From an uncultured Thermoplasmatales archaeon (GTDB lineage Archaea > Thermoplasmatota > E2 > DHVEG-1): 46,085 nucleotides of DNA. The stretch is taken from positions 1 through 46,085 of the forward strand of contig CAYMOC010000003.1 of NCBI GenBank assembly GCA_964391965.1, read 5' to 3'. Numbering within the stretch: the stretch's first letter is position 1; every line of letters begins with the position of its first letter. The notes beneath the pieces were generated by a model. The model was not told the origin of the DNA. It searched no databases and saw nothing but the letters and a program-made list of their open reading frames with translations. Shown here piece after piece: positions 1 to 46,085 of the stretch. Both the position numbers and the translations under genes were made by a program.

Positions 1-84
1 TATCAATTAATATAAAAAAAAAACACCTAATCCGGCAGGTAAAATCGGCGAATCATATTAGCATATGATTATTTATAATAATTA

Positions 85-2061
85 TTAATCTTTAGTAAAT
101 ATTTCTCTTAATGGAATATAATATACTAGTAATGCAATAAATAACCATAAGATTAATCCCGGTAGAACCGGCGGTATATTAAAAATAGTTATATTTAATC
201 CTGCAATTATAATAAATGCAACTATTACACCTGTTAGAGCTTCACCTGCTATAAGCCCTGCATTAAATAATAGTCCAGTTCGAATTATCTTTTCCTTAGG
301 TTTTATTTTAGTTTGTTTTATTGCAAGTTCCCATTCACTAATTTTATCGGTATCTTCACCATATTGTTTTTTGATTTTTTTATCAGTTAAATATCTTATA
401 ACACCGCCGATAAATATCGGAGTTCCAAGTGTGAATGGTAAATATATTCCAATTGCCACAGGTAATACTGGAATATCGATTAGAATCAAAACAAATGCCA
501 ATATCATACCTGCAAATACAAAAGGCCAGACCATTTCACCACCAAGTACTCCTCTTACGACACCAGCCATAAGAAAGGCTTGCGGTGCAGAAAGATCTGG
601 GCTTCCTATCGTGTACGCTCTATGCAGTGCTGATACAACAATAGCTAGAACTGGTGCTGCAGCTATTACACCTACAAGTTCTGCTAATTGTTGCTTTGAG
701 GGGGTTGCTCCTATGATTTGCCCTGCAGTCATCGATTGTAAAACATCTCCAGAAATCGCTGCGCAACATGCAATTACAGCAGCGATAAGAATTGCTATGC
801 CAAATGCTCCAATGTTTCCTGACATGCCAAATCCAAGCAAAATCAATGAGGTAATCAATAAGATTGAAACTGTAACTCCAGATGTAGGATTATTTGAAGA
901 GCCAACTAGACCTGCCATATACCCGGCTATAGCACTTGCAATAAATGCAAAAAGAATTGCAAATACGGCCATAATTCCTGATACTACCCAGTTTTCTGAA
1001 ATCCATGCATAAACTAAAAAAACAGGGATTGTTAATAATCCTATTGTTAAGAATACATATTTGAAGTTTAAATCTTGATCGGTTCTGTTTTTTGTAGAGT
1101 TTCCTCCACTTTTAATACCTAAAACAGCTTCTCGTATTCCATCAGCTAGATTATTTCTAAGTTTAAAAATTGTCCATAATCCACCGACAAGCATTGCTCC
1201 TACGCCAATATATCTAACATATTCCTCCCAAATAAAGAAAAAACCTTCAAGTGGATCCAAACCAGCTGGAATGCCTACCGCTAGAAGCATTAACGGTGTT
1301 ATTATCACCCATCCAATTAAACCACCGACCAAAACAAAAGAAGCGATTTTTGGACCAATAATCCATCCAACTCCAAGAAGCGCAGGAGATAGTGCAACAC
1401 CGCCATAAATAAAACCTTCGTTATTTCCTCCACCGATATTATATCTACCTATACTCATAATATGTTGGATTCTACCCTCTATAAATCGAAATCCAATTTG
1501 TCCGAATTTTAATAATGCCCCAAAAAGGGCTCCTATGCCTAGCCATTTTCCACTTAAATTTATTTTATCTTTTTTTGTAACTTTTCCATCGCCAACTGTT
1601 GTAGTAAGAACAGCTGCAACAGCAAGGCCTTCTGGAAATGGTAGATTAGTTTTAATTATCAAAGCACGACGAAGAGGGACCATCCATAGAACACCTAAAA
1701 AACCACCAAGTGCTGCTATAATAGTTGTTTCAACATATTGTATATCAGTCCATGCACCAATTAGTATCATGGCAGGTACTGTAAAAATAACACCTGCGGC
1801 AAGTGCTGTTCCTGCAGCAGCACCCATCATCCCAATGTTTACCTCTAAAATAGTTCCTTTAAAAGGTCTTAAAAGTGCAAAAGCCATTACTGCGCCAGGT
1901 ATCGCTGCAGAAACTGTCATTCCTGCATATAATCCAAAATATGCATTAGCAGAACCAAGAACAATCGCAAGTATTGCACCTATCAATACTGCTTTTAATG
2001 TAAATTCAGGAATACTCTCTTCGGAAGGTATAAATGATTTAAAATTTTCCCTATAAGACAT
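85..2061 (-). CDS. OPT-family oligopeptide transporter, paralog 1
   Basis: Long polytopic membrane ORF. Conserved blocks are shared with the neighbouring paralog (RENFKSFIP, ILEVNIGMMGAAAG, LPFPEG, SSNNPTSGVTV, ISGDVLQSM, LPVAIGIYLPFTL). I prefer the ATG at 2061 (MSYRENFK..) over the TTG at 2073 because it aligns with the paralog N-terminus MTDRENFK. Confidence 0.8.
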   Translation of the reverse strand: MSYRENFKSFIPSEESIPEFTLKAVLIGAILAIVLGSANAYFGLYAGMTVSAAIPGAVMAFALLRPFKGTILEVNIGMMGAAAGTALAAGVIFTVPAMILIGAWTDIQYVETTIIAALGGFLGVLWMVPLRRALIIKTNLPFPEGLAVAAVLTTTVGDGKVTKKDKINLSGKWLGIGALFGALLKFGQIGFRFIEGRIQHIMSIGRYNIGGGNNEGFIYGGVALSPALLGVGWIIGPKIASFVLVGGLIGWVIITPLMLLAVGIPAGLDPLEGFFFIWEEYVRYIGVGAMLVGGLWTIFKLRNNLADGIREAVLGIKSGGNSTKNRTDQDLNFKYVFLTIGLLTIPVFLVYAWISENWVVSGIMAVFAILFAFIASAIAGYMAGLVGSSNNPTSGVTVSILLITSLILLGFGMSGNIGAFGIAILIAAVIACCAAISGDVLQSMTAGQIIGATPSKQQLAELVGVIAAAPVLAIVVSALHRAYTIGSPDLSAPQAFLMAGVVRGVLGGEMVWPFVFAGMILAFVLILIDIPVLPVAIGIYLPFTLGTPIFIGGVIRYLTDKKIKKQYGEDTDKISEWELAIKQTKIKPKEKIIRTGLLFNAGLIAGEALTGVIVAFIIIAGLNITIFNIPPVLPGLILWLFIALLVYYIPLREIFTKD

Positions 2062-2128
2062 GAATGATACCAAGCATTATATTAATTTACAAATATATAA
2101 ATTAATCGTAAAAATTGGGTGTTAATGA

Positions 2129-2500
2129 TTAATTCTTTTTTATATAGTCTATATAGTTGAGTTTATGCATTTGATATAAAAAGAAAAATAGCCGTTCTTC
2201 TATTTTTTCTTCATCCGGAAATTCTTTTTTTAGTTTTTCATGTATTTCTTCTATCGTTGTTTTACCATCACAGTTTTCCCAAACAATTGTTCCTATTTTA
2301 TCCATTTTAGCATAAAAAGTAGGGTCTTTTCTTATAAATTTACAAAAAGATTTCCCGAAGTTTGATTTAAACTTCGGTACTTTTATCTCAACAAGTCCAT
2401 CTTCATTTTTTGACCATTCAAAATCATTTCTTTTTGGCCTATATTTAAGGAATTCTTCAATTGTTGGTTGTTTTTTTTGTTTTTTGTTTTTATTCAGCAA
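2129..2500 (-). CDS. PqqD-like (RiPP-recognition-element-like) small protein
   Basis: 123-aa ORF. The C-terminal half, GTIVWENCDGKTTIEEIHEKLKKEFPDEEKIEERLFFFLYQMHKLNYIDY, fits the PqqD-family pattern (iW..cDG..t..EI...l...f......fl..l....I). The TTG start overlaps the stop region of the upstream OPT gene. The N-terminus is lysine-rich. Confidence 0.5.
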   Translation of the reverse strand: MLNKNKKQKKQPTIEEFLKYRPKRNDFEWSKNEDGLVEIKVPKFKSNFGKSFCKFIRKDPTFYAKMDKIGTIVWENCDGKTTIEEIHEKLKKEFPDEEKIEERLFFFLYQMHKLNYIDYIKKN

Positions 2501-4523
2501 ACGTTTCCCTCAGTGGGATATATGCTAGAAGTACACCAATGAAGATAAATATCAATAATGCAGGTAGCAATGGTGGAAATGCCATGAGAGACAGGTTAAT
2601 ATTTGCTACAATTAGGAATGCAACTAATACACCCATCAATGCTTCTCCAGCGATTAATCCCGCAGTTAGAAGTAAACCAGTCCTTATAACTTTTTCTTTT
2701 GGTTTTACATCTTTCTTTTTAATCGCAAGATCCCATTCACTTATCTCTTCTTCTTCAGCAGAACCATATTTTTTCTTAAGATGTCTATTTGTTAAAGCCC
2801 TTATGATTCCACCGCCAAATATTGGTACCGCAAGAGTAAATGGTAGATATATTCCTATTGCAACAGGCAATACTGGAAGATCAGATAGTATCAAAATTAT
2901 TGCAAGTATCATTCCTGCAAAAACAAATGGCCATCCCATTCCTCCACCTAAAACACCTTCTACGATACCTGCCATTAAAAATGCTTGTGGTGCAGGTAGA
3001 CTTGGGCTACCAATCCTGTATGCTTGATCTAAAGCGGATACTATAAGAGCAAGTACTGGAGCAGCAGCAAGTACTCCTATCATTTCAGCTATTTGCTGTT
3101 TTCTTGGCGTTGCTCCTATCATACGACCACATGCCATACTCTGAAGTACATCTCCAGAGATTGCTGCGGCACAACAAATAACTGCAGCAATAAGTATAGC
3201 TACAGCAAATGCAGGTGGTCCACTTACACCGAATAGTAATAAAATTAAAGTAGTAACCAAAAGAACAGCTACAGTAACACCCGATATTGGATTATTAGAA
3301 CTCCCGAGTAACGCCGCCATATAACCTGCTATAGCTGAAGCAACAAATGCAAAAAGTACAGCAAAAATACCCATCACTATAGATACACCCCACATCTCAG
3401 AAATAAGACCATAAGTTATAACAATTGGAATAGAAAGTAAAGCAATCATAATAAAGACTTTTTTAAAATTTAAATCCTTTTCAGTTCTTATTCTTGTTTC
3501 AGTCTCACCGCCTTTTAAACCCAATATTGCTTCTTTTATCCCTTCAGATAAATTAGAACGTAAAGTAAATATTGTATATAGACCGCCTACTAGCATTGCT
3601 CCGACGCCAATATAACGGATGTAATCCGCCCATATTGTAAAGAAACCCCAAATTATTTTTCCAAGTTCTAAATTACCATTACCATATTGAAGAACTGTTT
3701 CATATATTTCAGGATTTGCAAGATTAGGGCTTGGAAGACCTGTTGCAAGAGCAATTAGTGGAGTTAGAATAACCCATCCTATGAGACCACCTACAAAAAC
3801 AAAAGATGCTATTTTTGGACCAATAATCCATCCAACACCTAAAAGCGCAGGTGATGTAGCTACACCACCATATACCACCGCTTCATTTTCATTTCCAAGA
3901 AGTGAATATCTGCCTAGAGATACAATTCCTTCTACTCTACTTGAAATAACATTAAATCCTTCTTGACATAATTTTAATAATCCAGCAATCGAAACACCGA
4001 AAAGAAGCCAAAGTCCGCCTTTTGATTTTTTATCCTTAGTTGCTTCTTCTCCGCCAACAGTTGATGTAAGAACAGCAGCAACTGCTATTCCCTCTGGAAA
4101 TGGCAGATCTGTTTTTGTAATAAGAGCACGTCTTAACGGCACCATCCATAGAACACCTAAGATACCACCAAGAAATGCAATGACCGTTGTCTCTACATAT
4201 TGTATATGCGTCCAAGCGTTAAGTATTACAAGAGCAGGAATAGTAAAAATAACTCCTGCAGCAAGAGCTTCACCGGCAGCAGCACCCATCATACCTATGT
4301 TAACTTCTAAAATATTTCCTTTAAATGGTCTTAAAAGTATATAAGCCATAACTGCACCAGGTATAACTGCTGAAACAGTCATACCCGCAAAAAGTCCAAG
4401 ATATGCATTTGCTGCTCCTAAAATAATTGCAAGTAATGCACCTATTAATACTGCTTTTATTGTTAATTCAGGTATAATTTTACCTGCAGGTATAAATGAT
4501 TTGAAATTTTCTCGATCAGTCAT
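2490..4523 (-). CDS. OPT-family oligopeptide transporter, paralog 2
   Basis: 677-aa polytopic membrane ORF that aligns over its full length with ORF 85..2061. It has the same OPT-type conserved blocks. Confidence 0.8.
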   Translation of the reverse strand: MTDRENFKSFIPAGKIIPELTIKAVLIGALLAIILGAANAYLGLFAGMTVSAVIPGAVMAYILLRPFKGNILEVNIGMMGAAAGEALAAGVIFTIPALVILNAWTHIQYVETTVIAFLGGILGVLWMVPLRRALITKTDLPFPEGIAVAAVLTSTVGGEEATKDKKSKGGLWLLFGVSIAGLLKLCQEGFNVISSRVEGIVSLGRYSLLGNENEAVVYGGVATSPALLGVGWIIGPKIASFVFVGGLIGWVILTPLIALATGLPSPNLANPEIYETVLQYGNGNLELGKIIWGFFTIWADYIRYIGVGAMLVGGLYTIFTLRSNLSEGIKEAILGLKGGETETRIRTEKDLNFKKVFIMIALLSIPIVITYGLISEMWGVSIVMGIFAVLFAFVASAIAGYMAALLGSSNNPISGVTVAVLLVTTLILLLFGVSGPPAFAVAILIAAVICCAAAISGDVLQSMACGRMIGATPRKQQIAEMIGVLAAAPVLALIVSALDQAYRIGSPSLPAPQAFLMAGIVEGVLGGGMGWPFVFAGMILAIILILSDLPVLPVAIGIYLPFTLAVPIFGGGIIRALTNRHLKKKYGSAEEEEISEWDLAIKKKDVKPKEKVIRTGLLLTAGLIAGEALMGVLVAFLIVANINLSLMAFPPLLPALLIFIFIGVLLAYIPLRETFAE

Positions 4524-4720
4524 AGAATATTACCAATACTATTAATATATTTCATTATTTATAAAACCATCGATTTAAAGTATATATAGGTCGTAGTTTT
4601 GGGAGATTTCCAAGATATTATAATCTATTAATTATATAATTAATATGTTTCAAATAAATAATAGAATATGATATTTTATATTATAAAAAAAAGAAAATTA
4701 GTGTTTTTCACATGGTTCTT

Positions 4721-5968
4721 TTAGAATCCAATCGCAAAACGCAAAATTCCAGCGATTCCATCAAAAGCAGAATAAAGCGATTCTCCTTCCTCACTACCTC
4801 TAGAAATTAGCTCAACTTCAGCACCAGTATTATCTGCTAAATCAGATAAGTCATCAATCAAATCTACTTTTTTTTCTATTTCCATCTGCATTTGACTATC
4901 ACATTCAGTACATTCGGGCGGCTCAAAATCTTCAAGTTCTTCTTCTTTGAATGTTTTCTCTATTTTAAAGTCACAACTCGGACATTTCAATGTCACTCGA
5001 TAACGTCTAAGATCTTCAGATAAAAGAATAGTATCAACAGCACCCATTTGAAGTGCTTTCCTTATATGATCCTCCCCGTAAACAGATAAACCTTTTTCTC
5101 TTTTAGTGATCTCCCGGAGGAATTTTTTCATCAACTTTTTTTCTTTAGAAACTTTAAGATCGGAACGTGTTTGAGATGCAGCATCTACAAGTTCCCGGAG
5201 ACCATACTCATCTGTATAACCTGTATCAAAGGTGTCAACAATTTTTTGTTGTATCTCATAATGCAGGTATTCTTCATCAACGAAATATTTTTTTGTAGGA
5301 CCTGGACCACCAACAAATATTCCTTGAAGATTATCCTCCCCTCTTAGTATCTCACTAGCTTTTTCTCCACATTTTTTAAACCATTCATGCGCAGCAATCT
5401 CAGTAAGTCTTTCAAAACGCTGCTGAGATTGACCACCTTTACCATGCTTACCAGGAACCTGAGAAGTCATATATTTTAAAAGCTCAACCCGGTTACCACG
5501 CAACATTCCAACTGTGCATTCACGACGATCAATCAGAAGAAGACCATAGATTTCTTTTTCCACAAGCATATCATCAAGTGGCTCAGTAAAAAACTGTGAA
5601 TCACATCTATATAGAAATGTTTGAATAGGCATAGGTGGTTCTATCACATGCGCAACCATTTCTGTTTGATCTGCACCAACGCTTTTGTGTCCAACAAAAA
5701 ATACCACACCATTTTCAGGTAGTTTTTTAAATGATTTAAGCCGGCTAAGAATTGATTCTATTGCTGATAAAACATTTTTACGTGTTTGTTTAGATTTAAT
5801 ATTTTGAGATTCAGAAAGTTCGTTTCTAAGATATGCAGAAACATCAGAGATTTGTTTACTAGGAGGAACATACAAGCTAATAAGTTCTGTATGTCTTCCT
5901 TTAGCTTCTTTAAGTTCCTCTATCTGTCTTTTCAGAAGATATTCCTGTCTTTTGTTTAAATCATCCAT
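4721..5968 (-). CDS. prf1: Peptide chain release factor aRF1
   Basis: NIKS motif (SQNIKSKQTRKN) and GGQ motif (HGKGGQSQQRFERL). The length is typical for aRF1. The C-domain carries a CxxC...CxxC insertion (CPSCDF...ECTECD). Confidence 0.9.
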   Translation of the reverse strand: MDDLNKRQEYLLKRQIEELKEAKGRHTELISLYVPPSKQISDVSAYLRNELSESQNIKSKQTRKNVLSAIESILSRLKSFKKLPENGVVFFVGHKSVGADQTEMVAHVIEPPMPIQTFLYRCDSQFFTEPLDDMLVEKEIYGLLLIDRRECTVGMLRGNRVELLKYMTSQVPGKHGKGGQSQQRFERLTEIAAHEWFKKCGEKASEILRGEDNLQGIFVGGPGPTKKYFVDEEYLHYEIQQKIVDTFDTGYTDEYGLRELVDAASQTRSDLKVSKEKKLMKKFLREITKREKGLSVYGEDHIRKALQMGAVDTILLSEDLRRYRVTLKCPSCDFKIEKTFKEEELEDFEPPECTECDSQMQMEIEKKVDLIDDLSDLADNTGAEVELISRGSEEGESLYSAFDGIAGILRFAIGF

Positions 5969-6032
5969 AGTCCTTTTTTCCTTTTCTCAATTAACAAATT
6001 TTTTTAAAAATTATTCTAAAATAAATTAAAAG

Positions 6033-7280
6033 TTAAATGTTTATTGTTTCGCCCTTATTTGGAGTATAAACTTCAGCGATTTCACTTAACGGCTCCTTTA
6101 GTAGTTCTCGATGATCACTATGCATTAAAACTATTTTTTCAGGGTTACAGTTTTTTGCAAAATGAATAAGTTCACTGTGACCGGCGTGTGCTGAGAAATC
6201 ATAGTATTGTACTTCGCATTCAACTTTTTCACGCACCCCATAAAAATCTAGTAGTTTTTTGTCCACAAGAAGTCTGCTGTTGGTTTCCTCTACCTGGTAA
6301 CCTGTAAGGATAACAGCGTTTTTTGGATCATCTTTTAATTGTTTCATATAACTTAGAATAGGACCTCCGTCCATCATCCCACTAGATGTTACAATTACAT
6401 CTGCATTAAGAGCTAGTTTTCTACCATGATTAGAATAAACAAGATTTACCTTATTCATTGCTTTACGAAGTTCACTTGGGTTTCTTAGAAATTTTGGATG
6501 TTTTAAAAAGATTTTAGAGACTTTTTTTCCCATTCCATCAAACCAAATATCTAACCCTGCCTTGCGTAGAATCATCAAAAGTTCTTGTGAACGTGAAACA
6601 GAAAAAGCTGGAAGTACTGCGATACCACCACGGCGGTTTACTTCATCTATTTTATCAAGCAGTTCTTTTTCTAGTTCTTTTCTTTTTTGAGGATGATCAC
6701 GTCCAGCATAAGTACCTTCAAGAACTAATAAATCACAGTCAACTGGTTTTGCCCCCTTTACAAGATGAGTGTTCTGTACATTTATATCACCAGTGAAGAC
6801 AATGTTTCTATCTCCTTTTAACTCAAACATTAGGCTTCCAGGTATGTGACCCGCATCATGAAATTTTACATCATAACTTTCTGTTAGATTTCTTTTTTGA
6901 TTAGGTTTAACATAATCAAAGCTGTTTCTAGCGTTTTTTATATCTGCTCTTCTAAAAGGTATAGCAAAACCTTCTTGTTTAGCAATTTTAATTGAATCTT
7001 CATGTAATAAATTGCTGATTTCAGCGGTCAATTCTGTTGAAAGAATTGTTTGATCATATGACGAAAAAAGCCAAGGAATCATACCAGAATGATCAAGATG
7101 TGCATGTGTTAGAAAAACCATGTCTACTTCTGGTGCTGGAAGAGGATAAGTTGGCGGATCCCCTGGTGTCATACCATATTCAAAGAGAAAACGATTGTCA
7201 TCTTCTGTTTCTAGAACCATAGATAGACTACCTACTTCTTCTGCTCCACCGAGAAACTGTATTTTTAAACCGTTATTCAT
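6033..7280 (-). CDS. Metallo-beta-lactamase / beta-CASP family RNA-processing nuclease (aCPSF2-like, no KH domains)
   Basis: HxHxDH motif (THAHLDHSG), followed by downstream DAGH, GDIN and FSAHAGHSEL blocks typical of beta-CASP enzymes. 415 aa. Confidence 0.75.
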   Translation of the reverse strand: MNNGLKIQFLGGAEEVGSLSMVLETEDDNRFLFEYGMTPGDPPTYPLPAPEVDMVFLTHAHLDHSGMIPWLFSSYDQTILSTELTAEISNLLHEDSIKIAKQEGFAIPFRRADIKNARNSFDYVKPNQKRNLTESYDVKFHDAGHIPGSLMFELKGDRNIVFTGDINVQNTHLVKGAKPVDCDLLVLEGTYAGRDHPQKRKELEKELLDKIDEVNRRGGIAVLPAFSVSRSQELLMILRKAGLDIWFDGMGKKVSKIFLKHPKFLRNPSELRKAMNKVNLVYSNHGRKLALNADVIVTSSGMMDGGPILSYMKQLKDDPKNAVILTGYQVEETNSRLLVDKKLLDFYGVREKVECEVQYYDFSAHAGHSELIHFAKNCNPEKIVLMHSDHRELLKEPLSEIAEVYTPNKGETINI

Positions 7281-7547
7281 TTGTTATCAAACCGTGAGAA
7301 AATAAGAAGGGGTTGATAATACTTTGGACTCACTTTTTTTCTTCCAAAGGTTTCACATGTAACGTTGATCCTTCTTTTTTAGTTATTACAACTTTATCAT
7401 TCTTATTAATTTTGTTATCTGATTTTGCCGTTCTGGTGCGTAGAGTAGTGGTATATTAGATATGGTTTAAATCAGATTTTAAGTGCAAAGCCTTTTTTTA
7501 TGTCATAAAAAATTATTTCTTAAGTTGACAACCACAAAAAATTGTTG

Positions 7548-7608
7548 GAAAGGTTTAAATAAAACTTTTTTTATCATGTTTAAAAATGTATCGAAAGGTT
7601 TAATATAT
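7548..7608 (+). promoter_or_regulatory. Two tandem BRE/TATA-like boxes upstream of tfb
   Basis: GAAAGGTTTAAATAA (7548-7562) and CGAAAGGTTTAATATAT (7592-7608) are near-identical copies 44 nt apart. A GGAGG box lies at 7613-7617 and the ATG at 7629. Confidence 0.35.
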
Positions 7609-7628
7609 TTTTGGAGGAAATTGTTTAA

Positions 7629-8582
7629 ATGGTTAAATCTAAATCTAAAGATAAAAATGAAAAAAGAGAGATTGAACAAATAACACGTTGTCCAAGTTGT
7701 GGTAGCACTCATCTTTCTAAGGATTATTCTCGAGCGGAGTTGGTTTGTGAGGATTGTGGCCTGGTTATCGATGAAAATTTTATAGATCAAGGACCTGAGT
7801 GGCGTGCTTTTGATAGTGAACAGCGGGAGAAACGTGCTCGTGTTGGAGCGCCTATGACATATACTATTCATGATAAGGGTTTGAGTACTGTTATTGGCTG
7901 GAAAAACCGTGATAGTTACGGTAAAAGTATTCCTACTCGTAACCGTGCGCAGCTTTATCGTCTTCGTAAATGGCAGCGCAGGATTAGAATAAGTGATGCA
8001 ACAGAGCGTAATCTAGCATTTGCATTGTCTGAACTTGATCGTATGGCTTCAGGTATGGGCCTTCCACGTAATGTTCGTGAGACTGCTGCTATGATATATC
8101 GAAAAGCTGTTTTGAAAAATTTGATTCGTGGACGTAGCATTGAAGGAGTTTCAGCAGCAGCTCTTTATGCGGCATGTCGTCAGTGTAATGTCCCTCGTAC
8201 TCTTGATGAGATAGCTGATGCTTCACGTGTTTCTCGTAAAGAAATAGGTAGAACATACAGGTTTATAGCTCGTGAGTTGAGTCTTAAACTTATGCCCACT
8301 TCACCTCAGGATTACATAAGTCGTTTCTGTAGTATGCTTGATCTTAGTGGTGACGTGCAAAGTAAAGCTATAGAGATCCTTAAAGATGCAGCTGATAAGG
8401 AGCTTACTAGTGGTCGTGGTCCAACTGGTGTTGCAGCCGCAGCGATTTATATTGCATCAATATTGTGCGGTGAACGTCGTACACAACGTGAAGTTGCTGA
8501 TGTTGCTGGTGTTACAGAGGTTACGATTCGTAATCGTTACAAGGAACTTGCTGAACGTTTGGATATAGATATTATTCTATAA
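7629..8582 (+). CDS. tfb: Transcription initiation factor TFB
   Basis: N-terminal Zn ribbon (CPSCGS...CEDCG), a B-reader/linker region, and two cyclin-like repeats (e.g. [15 protein letters not shown] and [15 protein letters not shown]). 317 aa. Confidence 0.92.
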
Positions 8583-8608
8583 AATCCTAAAATTTTTTTC
8601 TTTTTTTT

Positions 8609-9211
8609 ATGACTCGCTGGTACAAAGATAAAAAACGTGAACATTTTTATAAGAAAGCTAAAAACCAGGGTTATCGAGCTCGTTCTGCATATAAACTTAA
8701 ACAGATACAGAAGAAGTTTCATATCATAAAAAAAGGCGATAAAGTCGTTGATCTTGGTGCTGCTCCGGGTGGCTGGAGTCAAGTTGCAAAAGAAATTGTT
8801 GGTGATAATGGTTTAGTTGTCGGGATTGATTTGTCTTATATTAAACCTCTTGAGGATGTTGTTTTTTTGAAGGGTGATATGACGGAGAAGGATTCTTTGG
8901 GTAGAGTTGTTGAGGTTGTTGGTGATTCCAAGGTTGATGTAGTTCTTTCTGATATGTCGCCGGATATTACTGGTAATTATAGTATGGACCAGGCTCGTAG
9001 TGTTTATCTTTGTGAAAAAGCTCTTGATGCCTCAAAGGTTATTTTGAAAGATGGTGGTTTTTTTGTGTGTAAAATTTTTGAGGGTGAGGATTTAAAAAGT
9101 TTTGTAATAAAAGTTAAAAGTTGTTTTAGTATTGTTAGACGTTTTAATCCTCCGGCATCTCGTAAGAGTAGTAGTGAAGTATATATTGTTGCTAAGGGTT
9201 TTCAGAGTTAG
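8609..9211 (+). CDS. rlmE: 23S rRNA 2'-O-ribose methyltransferase RlmE/FtsJ family
   Basis: GYRARSAYKLKQI and VVDLGAAPGGWSQVA SAM-binding motif, DVVLSDMSP, VCKIFEGE. 200 aa. Confidence 0.85.
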   Translation: MTRWYKDKKREHFYKKAKNQGYRARSAYKLKQIQKKFHIIKKGDKVVDLGAAPGGWSQVAKEIVGDNGLVVGIDLSYIKPLEDVVFLKGDMTEKDSLGRVVEVVGDSKVDVVLSDMSPDITGNYSMDQARSVYLCEKALDASKVILKDGGFFVCKIFEGEDLKSFVIKVKSCFSIVRRFNPPASRKSSSEVYIVAKGFQS

Positions 9212-9536
9212 ATTTAGAGAAGAAACACTTATTAATTAACAGGTGTTAACTAAATGGTGGTTTGTCAATTCAAAAAAATTAACCATATAATGACAAACAT
9301 TCGCGTTATTTAAATACTATGAATTCTTATAATAAAGAAAAAGTAAATTTTAAAAAAATGGGGAGTAAAAAATAGAAAATAACAAATCATTCCAAAAAAA
9401 ATTAAATAATTGTACATAATATATTTATAGTAAATTATAGTTGACAAATATAAAAAAAACAAAATAAAGAAAAGGGCATTGTAGCTAAGAAGAGAGAGGT
9501 TACGAATATGCCTAATTAACCGGAGCGATATAGGTT

Positions 9537-10520
9537 ATGGCCCAAAATTTAAAAGATCTTAATATTGAAAACTTCTTCAAAACAACACAAATTGATGTTG
9601 AAAAAAAAATTAAAAACACAATCACAGATAAAGACATAGTAGACATTTTACAAGGAGGAAAAAGACTAAGACCACTTTTAGAAATATTATCCTACAAAGT
9701 ATGCACCGGTGGAAGAGAAACACCAACAGATTACCAAAAAGCCTTAGAAGGAACAGTAAGCATCGAACTAGCTCATACCGCATCACTACTACACGACGAC
9801 ATAATAGATGAAGACCAGACCAGAAGAGGAAGAGCAGCACTATACACAAAAAAAGGAATACCACACGCCATACTAAAAGGCCATAAGATGTTATCCACAG
9901 GCTTCGGAATAGCAATAAAACATGGAGAAAAAATCGGAAAACTCTACGTAAACACATGGGACGAAGTACTCACAGGACAAATAAAAGAAGTAGACTTCAA
10001 CACCGAAGAAACAGGAGATAGTGAAATAGATTTAAAAGGATTTACAACTAAATCAAAAATATACAAACTATACAAACAAATAATTGATCAAAAAACCGCA
10101 GCACTCTTCGCATCATCATGCAAAGCAGGAGCATTCGAAGCCAACGCCAACGGACAAATAGCGCAAACATTATCAGACTACGGACGAGAAATCGGAATAG
10201 CCTACCAACTCGCAGATGATTTAGTAGACCTAGAAAACGGAGAAATGATCGGAAGTGTAGTAATACCACTCTTAACAAGACTTGAAAACAAAAAAATAGA
10301 TGAAAACAACTTAACAGTATCAAAAATAAGAAGTAAAATCGAAAATAACGAAGAAAAAATCAAAAAAATGTACCTAAAAGAAATCAAAAAACACGTAAAA
10401 AAAGCTGAAAAACTTAGTAAATCAGACCTGATACCAAATTCACCATACAAAAAACTCTTATCAGAACAACCATCATTTGTGATAAACATGATGCTTAAAA
10501 AAATCAAGATGAACGTTTAA
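9537..10520 (+). CDS. trans-Polyprenyl diphosphate synthase (GGPP-synthase-like)
   Basis: First aspartate-rich motif LLHDDIIDED and second motif QLADDLVD. Length and layout fit polyprenyl synthetases. Chain length cannot be inferred from the sequence. Confidence 0.8.
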   Translation: MAQNLKDLNIENFFKTTQIDVEKKIKNTITDKDIVDILQGGKRLRPLLEILSYKVCTGGRETPTDYQKALEGTVSIELAHTASLLHDDIIDEDQTRRGRAALYTKKGIPHAILKGHKMLSTGFGIAIKHGEKIGKLYVNTWDEVLTGQIKEVDFNTEETGDSEIDLKGFTTKSKIYKLYKQIIDQKTAALFASSCKAGAFEANANGQIAQTLSDYGREIGIAYQLADDLVDLENGEMIGSVVIPLLTRLENKKIDENNLTVSKIRSKIENNEEKIKKMYLKEIKKHVKKAEKLSKSDLIPNSPYKKLLSEQPSFVINMMLKKIKMNV

Positions 10521-10528
10521 AAAAAAAA

Positions 10529-11245
10529 TTAATTTTCTTTTTTAACTTTTTTATTGTTTTTAGAATTTCTATAAACCCATACCATTATACCAACAATCAT
10601 AACTATAAATATAACCAGCAAAGCATGAGGAAGACTTGTTTTAAATAAATCCAAAATAACATCAGTAAAATAAGCAATCAAAATACAACCAACCACAGCC
10701 CCAATAGATATTGCAAGAAAAGTATTCCAGGGTTTCATACCAATAAGTCGACCTACAATAGATCCCACCAGACCACCAGAACCCTGAAACGGAACCATAA
10801 CAAACAAAATAATTCCAACAAAACGCAGAGGTTTAACCCATGAATATTTATCAGAAGAATTTTTACCAATTCGTTCCACTCTTTCCATGAATTTACCAAC
10901 AAAAGGAATCTTTTTAGCCAAATCATAATTCCAAACAAGAAACCAGGCAATCACTATATCAATAAAAGCAACAGCCATTGCAATGGTAAAAGGATTAACA
11001 TTCATAGGTTCCAAATAAATATTTAAAAAAGGTACAGTTAGCCCTTCATCTAAAAAACCTACAGCCAACGGTATAATTGTTTCTTTTCCAAAAGGAGGAA
11101 AAAAATAAGCTAACAACAGCGGCCAAATCTTTGATATTTCATCTGTTAATATCCACCAGAAACCATATACTGTGAAACCAACTATTATTGGTAAAAAAAA
11201 TTTTGCAATACGAGTATTTTTTTCCGATTCTATTCCTAGTATCAT
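10529..11245 (-). CDS. Integral membrane protein, small multidrug-export-like (COG2426-type)
   Basis: Several TM segments. The block FVMVPFQGSGGLVGSIVGRLIGMKPWNTFLAISIGAVVG resembles the conserved core of the putative small multidrug export family. Confidence 0.45.
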   Translation of the reverse strand: MILGIESEKNTRIAKFFLPIIVGFTVYGFWWILTDEISKIWPLLLAYFFPPFGKETIIPLAVGFLDEGLTVPFLNIYLEPMNVNPFTIAMAVAFIDIVIAWFLVWNYDLAKKIPFVGKFMERVERIGKNSSDKYSWVKPLRFVGIILFVMVPFQGSGGLVGSIVGRLIGMKPWNTFLAISIGAVVGCILIAYFTDVILDLFKTSLPHALLVIFIVMIVGIMVWVYRNSKNNKKVKKEN

Positions 11246-11264
11246 CTACGTCAAATCCTTTTTT

Positions 11265-11924
11265 TTAAATAAAAACTGAGATACATGCATGGTCTTTTTC
11301 ATATGGTTGTAATTCCACGATGTCTTTTATTTTTATATCATTTTTTTGAAGTTGTTTAGCAACTATTTCATAAATTTTTTTGGGTTTTGAAGATACATCT
11401 ATACTTCTTGCTTTAACCATCAGATATGCTTTACCGTTTTTTTTCAAAAATATTTTAATATTCCTTGTAAAAATATCTGCTTGGTTTCTCTGTGAGATAT
11501 CCTGATATATAATATCGACTTTAGGGATTAATGGAATGTATCGATCTGGATGATTTGCATCTTCTAAAATTGGTATTATATTGTTTCTCTGATGATATAA
11601 TTTTGAAAATTTTTTAAAAGAAACCGGTGAACTTTCCACAGCATATATTGTTCCATTTGTTATAATATCTGATATGTGACTTACTGTTGTTCCTGATGAT
11701 GCACCTAGATATAGTATCTTTGAATTTTTTTGGATTGGTATGTTTAAGTTTTTTAGAAGTGCTGCTGCCATTTTACTACGATAAGGGTTCCAAGATCGGT
11801 ATTGTTTTCCTTTTTTGTTAATTATTTTTTCATTGTATACTTTGATTCCTTTGGATTCTTTTGGGTTTTCTGTGAATAGTTTGTTTTTTTCCTTGTATAC
11901 TCCTTTGATTTCAGTTGGTTTCAT
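11265..11924 (-). CDS. flpA: Fibrillarin-like rRNA/tRNA 2'-O-methyltransferase
   Basis: YRSWNPYRSKMAAALL, ILYLGASSGTTVSHISD, IYAVESSP and the DANHP motif. 219 aa. Confidence 0.9.
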   Translation of the reverse strand: MKPTEIKGVYKEKNKLFTENPKESKGIKVYNEKIINKKGKQYRSWNPYRSKMAAALLKNLNIPIQKNSKILYLGASSGTTVSHISDIITNGTIYAVESSPVSFKKFSKLYHQRNNIIPILEDANHPDRYIPLIPKVDIIYQDISQRNQADIFTRNIKIFLKKNGKAYLMVKARSIDVSSKPKKIYEIVAKQLQKNDIKIKDIVELQPYEKDHACISVFI

Positions 11925-12051
11925 ATTTTTTCAATCGGTCTGTAATAGAGTTTTTGTTTTATGTTTTTTTGTCTATAGGATTTTTTATGTTTGTTATTCG
12001 AAATCTTAAACTAGGGCAACTGTTATTCACCCCGGGGGTTATAGATTAAAA

Positions 12052-13161
12052 ATGGCTTTAAAATCACCATTGAATAAAATTCATAAAAAACTTGGAGCTA
12101 AATTCACAGATTTTGCAGGTTTTGAAATGCCCTTGCAATTCTCATCAATAAAAGATGAACATTTAACAGTTAGAAAAAAAGTAGGAATATTTGATGTATC
12201 ACACATGGGAAATGTTTGGATAACAGGTGAAGACTCTGAAAAACTACTAACACTAACAACCATGGAGGATGCATCAAAAATAGGGGTTGGAAAAAGTCAG
12301 TATACAGCGATTCTTCGCGATGATGGAACAATAATTGATGATACAATATTTATGCATATAGAAGACGATAAATATATGCTTATACCTAATGCAGGGCAAT
12401 CTGAAACGGTAACAGAATGGCTTAACAAACAAGCAGAAAAAAATGATCTTTGTGCAAAAGCAGAGAATGTATCACGTGATTTTGTAATCCTTGCAGTTCA
12501 AGGACCTGATTCTAGAAAAACACTTCAAAAATTGACAGATGAAGACCTTTCAAAAATAGGTTTTTTTGGTTGTAAAAAAATAAAAATAGCTGATGAAGAT
12601 GTAATCATATCATTCACAGGTTACACTGGAGAACTTGGTTATGAATTCCAAATAAATGATTTTGAAGTAGCTGAAAAACTTTTGAACAAAATTATGAACG
12701 CCGGAGAAGAACATGGAATAAAACCGATAGGCCTCGGAGCCAGGGACACTCTTAGAATGGAAAAATTCTTCCTACTTGCTGGAAACGAATTCGAAGGAGG
12801 AAGAACACCTCTTGAAGCAAGCATAGGATTTTTTATCAACTGGGATCATGACTTTATTGGAAAAGAAGCACTTCTTAAACAAAAAGAACAAGGAGATTAT
12901 GAAAGACTCACAGCCATGATATGTATGGAAAAAGGAATACCACGTCATGGAATGAAAATTTTAAAAGATGATGAACACATAGGAGTTGTATCAAGTGGAA
13001 CAATGTCACCATGCCTAAAAAAAGGTATAGCTATGGCATACATTAAACCAGAATACATCAAAGTTGACAATGAAGCAGAGATAATTGTTAGAAACAAAAA
13101 AGTCAAAGCTAAAATGGTAAAACCACCTTTTGTTTCTAAAGATTGGGCTGAAAAAAATTAA
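12052..13161 (+). CDS. gcvT: Glycine cleavage system T protein (aminomethyltransferase)
   Basis: N-terminus LNKIHKKLGAKFTDFAGFEMPLQF, VGIFDVSHMG, YTGELGYEF. About 370 aa. Confidence 0.88.
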   Translation: MALKSPLNKIHKKLGAKFTDFAGFEMPLQFSSIKDEHLTVRKKVGIFDVSHMGNVWITGEDSEKLLTLTTMEDASKIGVGKSQYTAILRDDGTIIDDTIFMHIEDDKYMLIPNAGQSETVTEWLNKQAEKNDLCAKAENVSRDFVILAVQGPDSRKTLQKLTDEDLSKIGFFGCKKIKIADEDVIISFTGYTGELGYEFQINDFEVAEKLLNKIMNAGEEHGIKPIGLGARDTLRMEKFFLLAGNEFEGGRTPLEASIGFFINWDHDFIGKEALLKQKEQGDYERLTAMICMEKGIPRHGMKILKDDEHIGVVSSGTMSPCLKKGIAMAYIKPEYIKVDNEAEIIVRNKKVKAKMVKPPFVSKDWAEKN

Positions 13162-13207
13162 AAGAAAGATTTAAAATAGTTATTAAAATACAGGATGTTT
13201 GATAGAT

Positions 13208-13588
13208 ATGTCAGATGTAAGAAATGATTTAAAATATACTGATACTCATGAATGGATTAAAGTAAAAGGCAAAACGGTTGTTGTTGGAATAACAGATCAC
13301 GCTCAAGAGGAATTAACAGACATAGTTTTTGTGGAACTCCCTGAAGTTGGAAAACAAATCAAAAAGGGAGATGAACTTTGCGTTGTTGAATCAGTAAAAT
13401 CAGTTTCAGAAATTTATTCACCTGTATCAGGAAAAATTGCAAAAACAAATGAAGAACTAGAAGATGAACCCGAAACAATAAATGACAAACCATATGATGA
13501 TGGATGGCTTGTAGAAATCGAAATGGAAGATGAAGAAGAAATCGAAGATTTAATGGACGACAAAGAATACAAAAAAAATATTGAATAA
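13208..13588 (+). CDS. gcvH: Glycine cleavage system H protein (lipoyl carrier)
   Basis: YTDTHEWIK, GITDHAQEELTDIVFVELPEVG, the lipoyl-lysine context VVESVKSVSEIYSP, and an acidic C-terminus. I prefer the ATG at 13208 over the TTG at 13199. Confidence 0.88.
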   Translation: MSDVRNDLKYTDTHEWIKVKGKTVVVGITDHAQEELTDIVFVELPEVGKQIKKGDELCVVESVKSVSEIYSPVSGKIAKTNEELEDEPETINDKPYDDGWLVEIEMEDEEEIEDLMDDKEYKKNIE

Positions 13589-13600
13589 AAAAAACCATAT

Positions 13601-13633
13601 TTTTTTCTCCTTAAATTAATGGAGGAGAAAAGA
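13601..13633 (+). terminator. Hairpin plus T-run downstream of gcvH
   Basis: TTTTCTCC (13603-13610) pairs with GGAGAAAA (13624-13631) around a 13-nt loop. It is preceded by a T-run at 13601-13606. Confidence 0.3.
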
Positions 13634-13643
13634 TTCCACAAAA

Positions 13644-13653
13644 TTTTTATATG
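13644..13653 (+). promoter_or_regulatory. TATA-like box for the candidate small RNA
   Basis: TTTTTATATG is centred about 26 nt upstream of the first G of the GC-rich island at 13675. Confidence 0.35.
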
Positions 13654-13674
13654 CTTTAACATATTCTAAATTTA

Positions 13675-13760
13675 GGCGGAGAGATGGGATGACAAGTAGT
13701 ACTTTAATTTTTTTAAAGCGGTGTTTTTACACCTCCGCCGCCTCCCCCATTTACTAAAAA
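13675..13760 (+). ncRNA. Candidate small structured RNA of unknown class
   Basis: A GC-rich island in an AT-rich intergenic region. GGCGGAG (13675-13681) is complementary to CTCCGCC (13733-13739). An internal CTTTAA/TTAAAG hairpin is present. AGATGGG (13682-13688) can pair with CCCATTT (13746-13752). A TATA box lies upstream and a T8 run at 13761-13768. Confidence 0.35.
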
Positions 13761-13817
13761 TTTTTTTTGTATCATTATGTTTAATAGTAATAATTCGATT
13801 TACGGTTTTGATTTCCT

Positions 13818-15707
13818 ATGAAATTGCTTTTAATACATAGTGATTATATTGAATACGAAGTTAAAGACAAAGCGATTAAAACACCTGAAGAGATTGATAA
13901 AAAAATAGATCGCTTTGATGAAGCTCTTACTGTTTTTACCGCAGTTGAAAAAGTTGATGAAAAATCAGAAGAAGATTCAATACATCAAACAGTTTCTGAG
14001 ATTGTTAAAACAGCTGAACAACTAAAAGTCAACAATATCATGCTTTATCCATATGCACATCTATCATCAGATCTTGCTAGTCCAAAAAAAGCTCAACAAA
14101 TTCTTTCGCAGCTTGAATATGAACTAAAACAGAAAAACTTCAATGTTAAAAGAAGTCCTTTTGGTTGGTACAAAGCATTTAAACTAAGTTGTAAAGGACA
14201 TCCACTTTCTGAGCTTTCAAAAACTGTTATTCCTGGTGAAAAAAAAACTGAGGATGAAACAGAATCCCTTAAAAAAGAACGTAAACTTTCTTCTTATTGG
14301 CATATACTAACCCCTGATGGAGTACTTCATAATATTGATGAATTTGATTTTAAGGATCATAAAAACCTTAAGATTTTTTCTTTTTATGAAAAAGAAAAAT
14401 CTCGTGCTGTTAAAGGTGAACCAGAGCATGTTAAACTTATGAAAAAACTAGAAATTGCTGATTACGAACCAGCATCAGATGCTGGGAACATGCGTTATTA
14501 CCCTAAGGGTCGTTTTATAAAAAAACTATTAGAACAATATGTAACACGTAGAATCGTTGATTATGGCGGGCTTGAAGTGGAGACACCTATAATGTATGAT
14601 ATGGATCATCCAACGCTTTCAAAATATCTACAAAGGTTTCCAGCTAGGCAGTATCAAATCGATAGTGACAAACGAAAATTTTTTCTTCGATTTGCAGCAT
14701 GTTTCGGTCAATTCTTAATGGCTCATGATGCAACAATAAGCTACAAGGATCTACCATTGAAACTGTATGAGATGACGAAGTATTCTTTTAGACGAGAACA
14801 ATCAGGGGAGCTTACAGGTCTAAGAAGGCTTCGGGCTTTCACTATGCCTGATGTACATGCCATGGTCTCAGATATAGAGATGGCTATGAAAGAATTCAAT
14901 GTTCGTTTTGATCTAAGCCTCAGTGTTCTAAAAAATATAGGACTATATACTGATGATATTGAGATGGCTTTACGTACTACAAAAGAATTTTATGAGGAGA
15001 ATAAAGAATTTATTGTAAGTCTAGTTAAAAAACTTGATAAACCTATTCTTGTGGAACTTTGGGATGAACGAATATTTTATTTTATATTGAAATTTGAGTT
15101 TAACTTTGTAGATATGAGTGATAAGGCATCTGCTCTCTCTACAGACCAAATAGATATCGAAAACGGAGAAAGATATGACATACAGTTCACAGATACTAAC
15201 GGAGAACAAAAACATCCTTTAATCTTGCATTGTAGTCCATCTGGCGCTATTGAAAGAGTGATTTATGCTCTCTTGGAAAAAGAAGCAGGACGTATGCAAA
15301 AAGGTCATAAGGCTATGCTGCCACTCTGGCTTTCTCCAACACAAGTTCGTTTTATACCTGTAGGGGATGAATTCATACCTGAAATTGAAGAATATATCAA
15401 AGAGTTAAACAGTTTTTCAGAGTGTCATATTGTTCGAGCCGATATTGATGACCGTGAAGAAAGCGTGGGTCGAAAGATTCGAGATGCTGAAAAAGAATGG
15501 ATTCCAATAATAATAGTTGTAGGGGATAAAGAAAAAAATAGTAAAAAATTCAACCCAAGATTCAGAAGAGAAGAATTAGGAGATAGCAACAATTCCTATT
15601 CAATTAAGGAAATATTTGATATAATCCATGAGGAAACAAAGGAGTATCCACAGGAGCTGCTACCGTTGTCTAAATATCTATCAAAAAGACCAAATTTTAT
15701 TGGATAA
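13818..15707 (+). CDS. thrS: Threonyl-tRNA synthetase, archaeal type with N-terminal editing domain
   Basis: The N-terminus MKLLLIHSDYIEYEVKDKA is typical of the archaeal ThrRS editing domain. Class II core blocks are present (RLRAFTMPDVH, FACFGQF), followed by a C-terminal anticodon-binding region. Confidence 0.88.
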   Translation: MKLLLIHSDYIEYEVKDKAIKTPEEIDKKIDRFDEALTVFTAVEKVDEKSEEDSIHQTVSEIVKTAEQLKVNNIMLYPYAHLSSDLASPKKAQQILSQLEYELKQKNFNVKRSPFGWYKAFKLSCKGHPLSELSKTVIPGEKKTEDETESLKKERKLSSYWHILTPDGVLHNIDEFDFKDHKNLKIFSFYEKEKSRAVKGEPEHVKLMKKLEIADYEPASDAGNMRYYPKGRFIKKLLEQYVTRRIVDYGGLEVETPIMYDMDHPTLSKYLQRFPARQYQIDSDKRKFFLRFAACFGQFLMAHDATISYKDLPLKLYEMTKYSFRREQSGELTGLRRLRAFTMPDVHAMVSDIEMAMKEFNVRFDLSLSVLKNIGLYTDDIEMALRTTKEFYEENKEFIVSLVKKLDKPILVELWDERIFYFILKFEFNFVDMSDKASALSTDQIDIENGERYDIQFTDTNGEQKHPLILHCSPSGAIERVIYALLEKEAGRMQKGHKAMLPLWLSPTQVRFIPVGDEFIPEIEEYIKELNSFSECHIVRADIDDREESVGRKIRDAEKEWIPIIIVVGDKEKNSKKFNPRFRREELGDSNNSYSIKEIFDIIHEETKEYPQELLPLSKYLSKRPNFIG

Positions 15708-15772
15708 AAAAACTTTAAACACACATTATGCATAACAATCAAAAAACTTTAGGGGAGGACTAAAAGGTTTTT

Positions 15773-16903
15773 ATGATAAAAAGAAAAGAAATACAAAACA
15801 TCATTGAATCATATGACAAAGACAACATAACAATAGGAGTACTTGGGGGGCATAGTGGTCTTGATGTATGCCGAGGAGCAAAAAAACATGGATTTAAAAC
15901 AATAGCAGTATGCCAAAAAGGAAGAGAAAAAACTTATACAAAATATTACAAAACCAGATCCGATGGACGAGGATGCATCGATGAAACCATCGTTTTAGAT
16001 AAATTTGCAGATATCGTAAAACCTGAAGTACAGAAAAAACTACGCGAAAAAAACACAATTTTTATTCATAACCGGTATTTCTGGGTATATTTTGATTTTA
16101 CAGATATCGAAAACAAATTCAAAGTACCAATCTATGGAACACGTGAAATGGTAAAACTTGAAGAAAGAGACGTACCCAAAAACCAATATTATTTATTAGA
16201 AAAAGCCGGTATTCGTTTCCCTAGAATAATTAAAAAACCTGAAGATATAGACTGCTTAGTCATTGTAAAAGTAAACGAAGCAATACGTGGATACGAAAGA
16301 GCGTTCTTTTTTGCAAGCAATTTTGAAGACTACAAAAAGAAATCAGAAGAACTACTTGAAAAAAAACTAATCACAAAAGAAGCACTAGAAAAAGCAGTAA
16401 TAGAAGAATACATAGTAGGAGCACAAGTAAACTTCAATTATTTCTACTCAAAAATAGATGATGAACTAGAAATCATGGGGACAGATACACGCCGGCAAAC
16501 CAACCTTGATGGACTCTTGCGTCTTCCAGCAAATGAACAACTTGAAGTACTAAAATATATGAAACCAAAGATGATAGAAACAGGACACATCGCTGCAACA
16601 ACCAAAGAATCAATCATTGAAAAGATCTTTAACCTCGGGGAAAAATTTGTAGAAACAACCAAAAAAGAAGTACCACCAGGAATCATAGGACCTTTTGCTT
16701 TACAAGGAAGCATCGCAGCAGATAAAGGAAAAGAGGAAATGGTAGTCTTTGATGTATCAATGAGAATACCTGGAAGTCCTTTGACACGTTTCACACCACA
16801 CAGCGGATACCTCTACAGAGACTCAATAAGCTACGGTGAAAGAATAGCAATGGAAATCAAAAAAGCAGCACAACAAGATAGACTAAAAGAAATTGTAACA
16901 TAA
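15773..16903 (+). CDS. purP: 5-formaminoimidazole-4-carboxamide ribonucleotide (FAICAR) synthetase PurP
   Basis: IGVLGGHSGLDVCRGAKKHGFKT N-terminal block, an ATP-grasp-like middle section, and FALQGSI...VFDVSMRIPGSP at the C-terminus. About 376 aa, archaea-specific purine enzyme. Confidence 0.8.
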   Translation: MIKRKEIQNIIESYDKDNITIGVLGGHSGLDVCRGAKKHGFKTIAVCQKGREKTYTKYYKTRSDGRGCIDETIVLDKFADIVKPEVQKKLREKNTIFIHNRYFWVYFDFTDIENKFKVPIYGTREMVKLEERDVPKNQYYLLEKAGIRFPRIIKKPEDIDCLVIVKVNEAIRGYERAFFFASNFEDYKKKSEELLEKKLITKEALEKAVIEEYIVGAQVNFNYFYSKIDDELEIMGTDTRRQTNLDGLLRLPANEQLEVLKYMKPKMIETGHIAATTKESIIEKIFNLGEKFVETTKKEVPPGIIGPFALQGSIAADKGKEEMVVFDVSMRIPGSPLTRFTPHSGYLYRDSISYGERIAMEIKKAAQQDRLKEIVT

Positions 16904-17006
16904 TAACACATTTCGTCAAATTTTTATATTATTCAAATTTATTTGTTATTATAAAAACATAATTCTTTTAAATAGCATATTATTATTTTCTAAGGGGGAC
17001 AAAAAA

Positions 17007-18464
17007 ATGAATAAATATAGAAAAATAATGGTAATTATAACCATTTTTATAATGTTTTTTTCAGCAACTATTACATCTGCTAATCTACTAAATACAGATA
17101 AAAATACCAACACAGATGTATTAGAAACAAATAAAGAAAACATTGCAGAATGGACTTTAATCCATTATCTATGCTTTGATAACCATCATGAATCCTATGA
17201 ATTAGAACAAAAAATGAATGATTTCAAAAAAATAGGATCAAACAATGATTTTAATTTAATAGTTGCAAAAGATGCAGTAGAAACCGGTGATTCAGCTGTT
17301 TTTTACATAGAAAAAAACAATGCTGTAAACATAAGTAATGAATTTAATTGGCCGAAAGAAGTAGATATGGGCAGCCCATATACAATCAAAACATTAATCC
17401 AAAAAGTTAAAGAAAACTATCCATCAAAACACTACGGAATCATTTTATACACAGATTACGGCAGTGGATGGCAGGGCGTCTGCAGAGATACAAACAATGG
17501 AAAAGACAATGGTCTGCCACTTATGACAATACCAGAATTAGCAAATGTGTTCAAAGAAACTTCCAACAATGGAGTAGACCCATTTGACCTTGTTGTCATT
17601 AGAACATGCATATCAGGGTCACTTGAAACAGCTTATGAACTATACCCATATGTTAAATATGTTGTATTTTCACAAGAACACATGCTGGAACCACTTGACA
17701 AAGGACTAGAATATACGTTTCAATACAAAAAAAGTACATGGTATCTGAAAAACAATACAAATGCAACACCAGAAGAATTTGCAGAAAAAATGGTTGATTT
17801 CTATAATCCTACGGATTTCCCGTTATGGGTACTTTACACATATGAAATAATCTACAAAAAAGGTGAAATGTCCCCATTTTTAAAACTTTTCTCAAATATT
17901 GCTACAAATTTCTTAAATAATCTTAAAAACCCTGATTATCATGTTGCAAGCTTGCATACTACTCTTTCAGCGGTTAATGTTAGTAAATTAAATAATTTAA
18001 AAGAATCTTTGAATAATTTATCAGAAAAACTAATTCTTCATTGTGAAGACGAAGAAATATCATCCTCTTTAGAAAAAGCTAGAAAAAATGTTAGATCATA
18101 TGGTCATTTTTATCCAAAAACACCGGATATTTCATCTCTTGCTATGATGTTACTTATCAATAAAGTAACATTTGGATCATATATAGATTTGTACAACCTG
18201 GCAGAACTATTAAAGAACTCAACGGATGATCAACAAATAAAAAATTTATGCGTTGATCTAATTGATGATATAAACAATTCGGTTATTAGAAACACCTGTG
18301 TAGAATTCGACGACTCCAATGGTTATTCAATTTATTACCCAGAAGAAAAAGATCTTTACAATAGATACATTTGGAATAATGAATTCGATCCCGATTATGA
18401 AGGATTAAAATTTTCAAAAGACACACTATGGGATGAATTCCTAAAAAATTATCTTAACATTTAA
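17007..18464 (+). CDS. Secreted clostripain-like (peptidase C11 family) protein, catalytic His apparently replaced
   Basis: N-terminal signal/anchor sequence. EWTLIHYLCFDNH resembles the C11 start WT.mvYm.gDNnL. LYTDYGSGW sits where C11 enzymes have HG.GW. FDLVVIRTCISGSLETAYEL matches the catalytic-Cys block (fDaC.m.s.E.aYEL). Confidence 0.55.
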   Translation: MNKYRKIMVIITIFIMFFSATITSANLLNTDKNTNTDVLETNKENIAEWTLIHYLCFDNHHESYELEQKMNDFKKIGSNNDFNLIVAKDAVETGDSAVFYIEKNNAVNISNEFNWPKEVDMGSPYTIKTLIQKVKENYPSKHYGIILYTDYGSGWQGVCRDTNNGKDNGLPLMTIPELANVFKETSNNGVDPFDLVVIRTCISGSLETAYELYPYVKYVVFSQEHMLEPLDKGLEYTFQYKKSTWYLKNNTNATPEEFAEKMVDFYNPTDFPLWVLYTYEIIYKKGEMSPFLKLFSNIATNFLNNLKNPDYHVASLHTTLSAVNVSKLNNLKESLNNLSEKLILHCEDEEISSSLEKARKNVRSYGHFYPKTPDISSLAMMLLINKVTFGSYIDLYNLAELLKNSTDDQQIKNLCVDLIDDINNSVIRNTCVEFDDSNGYSIYYPEEKDLYNRYIWNNEFDPDYEGLKFSKDTLWDEFLKNYLNI

Positions 18465-18468
18465 TAAT

Positions 18469-19035
18469 TTAATTTTTTTTACAATCAATTATTCTTTTTT
18501 CTGATATTATTTTATCCATATAAACATCATGTTCATCCATTGGAATACTATCAACTATCTGAAACTCGAAACAAAGACCTATCTTTAAAATATCTGCTGA
18601 TTCATTTAACAATCGATCATAATATCCTTTGCCATGACCCAATCGGCCACCTTTTTCATCAAAGGCGACACCCGGAACAATAATCAAATCGATATCTTGA
18701 ATTTTTGTTTCTCTGATTTTTTCAAAACGGGGTTCTAAAATATTATATGAACCAACGCAAAGTTCTTCCCAGCTTTTCAGATGCGACAATGTCAACGAAT
18801 AATCTTCAGGGTTGCTAACAGGAACAATTATATTTTTTTTGTAAAAAAGTTCACAGATCATATCATGTGTAAAAACTTCGCCATTATACGAAATATAGAA
18901 AAGAATAGTCTCAGCATCTTCGAACTGCTTTAAACTAAACAGGTTTTCTTTAATTTCTTTGCTTTTTTTCCTGTTTTCTTCTTTACTAAGTTTTCTTCTT
19001 TTTTCTTTAATTTCTTTTCTAAGTTTATCTTTCAT
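18469..19035 (-). CDS. 5-formyltetrahydrofolate cyclo-ligase family protein
   Basis: About 190 aa. N-terminal KxxLRKEI...R pattern, VPGVAFDEKGGRLGHGKGYYDR motif. I prefer the ATG at 19035 over the TTG at 19041. Confidence 0.8.
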   Translation of the reverse strand: MKDKLRKEIKEKRRKLSKEENRKKSKEIKENLFSLKQFEDAETILFYISYNGEVFTHDMICELFYKKNIIVPVSNPEDYSLTLSHLKSWEELCVGSYNILEPRFEKIRETKIQDIDLIIVPGVAFDEKGGRLGHGKGYYDRLLNESADILKIGLCFEFQIVDSIPMDEHDVYMDKIISEKRIIDCKKN

Positions 19036-19158
19036 TAACAAATCATCATATAATCCAGTTACATATCTATCTTTGTAAAAAAATATATTTTAACCAAAAG
19101 TTATATATAATATAATATATAATGATTGAAATACAAAAAGAGAGAGTGTGATCAGAAT

Positions 19159-19530
19159 ATGAATAAAAAAATATTTTTTTCAAGCTTGGTGTTTTTATTG
19201 ATTATTATGATGCTGACCCCAACGATTGCATCTCAAAATCTTTTATCAAACGAAAACACCAATAATAAACTTCCAACTGATGAGCCAAATCCCATTCTTC
19301 CTATAAGAGGATTTGTAATGCCTTTAAACAAAAAGGTTGAAAAAATTGATGGCGAAGAATATACTTTTTATCGACCTATTCATCTTTGGTGGCCTTTTTC
19401 TAAAGTTTATACCTATTCGGATAATGTAGAAATTGGTTTTAAAAAAGGTCAATTAAAACCGGTCCTTGAAAAAATTGGACCAATAATTTTTGGTCAAATA
19501 ACAGAAGAGCCTATAATTAGGGATTTATAA
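19159..19530 (+). CDS. Small secreted protein, unknown function
   Basis: Signal peptide MNKKIFFSSLVFLLIIMMLTPTIASQ. A TATA-like box and a purine-rich RBS lie upstream. I recognised no domain. Confidence 0.6.
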   Translation: MNKKIFFSSLVFLLIIMMLTPTIASQNLLSNENTNNKLPTDEPNPILPIRGFVMPLNKKVEKIDGEEYTFYRPIHLWWPFSKVYTYSDNVEIGFKKGQLKPVLEKIGPIIFGQITEEPIIRDL

Positions 19531-19687
19531 AAAATACTTTTTTTCTTTTATTCTTCTTCAGTTTTTTTTCTTTCTTACTAAAAATGGCTTATTTAGAAAT
19601 TTTGTAACATAAACACTATAATCAAGCAATAAGTTTTATATATAATTAAATATATATTATTGTTAGGAATGAAAAGAAGGTGATATT

Positions 19688-20128
19688 ATGAAAAAGAAAA
19701 TAATACTTGTAGAAGTTATTCTAGCGGTTTTTTTAATGCTTTTAATGCCCTTGATTTCAAACATACCCGCACAAACAACAGAAAAAATTCAAGAGGAAAA
19801 AGAAACATCAATTAATAAAGATCCCCTAAATTTACCAATTTCAATTGTATCAGGAAAATACAAAGAATTAACCATGGAAGAATGCAATTCAAATGGTATA
19901 AGTTTCCATTTAAAAGGCACAGGAATAAGTGAAGGATATAGATGGGATAATCTCAAATTTTGGACATTATTTCCAATTCCTATTTCAATTAGCACAAATG
20001 AAAATTGGGTGGGAAATATTTACTCAAATTTTGAAATAAAGCATTTCATAGGCAATATCAATCACGAAGAAAACAGATTAGTGGGAATAGGTTTCAACTG
20101 TCGACTAACCGGACGGCATGATAACTAA
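19688..20128 (+). CDS. Small secreted protein, unknown function
   Basis: Signal peptide MKKKIILVEVILAVFLMLLMPLISNIPAQ. The GAAGGTGA RBS ends 4 nt before the ATG. It has its own TATA-like box. Confidence 0.6.
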   Translation: MKKKIILVEVILAVFLMLLMPLISNIPAQTTEKIQEEKETSINKDPLNLPISIVSGKYKELTMEECNSNGISFHLKGTGISEGYRWDNLKFWTLFPIPISISTNENWVGNIYSNFEIKHFIGNINHEENRLVGIGFNCRLTGRHDN

Positions 20129-20227
20129 TCCTCTAATAATTTTTTATATAAACATGCAAATATTTTTTAACAAAAAATTATATATATGTCTAACTATTAT
20201 AAAAAAGTTTAATAAAAAGTGATATAG

Positions 20228-20614
20228 ATGAAAAAGAAAATATTCATATTAAGTATTTTAGCATTTTTAATAATGATATCAATGCCGATGGTATCAAATG
20301 TGCAAGCTGAAAAACTGTCAAATAATTTCAATGATGTAAAAGATTCTGATACAGTCGAACCTAAAACTTCAGAAACAAAATGGAGGTCCATTTATATTGG
20401 CGTTACTGATATAGAGGTAACTACAACCCCTGCAGGGACAGATTGTGTTAAATTTAATTATATGATCCATTATCATTTTTCTTCATCAGGCGATGGTTTC
20501 ATAAAATTCAGCGATGATGGTGGTGTATTATTAATTTCACTAATATACCCATCATTTGGTGCCCTTCAAAGATCTAAGTCAGTTCCCATAATCATAGCTG
20601 GTTATCCTAACTAA
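20228..20614 (+). CDS. Small secreted protein, unknown function
   Basis: The signal peptide MKKKIFILSILAFLIMISMPMVSNVQAE is very similar to that of ORF 41270..41635. It has its own TATA-like box. Confidence 0.6.
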   Translation: MKKKIFILSILAFLIMISMPMVSNVQAEKLSNNFNDVKDSDTVEPKTSETKWRSIYIGVTDIEVTTTPAGTDCVKFNYMIHYHFSSSGDGFIKFSDDGGVLLISLIYPSFGALQRSKSVPIIIAGYPN

Positions 20615-20771
20615 AAAAATATCTTTTTTCTTAATTCTATTAAATTGAAACAAAATTTTTTTTCATTTATTTGAATTGTTTTTTAAATAATTTTAATGCT
20701 TTTTTCAGGAATTATTAAATATTCTTATAAAAGTGGTTTTTTTAAAAAATGATGTGGAGGAATAAAAATTT

Positions 20772-21260
20772 ATGAATAAAAAAATTGTTACAATACTATT
20801 ATTTGTATTCTTAATAACACCTCTTAGTTTTTTAGTAAACGCTAGCAATTTATTAGTTGAAACTACCAATAATCCAAATCAACCGCCGAATCCACCAGAA
20901 ATCGATGGTCCAAGATCTGGAGAAATAGCTGAAGAACATTTTTACAGTTTTAAAACAACTGATCCTGATGGAAATATGCTAATGACGCTTGAAATTAATT
21001 GGAGTGATGGAGATATACAAAGAGAAGGTGGTGAATCATGTACCATGCCTTGGGAGAGTGGAAAAGTAATAAATATTTCTCATGTGTGGAATGAAACTGG
21101 TGATTATTCTATTACGGCAAGAGTTCAGGATGTAAATGGTGATTGGAGTGAATGGAGTGACCCATTTGAGGTTACTATGCCTTACAGTTACTCATTTATA
21201 TTACAAATTATTCAAAGAATTGTAAACAGATTCCCAATTTTCCAATTTATTAATTTTTAA
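20772..21260 (+). CDS. Secreted PKD-like beta-sandwich protein with hydrophobic C-terminal tail
   Basis: Signal peptide present. PKD-like pattern PPEIDGPRSGEIAEEHFYSFKTTDPDGN...INWSDGD...SHVWNETGDYSITARVQDVNGDWSEWSDPFEVTMP. C-terminal tail ILQIIQRIVNRFPIFQFINF. GGAGG RBS. Confidence 0.7.
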   Translation: MNKKIVTILLFVFLITPLSFLVNASNLLVETTNNPNQPPNPPEIDGPRSGEIAEEHFYSFKTTDPDGNMLMTLEINWSDGDIQREGGESCTMPWESGKVINISHVWNETGDYSITARVQDVNGDWSEWSDPFEVTMPYSYSFILQIIQRIVNRFPIFQFINF

Positions 21261-21441
21261 TAAAATTTTTTATTAATATTTTTTATATCTGTTATATGTT
21301 GCATTTTATAAACTTATTAAATTTATAGTAATTTTTCAGAAATATTTATATAAAAATTGTTGCATTATAAGTTTGGAGTAAATAGGGGGCAGTAAAATAA
21401 AAAAAATTCAAAATAAGAGTATTTTAGCTCTTACTGCTTTT

Positions 21442-22422
21442 TTGATGCTATCATTGACTTTTTTTAATGTCCAAGCCAGCTCAACAGAAACAATATCCCA
21501 AGAAAATAATAATGATATTTTAACAGTTGACATAGGTTCTATGAAAATGGAATACATAGATGATCCTGATCAAAACTATGTAAAAATAACTTTTGATACC
21601 GCTTCAAATATTGATTTTCCAATTTTTGAAATTGGTCAAACAATACGCCTACAGGCGTCTTGGGAAATAGTTGAAGGTGGTTTAAGACAAGATTATTGGA
21701 ATTTTTCAATAGATAGAGTTAGTCTTGAATCTTGGTATCTATTTATTATTCCTGAAAATGAGATAGGATGGTATAGTGAAACACATGACACTCCTGGTGA
21801 AGATGATAGTTCAACTGGAATGTTATATTTTGATTTCACACCAACTCGCGACTGGTTTAGATATGCATGGCATAAAAGCACTGCTTCTGTAACTTTAAGA
21901 TGTGAATATAAAAACAAAAGATGGCTTGATACAGAATGGACTACTACAATTCAAACAAAAAAATTAGAAGAAGATTTAGAATATGAAAACACTCCACCAA
22001 CAATAACAAATTATGATGTAGTTAAAGATGGAAAAAAAATAACTCTTAACATGGATGCAATGGATCCAGATTATAGACCTTCCTCAGGTCAAGGAGATTA
22101 TATAGGTGTCACAATAGACTGGGGTGATGGAACAACAACTGACACAGGTTTCTGGGATGATAAAGACCAAATAATGAACGGTGAAACCACTGTATCTAAA
22201 ACTCATACATATGAAAACAAAGGAACATACACAATCACAGCGAAAGTAAAAGACTGGTATAACGCGGGATTCCATGAATACAGCAATGAAATATCTGATG
22301 AAGTAGAAGTTAAAAAATCAAGCAATATTGACTATGCGCCCTTATTTGATTTTTTAAAACAATTCCCATTTTTTGAAAAAATAATAAGTTTTCTTGAAAA
22401 TATTAATATAAAAATTTTGTAG
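21442..22422 (+). CDS. Secreted protein with C-terminal PKD-like domain and hydrophobic tail
   Basis: PKD-like block DAMDPDY...VTIDWGDGTTTD...THTYENKGTYTITAKVKD. C-terminal tail PLFDFLKQFPFFEKIISFLENI. The only canonical in-frame start is the TTG at 21442, which truncates the signal peptide. The open frame extends upstream to 21382 (see finding). Confidence 0.65.
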   Translation: MMLSLTFFNVQASSTETISQENNNDILTVDIGSMKMEYIDDPDQNYVKITFDTASNIDFPIFEIGQTIRLQASWEIVEGGLRQDYWNFSIDRVSLESWYLFIIPENEIGWYSETHDTPGEDDSSTGMLYFDFTPTRDWFRYAWHKSTASVTLRCEYKNKRWLDTEWTTTIQTKKLEEDLEYENTPPTITNYDVVKDGKKITLNMDAMDPDYRPSSGQGDYIGVTIDWGDGTTTDTGFWDDKDQIMNGETTVSKTHTYENKGTYTITAKVKDWYNAGFHEYSNEISDEVEVKKSSNIDYAPLFDFLKQFPFFEKIISFLENINIKIL

Positions 22423-22436
22423 AGAGGAAAAAAAAT

Positions 22437-24293
22437 ATGAAAAATAAAAAAATTAAAAGAACAATATGTTTTGCAGCAGTTTTTATAATGCTTGCTGCAG
22501 GAGTAAGCAGTTTTTTTATAAACACCAGTGTTAAAGCAGAAGAAGAACAAGATTTACTAGATGGAAGAGAACTTGAAGATCTTTGTGGTTTTAACGCACC
22601 AGAAGATTGGTGGCAGGATGTGAAATTTTATTTTATGACAACCTCCGCTGGTCAACCATCAAGTTTCGACTGGCGTGATGAAGGCGGAGTAACACCAGTA
22701 AAGGATCAAGGTAATTGTGGCAGCTGTTGGGCTTTTGGAACTGTGGCACCACTTGAAAGCGCTATAAAAATACGTGAAGGAATAACTGTTGATCTTTCAG
22801 AACAATGGCTTGTTAGCTGCAACCGTGATGGGTGGGGATGCAATGGCGGCTGGTGGGCTCATAACTACCATCAATATAAAACAGGAAGCTGCGGGGGATT
22901 TGGAGCAGTACTCGAGGATGATTTTCCATATAGTGCTTCAGATGAATCCTGCGGTGGACCTTACGACCATCCATACATAGTTGAAGATTGGGCATTTATA
23001 GGTGGTGAAGGAAGCGTTCCACCAACAGAGGATATAAAACAAGCAATAATGGACTATGGCCCTGTTTCAGTAGCAGTAAAAGTTGACAGCGGGTGGAGTA
23101 GTTACGATGGAAGTTATGTTTATGACAGTCATGCCCCCGGTAATGTAAACCATGCAGTAACTATCGTCGGATGGGATGACGACATGGGATCAGACGGAGC
23201 ATGGATCATCAAAAACAGCTGGGGTCCTGGCTGGGGAGATAACGGTTATATGTACATTGAATATGGATGCAGCAGTATCGGTTACTCAGCTTGTTTTGTA
23301 AATGGATATCATGGACCTCCAAGTGAAGCTGAGGAAAAAATAACATTTACAATTAAAGAAATCACAAATGATCCGGATAGAGGAGATTTTGATCCAATTG
23401 AACCGCCTTTTAACAAACCTGAATGGTACTACAGAGCAGGAGCAATATCAGAGCAAAACATTCAGCAATTCAACTACAACATGTGGACAGAAGATCTTGG
23501 AAGTTTTGGATATAACTCAGATTATACATGGGAACCACAGCAAGACCATGTTTTTTACACAGGCGAATCCACAATTGAACTTACATTAAAACTAATGGAT
23601 AACGATAAATTCCTTGACGAGGGAATATTCTTTAAAGATGACCTTGCGGATGTTAGTGCTTATCCAGGTGGAGGAAAAGATGATAAAACACCAGATTACA
23701 GACCTGCAATATATCATGGAACATACAATCTTATAACAGGTGAACTAACAGGCGATGATACCTCTGGACCCGACTCTCAAGGATACTTTACAACTATGGG
23801 CGATGGGATCAATAACGCAAAAGTCTGGTTTAAAATAACAGATAGTTACAATGAAGATTTGTATGAACCAGAAATAAGTGTTTCACCATCAACACTTGGT
23901 TTTGGAGAGGTAAAACAGGATGAAAATCCATCAAAAACATTCTCAGTAGAAAACCTAGCTGATTTCGACGAAAACGGATGGCAGAAACTAGATTGGAGTG
24001 CATCTGATAACAAAAACTGGATAAGCCTCAGTAAAACATCTGGTTCTTTAAACGGGGGACAAAGCGACACAGTAACAGTTACATTAGACACAGAACAACT
24101 ACAAAAAGGAAATGATTACTCTGGAACAATAACCGTGGATTCAAATGATGAAACAAAAAACATAGGTGTCAGTGTAAGCATCAAAAAATCATCATCAATA
24201 GAAAACCCATGGAGTATTTTTCTACAGAATCTATACCAAAAAATCATTGAAATATTACAGACACTATTACCAAACAATTTTATAAACCTGTAG
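22437..24293 (+). CDS. Secreted papain-family (C1) cysteine protease with C-terminal beta-sandwich (BACON/Ig-like) domain and hydrophobic tail
   Basis: Signal/anchor sequence. Catalytic Cys block QGNCGSCWAFGT, His block VNHAVTIVGWDD, Asn/Trp block IIKNSWGPGWGDNGY. C-terminal Ig-like block SVSPSTLGFGEV...FSVEN...DWSAS...WISLSKTSGSL. Tail WSIFLQNLYQKIIEILQTLLPNNFINL. Confidence 0.85.
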   Translation: MKNKKIKRTICFAAVFIMLAAGVSSFFINTSVKAEEEQDLLDGRELEDLCGFNAPEDWWQDVKFYFMTTSAGQPSSFDWRDEGGVTPVKDQGNCGSCWAFGTVAPLESAIKIREGITVDLSEQWLVSCNRDGWGCNGGWWAHNYHQYKTGSCGGFGAVLEDDFPYSASDESCGGPYDHPYIVEDWAFIGGEGSVPPTEDIKQAIMDYGPVSVAVKVDSGWSSYDGSYVYDSHAPGNVNHAVTIVGWDDDMGSDGAWIIKNSWGPGWGDNGYMYIEYGCSSIGYSACFVNGYHGPPSEAEEKITFTIKEITNDPDRGDFDPIEPPFNKPEWYYRAGAISEQNIQQFNYNMWTEDLGSFGYNSDYTWEPQQDHVFYTGESTIELTLKLMDNDKFLDEGIFFKDDLADVSAYPGGGKDDKTPDYRPAIYHGTYNLITGELTGDDTSGPDSQGYFTTMGDGINNAKVWFKITDSYNEDLYEPEISVSPSTLGFGEVKQDENPSKTFSVENLADFDENGWQKLDWSASDNKNWISLSKTSGSLNGGQSDTVTVTLDTEQLQKGNDYSGTITVDSNDETKNIGVSVSIKKSSSIENPWSIFLQNLYQKIIEILQTLLPNNFINL

Positions 24294-24314
24294 ACACCAA
24301 AAAAAAAATCTTAT

Positions 24315-25034
24315 CTACCTATTTTTTTTCTTTATTTCTTTAGCTGGAACACCAGCATAAACCCGGTTATTTTTCAAAGTTTTACCTTTAGGAACCACTG
24401 CACCAGCAGCAAGTTTAACATTATCCTCAAAAGTTACACCCGGCATAATAATAGCACCAGCACCTATAACACAATTATCCCCAATTTTTACTTTATCCAT
24501 AAAAAGTATTTCATTCTCAAAATCCTGGATATGCCCATACACAATTGAATATTCACCCATAGTAACATTATCACCAAATTCAGTAAGACACGGATCCTTA
24601 ATAATTCCACCAACCAGAGTGTTTTCACCAATTTTCATTCCAAGCAATCTAAGATAAACATATTTCATACCACCAACTGGAACAATTTCAATAATTCTTC
24701 TAATTGGATTATAAAGAACACAAACAAGAATCCATCGTAAAGACATACTATTCTCAAAATTATAAGGATAAACACCTGGTTTGTATTTTATATTAAAAAA
24801 ATGTATGATCAAACCAGAAATCAACAGCTGATAAACCACTGTAATATACAATCCAAATGTAATAAAAAAAGGCAACAGGAAAATATGCCAAATCTGTTGA
24901 AAATCTATAAAAAAAAGTATTAACATTGTATACAAAATTAAGGGGGTGAAACCAAAGGAGAAAACTAAAAAATTTATTAGGGAAACTAACATAGAACCTT
25001 TAATTTTTTTTAAAACCATTGTTTGTTTCTCCAT
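24315..25034 (-). CDS. Membrane-anchored hexapeptide-repeat (left-handed beta-helix) acyl/acetyltransferase
   Basis: The N-terminal ~110 aa are strongly hydrophobic (3-4 TM segments). The C-terminal part has imperfect hexapeptide repeats (IGENTLVGG, FGDNVTMGE, IGDNCVIGAGAIIMPGVTFEDNVKLAAGAVV). Confidence 0.65.
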   Translation of the reverse strand: MEKQTMVLKKIKGSMLVSLINFLVFSFGFTPLILYTMLILFFIDFQQIWHIFLLPFFITFGLYITVVYQLLISGLIIHFFNIKYKPGVYPYNFENSMSLRWILVCVLYNPIRRIIEIVPVGGMKYVYLRLLGMKIGENTLVGGIIKDPCLTEFGDNVTMGEYSIVYGHIQDFENEILFMDKVKIGDNCVIGAGAIIMPGVTFEDNVKLAAGAVVPKGKTLKNNRVYAGVPAKEIKKKNR

Positions 25035-25057
25035 TCAAATGTAAAAAACCCTTTCTT

Positions 25058-26338
25058 TTAGACAGTTATTTTATCGTATTCCTCACAGGCTCGCTCTATA
25101 AAATAATAATACTGTAATGAATCACCATTGTTTAGATTCTCAATAGCTTTCCATTGAAAACTTACAGCACTCTCAAAAAATATTTCATTTGAACCACTAA
25201 GATTTCTTCCAAGATAAGTTTGATATCGGTTAAACATGTGTGTAGTCCAATCAAAACATGCATCAGCAACAAGATCACAGGTTTCAACAGTGTTTTCATA
25301 AAACATCTGAGATTTACTTCCATTGTCACAATCTATATACAATGGTTCAACTAAAGGACTACTAAACCACATCCAACGTTCCTCATGAGTCATGAAATTA
25401 AAAATATAATCGGTTTTAGTATCATTTTCATCTTCAGGGTAACAAATACGATTAATAATCTGCCTGTTAGTATCGTAAGGAGTCTCTCCAGCAGTAGTAT
25501 CAAGGAGGACCCAACCGTAATCTGGCACGTAATACTCTACCATGTAATGCATCTGCGTCCAAAAACCTTGATCATTATTTACAAGAATTACTCTACTTGG
25601 TATGTTTTGATTTCGTAGAAAAGCACAAGCAAGATGACTTCTTCCAACATTTTCACCATTGATAAACAAAGTTGTTACTGCATCCTGAGAAAAGAAAAAA
25701 CCAAATTTTAACTGTATAAGAAACAGAAGATATCTATGATTTTTAATAAATGTAGAAACTTTATCAGCATAACTAATTAGATCATTGTTAAATAGTTTAA
25801 AACGAAATGATTTCAAACGGATAAAAATATTATTTTTTTGAGAAGAATTTGTTTCAACCAACCATTTCTTTGTGTAATCTGGAAGTCTGGACGCATTTGG
25901 AAAACTCTGAGACTCTGGAAGATCATTAAAACTATAATTTTTAAGTAAAACCCAGACTGTGAAATGAATCATGCGATGTTCGTCTTTTTCCATACCTGTT
26001 AAACTAAAATTAACAAATTTATTAGGAGATTTGTCTGTGTCATTTTCTATTTTATAGTTAATAATTTCAGAAGTTGTACCATTCAAAATTTGCAGATATA
26101 TAGGTGCTTGATAAAAATAATCAGGTGGAAAAGCATATTTAACAAAAAAATCGCTTGTATTGTTTTTAGCAACTATTTCAAGATAATGTTCAACTCTACA
26201 AAGATAAAGTTTAATATCTTCATCATCAGAACTAACATCAGAAATATTTAATTTTTTAATGCTGCTACCTGCAGGTATAAAAACAACGCTTAACAAAACC
26301 ACTGCAAACAAAATTGCACAAATTTTTTCTTTTTTCAT
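25058..26338 (-). CDS. Secreted or anchored transglutaminase-like (papain-fold) protein
   Basis: Signal anchor MKKEKICAILFAVVLLSVVF. Core-like block GRSHLACAFLRNQNIPSRVILV...QMHYMVEYYVPDYGWVLLDTT resembles the TGase core (C..fa..lRa.GIPaR.v...HaW.EvY...GW...DpT). The exact nucleophile position is uncertain. GGAGGTG RBS. Confidence 0.5.
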   Translation of the reverse strand: MKKEKICAILFAVVLLSVVFIPAGSSIKKLNISDVSSDDEDIKLYLCRVEHYLEIVAKNNTSDFFVKYAFPPDYFYQAPIYLQILNGTTSEIINYKIENDTDKSPNKFVNFSLTGMEKDEHRMIHFTVWVLLKNYSFNDLPESQSFPNASRLPDYTKKWLVETNSSQKNNIFIRLKSFRFKLFNNDLISYADKVSTFIKNHRYLLFLIQLKFGFFFSQDAVTTLFINGENVGRSHLACAFLRNQNIPSRVILVNNDQGFWTQMHYMVEYYVPDYGWVLLDTTAGETPYDTNRQIINRICYPEDENDTKTDYIFNFMTHEERWMWFSSPLVEPLYIDCDNGSKSQMFYENTVETCDLVADACFDWTTHMFNRYQTYLGRNLSGSNEIFFESAVSFQWKAIENLNNGDSLQYYYFIERACEEYDKITV

Positions 26339-26421
26339 AATTTTTGTTTACACCTCCAATAAAAAAATTTAGTAAACAAATCAAAAAAATATATAATAAT
26401 ATTTGTTTAAAAATCTTTTTA

Positions 26422-28014
26422 TTAAACATTTTTTGCAACAAAAACAAACTTCCAATCAGAAACATCACCTTCTGATTCTTCAACAATAAAACCATTATCA
26501 TTAAAAAGTTTTAAAATATCATTTTTCCTAAAGGCTGAATCATAAGCCTTAACATGATAACGAACAACATCAGAACCAGCAAACTTAAAACTCATATGCA
26601 ATTTTATAAAAAATAGTTTCCAACGAGGAAAATCTCGATTAAGAGCCTCTAAAACAAAAAAACCACCAGGTTTCAAAACACGTTTTATCTCAGAAAAACA
26701 TTTTCTAGGATTCATCCAATAAGTCAAACTAAAACGAGAAACCACTACATCACAAGAATCATTTTTTAAAGGAATACAATCAGAAAAACCTTGAATAAAA
26801 ACAGGTTGTTTTGATTTATCTTTAGCCATCTCAAGCATTTTAAAATCTTTATCTAAACCAATCATATCAGAATTAAAAATCGAATCTTCCATTTCTCTTA
26901 AAAGTAAACCCGGACCGCAACCTAAATCAAGAATAACAGAAAATTCAGATTTTTTATCTAAATATTTTTCAACATAAGAAGCAAGAACTTTATACAACTC
27001 TGGATATTTCTCCATATAACAAGTAAAATCCTCAACTCTTTTTTCAGATAAACCAGATTTAACACCACGTATTTCAAAAAAAGTAATCAATGCTCCAACA
27101 ACACTAGGTAACAACCAAATAACTGTAAACCAAAACAAAGACAAAGCCAACACCTTTTCAGGGAAAACACCAAAAACAGACAAAAGAGAAATCAAAGCAG
27201 CATCACGAGTACCCAAACCATAGATAGATATTGGAATAGAACCAACAAAGTTAGCTACAGCTACAATCAAAATAAAATAAAAAAAATCTACATTTATCAA
27301 AAACAATCTTGAAATCAAAAAGAAAATAGAAAAACGAACCAACCAACCAAAAACAGATATAAAAAAAGGTAAAAGAACATCTTTAAAACCTGGCAGATCT
27401 TGATAAAAAGCATCTATAGATTCAGAAAGTCGTTCCTTATAATTTGAAAAAAACTGTCTCTGAATAATTTTTTTGAAAAAAAACTTAGAGGTATCTTTTT
27501 TAAGAAAAAACAAAAACAAAAAAATAACTATAATAAAAACAAAAATTAACGCAAGAAAAACAGATGGGAATAAACTACCAAGAGTTAAACCCCCACATAT
27601 CCCTAGCAAAAGAAGAGAAAGAAAATCTATTGTGTTAAAAATAATAATATTTGAAACACATTTAGGAAGAGGACAACCACTTTCGTTTTTCAGATACAAA
27701 GAACGAGTATAAGCCCCAAACCCCCCTGGTGTAATAAAACCATAGAAATAACCAATGAAAATATTTTTTAAGGAATAAAAAAAACTGACATTGATTTTTT
27801 GTTTTTTAAGAAGAATCTGCCATTGTATATTTGAAAGTAAAACCACAGGAATTACTGAGAATAAAGCTAAAAAAGAATAAAAAGGATTAACTTTAGAAAA
27901 AACCTCAAAAATTTTTGCAAGATCAATAGTTGATAAAATATAGAATAAAATTATAAGTCCAACGATTGGAAAAAATTTAATAATTTTTTTAACCTTAGAG
28001 TTTGAGTTGTTCAT
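26422..28014 (-). CDS. Fusion protein: UPF0104 / MprF-flippase-like (LPG_synthase_TM) membrane domain + class I SAM-dependent methyltransferase
   Basis: The N-terminal ~320 aa are polytopic and paralogous to ORF 28780..29742. The C-terminal ~200 aa carry MTase motif I ILDLGCGPGLL, plus VVVSRFSLTYW and LKPGGFFVLE (Methyltransf_11-like). Confidence 0.65.
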   Translation of the reverse strand: MNNSNSKVKKIIKFFPIVGLIILFYILSTIDLAKIFEVFSKVNPFYSFLALFSVIPVVLLSNIQWQILLKKQKINVSFFYSLKNIFIGYFYGFITPGGFGAYTRSLYLKNESGCPLPKCVSNIIIFNTIDFLSLLLLGICGGLTLGSLFPSVFLALIFVFIIVIFLFLFFLKKDTSKFFFKKIIQRQFFSNYKERLSESIDAFYQDLPGFKDVLLPFFISVFGWLVRFSIFFLISRLFLINVDFFYFILIVAVANFVGSIPISIYGLGTRDAALISLLSVFGVFPEKVLALSLFWFTVIWLLPSVVGALITFFEIRGVKSGLSEKRVEDFTCYMEKYPELYKVLASYVEKYLDKKSEFSVILDLGCGPGLLLREMEDSIFNSDMIGLDKDFKMLEMAKDKSKQPVFIQGFSDCIPLKNDSCDVVVSRFSLTYWMNPRKCFSEIKRVLKPGGFFVLEALNRDFPRWKLFFIKLHMSFKFAGSDVVRYHVKAYDSAFRKNDILKLFNDNGFIVEESEGDVSDWKFVFVAKNV

Positions 28015-28079
28015 TATATTATTCTGAAAAACAAAAAAGGATTTATTTTATATAAACATTAAACAGCCAAAAAAAAATA

Positions 28080-28655
28080 TTATTTTTTATGAAACATGTA
28101 TGAATCCCATCTGAATGGAAAAGAACGATTAATCATATGGTTTAAAACTGAAATGTTTTCAAAACAATGAATTATATCATTGATTTTTTGTTTTTCATCT
28201 GTTAAAACTCTTGAAATAATTCTACTATCTGATTTTGTTGTTTTAAAAACATTTAACATAATTTTTTCAAAAGGAATTGTACAACCTGAAACTATAACAG
28301 TGTCATATCCATTTATTGGAAAGTTTTTTCCATCAGCACAAAAGATAGAGATTTTATCTTCAAGGTTTTTTTTCTTTACTATTTTTTTTGCTTTTTCAAC
28401 AGCTTTAGGGTTTCTATCTATTGCAAATACTTTTTTATTAAATTTTTTTGCAAGAATGATAGCTGTCAAAGGATATGGTCCACATCCAATATGTAGTATT
28501 TTTTTAGATTTTGAGATATCAAAAAACTGGCTTTCTTTGATATATTGATTGCCGATATTTTTCTCGTAAAATTTACCTATTTTTTCAATTTTATAGGATA
28601 TATAATCTATGATTCTCCAGTAAAAATTGTTATATTTTCTGTAAAAATCCCCCAT
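28080..28655 (-). CDS. Nicotianamine-synthase-like SAM-dependent enzyme (possible 3-amino-3-carboxypropyl transferase), or an atypical methyltransferase
   Basis: ILHIGCGPYPLTAIILAKKFNKKVFAIDRNPKAVEKAKKIV resembles the NAS signature (vaFvGSGPLPLTSivLAk...F.nfDid). Followed by ISIFCADG and YDTVIVSG. The ORF is short at 191 aa. Confidence 0.4.
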   Translation of the reverse strand: MGDFYRKYNNFYWRIIDYISYKIEKIGKFYEKNIGNQYIKESQFFDISKSKKILHIGCGPYPLTAIILAKKFNKKVFAIDRNPKAVEKAKKIVKKKNLEDKISIFCADGKNFPINGYDTVIVSGCTIPFEKIMLNVFKTTKSDSRIISRVLTDEKQKINDIIHCFENISVLNHMINRSFPFRWDSYMFHKK

Positions 28656-28779
28656 TTTAGATATCTTCCTTTGTATATGATTTTAAAAGGTAGGTTGTAA
28701 ATAAATTTTTGTACAGATTAATAAGAGTATAATATTATGAAAATACATAAGAAACAGTAGGTTATCCCTATTGTTCTGA

Positions 28780-29742
28780 ATGGAATTAAAAATTTTCAAA
28801 CATGCAAAAAAATTTCTTCCAATTATTGGTTTAATTCTTTTTATATATGTAATTTATAGTCTGGATTTACAAGATATCAAAGAGGCTTTTCTTGCTGTTA
28901 AACCAGTTTTCATACTGTTATCTTTGTGTATAACGATTCCTCGTGCTTTAATTAGAAACTATGCATGGAAGTTAATACAAAAAGAACAGAAGATAAAAAT
29001 TAGTTATTTTAGATCATTAAAAATTCTTCTTATAGGATTGTTTTATGGATGTATAACGCCTGGGTATACTGGTCAGATGGTTCGTATACCTTATATGAAG
29101 GAAAAAACAGGTGAGCCCTATGGTAAACTTTTTATAAATACTTTTATGGAAACCGCGGTTCACACATCTTCTCTTTATATCATGCTTCTTTTTGGAGCAT
29201 TACTTATATCAACAACGTTACCTCAAGTAGTTTATGGGATTATCATATGGGTTTTTGCATTTTTTGTTTTCATATTGTTTTTTATAAATAAAAACAGAGG
29301 AAAGAAATTTTTTAGATTTTTAATCGGATATTTTGTTCCAAAAAAAGCTAAAAATATTTTAAAGGATTTTGTTGGAACTTTTTATGAAGATTTCCCAAGA
29401 ATACGTAAATTAATTTTTCCGTTTCTTCTTGGAATTACTACATGGGTTTTGATTTTTAGTCAATATTATATTTTAGTTATAGCTTTGGATTTAGAAATTC
29501 CGTATTTACATTTTTTGTTACTGTTTCCGGTTGCTAATGTTATAAGTTTTATACCTATTAGTTTTGCAGGTGTTGGAACGAGAGAGTTTGCAGCTGTTTT
29601 TATTTTTACCACCTTATATGAAGTGGGTGGTGCAGAGGTTTTTGTTGTATCACTTTTGGGTTTTTTAATAACTGATATGTCAATGGGTGTTGCAGGTTTT
29701 TTTGCTTCTTTAACAGAAGTTAAACCTAAAAAAACTTTTTAA
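28780..29742 (+). CDS. UPF0104 / MprF-flippase-like (LPG_synthase_TM) membrane protein
   Basis: 320-aa polytopic protein. FLPIIGLILFIYVIYSLDLQDIKEAF and FYGCITPGYTGQMVRIPYMK align with the N-terminal half of ORF 26422..28014. Confidence 0.65.
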   Translation: MELKIFKHAKKFLPIIGLILFIYVIYSLDLQDIKEAFLAVKPVFILLSLCITIPRALIRNYAWKLIQKEQKIKISYFRSLKILLIGLFYGCITPGYTGQMVRIPYMKEKTGEPYGKLFINTFMETAVHTSSLYIMLLFGALLISTTLPQVVYGIIIWVFAFFVFILFFINKNRGKKFFRFLIGYFVPKKAKNILKDFVGTFYEDFPRIRKLIFPFLLGITTWVLIFSQYYILVIALDLEIPYLHFLLLFPVANVISFIPISFAGVGTREFAAVFIFTTLYEVGGAEVFVVSLLGFLITDMSMGVAGFFASLTEVKPKKTF

Positions 29743-29851
29743 AGTATGCTGGTTTTATTAAACATAAAAATCATATACTGTTTATGGTATTTCAGGAATA
29801 CAAAAAAATGGAGAATATACCGAAGAAATCTCAGATTATATGTGATGTTTT

Positions 29852-30802
29852 ATGACGGGCGAGGGTATAGGTTTTGGAAAGGCTATTTTGTTTAATGAAC
29901 ATTTTGTAGTATATGGTGTACCATCTATTGTTTCAGCGATAGGTAAATACACTGTGGCAAAAGTTGAGGAATCTGATAAACCAGGTTGGCATCTAGAAGA
30001 TAATAGGAAAGCAACTCCTAATTATAAGGAAGATAAGATAGATCAACAAAAAGTATCCATTGATAACATAGTCAATAAAATGGATCTTGATTTATCAAAG
30101 AAAGGAGTAGATATTGTTCTTGAAGGAAACTTGTATTGTGCTAGTGGCATTGGTGCAAGTGCAGCATCCTGTGTAGCAATTGCTAGAGCTTTAGATGACC
30201 ATTTTGATTTAGATTTTTCAGATGAAGAAATAAATGATGTTGCCTATGAAGGAGAAAAAGGATATCATGGAACACCTTCTGGTGTTGATAACGCTGCATC
30301 AACTTTTGGAGGACTTATCTGGTTTCAGAAAGAAGACGGTAAAGTTATAGATCCAATTTCTGTTATGAGACCAGTTGAAATAGTTATAGGCAATACTGGA
30401 AAAGTCGCTGATACTGCTGCAGCTGTTGCCGGTGTAAAAGAAAGAAAAGAAAAAGATCCTGAGAAATACAAAGAAATTTTCAATAGAGCTGAGAATATAG
30501 CATATTTAGCTAAGGATGCTTTTCAAAATGAGGATTTAAAAGAAATAGGTAAACTTATGGATGAAAACCATAAACTCTTACAGCAGATAGAAGTATCAAA
30601 TAAAGAACTTGATTTTCTTGTTAAACTTGCTCGCGATCATGGCGCATGGGGTGCAAAACTTACTGGTGGAGGACTCGGTGGTAACATGATAGCTTTAACA
30701 CCTGGTCGTGATCTTCAGGATGAAGTTGCAACAGCTATTGAAAAAGAAGGTTTCCAAACCGTGAAAACTGTGGTTGGTGCAAGAAGGGATGGTAACAGGT
30801 AG
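29852..30802 (+). CDS. mvk: Mevalonate kinase
   Basis: GHMP kinase motifs: GKAILFNEHFVVYGVPSIV, GIGASAASCVAIARAL, KLTGGGLGGNMIAL. 316 aa. Confidence 0.88.
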   Translation: MTGEGIGFGKAILFNEHFVVYGVPSIVSAIGKYTVAKVEESDKPGWHLEDNRKATPNYKEDKIDQQKVSIDNIVNKMDLDLSKKGVDIVLEGNLYCASGIGASAASCVAIARALDDHFDLDFSDEEINDVAYEGEKGYHGTPSGVDNAASTFGGLIWFQKEDGKVIDPISVMRPVEIVIGNTGKVADTAAAVAGVKERKEKDPEKYKEIFNRAENIAYLAKDAFQNEDLKEIGKLMDENHKLLQQIEVSNKELDFLVKLARDHGAWGAKLTGGGLGGNMIALTPGRDLQDEVATAIEKEGFQTVKTVVGARRDGNR

Positions 30803-32113
30803 ATGTTCCTTCGTGATTTTTTGGAAAAACTAGAGAAAAATGGTAAACTCACACGAATAAAAAAACCAGTATCACATAAGTATGAAGTAGCTAATGTTAT
30901 TTATTCACTTGATGAACAACCTGTTATTTTTGATAATGTTAAAGGTTTTGATTTCCCAGTTTTTGCAGGTATTACAAGTAACCGTGATACTATAGCTGAA
31001 GGACTTGATACAACAAAAGAAAATCTTTTGTTTAAACTAGCTGATGCTTTAAATAAACCAGAAACACCTGAGATTGTTGATAAAGCTCCTTGTCAGGAAG
31101 TAGTTGTTGATAAACCAGATCTTGATAAAATTCCGATACTCTATAATCTTAAAGGCGATGGTGGACGTTATGGTTCAGCTACAGTTGCAACCATTAAAGA
31201 CCCTGAATCTGGTCGTAATGTTAGTTATCATCGACTTATGCAGGTTGGAAAAGACAGGTTTACTGCGCGACTTATCAAGAAAAGACAAACTCGAACTACT
31301 TATGATAAAATAGATGGAGACTTAGAAATGGCTGTATGCATTGGTAACAGCGTACCTGTGATGGTTGCAGCATCATTAGGGCCTCCCGCTGATGTTGACG
31401 AGTTTAGTATAGCTAATGCTCTTGATAAAACACCGATGGTTAAATGTAAAACTAAAGACCTTGAGGTACCTGCTGAATCAGAGTTTGTTTTTGAAGGACG
31501 TTTAACACGTGAATTAGATAAAGAAGGTCCATTTGTGGATTTAACTGAAACTCGTGATTTCGAACGTCAGGAACCAGTTTTTGTTGTAGATTGTATAACT
31601 CATAGAAAAGATGCCATGTACCAGGCACTCATACCTGGTCGATTGGAACATAAAACACTTATGGGTATGCCAAAGGAACCAACGATTTACAATGAGGTAA
31701 ACAAAGTTTGTGATTGTAAAAACGTACTTGTCACAATAGGCGGCGGTAGCTGGCTTCATGGAATAGTACAAATCAAAAAGAAACAACATGATGACCCGGA
31801 AAAAGCAATAGACGCAGCTTTCAAAGGCCATGGAAGCATGAAACATGTAGTCATAGTTGACGAAGATGTAAATATTTATGATCCTAATGCTGTCGAATGG
31901 GCTATTGCTACACGTTTCCAAGGAGATAAAGATCTTGTAGTCAAATCTGATCAACCCGGTAGTTCTTTGGATCCATCAGGCATTCATAAACCGGGTAAAA
32001 AAACCAGGACTGCAAAAGTTGGAGTGGATGCAACAATTCCATCTGATATAGATAAAGAAAAATATGAAACAGTAACCTACAAAAAAGTTGATTTGGATGA
32101 TTACCTCAGGTAA
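30803..32113 (+). CDS. UbiD-family decarboxylase, probable trans-anhydromevalonate 5-phosphate decarboxylase (archaeal mevalonate pathway)
   Basis: UbiD-like N-terminus LRDFLEKLEKNGKLTRIKKPVSHKYEVANV...PVIFDNVKGFDFPVFAGI. GPFVDLTETRDF sits where UbiD has GPFGE.tGyY. The gene abuts the mvk stop and lies next to the aconitase-X subunits. Confidence 0.75.
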   Translation: MFLRDFLEKLEKNGKLTRIKKPVSHKYEVANVIYSLDEQPVIFDNVKGFDFPVFAGITSNRDTIAEGLDTTKENLLFKLADALNKPETPEIVDKAPCQEVVVDKPDLDKIPILYNLKGDGGRYGSATVATIKDPESGRNVSYHRLMQVGKDRFTARLIKKRQTRTTYDKIDGDLEMAVCIGNSVPVMVAASLGPPADVDEFSIANALDKTPMVKCKTKDLEVPAESEFVFEGRLTRELDKEGPFVDLTETRDFERQEPVFVVDCITHRKDAMYQALIPGRLEHKTLMGMPKEPTIYNEVNKVCDCKNVLVTIGGGSWLHGIVQIKKKQHDDPEKAIDAAFKGHGSMKHVVIVDEDVNIYDPNAVEWAIATRFQGDKDLVVKSDQPGSSLDPSGIHKPGKKTRTAKVGVDATIPSDIDKEKYETVTYKKVDLDDYLR

Positions 32114-32414
32114 TGGAAGAACCAAAGTCTGGCTTAAAAAAGAAAAAGTAGATGATGATTTAGTTTTAATTGTTGGTGGTGGTGAGAAACCTCATATTGG
32201 AGCCACTGTTTTATGTGTACCCGGTGGAAAAACCCAGATTTTAAAATATGGTAAACATAAAGACCATATTGTTTTAAAACCATTAGCTGAGAAAGCCTGT
32301 AAGAAATACAAAAAAGTCGTTGTTGCAGTAGGTGGAATTCATATAAATAATGCTTCAAAACAAGAAATAGATGAGATTATTGATAATTGTAAGAGGTTAG
32401 AGGAATGTATTTAA
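32097..32414 (+). CDS. LpdD-like small protein (putative prenylated-FMN chaperone/partner of the UbiD enzyme)
   Basis: About 105 aa. LVLIVGGGEKPHIGATV and VAVGGIHINNASKQEIDEI resemble, from memory, the LpdD blocks (..IVVTGGTNPHIGDV.. and ..ITAGIHVNQITKAQI..). It overlaps the UbiD gene end by 17 nt and the next gene start by 10 nt. Confidence 0.45.
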   Translation: MITSGNGRTKVWLKKEKVDDDLVLIVGGGEKPHIGATVLCVPGGKTQILKYGKHKDHIVLKPLAEKACKKYKKVVVAVGGIHINNASKQEIDEIIDNCKRLEECI

Positions 32415-33589
32415 CAAAAGAAGAAGAACAAATCCTTGACGGAGAACAAGGGGAAGTTATGGAACGAATGTTTAGATTACTTGTTCGACTTGGTGACATC
32501 TATGGTGCTGATAAGATGATACCAGTTGGATCAGTGCAAGTTGCTGGTGTTTCATATAAATCCATTGGCGATCCGGGCACAGAATTTCTTGAAGATATGG
32601 CCGGGAAAAACGCTAAAGTTAAAGTTTTAACTTATTTGAATCCTGCCGGTATGGATTTGGAAAATTGGAAAAAACTTGGTTTTCCAAAAGATTTTGCAAA
32701 AAATCAGCTACGTATTATGGATGCTTTTAAAAAAATGGGGATTGTTGTAACAAGTACTTGCACACCATATTTGGCAGGGAATCTACCACGTTTCCGTGAG
32801 CATATAGCTTGGAGTGAAAGCAGTGCAGTTAGTTTTTCAAATAGTGTAATAGGTGCTCGTACAAACCGAGAAGGAGGACCCAGTGCTCTAGCTGCTGCAT
32901 TATGTGGTCGTACACCAAATTATGGTCTTCATCTCTGGGAAAACCGGCAGCCGGATTATGAAATAAAAGTTGATGTCGATATCACTTTTAACTCTGATTT
33001 TGGAGCACTTGGATCTATTGTTGGCAAAGAAGTGAAAAACAAGATCCCGTATTTTACTGGTATTAAAAATGCTGATACTGATCAACTCAAAAGCCTGGGA
33101 GCAGCTATGGCAGCAAGTGGGGCTGTAGCTATTTATCATGTAAAGGATTTAACCCCTGAAGCTGATCAGGTTGATAAAAAAAATCTTGAAACTATAAATG
33201 TTACACAAGAAGATCTTGACAAAGCATACGAGGAGCTGAGTTCGGGGAAAGAACCAGATATTGTAATACTTGGATGTCCTCATGCATCTCTTAAAGAAAT
33301 ATCAAGACTTTCTAATAAACTTGAAGGCAAGAAACTAAAAAAACCTGTTTGGATTTGTACAAGCCGTATGGTCAAAGAAGCAGCTAAACGTATGGGATAC
33401 AATGACATTATAGTTAAAGCCGGTGGGAACATAGTAGCTGATACATGTATGGTTGTAAGCCCTATTGAACAAATGGGATATCATACCACTGGTGTAAACA
33501 GCGGGAAAGCAGCTAAATACCTGCCAGGTTTCTGTAAACAAAAAGTTGCTTTTGCAAATATCGATAAACTTGTGGAGGGGCAACTATGA
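32405..33589 (+). CDS. Aconitase X family large subunit, probable phosphomevalonate dehydratase large subunit
   Basis: MYLTKEEEQILDGEQGEVMERMFRLLVRLGDIYGADKMIPVGSVQVAG is the typical N-terminus of AcnX catalytic (DUF521-type) proteins. The genomic context supports the call. Confidence 0.75.
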   Translation: MYLTKEEEQILDGEQGEVMERMFRLLVRLGDIYGADKMIPVGSVQVAGVSYKSIGDPGTEFLEDMAGKNAKVKVLTYLNPAGMDLENWKKLGFPKDFAKNQLRIMDAFKKMGIVVTSTCTPYLAGNLPRFREHIAWSESSAVSFSNSVIGARTNREGGPSALAAALCGRTPNYGLHLWENRQPDYEIKVDVDITFNSDFGALGSIVGKEVKNKIPYFTGIKNADTDQLKSLGAAMAASGAVAIYHVKDLTPEADQVDKKNLETINVTQEDLDKAYEELSSGKEPDIVILGCPHASLKEISRLSNKLEGKKLKKPVWICTSRMVKEAAKRMGYNDIIVKAGGNIVADTCMVVSPIEQMGYHTTGVNSGKAAKYLPGFCKQKVAFANIDKLVEGQL

Positions 33590-33972
33590 AAGGAAGAACC
33601 ATTAGCCCAGGTAAAGCAGAGGGAGAGGCAATAGTTTCAAAGGAACCAATTGGTTTTTATGGAAATGTTGACCCGAAAACAGGTGTTGTTATTGAGAAAG
33701 GAAACCCTCTTGAGGGAGAAAACATCAAAGATAAAATCCTTGTTTTTCCCTGTGGAAAAGGATCAACAGTAGGATCATATGTTATTTATGGTCTTGCAAA
33801 AAATGATGTTGGACCAAAAGCCATCATAAATGAGGAAACAGAAACCATTGTAGCAACCGGTGCAATACTAGCTGGTATTCCCTGTGTCGATCAGATTGAT
33901 ATTAAAAAAATAAAAACTGGTGACAAAATAAAAGTTGATGCTGATTCAGGGAATGTTGAAATAAAAAAATAA
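33586..33972 (+). CDS. Aconitase X family small (swivel) subunit, probable phosphomevalonate dehydratase small subunit
   Basis: MKGRTISPGKAEGEAIVSKEPIGFYGNVDPKTGVV...FPCGKGSTVGSYVIYGL is typical of DUF126-type swivel subunits. ATGA overlap with the large subunit. Confidence 0.75.
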   Translation: MKGRTISPGKAEGEAIVSKEPIGFYGNVDPKTGVVIEKGNPLEGENIKDKILVFPCGKGSTVGSYVIYGLAKNDVGPKAIINEETETIVATGAILAGIPCVDQIDIKKIKTGDKIKVDADSGNVEIKK

Positions 33973-33980
33973 TATTTTTT

Positions 33981-35423
33981 TTAATGTCTCATAGTCCAAA
34001 TGCAACCCGTTCCTTTTAGATCTACATCATAATCTGTGTTATCTTCAGACCAAACAATGCTGCCATCTATATTTGATCGTCCGATATTAACTCCTACTTT
34101 TGGAACGCTATTGAAAACTTTTTCATAGATGTTATCTGTTTCAACATCAACATCTAGTTTTATTCCATAGGTTTTTAACAAAGTCTGAGTAATATCTGGT
34201 TCAGCTTGAATATTTATATCAGTCGGTATTTTTACATTTCCAAAAATTGTTTTTGAATCGGTTTGTATCTGTATGTTTTTAAGTTCCGTTATAGTCTGAC
34301 CATTATCAGCTGTTACTATAACATTGGTGTATGGGTTTATTTTTGAATCTGAAGAAAGACTTCGTTCAGAGGTTATTAGATGATATTTACTGTAGTATAT
34401 ATTCCATCCATTGTTTAGTTTCATATGACAGAAATCCCAGCCTTTGATAAATGATTTTAATAAACCATTTGACCAGGTGTGATGGTGGTGACCGATGCCT
34501 TTAACGTTGTGTTCTTCTCCATCAATTTTAATTGTTCCAGTCATTTCAACGCCTGTAAAAATATAGCTTGCTATGCTAGTATCTCCTTTGTCAAAAAGTC
34601 CTTTACTTGTCCAAATTGGATCTGATTCAACATGACAACTTACATCTACAATTATATCATGATTTGTATCTATGTCATTATCTACTGCGTATATCTTCCA
34701 ATCTTCAGCTGAAGTTCCTTCAACCCATGAATCTTCAAATTTAATATCTACACCTGGTGAACCTGCCTGTAATGTTGGTTTATTTAAAAGACCAAGACCT
34801 CTTTCCTTGTTTATAATACCGCCGTATTCTTCTCCATCAGGGCTGTGAAGTGTTAAAACCATTGCATCAGGTTTCAATGTGGCCATAAGATCACCTCTAG
34901 CTAGATGCATAAAACTAATAGTTATAGTCCAATCAGCTAAATCACTGTCTTTATCAAAAACAGCTGTCCATGTCCACCATTCACGGTTTACCAAGAGTTT
35001 ATTATAGTGATATCCTTCATCTTCAGGTGAAACCACTTGTTTATTTGGAAGGAAAATAGACCCTGGAGGTTTTTCTTCTTCAAAAACCCAGCTTCCAATT
35101 ATTTCATTTGTAGGAGTATAAATTATCACAATTTTTCCGAAACAATCCCTAATTATATCATTTGGATCTACACTTCCCGATACCTCTGAAGTGTTACAAT
35201 TCCCTTGGATTTCAAATTCATCCCAGTTATAGTTTCCTCCTGAGATAAAAACTAAGATAAGCATGTTTTCTTGATTATCTTTTATAAAACGCATTTCTGG
35301 TGTTTCTTTTTCAGTTTCCTCAGGAAAATATCCTGCTTCAAAAAGTATTACAACTGATATAATAATCAGTGCTACTACTATTACTGCATCTATTTTCCTA
35401 ATTCTCCTTGGGTCTAAATTCAT
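33981..35423 (-). CDS. Membrane-anchored extracytoplasmic protein with AttH/CrtC-like (lipocalin-type) domain
   Basis: N-terminal TM anchor. SPEDEGYHYNKLLVNREWWTWTAVF resembles the AttH/CrtC start (fP.DhG.H.....EWWY.tg.l). The remainder looks beta-rich. Confidence 0.45.
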   Translation of the reverse strand: MNLDPRRIRKIDAVIVVALIIISVVILFEAGYFPEETEKETPEMRFIKDNQENMLILVFISGGNYNWDEFEIQGNCNTSEVSGSVDPNDIIRDCFGKIVIIYTPTNEIIGSWVFEEEKPPGSIFLPNKQVVSPEDEGYHYNKLLVNREWWTWTAVFDKDSDLADWTITISFMHLARGDLMATLKPDAMVLTLHSPDGEEYGGIINKERGLGLLNKPTLQAGSPGVDIKFEDSWVEGTSAEDWKIYAVDNDIDTNHDIIVDVSCHVESDPIWTSKGLFDKGDTSIASYIFTGVEMTGTIKIDGEEHNVKGIGHHHHTWSNGLLKSFIKGWDFCHMKLNNGWNIYYSKYHLITSERSLSSDSKINPYTNVIVTADNGQTITELKNIQIQTDSKTIFGNVKIPTDINIQAEPDITQTLLKTYGIKLDVDVETDNIYEKVFNSVPKVGVNIGRSNIDGSIVWSEDNTDYDVDLKGTGCIWTMRH

Positions 35424-35625
35424 CGAACACCAGCTTTATTTTGCTATCTAAATAATAGTTTTATAATATAAATTATTAAATGTTTCTGTACATCCCTTAT
35501 CGGAAGGTAGTTTTTTTCAAAAAAATTGTAATTTTTTACTAATGTATCAAGAGTTGCACATGTGAGTGAATACCCATATGCGAAAAAAGGACTTAAAAGC
35601 AGATTTATTTCTAAGATTGAAGGTT

Positions 35626-35722
35626 AAATGGGAAGGGATGAAGCCTCAAAAAAAAATTAGATGTTTTTTAGAGAATGCCCATCCAATTACCCCCTCTAAA
35701 TCACCTCTTCTCCTTCCCATTT
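35626..35722. ncRNA. Candidate structured RNA or regulatory element of unknown class
   Basis: 11-bp perfect stem AAATGGGAAGG (35626-35636) / CCTTCCCATTT (35712-35722). It encloses GGATG/CATCC (35636-40 / 35680-84) and a CTCAAAAAA/TTTTTTAGAG hairpin. T-runs lie at 35739-44 and 35750-55. It shares GGGATGA and CCCATTT with the 13675 element. Confidence 0.3.
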
Positions 35723-35774
35723 TCATCTTTACAACTAATTTTTTATTGCTTTTTTGACGTTTTACCACAAAGAG

Positions 35775-35783
35775 TTTATATAT
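35775..35783 (+). promoter_or_regulatory. TATA-like box upstream of the Zn-ribbon gene
   Basis: TTTATATAT lies about 60 nt upstream of the ATG at 35842. GGAG at 35829-35832 could serve as the RBS. Confidence 0.35.
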
Positions 35784-35841
35784 TATTATTTTTAGAACAG
35801 ATAAAATGATACACCAGTATTTAGTATTGGAGTTGAAATAA

Positions 35842-36078
35842 ATGGAATATGTGATGGATATGGAAAAAGAAATTGTATGTCCAAACTGCGGTGCATCAAT
35901 GAAACCGTCTCCAAATGGCGAGGGTAATACATTTGTTTGCCCAGATTGTGGTTCTACAATAGAAGAGGATGAAATACAAAATTTTGATACCTCAGGCGTA
36001 TGTCCAAACTGTAATCAACCGATAGATGGTAACGAATGTTCCTATTGTGGTTATTACCTGGGTTCAGATTTTGAATAA
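35842..36078 (+). CDS. Small double zinc-ribbon protein
   Basis: Four CxxC pairs: CPNCG, CPDCG, CPNCN, CSYCG. 78 aa. Confidence 0.6.
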   Translation: MEYVMDMEKEIVCPNCGASMKPSPNGEGNTFVCPDCGSTIEEDEIQNFDTSGVCPNCNQPIDGNECSYCGYYLGSDFE

Positions 36079-36093
36079 ATAAAATAATTTTTT

Positions 36094-36366
36094 TTATCTA
36101 TTATTAAAAAGATTGATAACTTTAGTTTTACTATCAAATTCACCTAATTTTTTTTGAATAGTAACAATTGCTTTAGGTATAACAATAAAATCATGTTCAT
36201 CATGATCAATACTATAACTGTGTGCAAGTCTTATTTTTTCATCGTCTTCATCTATTAAGAGTCCACATTGTAGAGTGGGTGAAAGTTCAAAGCTATCTGA
36301 ATCCAATTCCGATTCTTCAAATTCGAATGTGTCATTCCAAACAACGGCTACTATATCAAATTTCAT
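36094..36366 (-). CDS. Small acidic hypothetical protein
   Basis: 90-aa ORF, convergent with the Zn-ribbon gene. I recognised no motif. Confidence 0.4.
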   Translation of the reverse strand: MKFDIVAVVWNDTFEFEESELDSDSFELSPTLQCGLLIDEDDEKIRLAHSYSIDHDEHDFIVIPKAIVTIQKKLGEFDSKTKVINLFNNR

Positions 36367-36467
36367 AAAAAGTTATTCTCCTCCAAATCGATATATAAAA
36401 TCAATCTTTGATTTAAATTTTTTTGAATTAACAGTCAGAACGTTAATATCATAGTTTTTGGATTACA

Positions 36468-37016
36468 TTGAAACAATCTGGGGGTATTTCATTGGTAGAT
36501 AGAAAAAAGATTGAATCTGTTTTTGCTGAAGAATTAAGTTGGATTAAAAATGATGAACTAAAAGGTAAAGTAGTCCAGGCTTGGAAAAAAGCATCAGATA
36601 TCCGTGGTTGGAATTCTCTTGATGATGTTCCTTTTACTTTGCTTTTTGAAAACTCAGGTAAACTTACGGATCATACAAAACGGATAACTCATCTTGCTAA
36701 AGCAGTTTTTGATGAACGTGATGAAGACCTGAATCTTGATTTTTTGATAGCTGGAGCATTGCTTCATGATGTTGGAAAACTTTTAGAGTATGATATAGTA
36801 GATGGAAAAGTAGTAAAAGGCGAGTATGGTAAAAAATTCCGCCATCCTGTATCAGGAGCTCTGCTAGCCCGTGAAATTGGTCTCCCTGATGAAATAGTTC
36901 TTATTATTTATGCTCATAGTCATGAAGGAGATAAACTGGAAAGATCGCCTGAAAGTGTAATAGTTCACCATTGTGATTTTATTGATTTTCATATCAAAAA
37001 AGGGATGGTGCAATAA
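36468..37016 (+). CDS. HD-domain metal-dependent phosphohydrolase-like protein
   Basis: H...HD signature (GALLHDVGKLLEY) plus downstream IYAHSHEG and HHCDFID. Only a TTG start is available. The stop lies 5 nt before citF. Confidence 0.6.
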   Translation: MKQSGGISLVDRKKIESVFAEELSWIKNDELKGKVVQAWKKASDIRGWNSLDDVPFTLLFENSGKLTDHTKRITHLAKAVFDERDEDLNLDFLIAGALLHDVGKLLEYDIVDGKVVKGEYGKKFRHPVSGALLAREIGLPDEIVLIIYAHSHEGDKLERSPESVIVHHCDFIDFHIKKGMVQ

Positions 37017-37021
37017 AAAAA

Positions 37022-38512
37022 ATGGGTTTTGTAAAAAACGATGCAGACCGTAATGTCCCCAGTGATTTAAAAGGTGAAAAAATAAAACCGTTTTCTGGTG
37101 CTCATAAAAACCGTTGTGACTCAAAAATAGTAAATCTGAAGGATGCTTTGAAAAAAAGTGGTCTAAAAGATGGAATGACAATCAGTTTTCACCATCAACT
37201 CCGTAATGGAGACTATGTCGTTAATATGGTGCTTGATGCAATACGAGAGCTTGGTGCTAAAAACCAACGTCTTGCTCAAACAGCATTATTCCCTGTACAT
37301 GAACCAGTAATAGAACATATTAAAGAAGGAACAGTAACACGTATTGAAGGAAGTATAAATGGCACAGTTGGAGATTATGTATCAAAAAACCCGTTGCCAT
37401 ATCCGGTAATTTTACGATCTCATGGTGGACGATGGGCAGCTGTTAGAAATGGTGAACTAAAAATTGATATCGCGGTGGTTGCAGCATCAACAGCTGACAA
37501 ACGCGGTAACTGCACTGGCCTTATTGGAAAAAGTGCTTTCGGACCAATATGTTATTCCCAGGCAGATGTAGAAAAAGCAGACAAAGTAATAGTAGTTACA
37601 GATAATCTTGTGGAAAGACCCTGTCCCCAACAAGAGATAACAGAAAGACATGTAGATTACGTGGTAGAAGTTGACTGTATTGGCGATCCTGAAAATATTG
37701 TTAGTGGTTCACTTAAACTTACAAAAAACCCTATGAAGCTTGAAATTGGAAAAGAATGCATCAAACTTATGGATGCTGCCGGTCTTATCAAAAACGGTAT
37801 GATCTTTCAAGCAGGAGCTGGTGGTATATCCCTTGCTGCTTTAAAATATCTTGAAGAAAAATTAGAAGAAAAAAATGTTTATGCAACCTGTGAAACAGGT
37901 GGAGTCACAGATCATATTGTAAACATGTACAAAAAAGGGCTTGTTAAAAATGTTTATGGACTTCAATGTTTTGATGTTGAATCAATAAAATTTTTAGCGG
38001 AAAACCGGAAACTAATAACAGACATCGGCCATTATGCAGATCCAACAAATAAAGGTCGTTTTCTAGATGGATTAGATACAACTATCGTTGGAGCAACAGA
38101 GGTAGATGTAGATTTCAATATTAATGTAAATACTCATAGTGACGGCCGATTACTTCATGGAATAGGCGGACATCAGGACACCTGTTCAGCAGCAAGTCTT
38201 ACTATTGCCACTGTTCCAGTTTTTAGAAAAAAAATACCAGTGATTAGAGATAGTGTTACCACTCTGACAACACCTGGTGATGTAGTAGATGCAATTGTTA
38301 CAAATGAAGGAATAGCAATAAATCCACGTAGAAAGGATTTAATAAAAAAAGTAAAAGACAAAATCAATCTTATAAAAATTGAAGAATTACGTGATACGGC
38401 TTATGATGAAACTGGTGGCCCACCAGAACTTGATCTGGGTGATGAAATCATTGGTGTTACTAAATGGCGTGATGGTACACTTTTAGATGTAATATATAGA
38501 GTGAAGGAGTGA
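37022..38512 (+). CDS. citF: Citrate lyase alpha-subunit homolog (citrate CoA-transferase, CitF)
   Basis: Aligns over its full length with what I recall of E. coli CitF: SGLKDGMTISFHHQLRNGDYVVNMV, LRSHGGRWAAVRNGELKIDIAV, FQAGAGGISLAA, and the C-terminus WRDGTLLDVIYRVKE. Confidence 0.8.
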   Translation: MGFVKNDADRNVPSDLKGEKIKPFSGAHKNRCDSKIVNLKDALKKSGLKDGMTISFHHQLRNGDYVVNMVLDAIRELGAKNQRLAQTALFPVHEPVIEHIKEGTVTRIEGSINGTVGDYVSKNPLPYPVILRSHGGRWAAVRNGELKIDIAVVAASTADKRGNCTGLIGKSAFGPICYSQADVEKADKVIVVTDNLVERPCPQQEITERHVDYVVEVDCIGDPENIVSGSLKLTKNPMKLEIGKECIKLMDAAGLIKNGMIFQAGAGGISLAALKYLEEKLEEKNVYATCETGGVTDHIVNMYKKGLVKNVYGLQCFDVESIKFLAENRKLITDIGHYADPTNKGRFLDGLDTTIVGATEVDVDFNINVNTHSDGRLLHGIGGHQDTCSAASLTIATVPVFRKKIPVIRDSVTTLTTPGDVVDAIVTNEGIAINPRRKDLIKKVKDKINLIKIEELRDTAYDETGGPPELDLGDEIIGVTKWRDGTLLDVIYRVKE

Positions 38513-38520
38513 AAAAAATT

Positions 38521-39303
38521 ATGGAATGGGATAGTAAAATAACAAAAGTTGAGCCAAATCATCTTGTAACTCGGGGTTACCGTCAGGAAGATTTAATTGG
38601 AAATATTCCTTTTTCACATGTTGTCTATTTGCTTTTGAAAGGAGAGCTTCCATGTGAAGAACATGGTAAAATGATGGATGCAATACTTACTGCTTGTATA
38701 GATCATGGTGTCACACCACCTAGTGCTATGGCATCCCGTGTAGTTGCTAGTGGAGGAGTGCCTTTACCTACCGCTGTTGCCGCAGGAGTTTTAAGTATTG
38801 GTGATGCACATGGAGGAGCAATTGAAAAGGGTGCAAAATTTTTCCAGCAGGGAATAAAACGTATGAAAAAAGAAAAACTTTCTATTGAAGAAACTGCTGA
38901 GATTTTAGTAAAAGAATCACGTGAGAAACATAAACGTATTCTTGGCTTTGGACATCGAGTACACAAAGAAGACCCGCGAACTAAACGTTTATTTGAATTA
39001 TCAGAAGAACTTGATATATCAGATGATCATGTAGCTCTATCTAAGTCTATTGAAAAAGAACTAGAAAAAAACCTGGGTCGTAAACTTCCAATAAATGTTG
39101 ATGGAGCAATTGCTGCTATTAGTAGCGATATGGGTTTTGACTGGCGTCTTGGAAAAGGATTTTTCTTACTAGGGCGTGTAGCAGGTCTTACGGCTCAAGT
39201 ATATGAAGAACAAACAGATTTTAAACCTATGAGAAAGATGTTTAAAGTTGAAGCAGGGTACGATGGCCCTGAAGAACGAGAGATTCCAAGAAAGGAAAAA
39301 TAA
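38521..39303 (+). CDS. Citrate-synthase-fold small protein, citryl-CoA lyase-like
   Basis: About 260 aa. ILTACIDHGVTPPS and GFGHRVHKEDPRTKRL (the citrate synthase G.GH.v...DPR signature). ATG at 38521 with AGGAG 12 nt upstream. An alternative GTG at 38509 overlaps the citF stop. Confidence 0.7.
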   Translation: MEWDSKITKVEPNHLVTRGYRQEDLIGNIPFSHVVYLLLKGELPCEEHGKMMDAILTACIDHGVTPPSAMASRVVASGGVPLPTAVAAGVLSIGDAHGGAIEKGAKFFQQGIKRMKKEKLSIEETAEILVKESREKHKRILGFGHRVHKEDPRTKRLFELSEELDISDDHVALSKSIEKELEKNLGRKLPINVDGAIAAISSDMGFDWRLGKGFFLLGRVAGLTAQVYEEQTDFKPMRKMFKVEAGYDGPEEREIPRKEK

Positions 39304-39322
39304 AAAAATTTGGTGAATTTTT

Positions 39323-41125
39323 ATGGGTAAAACAATTATTCAAAAAATTTTTGAAAAACACTCCACTCAAGAAGCAAAAATTGGAGATATAATAGATATC
39401 GAAATTGATGTTCGAGTTGCTCGTGATTTCGGTGGAGCAAATGTTGTAAAAAATCTTGAAGAAAACAATCTTTCAGTTGATGATCCTGAAAAAACTTTTT
39501 TTACTTTTGACTGTAATCCTGGAGGCTGTGATCAGAAATATGCTGCAAACCAGCATATATGCCGGCGTTTCGCTAGAAAAAACAACATCAAAGTATATGA
39601 TATAAACCAGGGAATAGGAACACATTTGGTTATTGATGAAGGAATCGCAAAGCCTGGTGGAACAATAATAAGTACTGATTCTCATGCAAATATTTTGGGT
39701 GCTATTGGTGCTTTTGGACAGGGGATGGGTGATAAAGATATAGCTCATGCTTGGGGTCATGGAAAAATATGGTTTAAGGTTCCACCTACTTTAAAAATTG
39801 TTTTAAAAGGAAAACCAGGCGAAAAAACTTCAGCTAAAGATGTTGTTCTTAAAATGCTTGAGAAACTTGGGGCAAATGGCCTGCTTGGTTATGCTTGTGA
39901 AATATATGGTGAATATATTGATGATTTAACTCTTGATGGAAGAATTACTATTGCTTCAATGGCTACTGAGATGGGAGGGGTTATAATTTTTTTCCCACCA
40001 AACAAAAATGTTTTAGATTTTTATAAAAAAATGAATGTCACAGTTGAACCTGTATATGCAGATGATGATGCAGGTTATGAAAAAACAATAGAAATTGATA
40101 TATCAGATTTGAAACCAATGATTTCCCGCCCAGGTCATCCAGAAGATGTAGTAAAAGTAAATGAGTTAAAAAATGTCAAAGTTGATTCTGGTTTTATAGG
40201 GAGTTGTACTAACGGTCGTATCTCTGATATGCGTCAGGCAGCTGAAATTTTAAAAAATAAAAAAATAGCACCAGATCGTGTTTTAAAAATAGTTCCGAGT
40301 ACAGATAAACTATGGAAACAATGTCTTGAAGAAGGACTTATTAAAATTTTTAAAGAGGCTGGCGCGCTGGTTGGAAGCGCGGGTTGCGCTGGATGTGCCG
40401 CGGGTCAAATCGGTCAAACAGGTGAATTTGAAGTAGAATTATCAACGGGTAACCGTAATTATACAGGTAAACAAGGGAAAGGAGATGTATATTTGACGTC
40501 TCCTGCGACAGTTGCCGCAAGTCTTGTTTCAGGATACATAAATACTGAGGATAGAATACCAGGTAAAGCTGAAAAAGCAAAAGTACAATCTGAAAAAATT
40601 TTTGAATCAAAACGAGAAACAAAAAAATATGATTCACCGATGAAAGTTGAAGGAAGAGCATGGTTGATAAAAAAGGACAATATTGATACAGATATGATAT
40701 ATCATAACAGATATCTTAGTATAACAGATATTGAAGAAATGGGTCAGTACACTTTTGACAACCTAAAAGGGTATGAAGATTTTGCAGAAAAGGCTGAACC
40801 TGGTGATATAGTAGTTGCTGGTAAAAACTTTGGATGCGGAAGCAGTCGTCAGCAGGCCGTTGATTGTTTCAAAAGCCTTGGTATAAGTGTGATTATAGCT
40901 GAATCTTTTGGTTCAATCTATGAAAGAAATGCTATTAATAATGCTATGCCGATAATGGTGGCGAAAGATATAACCAAAAAAATTGATGATAAGGACGTTC
41001 TTGAGGTTGATTTTAAAAAGGGTCTTATAAAAAATAAAACAAAGAATCAATCTTATCAAGCTAAATCTTTTTCAAAATCACAGATTGAGATATACAAGCA
41101 TGGTGGATTATTAAATAAAAAATAG
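39323..41125 (+). CDS. Aconitase-superfamily hydro-lyase, fused large + small (swivel) domains (IPM-isomerase/homoaconitase/Aquifex-type aconitase-like)
   Basis: LeuC/HacA-like N-terminus TIIQKIFEKHS. Fe-S cysteines in GSCTNGR and GCAGCAAG. A Lys/Glu-rich linker, then a LeuD-like domain (GRAWLIKKDNIDTDMI, GKNFGCGSSRQQA). Confidence 0.75.
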   Translation: MGKTIIQKIFEKHSTQEAKIGDIIDIEIDVRVARDFGGANVVKNLEENNLSVDDPEKTFFTFDCNPGGCDQKYAANQHICRRFARKNNIKVYDINQGIGTHLVIDEGIAKPGGTIISTDSHANILGAIGAFGQGMGDKDIAHAWGHGKIWFKVPPTLKIVLKGKPGEKTSAKDVVLKMLEKLGANGLLGYACEIYGEYIDDLTLDGRITIASMATEMGGVIIFFPPNKNVLDFYKKMNVTVEPVYADDDAGYEKTIEIDISDLKPMISRPGHPEDVVKVNELKNVKVDSGFIGSCTNGRISDMRQAAEILKNKKIAPDRVLKIVPSTDKLWKQCLEEGLIKIFKEAGALVGSAGCAGCAAGQIGQTGEFEVELSTGNRNYTGKQGKGDVYLTSPATVAASLVSGYINTEDRIPGKAEKAKVQSEKIFESKRETKKYDSPMKVEGRAWLIKKDNIDTDMIYHNRYLSITDIEEMGQYTFDNLKGYEDFAEKAEPGDIVVAGKNFGCGSSRQQAVDCFKSLGISVIIAESFGSIYERNAINNAMPIMVAKDITKKIDDKDVLEVDFKKGLIKNKTKNQSYQAKSFSKSQIEIYKHGGLLNKK

Positions 41126-41269
41126 AATTTTTTAAAATTGTATTTTTTTATAACTTTTTGTTATTTTTTATCAGTAATGTTAGTTTATCTGTTAGATTAG
41201 TTACATTAACTTTTTATATATTTAATTATTTATAAAATTTATTAGCTTTTTTAGCTAATGGCGATATAG

Positions 41270-41635
41270 ATGAAAAAGAAATCAATAATTTTGAGTATAT
41301 TAGCTATATTTTTAATGATTTCAATATCATTAATTCCTAATATTACTGCAAAAAATAAGACAACTTCTGAATATCAAGAAAAAATAGAAAGTTATGAATT
41401 AGTAACATCAGAGGTAAAACAAAAATGTAATCTTTATTCCTATAAATTTTCTGAAACATACGAGAATATAGGATCCAGAAAAAACACAATAAAAGCTGAA
41501 CCAACAATAGCACCCTTGAGATGTCCGCTATTATTTTTAGCATATTTAGGATTCCTTCTTTTTGGATCTGCCGAAGGTGCATTATTAATTGCATTTTATG
41601 CTAAAAGCATAGGTTGTCTATGGGCAATAACTTAA
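41270..41635 (+). CDS. Small secreted or membrane protein, unknown function
   Basis: The signal peptide MKKKSIILSILAIFLMISISLIPNITA is closely similar to ORF 20228. It has a hydrophobic C-terminal segment (LLFLAYLGFLLFGSAEGALLIAFY). Confidence 0.55.
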   Translation: MKKKSIILSILAIFLMISISLIPNITAKNKTTSEYQEKIESYELVTSEVKQKCNLYSYKFSETYENIGSRKNTIKAEPTIAPLRCPLLFLAYLGFLLFGSAEGALLIAFYAKSIGCLWAIT

Positions 41636-41644
41636 ATAAAAAAA

Positions 41645-42916
41645 TTATTTAAATTTTTTAAAAAGGTTAAGTTTTGTAATACTTCCAGTTATTAATTTAT
41701 CTGTTTTAAAAACCCATACCACGATTGATATCATAATTATTGCAAAAACTGCAACATAGATTATACCTGCTAAAACAAAAAGATAATCATCAAATATCAA
41801 AGCTCGTGGTGCCATCATTGGATGGCTAAAAGGTATAGCAAAAATAATTGCTTGAAGCGCAGGTGGAAGCGTGTCGAAATCTGAAAACATGATAATAAGC
41901 ATAGGTATAATTGTTAGAATTGTTACAGGAAATGTTAGACTTTGAGCAGTTTTATAGTTTTTAGCAAGACTACCCAGGAGCATACATAAAGATAAAGCTG
42001 CTATTAAGGTTACAAAAACTGTTATACCTATAATTACAAAATCAGATGTTGTTGAAATAAGGTTATACTTGGATAAATCAATGTTTGATCCAAACTGAAA
42101 AGACTGGTTATAATAACTTAAACCCACCATATAGATTAGCGCTAGAATTAAACCAATAACTGCACTAGCAATAATTTTTCCAGCAACAATACTTGTCCGG
42201 TTTACTGGTAGAGTTAGTAGTGTTTCAAGTGTTTTATTTTCTTTTTCAAGTGCCATACTGCTTATTACTATTCCACCGCTCATGATGATTATAAGCATTA
42301 GAATAATTGGAATAGTTGTAGATTGAGAAGATAATACCCCTCCGATTTCGCTAGGTGTAAGGCTTTCATATTCGTTGTTTTTAAAAAAGGTGGTGCTATT
42401 TGTATATGTTGGGGTTAAAACACTTGATGCATTGGTGATATTTTTTTGTTGAATAAGAGTCGATGAAATATTCTGGTTGATATTCTGCATCAATAGATTT
42501 ACTGCTTCTGAAGATACTGTATCCATTAAACCTGCGCCTTTCATAATCCAGTAAACCTGGATTTCGCCGGGTATGCCATTGTTTATATTTTCTGAAAAAC
42601 CATCAGGGATTACAAGTAATGCTAAACCATCCTTTGTTTTTATAGTATCAATTGCCTGATTTTTATCAGATAAAATAGTGGAATTATATACTATCTCTGC
42701 TTCGGATTGTAAAACATTTTCAACATTATAGGTCAGATTTCCTTGATCAAGGTTGATGTAACCAATTATTGGTTTATCATCCATTTCTTCTTCTATGCCA
42801 CCAATAGTTCCACCCATTGAACCAAAAATTATAGCCATTATGATTATCGGTAGAAACGTTGCGGGTGTAATAAGTTCCTTTAACTCTTTTTTTATAATGT
42901 TTCCCAAGTGTTTCAT
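41645..42916 (-). CDS. ABC-2 type transporter permease (NatB-like, with large extracytoplasmic loop)
   Basis: An N-terminal TM segment, a ~170-aa loop, then five or six C-terminal TM segments. It overlaps the upstream ATPase gene by 4 nt. Confidence 0.7.
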   Translation of the reverse strand: MKHLGNIIKKELKELITPATFLPIIIMAIIFGSMGGTIGGIEEEMDDKPIIGYINLDQGNLTYNVENVLQSEAEIVYNSTILSDKNQAIDTIKTKDGLALLVIPDGFSENINNGIPGEIQVYWIMKGAGLMDTVSSEAVNLLMQNINQNISSTLIQQKNITNASSVLTPTYTNSTTFFKNNEYESLTPSEIGGVLSSQSTTIPIILMLIIIMSGGIVISSMALEKENKTLETLLTLPVNRTSIVAGKIIASAVIGLILALIYMVGLSYYNQSFQFGSNIDLSKYNLISTTSDFVIIGITVFVTLIAALSLCMLLGSLAKNYKTAQSLTFPVTILTIIPMLIIMFSDFDTLPPALQAIIFAIPFSHPMMAPRALIFDDYLFVLAGIIYVAVFAIIMISIVVWVFKTDKLITGSITKLNLFKKFK

Positions 42917-43623
42917 TGTACCACCTTTGTAAATACTTCCTCAATGTTGTTTACATTGTATTTTCCCATTAGTTGTTTTGGTTTACCTGTTTCAACAATT
43001 TTTCCCTCTGAAATCAAAGCTATTCGATCACACATATATTCTACTTCTAGCATATTATGAGAAGAAAGTAAAACAGATGTTCCATCCTCTGTAGTATTTT
43101 TTATTATTTTTCTGATTTCTTGAGCGTTTTGAACATCAAGACCGCTAGTTGGTTCATCAAGTATTGCAAGACGAGGATTAGTCATCAAAGCTCGTCCAGC
43201 AAGAAGACGACGTTTCATACCTTTACTATATGTTTCAACTTTGTCGTTTATTCTATTGCCTAAATCAGCGATTTTTATACCTTCCGACACCATTTCTTTT
43301 TTATGATCAAAAAAATTTGCTATAAAATCAAGATATTCTCTACCAGTTAGATTTTTATAAGCACCAGCATCTTCAGGAAGATAACTAATAATTTTACGTA
43401 TTTCTTCAGGGTTTTTCTTTAAATCATAGTTAAGTATTTTTACAGATCCAGAAGTTATAGTTAAAAGAGTTGATAGGATTCGAAGAATAGTTGTTTTACC
43501 TGCACCATTTGGTCCAATCAGTCCAAAAATTTCTGATTTTTCAACATTAAAACTAACGCCTTGTACTGCTTTTACATCACCATAATGTTTTACAAGGTTT
43601 TGAACTTCAACAGTCTTTGACAT
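42913..43623 (-). CDS. ABC transporter ATP-binding protein (ABC-2/NatA-like)
   Basis: Walker A GPNGAGKTT, signature-like YSKGMKRRL, Walker B LAILDEPTSGLD, H-loop SSHNM. Confidence 0.88.
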   Translation of the reverse strand: MSKTVEVQNLVKHYGDVKAVQGVSFNVEKSEIFGLIGPNGAGKTTILRILSTLLTITSGSVKILNYDLKKNPEEIRKIISYLPEDAGAYKNLTGREYLDFIANFFDHKKEMVSEGIKIADLGNRINDKVETYSKGMKRRLLAGRALMTNPRLAILDEPTSGLDVQNAQEIRKIIKNTTEDGTSVLLSSHNMLEVEYMCDRIALISEGKIVETGKPKQLMGKYNVNNIEEVFTKVVQ

Positions 43624-43947
43624 AATATATGTTGTCTCTCCCTGAATCAGAATTTTAACAGAAGTTGTAATAAAATAAGAGGTTAATAAAATATTTTAGT
43701 GAGTTTCAACAGGATTTCTAAAAGATATTATTTTCTTATTTTTTCCATATTTTCTTTTATACATCTTCATTATTTTGTATCTATTACAATCTCTGCTTTG
43801 TTTGAATGAGATTTAGAAAAAAATGAGATTCTTTTTTATTTTGAAATAGCATCTATATCAAAAAAATAATATTTTCGGCACAAGCCGATTATTAAAACGT
43901 CAATTTTATATACTTTGAAATCAACTTTAAGTTCTGAGGGAAAAATT

Positions 43948-44088
43948 ATGATTGACATGCAATGTAAAAAATGCCACGCACGTTTTACAAGAAGATTAAA
44001 ATCCTGCCCTATGTGTGGAGGAGATTTAGAGTTAAAACTTGATCACATCTACACCAGACGAGCAAAAATAAATGCAACTGTTTCATAA
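43948..44088 (+). CDS. Unannotated 46-aa zinc-ribbon mini-protein
   Basis: The ORF is below the track's length cutoff: MIDMQCKKCHARFTRRLKSCPMCGGDLELKLDHIYTRRAKINATVS, with CxxC...CxxC. GAGGG lies 8 nt upstream of the ATG and TTTTATATA is roughly 40 nt upstream. Confidence 0.45.
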   Translation: MIDMQCKKCHARFTRRLKSCPMCGGDLELKLDHIYTRRAKINATVS

Positions 44089-44231
44089 AATTTTTTAATT
44101 TTTATCATTTATCACAATAATTCTCTTGTTTTATATTTATATTACTTTCTTTACACAGATATAGGAAAAATTTTGGAAAGAAAGAGTAGTTAAAATTTAG
44201 AAGCATCATCTAAATATTAGTTTAAAAAAAA

Positions 44232-45014
44232 TTAGAAAATTATTACAGATTTTCCCGATATAAAACCTATTTTTTCCTTAGTGTAATATTCATCTCCAGA
44301 TTGAACACAGGCTTTTATTTTAACAAAACCTAAACCAGATGCATAGTTCCCAGAACTGACTTTAATGTTTGATTCAGAAGGTAAATCTTCAACATAACCA
44401 TTTGTAAAACTATTAAGAGGACCTAACCAAAAACTTTTCATTTCAATAAACCACTCAAGATCTGATAAGTCTTTTGATGCTAAATTTTTGATATTCATCT
44501 GTATTTGTCTGTTATTAAATGTATCGAAATCAATTGATACTTCATACATTTGTTCTTTGATCGTAAAACTCCAAACAGGTCCTTCGACACTATCTCCATG
44601 ATTATCAGTTGCGACAATTCGCCAGTAATAAGTTGTTGAATACTCTAGATTGTTACCTGGATTAAATGCTATTATTTCCTCAGAAGCAGGATATGGACCT
44701 ATAGTTTCTTTAAAGCTGGGATCTGGATTTTTTCCAAAATAAATAGTATAATTGACCATATCGCCGAGATCAGGATCTCCGCAGTCCCATGCGATATTGC
44801 AGTTTATTGGAAGACCAGTTTTTTTGTCATCTGGGCCTGAATTTTGGGTTCGTGTAATTGATGGCACATATGGTGGATTATTTATACCACTTTGAGTAGC
44901 CATTAGGTTATTATCATTATTTGAATTATTTTTGTAGACATTTGCAAAAGATGATGGAATAATAAAGATTCCAACTATAAAACACATAAAAAAAATTGTC
45001 AATATTTTATTCAT
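44232..45014 (-). CDS. Secreted protein with FN3/Ig-like beta-sandwich domain
   Basis: Signal peptide present. The pattern PPYVPS...IAWDCGDPDLGDMVNYTIYFGKNPDP...YSTTYYWRIVATDNHGDSVEGPVWSFTI is typical of FN3-like domains in prokaryotic surface proteins. Confidence 0.6.
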   Translation of the reverse strand: MNKILTIFFMCFIVGIFIIPSSFANVYKNNSNNDNNLMATQSGINNPPYVPSITRTQNSGPDDKKTGLPINCNIAWDCGDPDLGDMVNYTIYFGKNPDPSFKETIGPYPASEEIIAFNPGNNLEYSTTYYWRIVATDNHGDSVEGPVWSFTIKEQMYEVSIDFDTFNNRQIQMNIKNLASKDLSDLEWFIEMKSFWLGPLNSFTNGYVEDLPSESNIKVSSGNYASGLGFVKIKACVQSGDEYYTKEKIGFISGKSVIIF

Positions 45015-45224
45015 TTTTCTATATCACCAAATATTTTTCACAAGTTTTTAGCAACTATTTTTATAATTAAATTAATATATAAAATTTTGGGTAAACTAAA
45101 AAATAAAAAAAATCATTATTTATTAAATCCACAATTATATTAAATATTATTATGAACACAAACAACCCCACCACATTCAGAACAACTATATTTTTCATGT
45201 TGTATAGCTTTCAAGATTAGGATG

Positions 45225-45704
45225 TTAGTCTGTAGCAACAAATTTACTGGATATTTTAGTTAAACCAAATAAAATATCAGCTGTAACTACACCTTGTATA
45301 CTAAAACCTGTTTTTTCACCATAAATAAAATTTTTAATAACATTAACCGCAGATTGTGCAAGGCCCAAATAAGTTACCAGAACCGTCATTTGTTCAGATG
45401 TATCATCATTTGATCCAATATCCATATCAGAAAAACTACCAGATCCTATCTTAACATCATCAATGTAAATATCAAAATCAGATGACAAATCATTTATTTC
45501 ACGATTTGTAGGATTTACAAATCTTACAGTAAAGCCAAGTTTTACACCATTAGAATAAATATTCACAAGATCTATATTTTCAACTCTTACCCGGACTTTA
45601 GAAACTGCTGCAGCATCAGCATAATAAGTAAAACCCATAAATGATAAAAATAGGATAAGTGAAACAACTATTGATAAAACATAGTAAATTTGTTTTCTAT
45701 TCAT
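45225..45704 (-). CDS. Membrane-anchored LEA_2 / WHy-domain (LEA14-like) protein
   Basis: N-terminal TM segment. VRVENIDLVNIYSNGVKLGFTVRFVNPTNREINDLSSDFDIYIDDVKIGSGSF matches the LEA_2 pattern (v.v.NPN...i......y.vy..g..ig.G). Confidence 0.6.
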   Translation of the reverse strand: MNRKQIYYVLSIVVSLILFLSFMGFTYYADAAAVSKVRVRVENIDLVNIYSNGVKLGFTVRFVNPTNREINDLSSDFDIYIDDVKIGSGSFSDMDIGSNDDTSEQMTVLVTYLGLAQSAVNVIKNFIYGEKTGFSIQGVVTADILFGLTKISSKFVATD

Positions 45705-45856
45705 TTTATATCGTTTAATATTGATTATAGGTTACATAATTAAAATAAGTAATGTTTAAACATTTCTGAGTAAAAATGATTTTTTTACAATTAAAAAAAT
45801 TGGAGGGTATGATTTTTTAAGGAATCATTATTTACAAGACCTGGAAACAAGTTTTT

Positions 45857-46085
45857 ATGATCACTGTTGAAAATCTTACTAAAAAATATGGAAAAATAAC
45901 TGCATTAAACAATGTTAGTTTAAAATTTGAAAACCAGAAAGTAATAGCCATCATGGGAGAGAATGGCGCTGGGAAAAGTACTCTTTTAAAAATTATTACA
46001 GGGATTATTCCATTCGATTATGGTCAAGTAAAAATAGATGACATATCAATAATTAGAAAACCTGTTGAGTCAAGAGAAAGAATTG
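45857..46085 (+). CDS. ABC transporter ATP-binding protein, 5-prime partial (runs off the window)
   Basis: MITVENLTKKYGKITALNNVSLKF...IMGENGAGKSTLLKIITG (Walker A). The ORF is still open at the window end. Confidence 0.8.
   Translation, partial: MITVENLTKKYGKITALNNVSLKFENQKVIAIMGENGAGKSTLLKIITGIIPFDYGQVKIDDISIIRKPVESRERI

What the first reader, a model, noticed from the sequence alone, without database searches (positions are those of the whole stretch)
36468..41125. HD / CitF / citrate-synthase-fold lyase / fused aconitase operon: possible ACP-independent, CoA-transferase-driven citrate module
Four genes are tightly linked: a 5-nt gap between HD and citF, the citF stop within or beside the next gene's start region, and a 19-nt gap before the aconitase-type gene. 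CitF is a full-length homolog of the citrate lyase alpha subunit (citrate CoA-transferase). None of its canonical partners is present: no CitD acyl carrier protein, no CitE beta subunit, and no CitC/CitG/CitX. It is followed instead by a ~260-aa citrate-synthase-fold protein with the GFGHRVHKEDPR signature. This is the type known as citryl-CoA lyase in the Hydrogenobacter two-enzyme citrate cleavage, where it pairs with an ATP-dependent citryl-CoA synthetase. Pairing it with a CoA-transferase would give ATP-independent citrate cleavage: citrate + acyl-CoA gives citryl-CoA, which then gives oxaloacetate + acetyl-CoA. Run in reverse, it would act as a citrate synthase that conserves the thioester by passing CoA to an acid. 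The fused LeuC/LeuD-like hydro-lyase resembles the Aquifex-type putative aconitase and would link the module to isocitrate. The substrate could instead be a citrate analogue such as citramalate or methylcitrate.
Basis: partly seen in the sequence, partly recalled or inferred. Interest (0 to 1): 0.65.

Follow-up and report, generated by a model that had tools for sequence, protein, structure and literature searches.

The report
Carrier-free citrate-cleavage operon in archaea
An uncultured sediment archaeon (Thermoplasmatota) has an operon that pairs the CoA-transferase subunit of bacterial citrate lyase with a citrate-synthase-like citryl-CoA lyase instead of its usual carrier-protein and lyase partners; the pairing is conserved in dozens of related genomes, probably splits (or makes) citrate through free citryl-CoA, and I found no paper that describes or tests it.

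Summary
Four co-directional genes lie 5, 8 and 19 nt apart: an HD-domain protein, a full-length CitF, a CCL (a 260-aa citrate-synthase-fold protein 51% identical to Hydrogenobacter citryl-CoA lyase), and a fused LeuC/LeuD-type Fe-S hydro-lyase (ACN).

Among 80 species-level Thermoplasmatota loci:
- CCL directly follows CitF in 66 of 70 testable cases.
- HD precedes CitF in 61 of 71.
- The hydro-lyase follows CCL in 36 of 59.

No CitD, CitE, CitC, CitG, CitX or CCS/SCS-like gene lies within ±10 kb. The exception is one basal locus with a canonical citD-citE-citF, which serves as a positive control.

The best reading is an acyl-carrier-independent, two-enzyme citrate lyase that works on free CoA esters. 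Cleavage is the thermodynamically favoured direction.

Published Thermoprofundales reconstructions scored this CCL as their "citrate synthase" and ruled out a reductive TCA cycle because aclAB was missing. The pairing therefore changes how carbon metabolism in this abundant benthic group should be read.

Still untested:
- the biochemistry and the CoA donor;
- the role of the HD protein;
- the substrate of the hydro-lyase (some genomes carry a separate aconitase);
- genome-wide absence of citD/citE.

It is a new variant of a known kind and moderately to highly interesting.

The parts
36367..36491 (+). A/T-rich intergenic leader upstream of the HD gene. It holds a TATA-like ATATATAAAA at 36393-36402 and GGGGGT just before the probable start codon. 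Putative archaeal promoter and RBS region.
   Evidence: Read directly from the sequence. Not tested: the promoter scanner covers sigma-70 sites only. No Rfam family matches.
36492..37016 (+). HD/HDIG-domain metal-dependent hydrolase-like protein, first gene of the operon, function unknown. The longest ORF starts at 36468; the probable start is TTG 36492, giving 174 aa.
   Evidence: PF01966 E 1e-11 and TIGR00277 HDIG. About 1,089 homologues, the nearest 120 at 69% identity or more and 173-175 aa long. Invariant H69, H100-D101, H126, H150 and D170. AF2 pLDDT 92, with only generic HD-fold matches. Directly upstream of CitF in 61 of 71 loci.
37022..38512 (+). CitF homologue, 496 aa: citrate lyase alpha subunit, a class II CoA-transferase (citrate CoA-transferase type).
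   Evidence: PF04223 E 5e-139; TIGR01584 514.9 bits against a cutoff of 501.45. 385 and 378 bits to the CitF structures 2HJ0 and 1XR4. 38% identical to E. coli CitF. Hundreds of Thermoplasmatota homologues at 63-93% identity.
38521..39303 (+). Citrate-synthase-fold citryl-CoA lyase (CCL), 260 aa from ATG 38521. The longest ORF starts at GTG 38509.
   Evidence: NF004866 301 bits against 245, and NF004869 298 against 212, both 'citryl-CoA lyase'. E 3e-73 and 51% identity to H. thermophilus CCL 6HXP. H66, H149, D198, R157, R223 and R242 are conserved in at least 97% of 67 orthologues. Directly downstream of CitF in 66 of 70 loci.
39323..41125 (+). Fused LeuC/LeuD-type [4Fe-4S] hydro-lyase of the aconitase superfamily, 600 aa. 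Putative aconitase; substrate not established.
   Evidence: PF00330 plus PF00694. NF001614 403 bits against 385. Below the cutoffs of the aconitase, IPMI and HACN equivalogs. Cys295, Cys355 and Cys358 are invariant in 35 orthologues. The specificity-loop motif is YL[S/H/A/T][I/V]T, against YLRT in HACN and YLVY in IPMI. Follows CCL in 36 of 59 loci.
41126..41165 (+). T-rich stretch after the last gene (TTTTTTAAAATTGTATTTTTTTA), of the kind archaeal terminators use. Probable operon end.
   Evidence: Read directly from the sequence. The next conserved genes (ABC transporter, 41645-43623) are on the opposite strand.

Best explanation
The operon encodes a two-enzyme, acyl-carrier-protein-independent citrate lyase that works on free CoA thioesters.

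**Proposed reactions**
1. The CitF homologue transfers CoA from acetyl-CoA (possibly another acyl-CoA) to citrate, giving (3S)-citryl-CoA plus the free acid.
2. The CS-fold CCL cleaves citryl-CoA to oxaloacetate plus acetyl-CoA, and that acetyl-CoA re-enters step 1.
3. With acetyl-CoA as donor the net reaction is citrate -> oxaloacetate + acetate. This is the chemistry of the bacterial CitDEF complex, but with soluble CoA in place of the CitD prosthetic group and a non-homologous lyase (citrate-synthase fold) in place of the TIM-barrel CitE.
4. Where present, the fused LeuC/LeuD-type Fe-S hydro-lyase most likely links the module to isocitrate or cis-aconitate.
5. The HD protein is a conserved accessory of unknown role.

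**Direction.** I favour cleavage in vivo, for example draining 2-oxoglutarate or glutamate carbon through isocitrate and citrate to oxaloacetate plus acetate, or closing a reductive TCA route.

**Shown:** gene content, family membership, conserved catalytic residues, conserved adjacency, and local absence of CitD/CitE/CCS.

**Inferred:** substrates, use of free CoA esters, the CoA donor and the direction.
For: - **Families.** CitF is above the equivalog cutoff and CCL above the subfamily cutoff.
- **CCL.** 51% identical to the biochemically characterised H. thermophilus CCL. The catalytic His/His/Asp and the three carboxylate-binding Arg residues are invariant.
- **Conserved order.** CitF-CCL are adjacent in 66 of 70 testable loci from distinct Thermoplasmatota species genomes, with gaps of about -10 to +20 nt.
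- **Survives reshuffled flanks.** Adjacency is kept in the ~50%-identity clade (L075-77, L080) with wholly different flanks.
- **Survives a changed partner.** It is also kept where the partner is a longer CS-like protein (L068, L071, L073).
- **Canonical partners absent.** phmmer on six-frame translations of 80 loci plus the window finds CitD/CitE only in L079, a canonical citD-citE-citF locus without CCL. CitC, CitG and CitX are found nowhere. No SucC/SucD- or CCS-like gene is present.
- **Tree.** The CCL-linked CitFs form one large clade, and the CitDE-linked L079 is basal.
- **Chemical precedent.** Class II CoA-transferases are the alpha subunits of citrate and citramalate lyase and act through a ternary complex (PMC9196870). 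From my own knowledge, the isolated alpha subunit and deacetyl-citrate lyase work with free acetyl-CoA (Dimroth & Eggerer 1975; Buckel et al. 1973).
- **Thermodynamics.** CCL is near equilibrium (-2.1 kJ/mol). Citrate-synthase-type cleavage costs +38 kJ/mol. Coupling to net acetyl-CoA hydrolysis (about -32 to -36 kJ/mol standard, own knowledge) makes citrate -> OAA + acetate roughly -10 to -15 kJ/mol at 1 mM (inference).
Against: - No enzyme of this clade has been assayed.
- Genome-wide absence of citD/citE/citC/citG/citX could not be tested; only ±10 kb per genome was examined.
- No citrate transporter is linked to the operon, so an exogenous citrate source is not indicated.
- Published Thermoprofundales MAG tables list no citrate synthase homologue other than this CCL, bar one divergent 34%-identity hit in one MAG. 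That argues the pair might be needed in the synthetic direction.
- A Methanomassiliicoccales MAG (L080) also carries the pair. If it is a methanogen like the cultured members of that order (own knowledge), it has no obvious need to cleave citrate.
- The hydro-lyase is absent from 23 of 59 loci and is redundant with a separate aconitase in at least SG8-52-3.
- The conserved HD protein is unaccounted for.
Confidence: 0.55

Rival explanations
1. Same two enzymes, opposite physiological direction: a 'split' citrate synthase. CCL condenses oxaloacetate and acetyl-CoA to citryl-CoA. CitF then passes the CoA to acetate, succinate or another acid instead of letting it be hydrolysed, which conserves the thioester. 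The hydro-lyase (or the separate aconitase) and IDH carry citrate on to 2-oxoglutarate for glutamate synthesis.
For: - In nine published Thermoprofundales MAGs nearly all K01647 'citrate synthase' calls are these ~256-aa CCLs, including the very genes of L028, L053 and L030. One MAG also has a divergent 34%-identity hit.
- Those MAGs also have aconitase and IDH.
- A Methanomassiliicoccales MAG (L080) carries CitF-CCL; members of that order would be expected to need only anabolic 2-oxoglutarate (own knowledge).
- L073 places CitF and a CS-like protein in one string with LeuCD-type and Iso_dh-type genes, which is the order of a 2-oxoacid-forming branch.
Against: - Oxaloacetate + acetyl-CoA + acid -> citrate + acyl-CoA loses one solute and has a standard free energy near zero. 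At micromolar oxaloacetate and millimolar acid, equilibrium citrate would be sub-micromolar (inference from the values plus textbook thioester energies).
- MAG incompleteness could hide a normal citrate synthase.
- Peptide fermenters obtain glutamate directly.
Confidence: 0.2
2. The module acts on a citrate analogue. One option is 2-methylcitrate: propionyl-CoA plus oxaloacetate, with CitF recycling CoA onto propionate and the LeuCD-type enzyme making 2-methylisocitrate. Other options are a homocitrate- or citramalate-type acid.
For: - L060 has a PrpB-like (methylisocitrate-lyase family) gene directly after CCL, 256 bits against a cutoff of 354.
- The hydro-lyase loop motif YL[S/H/A/T][I/V]T matches neither characterised class. 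The enzyme is an extra paralogue beside a dedicated aconitase in SG8-52-3.
- L073 links the pair to HacA/HacB/AksF-like genes.
- The alpha subunit of citramalate lyase is a CitF homologue.
Against: - CitF passes the citF equivalog cutoff.
- CCL is 51% identical to a proven citryl-CoA lyase and keeps all three Arg residues that bind the oxaloacetate/citrate carboxylates. This argues against citramalyl-CoA, though not against methylcitryl-CoA.
- The PrpB-like neighbour occurs in only 1 of 80 loci.
Confidence: 0.12
3. It is an ordinary ACP-dependent citrate lyase whose citD, citE and activation genes lie elsewhere in the genome. The CCL is an unrelated neighbour.
For: Only ±10 kb per genome was searched. 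One Thermoplasmata lineage (L079) does have citD-citE-citF.
Against: - In L079 and in E. coli the partner genes are contiguous with citF.
- In 79 other loci none is within 10 kb, while CCL occupies the adjacent slot in 66 of 70.
- The adjacency survives complete turnover of the flanking genes.
Confidence: 0.05
4. CCL alone is a small, slow citrate synthase. The CitF homologue is a general acyl-CoA:acid CoA-transferase, for example for acetate or succinate activation, co-transcribed for unrelated reasons.
For: H. thermophilus CCL was reported to have weak citrate synthase activity (own recollection of Aoshima et al. 2004, not checked here). JGI and KEGG pipelines call the protein citrate synthase.
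Against: CitF scores as a citF equivalog and only marginally against other CoA-transferase families, at E 7e-5 or worse. Strict two-gene linkage across CitF identities of 50-93% argues for a shared intermediate.
Confidence: 0.05

Closest known systems
Bacterial citrate lyase complex CitDEF (EC 4.1.3.6; partial reactions EC 2.8.3.10 and EC 4.1.3.34), with CitC/CitG/CitX
   Same: A homologous alpha subunit: CitF, 38% identical to the E. coli protein and above the TIGR01584 cutoff. The proposed two-step chemistry is the same (CoA/ACP transfer onto citrate, then citryl-thioester cleavage), with the same net reaction and no ATP.
   Different: No CitD carrier protein, no CitE TIM-barrel lyase and no prosthetic-group or activation genes nearby. 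The lyase step is assigned to a non-homologous citrate-synthase-fold protein, and the thioester carrier would be free CoA. An HD-domain protein is added.
Two-step citrate cleavage of Hydrogenobacter thermophilus: citryl-CoA synthetase (CCS) plus citryl-CoA lyase (CCL)
   Same: An orthologous-type CCL (51% identity to 6HXP). Free citryl-CoA is the intermediate.
   Different: Citryl-CoA would be made by a CoA-transferase rather than by an ATP-dependent succinyl-CoA-synthetase-like ligase. No CCS/SCS-like gene lies within 10 kb in any of the 80 loci. The hosts are anaerobic heterotrophic archaea, not Aquificota autotrophs.
ATP-citrate lyase (AclAB/ACLY)
   Same: Its C-terminal module is a CCL/CS-fold domain that cleaves enzyme-bound citryl-CoA, giving the same products (oxaloacetate plus acetyl-CoA).
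   Different: ACL makes citryl-CoA through citryl-phosphate at the cost of ATP, on one polypeptide or complex. Here activation is by thioester exchange and the components are separate.
Citrate synthase, including its reversed use in the roTCA cycle
   Same: The same fold and catalytic triad. Citryl-CoA is the intermediate.
   Different: The window protein lacks about 110 N-terminal residues of citrate synthase and scores 10-100 bits against citrate synthase equivalogs whose cutoffs are 330-590. It presumably does not hydrolyse citryl-CoA, and CoA transfer replaces hydrolysis.
Citramalate lyase of Clostridium tetanomorphum (CoA-transferase alpha, lyase beta, ACP gamma)
   Same: A class II CoA-transferase paired with a lyase. 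This shows that the CitF family can serve citrate analogues.
   Different: It is also ACP-dependent with a CitE-type lyase, and its substrate lacks the third carboxylate that the conserved Arg residues of the CCL here should bind.

Membership tests
Citrate lyase complex (CitDEF) | Alpha subunit CitF (citrate CoA-transferase, PF04223 / TIGR01584) | tested here: met
   TIGR01584 514.9 bits against a cutoff of 501.45, near full length. 385 bits to 2HJ0.
Citrate lyase complex (CitDEF) | Beta subunit CitE (HpcH/HpaI TIM-barrel citryl-ACP lyase) encoded with citF | tested here: not met
   phmmer with E. coli and L079 CitE on six-frame translations of the window and 80 loci hits L079 only. Whole genomes were not searched.
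Citrate lyase complex (CitDEF) | Gamma subunit CitD (ACP carrying 2'-(5''-phosphoribosyl)-3'-dephospho-CoA) | tested here: not met
   CitD (PF06857) is found only in L079. Gaps of 5, 8 and 19 nt leave no room for a hidden small ORF. Whole genomes were not searched.
Citrate lyase complex (CitDEF) | Activation genes citC, citG and citX | tested here: not met
   No hit at E <= 0.01 in the window or in any locus. The queries were E. coli proteins, so sensitivity for divergent archaeal forms is limited.
CCS/CCL citrate cleavage (Hydrogenobacter type) | Citryl-CoA lyase of the citrate-synthase fold, about 260 aa | tested here: met
   NF004866 301 bits against 245. 51% identity to 6HXP. Catalytic H/H/D and three Arg residues invariant.
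CCS/CCL citrate cleavage (Hydrogenobacter type) | ATP-dependent citryl-CoA synthetase (two SCS-like subunits) | tested here: not met
   phmmer with E. coli SucC/SucD gives no hit in the window or 80 loci at E <= 1e-3. SCS genes do exist elsewhere in related MAGs, and whether any acts as CCS is unknown.
Citrate synthase | Full-length enzyme of about 370 aa or more, reaching the citrate synthase equivalog scores | tested here: not met
   The Pfam match covers only model positions 165-355 of 357. The best citrate synthase models score 99 bits or less against cutoffs of 330-590.
Citrate synthase | Hydrolysis of citryl-CoA (release of free CoA) | not testable with these tools
   Needs an enzyme assay (DTNB).
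Aconitase (aconitate hydratase) | Aconitase-superfamily fold with three Cys ligands for a [4Fe-4S] cluster | tested here: met
   PF00330 plus PF00694. C295, C355 and C358 invariant in 35 of 35 orthologues.
Aconitase (aconitate hydratase) | Score above a curated aconitate-hydratase model (PRK07229, TIGR01342, AcnA, AcnB) | tested here: not met
   322.9 bits against 612; 252.8 against 719; AcnA/AcnB models far lower. Only the generic NF001614 family passes, at 403 against 385.
Isopropylmalate isomerase / homoaconitase (LeuCD, HacAB) | Small-subunit specificity loop YLVY (IPMI) or YLRT (HACN) | tested here: not met
   The window has YLSI; orthologues have YL[S/H/A/T][I/V]. The equivalog cutoffs are not reached.
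HD-domain phosphohydrolases | H...HD...D metal-binding motif and the HD fold | tested here: met
   PF01966 and TIGR00277. Invariant H69, H100-D101 and D170, plus H126 and H150. AF2 pLDDT 92. Foldseek matches HD proteins only, best YhaM at E 2e-5. No subfamily or substrate could be assigned.

The most novel reading that the evidence does not exclude
The CitF homologue takes CoA from succinyl-CoA (or another energy-linked acyl-CoA) rather than from acetyl-CoA. Citrate + succinyl-CoA then give succinate + oxaloacetate + acetyl-CoA. This would be a previously unrecognised functional equivalent of ATP-citrate lyase. It would close a reductive TCA cycle, or a reversible citrate node, in Thermoprofundales and related Thermoplasmatota, organisms currently scored as lacking citrate cleavage because aclAB is absent. 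In this reading the HD protein tailors or regulates the CoA cofactor pool for the system.
Probability: 0.15. Interest if true: 0.85.

Novelty: new variant of a known kind. Interest (0 to 1): 0.62.

Why it matters
**Enzymology.** Citrate cleavage is currently attributed to four systems: CitDEF, ACL, CCS/CCL and reversed citrate synthase. A CoA-transferase plus CS-fold lyase would be a fifth arrangement. It would be a hybrid in which a non-homologous lyase and free CoA replace two subunits and three maturation genes of the bacterial complex.

**Ecology.** Thermoprofundales (MBG-D) and their relatives are described as cosmopolitan and widespread in anoxic marine sediments.
- Published reconstructions counted this CCL as 'citrate synthase' and excluded a reductive TCA cycle because aclAB was missing.
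- If the pair is a citrate lyase, the direction and role of their TCA enzymes need re-evaluation, including amino-acid fermentation through isocitrate and citrate, and possible CO2 assimilation.
- Marker-gene surveys of carbon fixation would miss the system.

**Evolution.** It also bears on the proposed relationship between CCL modules and citrate synthase. Some loci (L068, L071, L073) pair CitF with a longer, more citrate-synthase-like protein.

**Testability.** The hypothesis needs only two recombinant proteins and a malate-dehydrogenase-coupled assay.

Tried and rejected
- **Literature.** None returned a paper that describes a CitF plus CCL pairing. The library lacks most subscription papers; Verschueren 2019 and Dimroth & Eggerer 1975 are not held.
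- **Transcription.** No RNA run holds the window's operon. For the orthologous L053 locus, only one 208-nt metatranscriptome contig matches, inside citF. That is too little to show co-transcription.
- **HD protein.** The AF2 model is confident, but Foldseek against the PDB gave only generic HD-fold matches. No function could be inferred.
- **Hidden carrier protein.** The small conserved ORFs upstream of HD are a zinc-ribbon protein and an acidic 90-aa protein, not ACP-like.
- **RNA elements.** No Rfam family and no tRNA in the window.
- **Neighbourhood clues.** The frequent downstream neighbour f14 is a B12-binding radical-SAM protein and looks unrelated. Neighbours in the 50%-identity clade are thioredoxin-like, TPR and beta-oxidation-type genes. 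IDH-like and PrpB-like neighbours occur in one locus each.
- **Aquifex-type aconitase.** Rejected for the hydro-lyase on model scores.
- **Rest of the window.** Pfam annotation found no other TCA gene.

Full report
**1. What is in the sequence**

Between 36468 and 41125 there are four ORFs on the + strand.

- **Gaps.** HD stop to citF ATG is 5 nt. The citF stop is TGA at 38510-12. CCL stop to the next ATG is 19 nt.
- **Two start codons need correcting.**
  - Homologues of the first protein are 173-175 aa and begin MVEKKDIE. The HD gene therefore probably starts at TTG 36492, not 36468.
  - Homologues of the third protein are 256-260 aa and begin MEWD. It therefore probably starts at ATG 38521, 8 nt after the citF stop, with GGAG upstream, rather than at the overlapping GTG 38509.
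- **Operon end.** A run of T-rich sequence follows the last gene, and the next conserved genes are on the other strand.

**2. Family assignments**

| Gene | Assignment | Key scores |
|---|---|---|
| 1 | HD/HDIG domain protein | PF01966 E 1e-11; TIGR00277 |
| 2 | Full-length CitF | PF04223 E 5e-139; TIGR01584 equivalog 514.9 bits vs cutoff 501.45 |
| 3 | Citryl-CoA lyase (CCL) | NF004866 301 bits vs 245; matches only the C-terminal half of the Pfam citrate synthase model; far below every citrate synthase equivalog |
| 4 | LeuC-LeuD fusion of the aconitase superfamily (ACN) | Passes only the generic NF001614 family (403 vs 385); misses PRK07229 (323 vs 612), TIGR01342 (253 vs 719) and the IPMI and homoaconitase equivalogs |

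Against solved structures:
- The CCL matches Hydrogenobacter thermophilus citryl-CoA lyase 6HXP at E 3e-73, with 51% identity over 248 aligned residues.
- CitF matches the two CitF structural-genomics entries.
- The hydro-lyase matches the Methanocaldococcus homoaconitase and isopropylmalate isomerase subunits best.

**3. Host and surroundings**

The window is archaeal. It encodes TFIIB, aRF1, an archaeal-type ThrRS editing domain and PurP.
- It carries oligopeptide transporters and C1 and C11 peptidases.
- It has a mevalonate-pathway-like cluster (GHMP kinase, UbiD-like, AcnX large and small) just upstream of the operon.
- The nearest homologues of all four proteins are from Thermoplasmatota MAGs.
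- DNA runs that hold the sequence are sediment and hypersaline-lake metagenomes.
- The window has no other TCA gene and no CitD, CitE, CitC, CitG, CitX or CitT.

**4. Comparative genomics**

A scan of one genome per GTDB species with a CitF alignment found 496 relatives. The best 80 were returned, and all are Thermoplasmatota. They include SG8-52-3, SM1-50, M11B2D and M9B1D, which are published Thermoprofundales/MBG-D MAGs, and three complete MAG chromosomes.

*Gene order* (tblastn with the window proteins and an all-against-all ORF clustering):

| Arrangement | Loci showing it | Testable loci |
|---|---|---|
| CCL directly downstream of CitF | 66 | 70 |
| HD directly upstream of CitF | 61 | 71 |
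| Fused hydro-lyase directly after CCL | 36 | 59 |

- Intergenic distances are about -10 to +20 nt throughout.
- Where the hydro-lyase is missing, the next gene is usually an unrelated B12/radical-SAM protein.
- Flanking genes vary, but the core does not.
- In a clade whose CitF is only about 50% identical (L075-77, L080, including a Methanomassiliicoccales chromosome), CitF-CCL stand alone as a pair among entirely different neighbours and without HD.

*The four exceptions:*
- L063 and L067 are second CitF copies in genomes that also have the operon.
- L078 has CitF followed by a LeuC-like gene.
- L079 has a canonical citD (PF06857), citE (HpcH_HpaI) and citF.

*Partner searches:*
- L079 is a useful positive control. 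phmmer on six-frame translations of all loci plus the window recovers CitD and CitE there and nowhere else. CitC, CitG and CitX are found nowhere.
- SucC/SucD-like genes, which would indicate a citryl-CoA synthetase, are also absent from all loci.
- In an NJ tree the CCL-linked CitFs form one large clade, with L079 and L078 basal.

**5. Variants that inform function**

- **Longer CS-like partner.** In L068, L071 and L073 the protein after CitF is a longer CS-like protein of 347-360 aa. It covers nearly the whole Pfam citrate synthase model, yet still scores best against the CCL models and far below the citrate synthase cutoffs.
- **L073 gene string.** LeuC2-LeuD2-HD-CitF-CS-like-HacA-like-HacB-like-AksF/IPMDH-like.
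  - The upstream LeuD2 has the loop YLTV, the same type as the window's fused enzyme (YLSI).
  - The downstream LeuD has a Lys where homoaconitase has Arg.
- **L060.** A methylisocitrate-lyase-family gene follows CCL, below the model cutoff.
- These contexts tie CitF and the CS-fold protein to tricarboxylate isomerisation and oxidative decarboxylation chemistry. They do not fix the substrate.

**6. Residue-level checks**

- **CCL.** Across 67 CCL/CS-like partners, the equivalents of citrate synthase His274, His320 and Asp375 (H66, H149, D198) are conserved in at least 97%. So are three Arg residues (R157, R223, R242) that I equate, from memory of the pig enzyme, with Arg329, Arg401 and Arg421. 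This fits an oxaloacetate-derived tricarboxylic thioester: citryl-CoA, or possibly methylcitryl-CoA.
- **Hydro-lyase.** It keeps the three cluster cysteines. Its small-domain specificity loop is YL[S/H/A/T][I/V]T, against YLRT in homoaconitase and YLVY in isopropylmalate isomerase.
- **HD protein.** It has invariant H69, H100-D101, H126, H150 and D170 and folds confidently (pLDDT 92). Its only structural neighbours are generic HD proteins.

**7. Published context**

Zhou et al. 2019 (PMC6461988) concluded that Thermoprofundales run the TCA cycle only oxidatively, because aclAB and frdAB are absent.
- Their supplementary table shows that the K01647 'citrate synthase' calls in nine MAGs are, with one divergent exception, these ~256-aa CCLs.
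- They include 3300003432D_scaffold_3_22, M11B2D_scaffold_138_6 and SG8-52-3 KYK33157. These are the CCL genes of my loci L028, L053 and L030.
- The same MAGs carry a separate K01681 aconitase next to a K00031 IDH.
- From its self-hit bit score, that aconitase is about 650 aa and so differs from the 586-aa operonic enzyme of SG8-52-3 (inference).
- CitF is not mentioned in that paper or its held supplements.
- None of ten full-text searches found a description of a CitF plus CCL system.
- Carbon-fixation surveys use only ACL and CCS/CCL as citrate-cleavage markers.

**8. Mechanism**

I conclude that CitF and the CS-fold lyase form a functional pair that shares free citryl-CoA.

The proposed cycle:
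1. Citrate + acetyl-CoA -> citryl-CoA + acetate (CitF).
2. Citryl-CoA -> oxaloacetate + acetyl-CoA (CCL).

This is the catalytic cycle of bacterial citrate lyase with soluble CoA in place of the ACP prosthetic group.
- Class II CoA-transferases act through a ternary complex without a covalent enzyme intermediate.
- From my own knowledge, the isolated alpha subunit and deacetyl-citrate lyase accept free acetyl-CoA.

Thermodynamics:
- Citryl-CoA cleavage is near equilibrium, and citrate-synthase reversal costs about +38 kJ/mol.
- Adding the free energy of acetyl-CoA hydrolysis (own knowledge) makes citrate -> oxaloacetate + acetate roughly isoergonic at 1 M and about -10 to -15 kJ/mol at 1 mM.
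- The reverse direction, a thioester-conserving citrate synthase, is correspondingly disfavoured whatever the acceptor acid, because it consumes three solutes to make two (inference).
- I therefore favour cleavage. One example is a redox-neutral route from glutamate/2-oxoglutarate through isocitrate and citrate to oxaloacetate plus acetate in these peptide fermenters.

The apparent lack of any other citrate synthase in these MAGs, and the presence of the pair in a Methanomassiliicoccales genome, keep the anabolic reading alive. I give it 0.2.

**9. What remains open**

- The CoA donor. Acetyl-CoA is the most parsimonious choice. Succinyl-CoA would make the system an ACL equivalent.
- The HD protein.
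- The substrate of the LeuCD-type enzyme.
- Whether citD/citE exist elsewhere in these genomes.
- Expression. The only trace is one 208-nt metatranscriptome contig inside the L053 citF.

**10. Verdict**

It is a new variant of a known kind of system, with real consequences for annotating an abundant archaeal group.

Noticed in passing
window 29852-33972: A GHMP kinase, a UbiD-like decarboxylase, a small PAC-like protein, and the AcnX large and swivel subunits lie in one co-directional cluster. It looks like the archaeal modified mevalonate pathway (phosphomevalonate dehydratase plus decarboxylase) rather than an 'aconitase'. Published MBG-D tables list the AcnX orthologues as 'predicted aconitase'.
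   Followed up: partly
window 85-4523, 17007-18464, 22437-24293: Two tandem OPT oligopeptide transporters, a clostripain-family (C11) peptidase, and a papain-family (C1) peptidase with a BACON/Ig-like tail. This fits a detrital-protein-degrading lifestyle.
   Followed up: partly
window 33981-35423 (-): A 480-aa protein with an N-terminal membrane helix and only a sub-threshold CrtC-lipocalin hit. It is conserved between AcnX and the HD gene in 44 of the related loci. Function unknown.
   Followed up: no
L079 7626-11554: One Thermoplasmata MAG has a canonical citD-citE-citF, but no citC, citG or citX within 10 kb. A 393-aa ORF with no Pfam hit lies directly upstream and could be an unrecognised activation or maturation factor.
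   Followed up: partly
L073 7749-15275; L071; L068 5143-6225: A sister lineage pairs HD-CitF with a longer CS-like protein (347-360 aa). In L073 this sits with two LeuCD pairs and an AksF/IPMDH-like dehydrogenase in one string. It may be an intermediate form between CCL and citrate synthase, or a 2-oxoacid elongation module.
   Followed up: partly
L060 5392-6339: A methylisocitrate-lyase/PEP-mutase-family gene (TIGR02317, 256 bits against a cutoff of 354) directly follows CCL in one MAG. This hints at a methylcitrate-type variant.
   Followed up: partly
L063 1806-3296; L067 3654-5150: Second CitF copies, without HD or CCL, in MAGs that also carry the full operon (the same isolates as L026 and L029). 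They sit next to a sulfotransferase and a papain-family peptidase respectively. Role unknown.
   Followed up: no
window 26422-28014 (-), 28780-29742 (+): Two LPG_synthase_TM-family membrane proteins, one of them fused to a SAM methyltransferase domain, lie close together. This is possibly lipid head-group modification.
   Followed up: no
L053 7254-7461: A single 208-nt contig from a marine-sediment metatranscriptome run (X32) matches the 3' part of citF at 99% identity. It is the only RNA trace found for the operon, and DNA carry-over cannot be excluded.
   Followed up: partly
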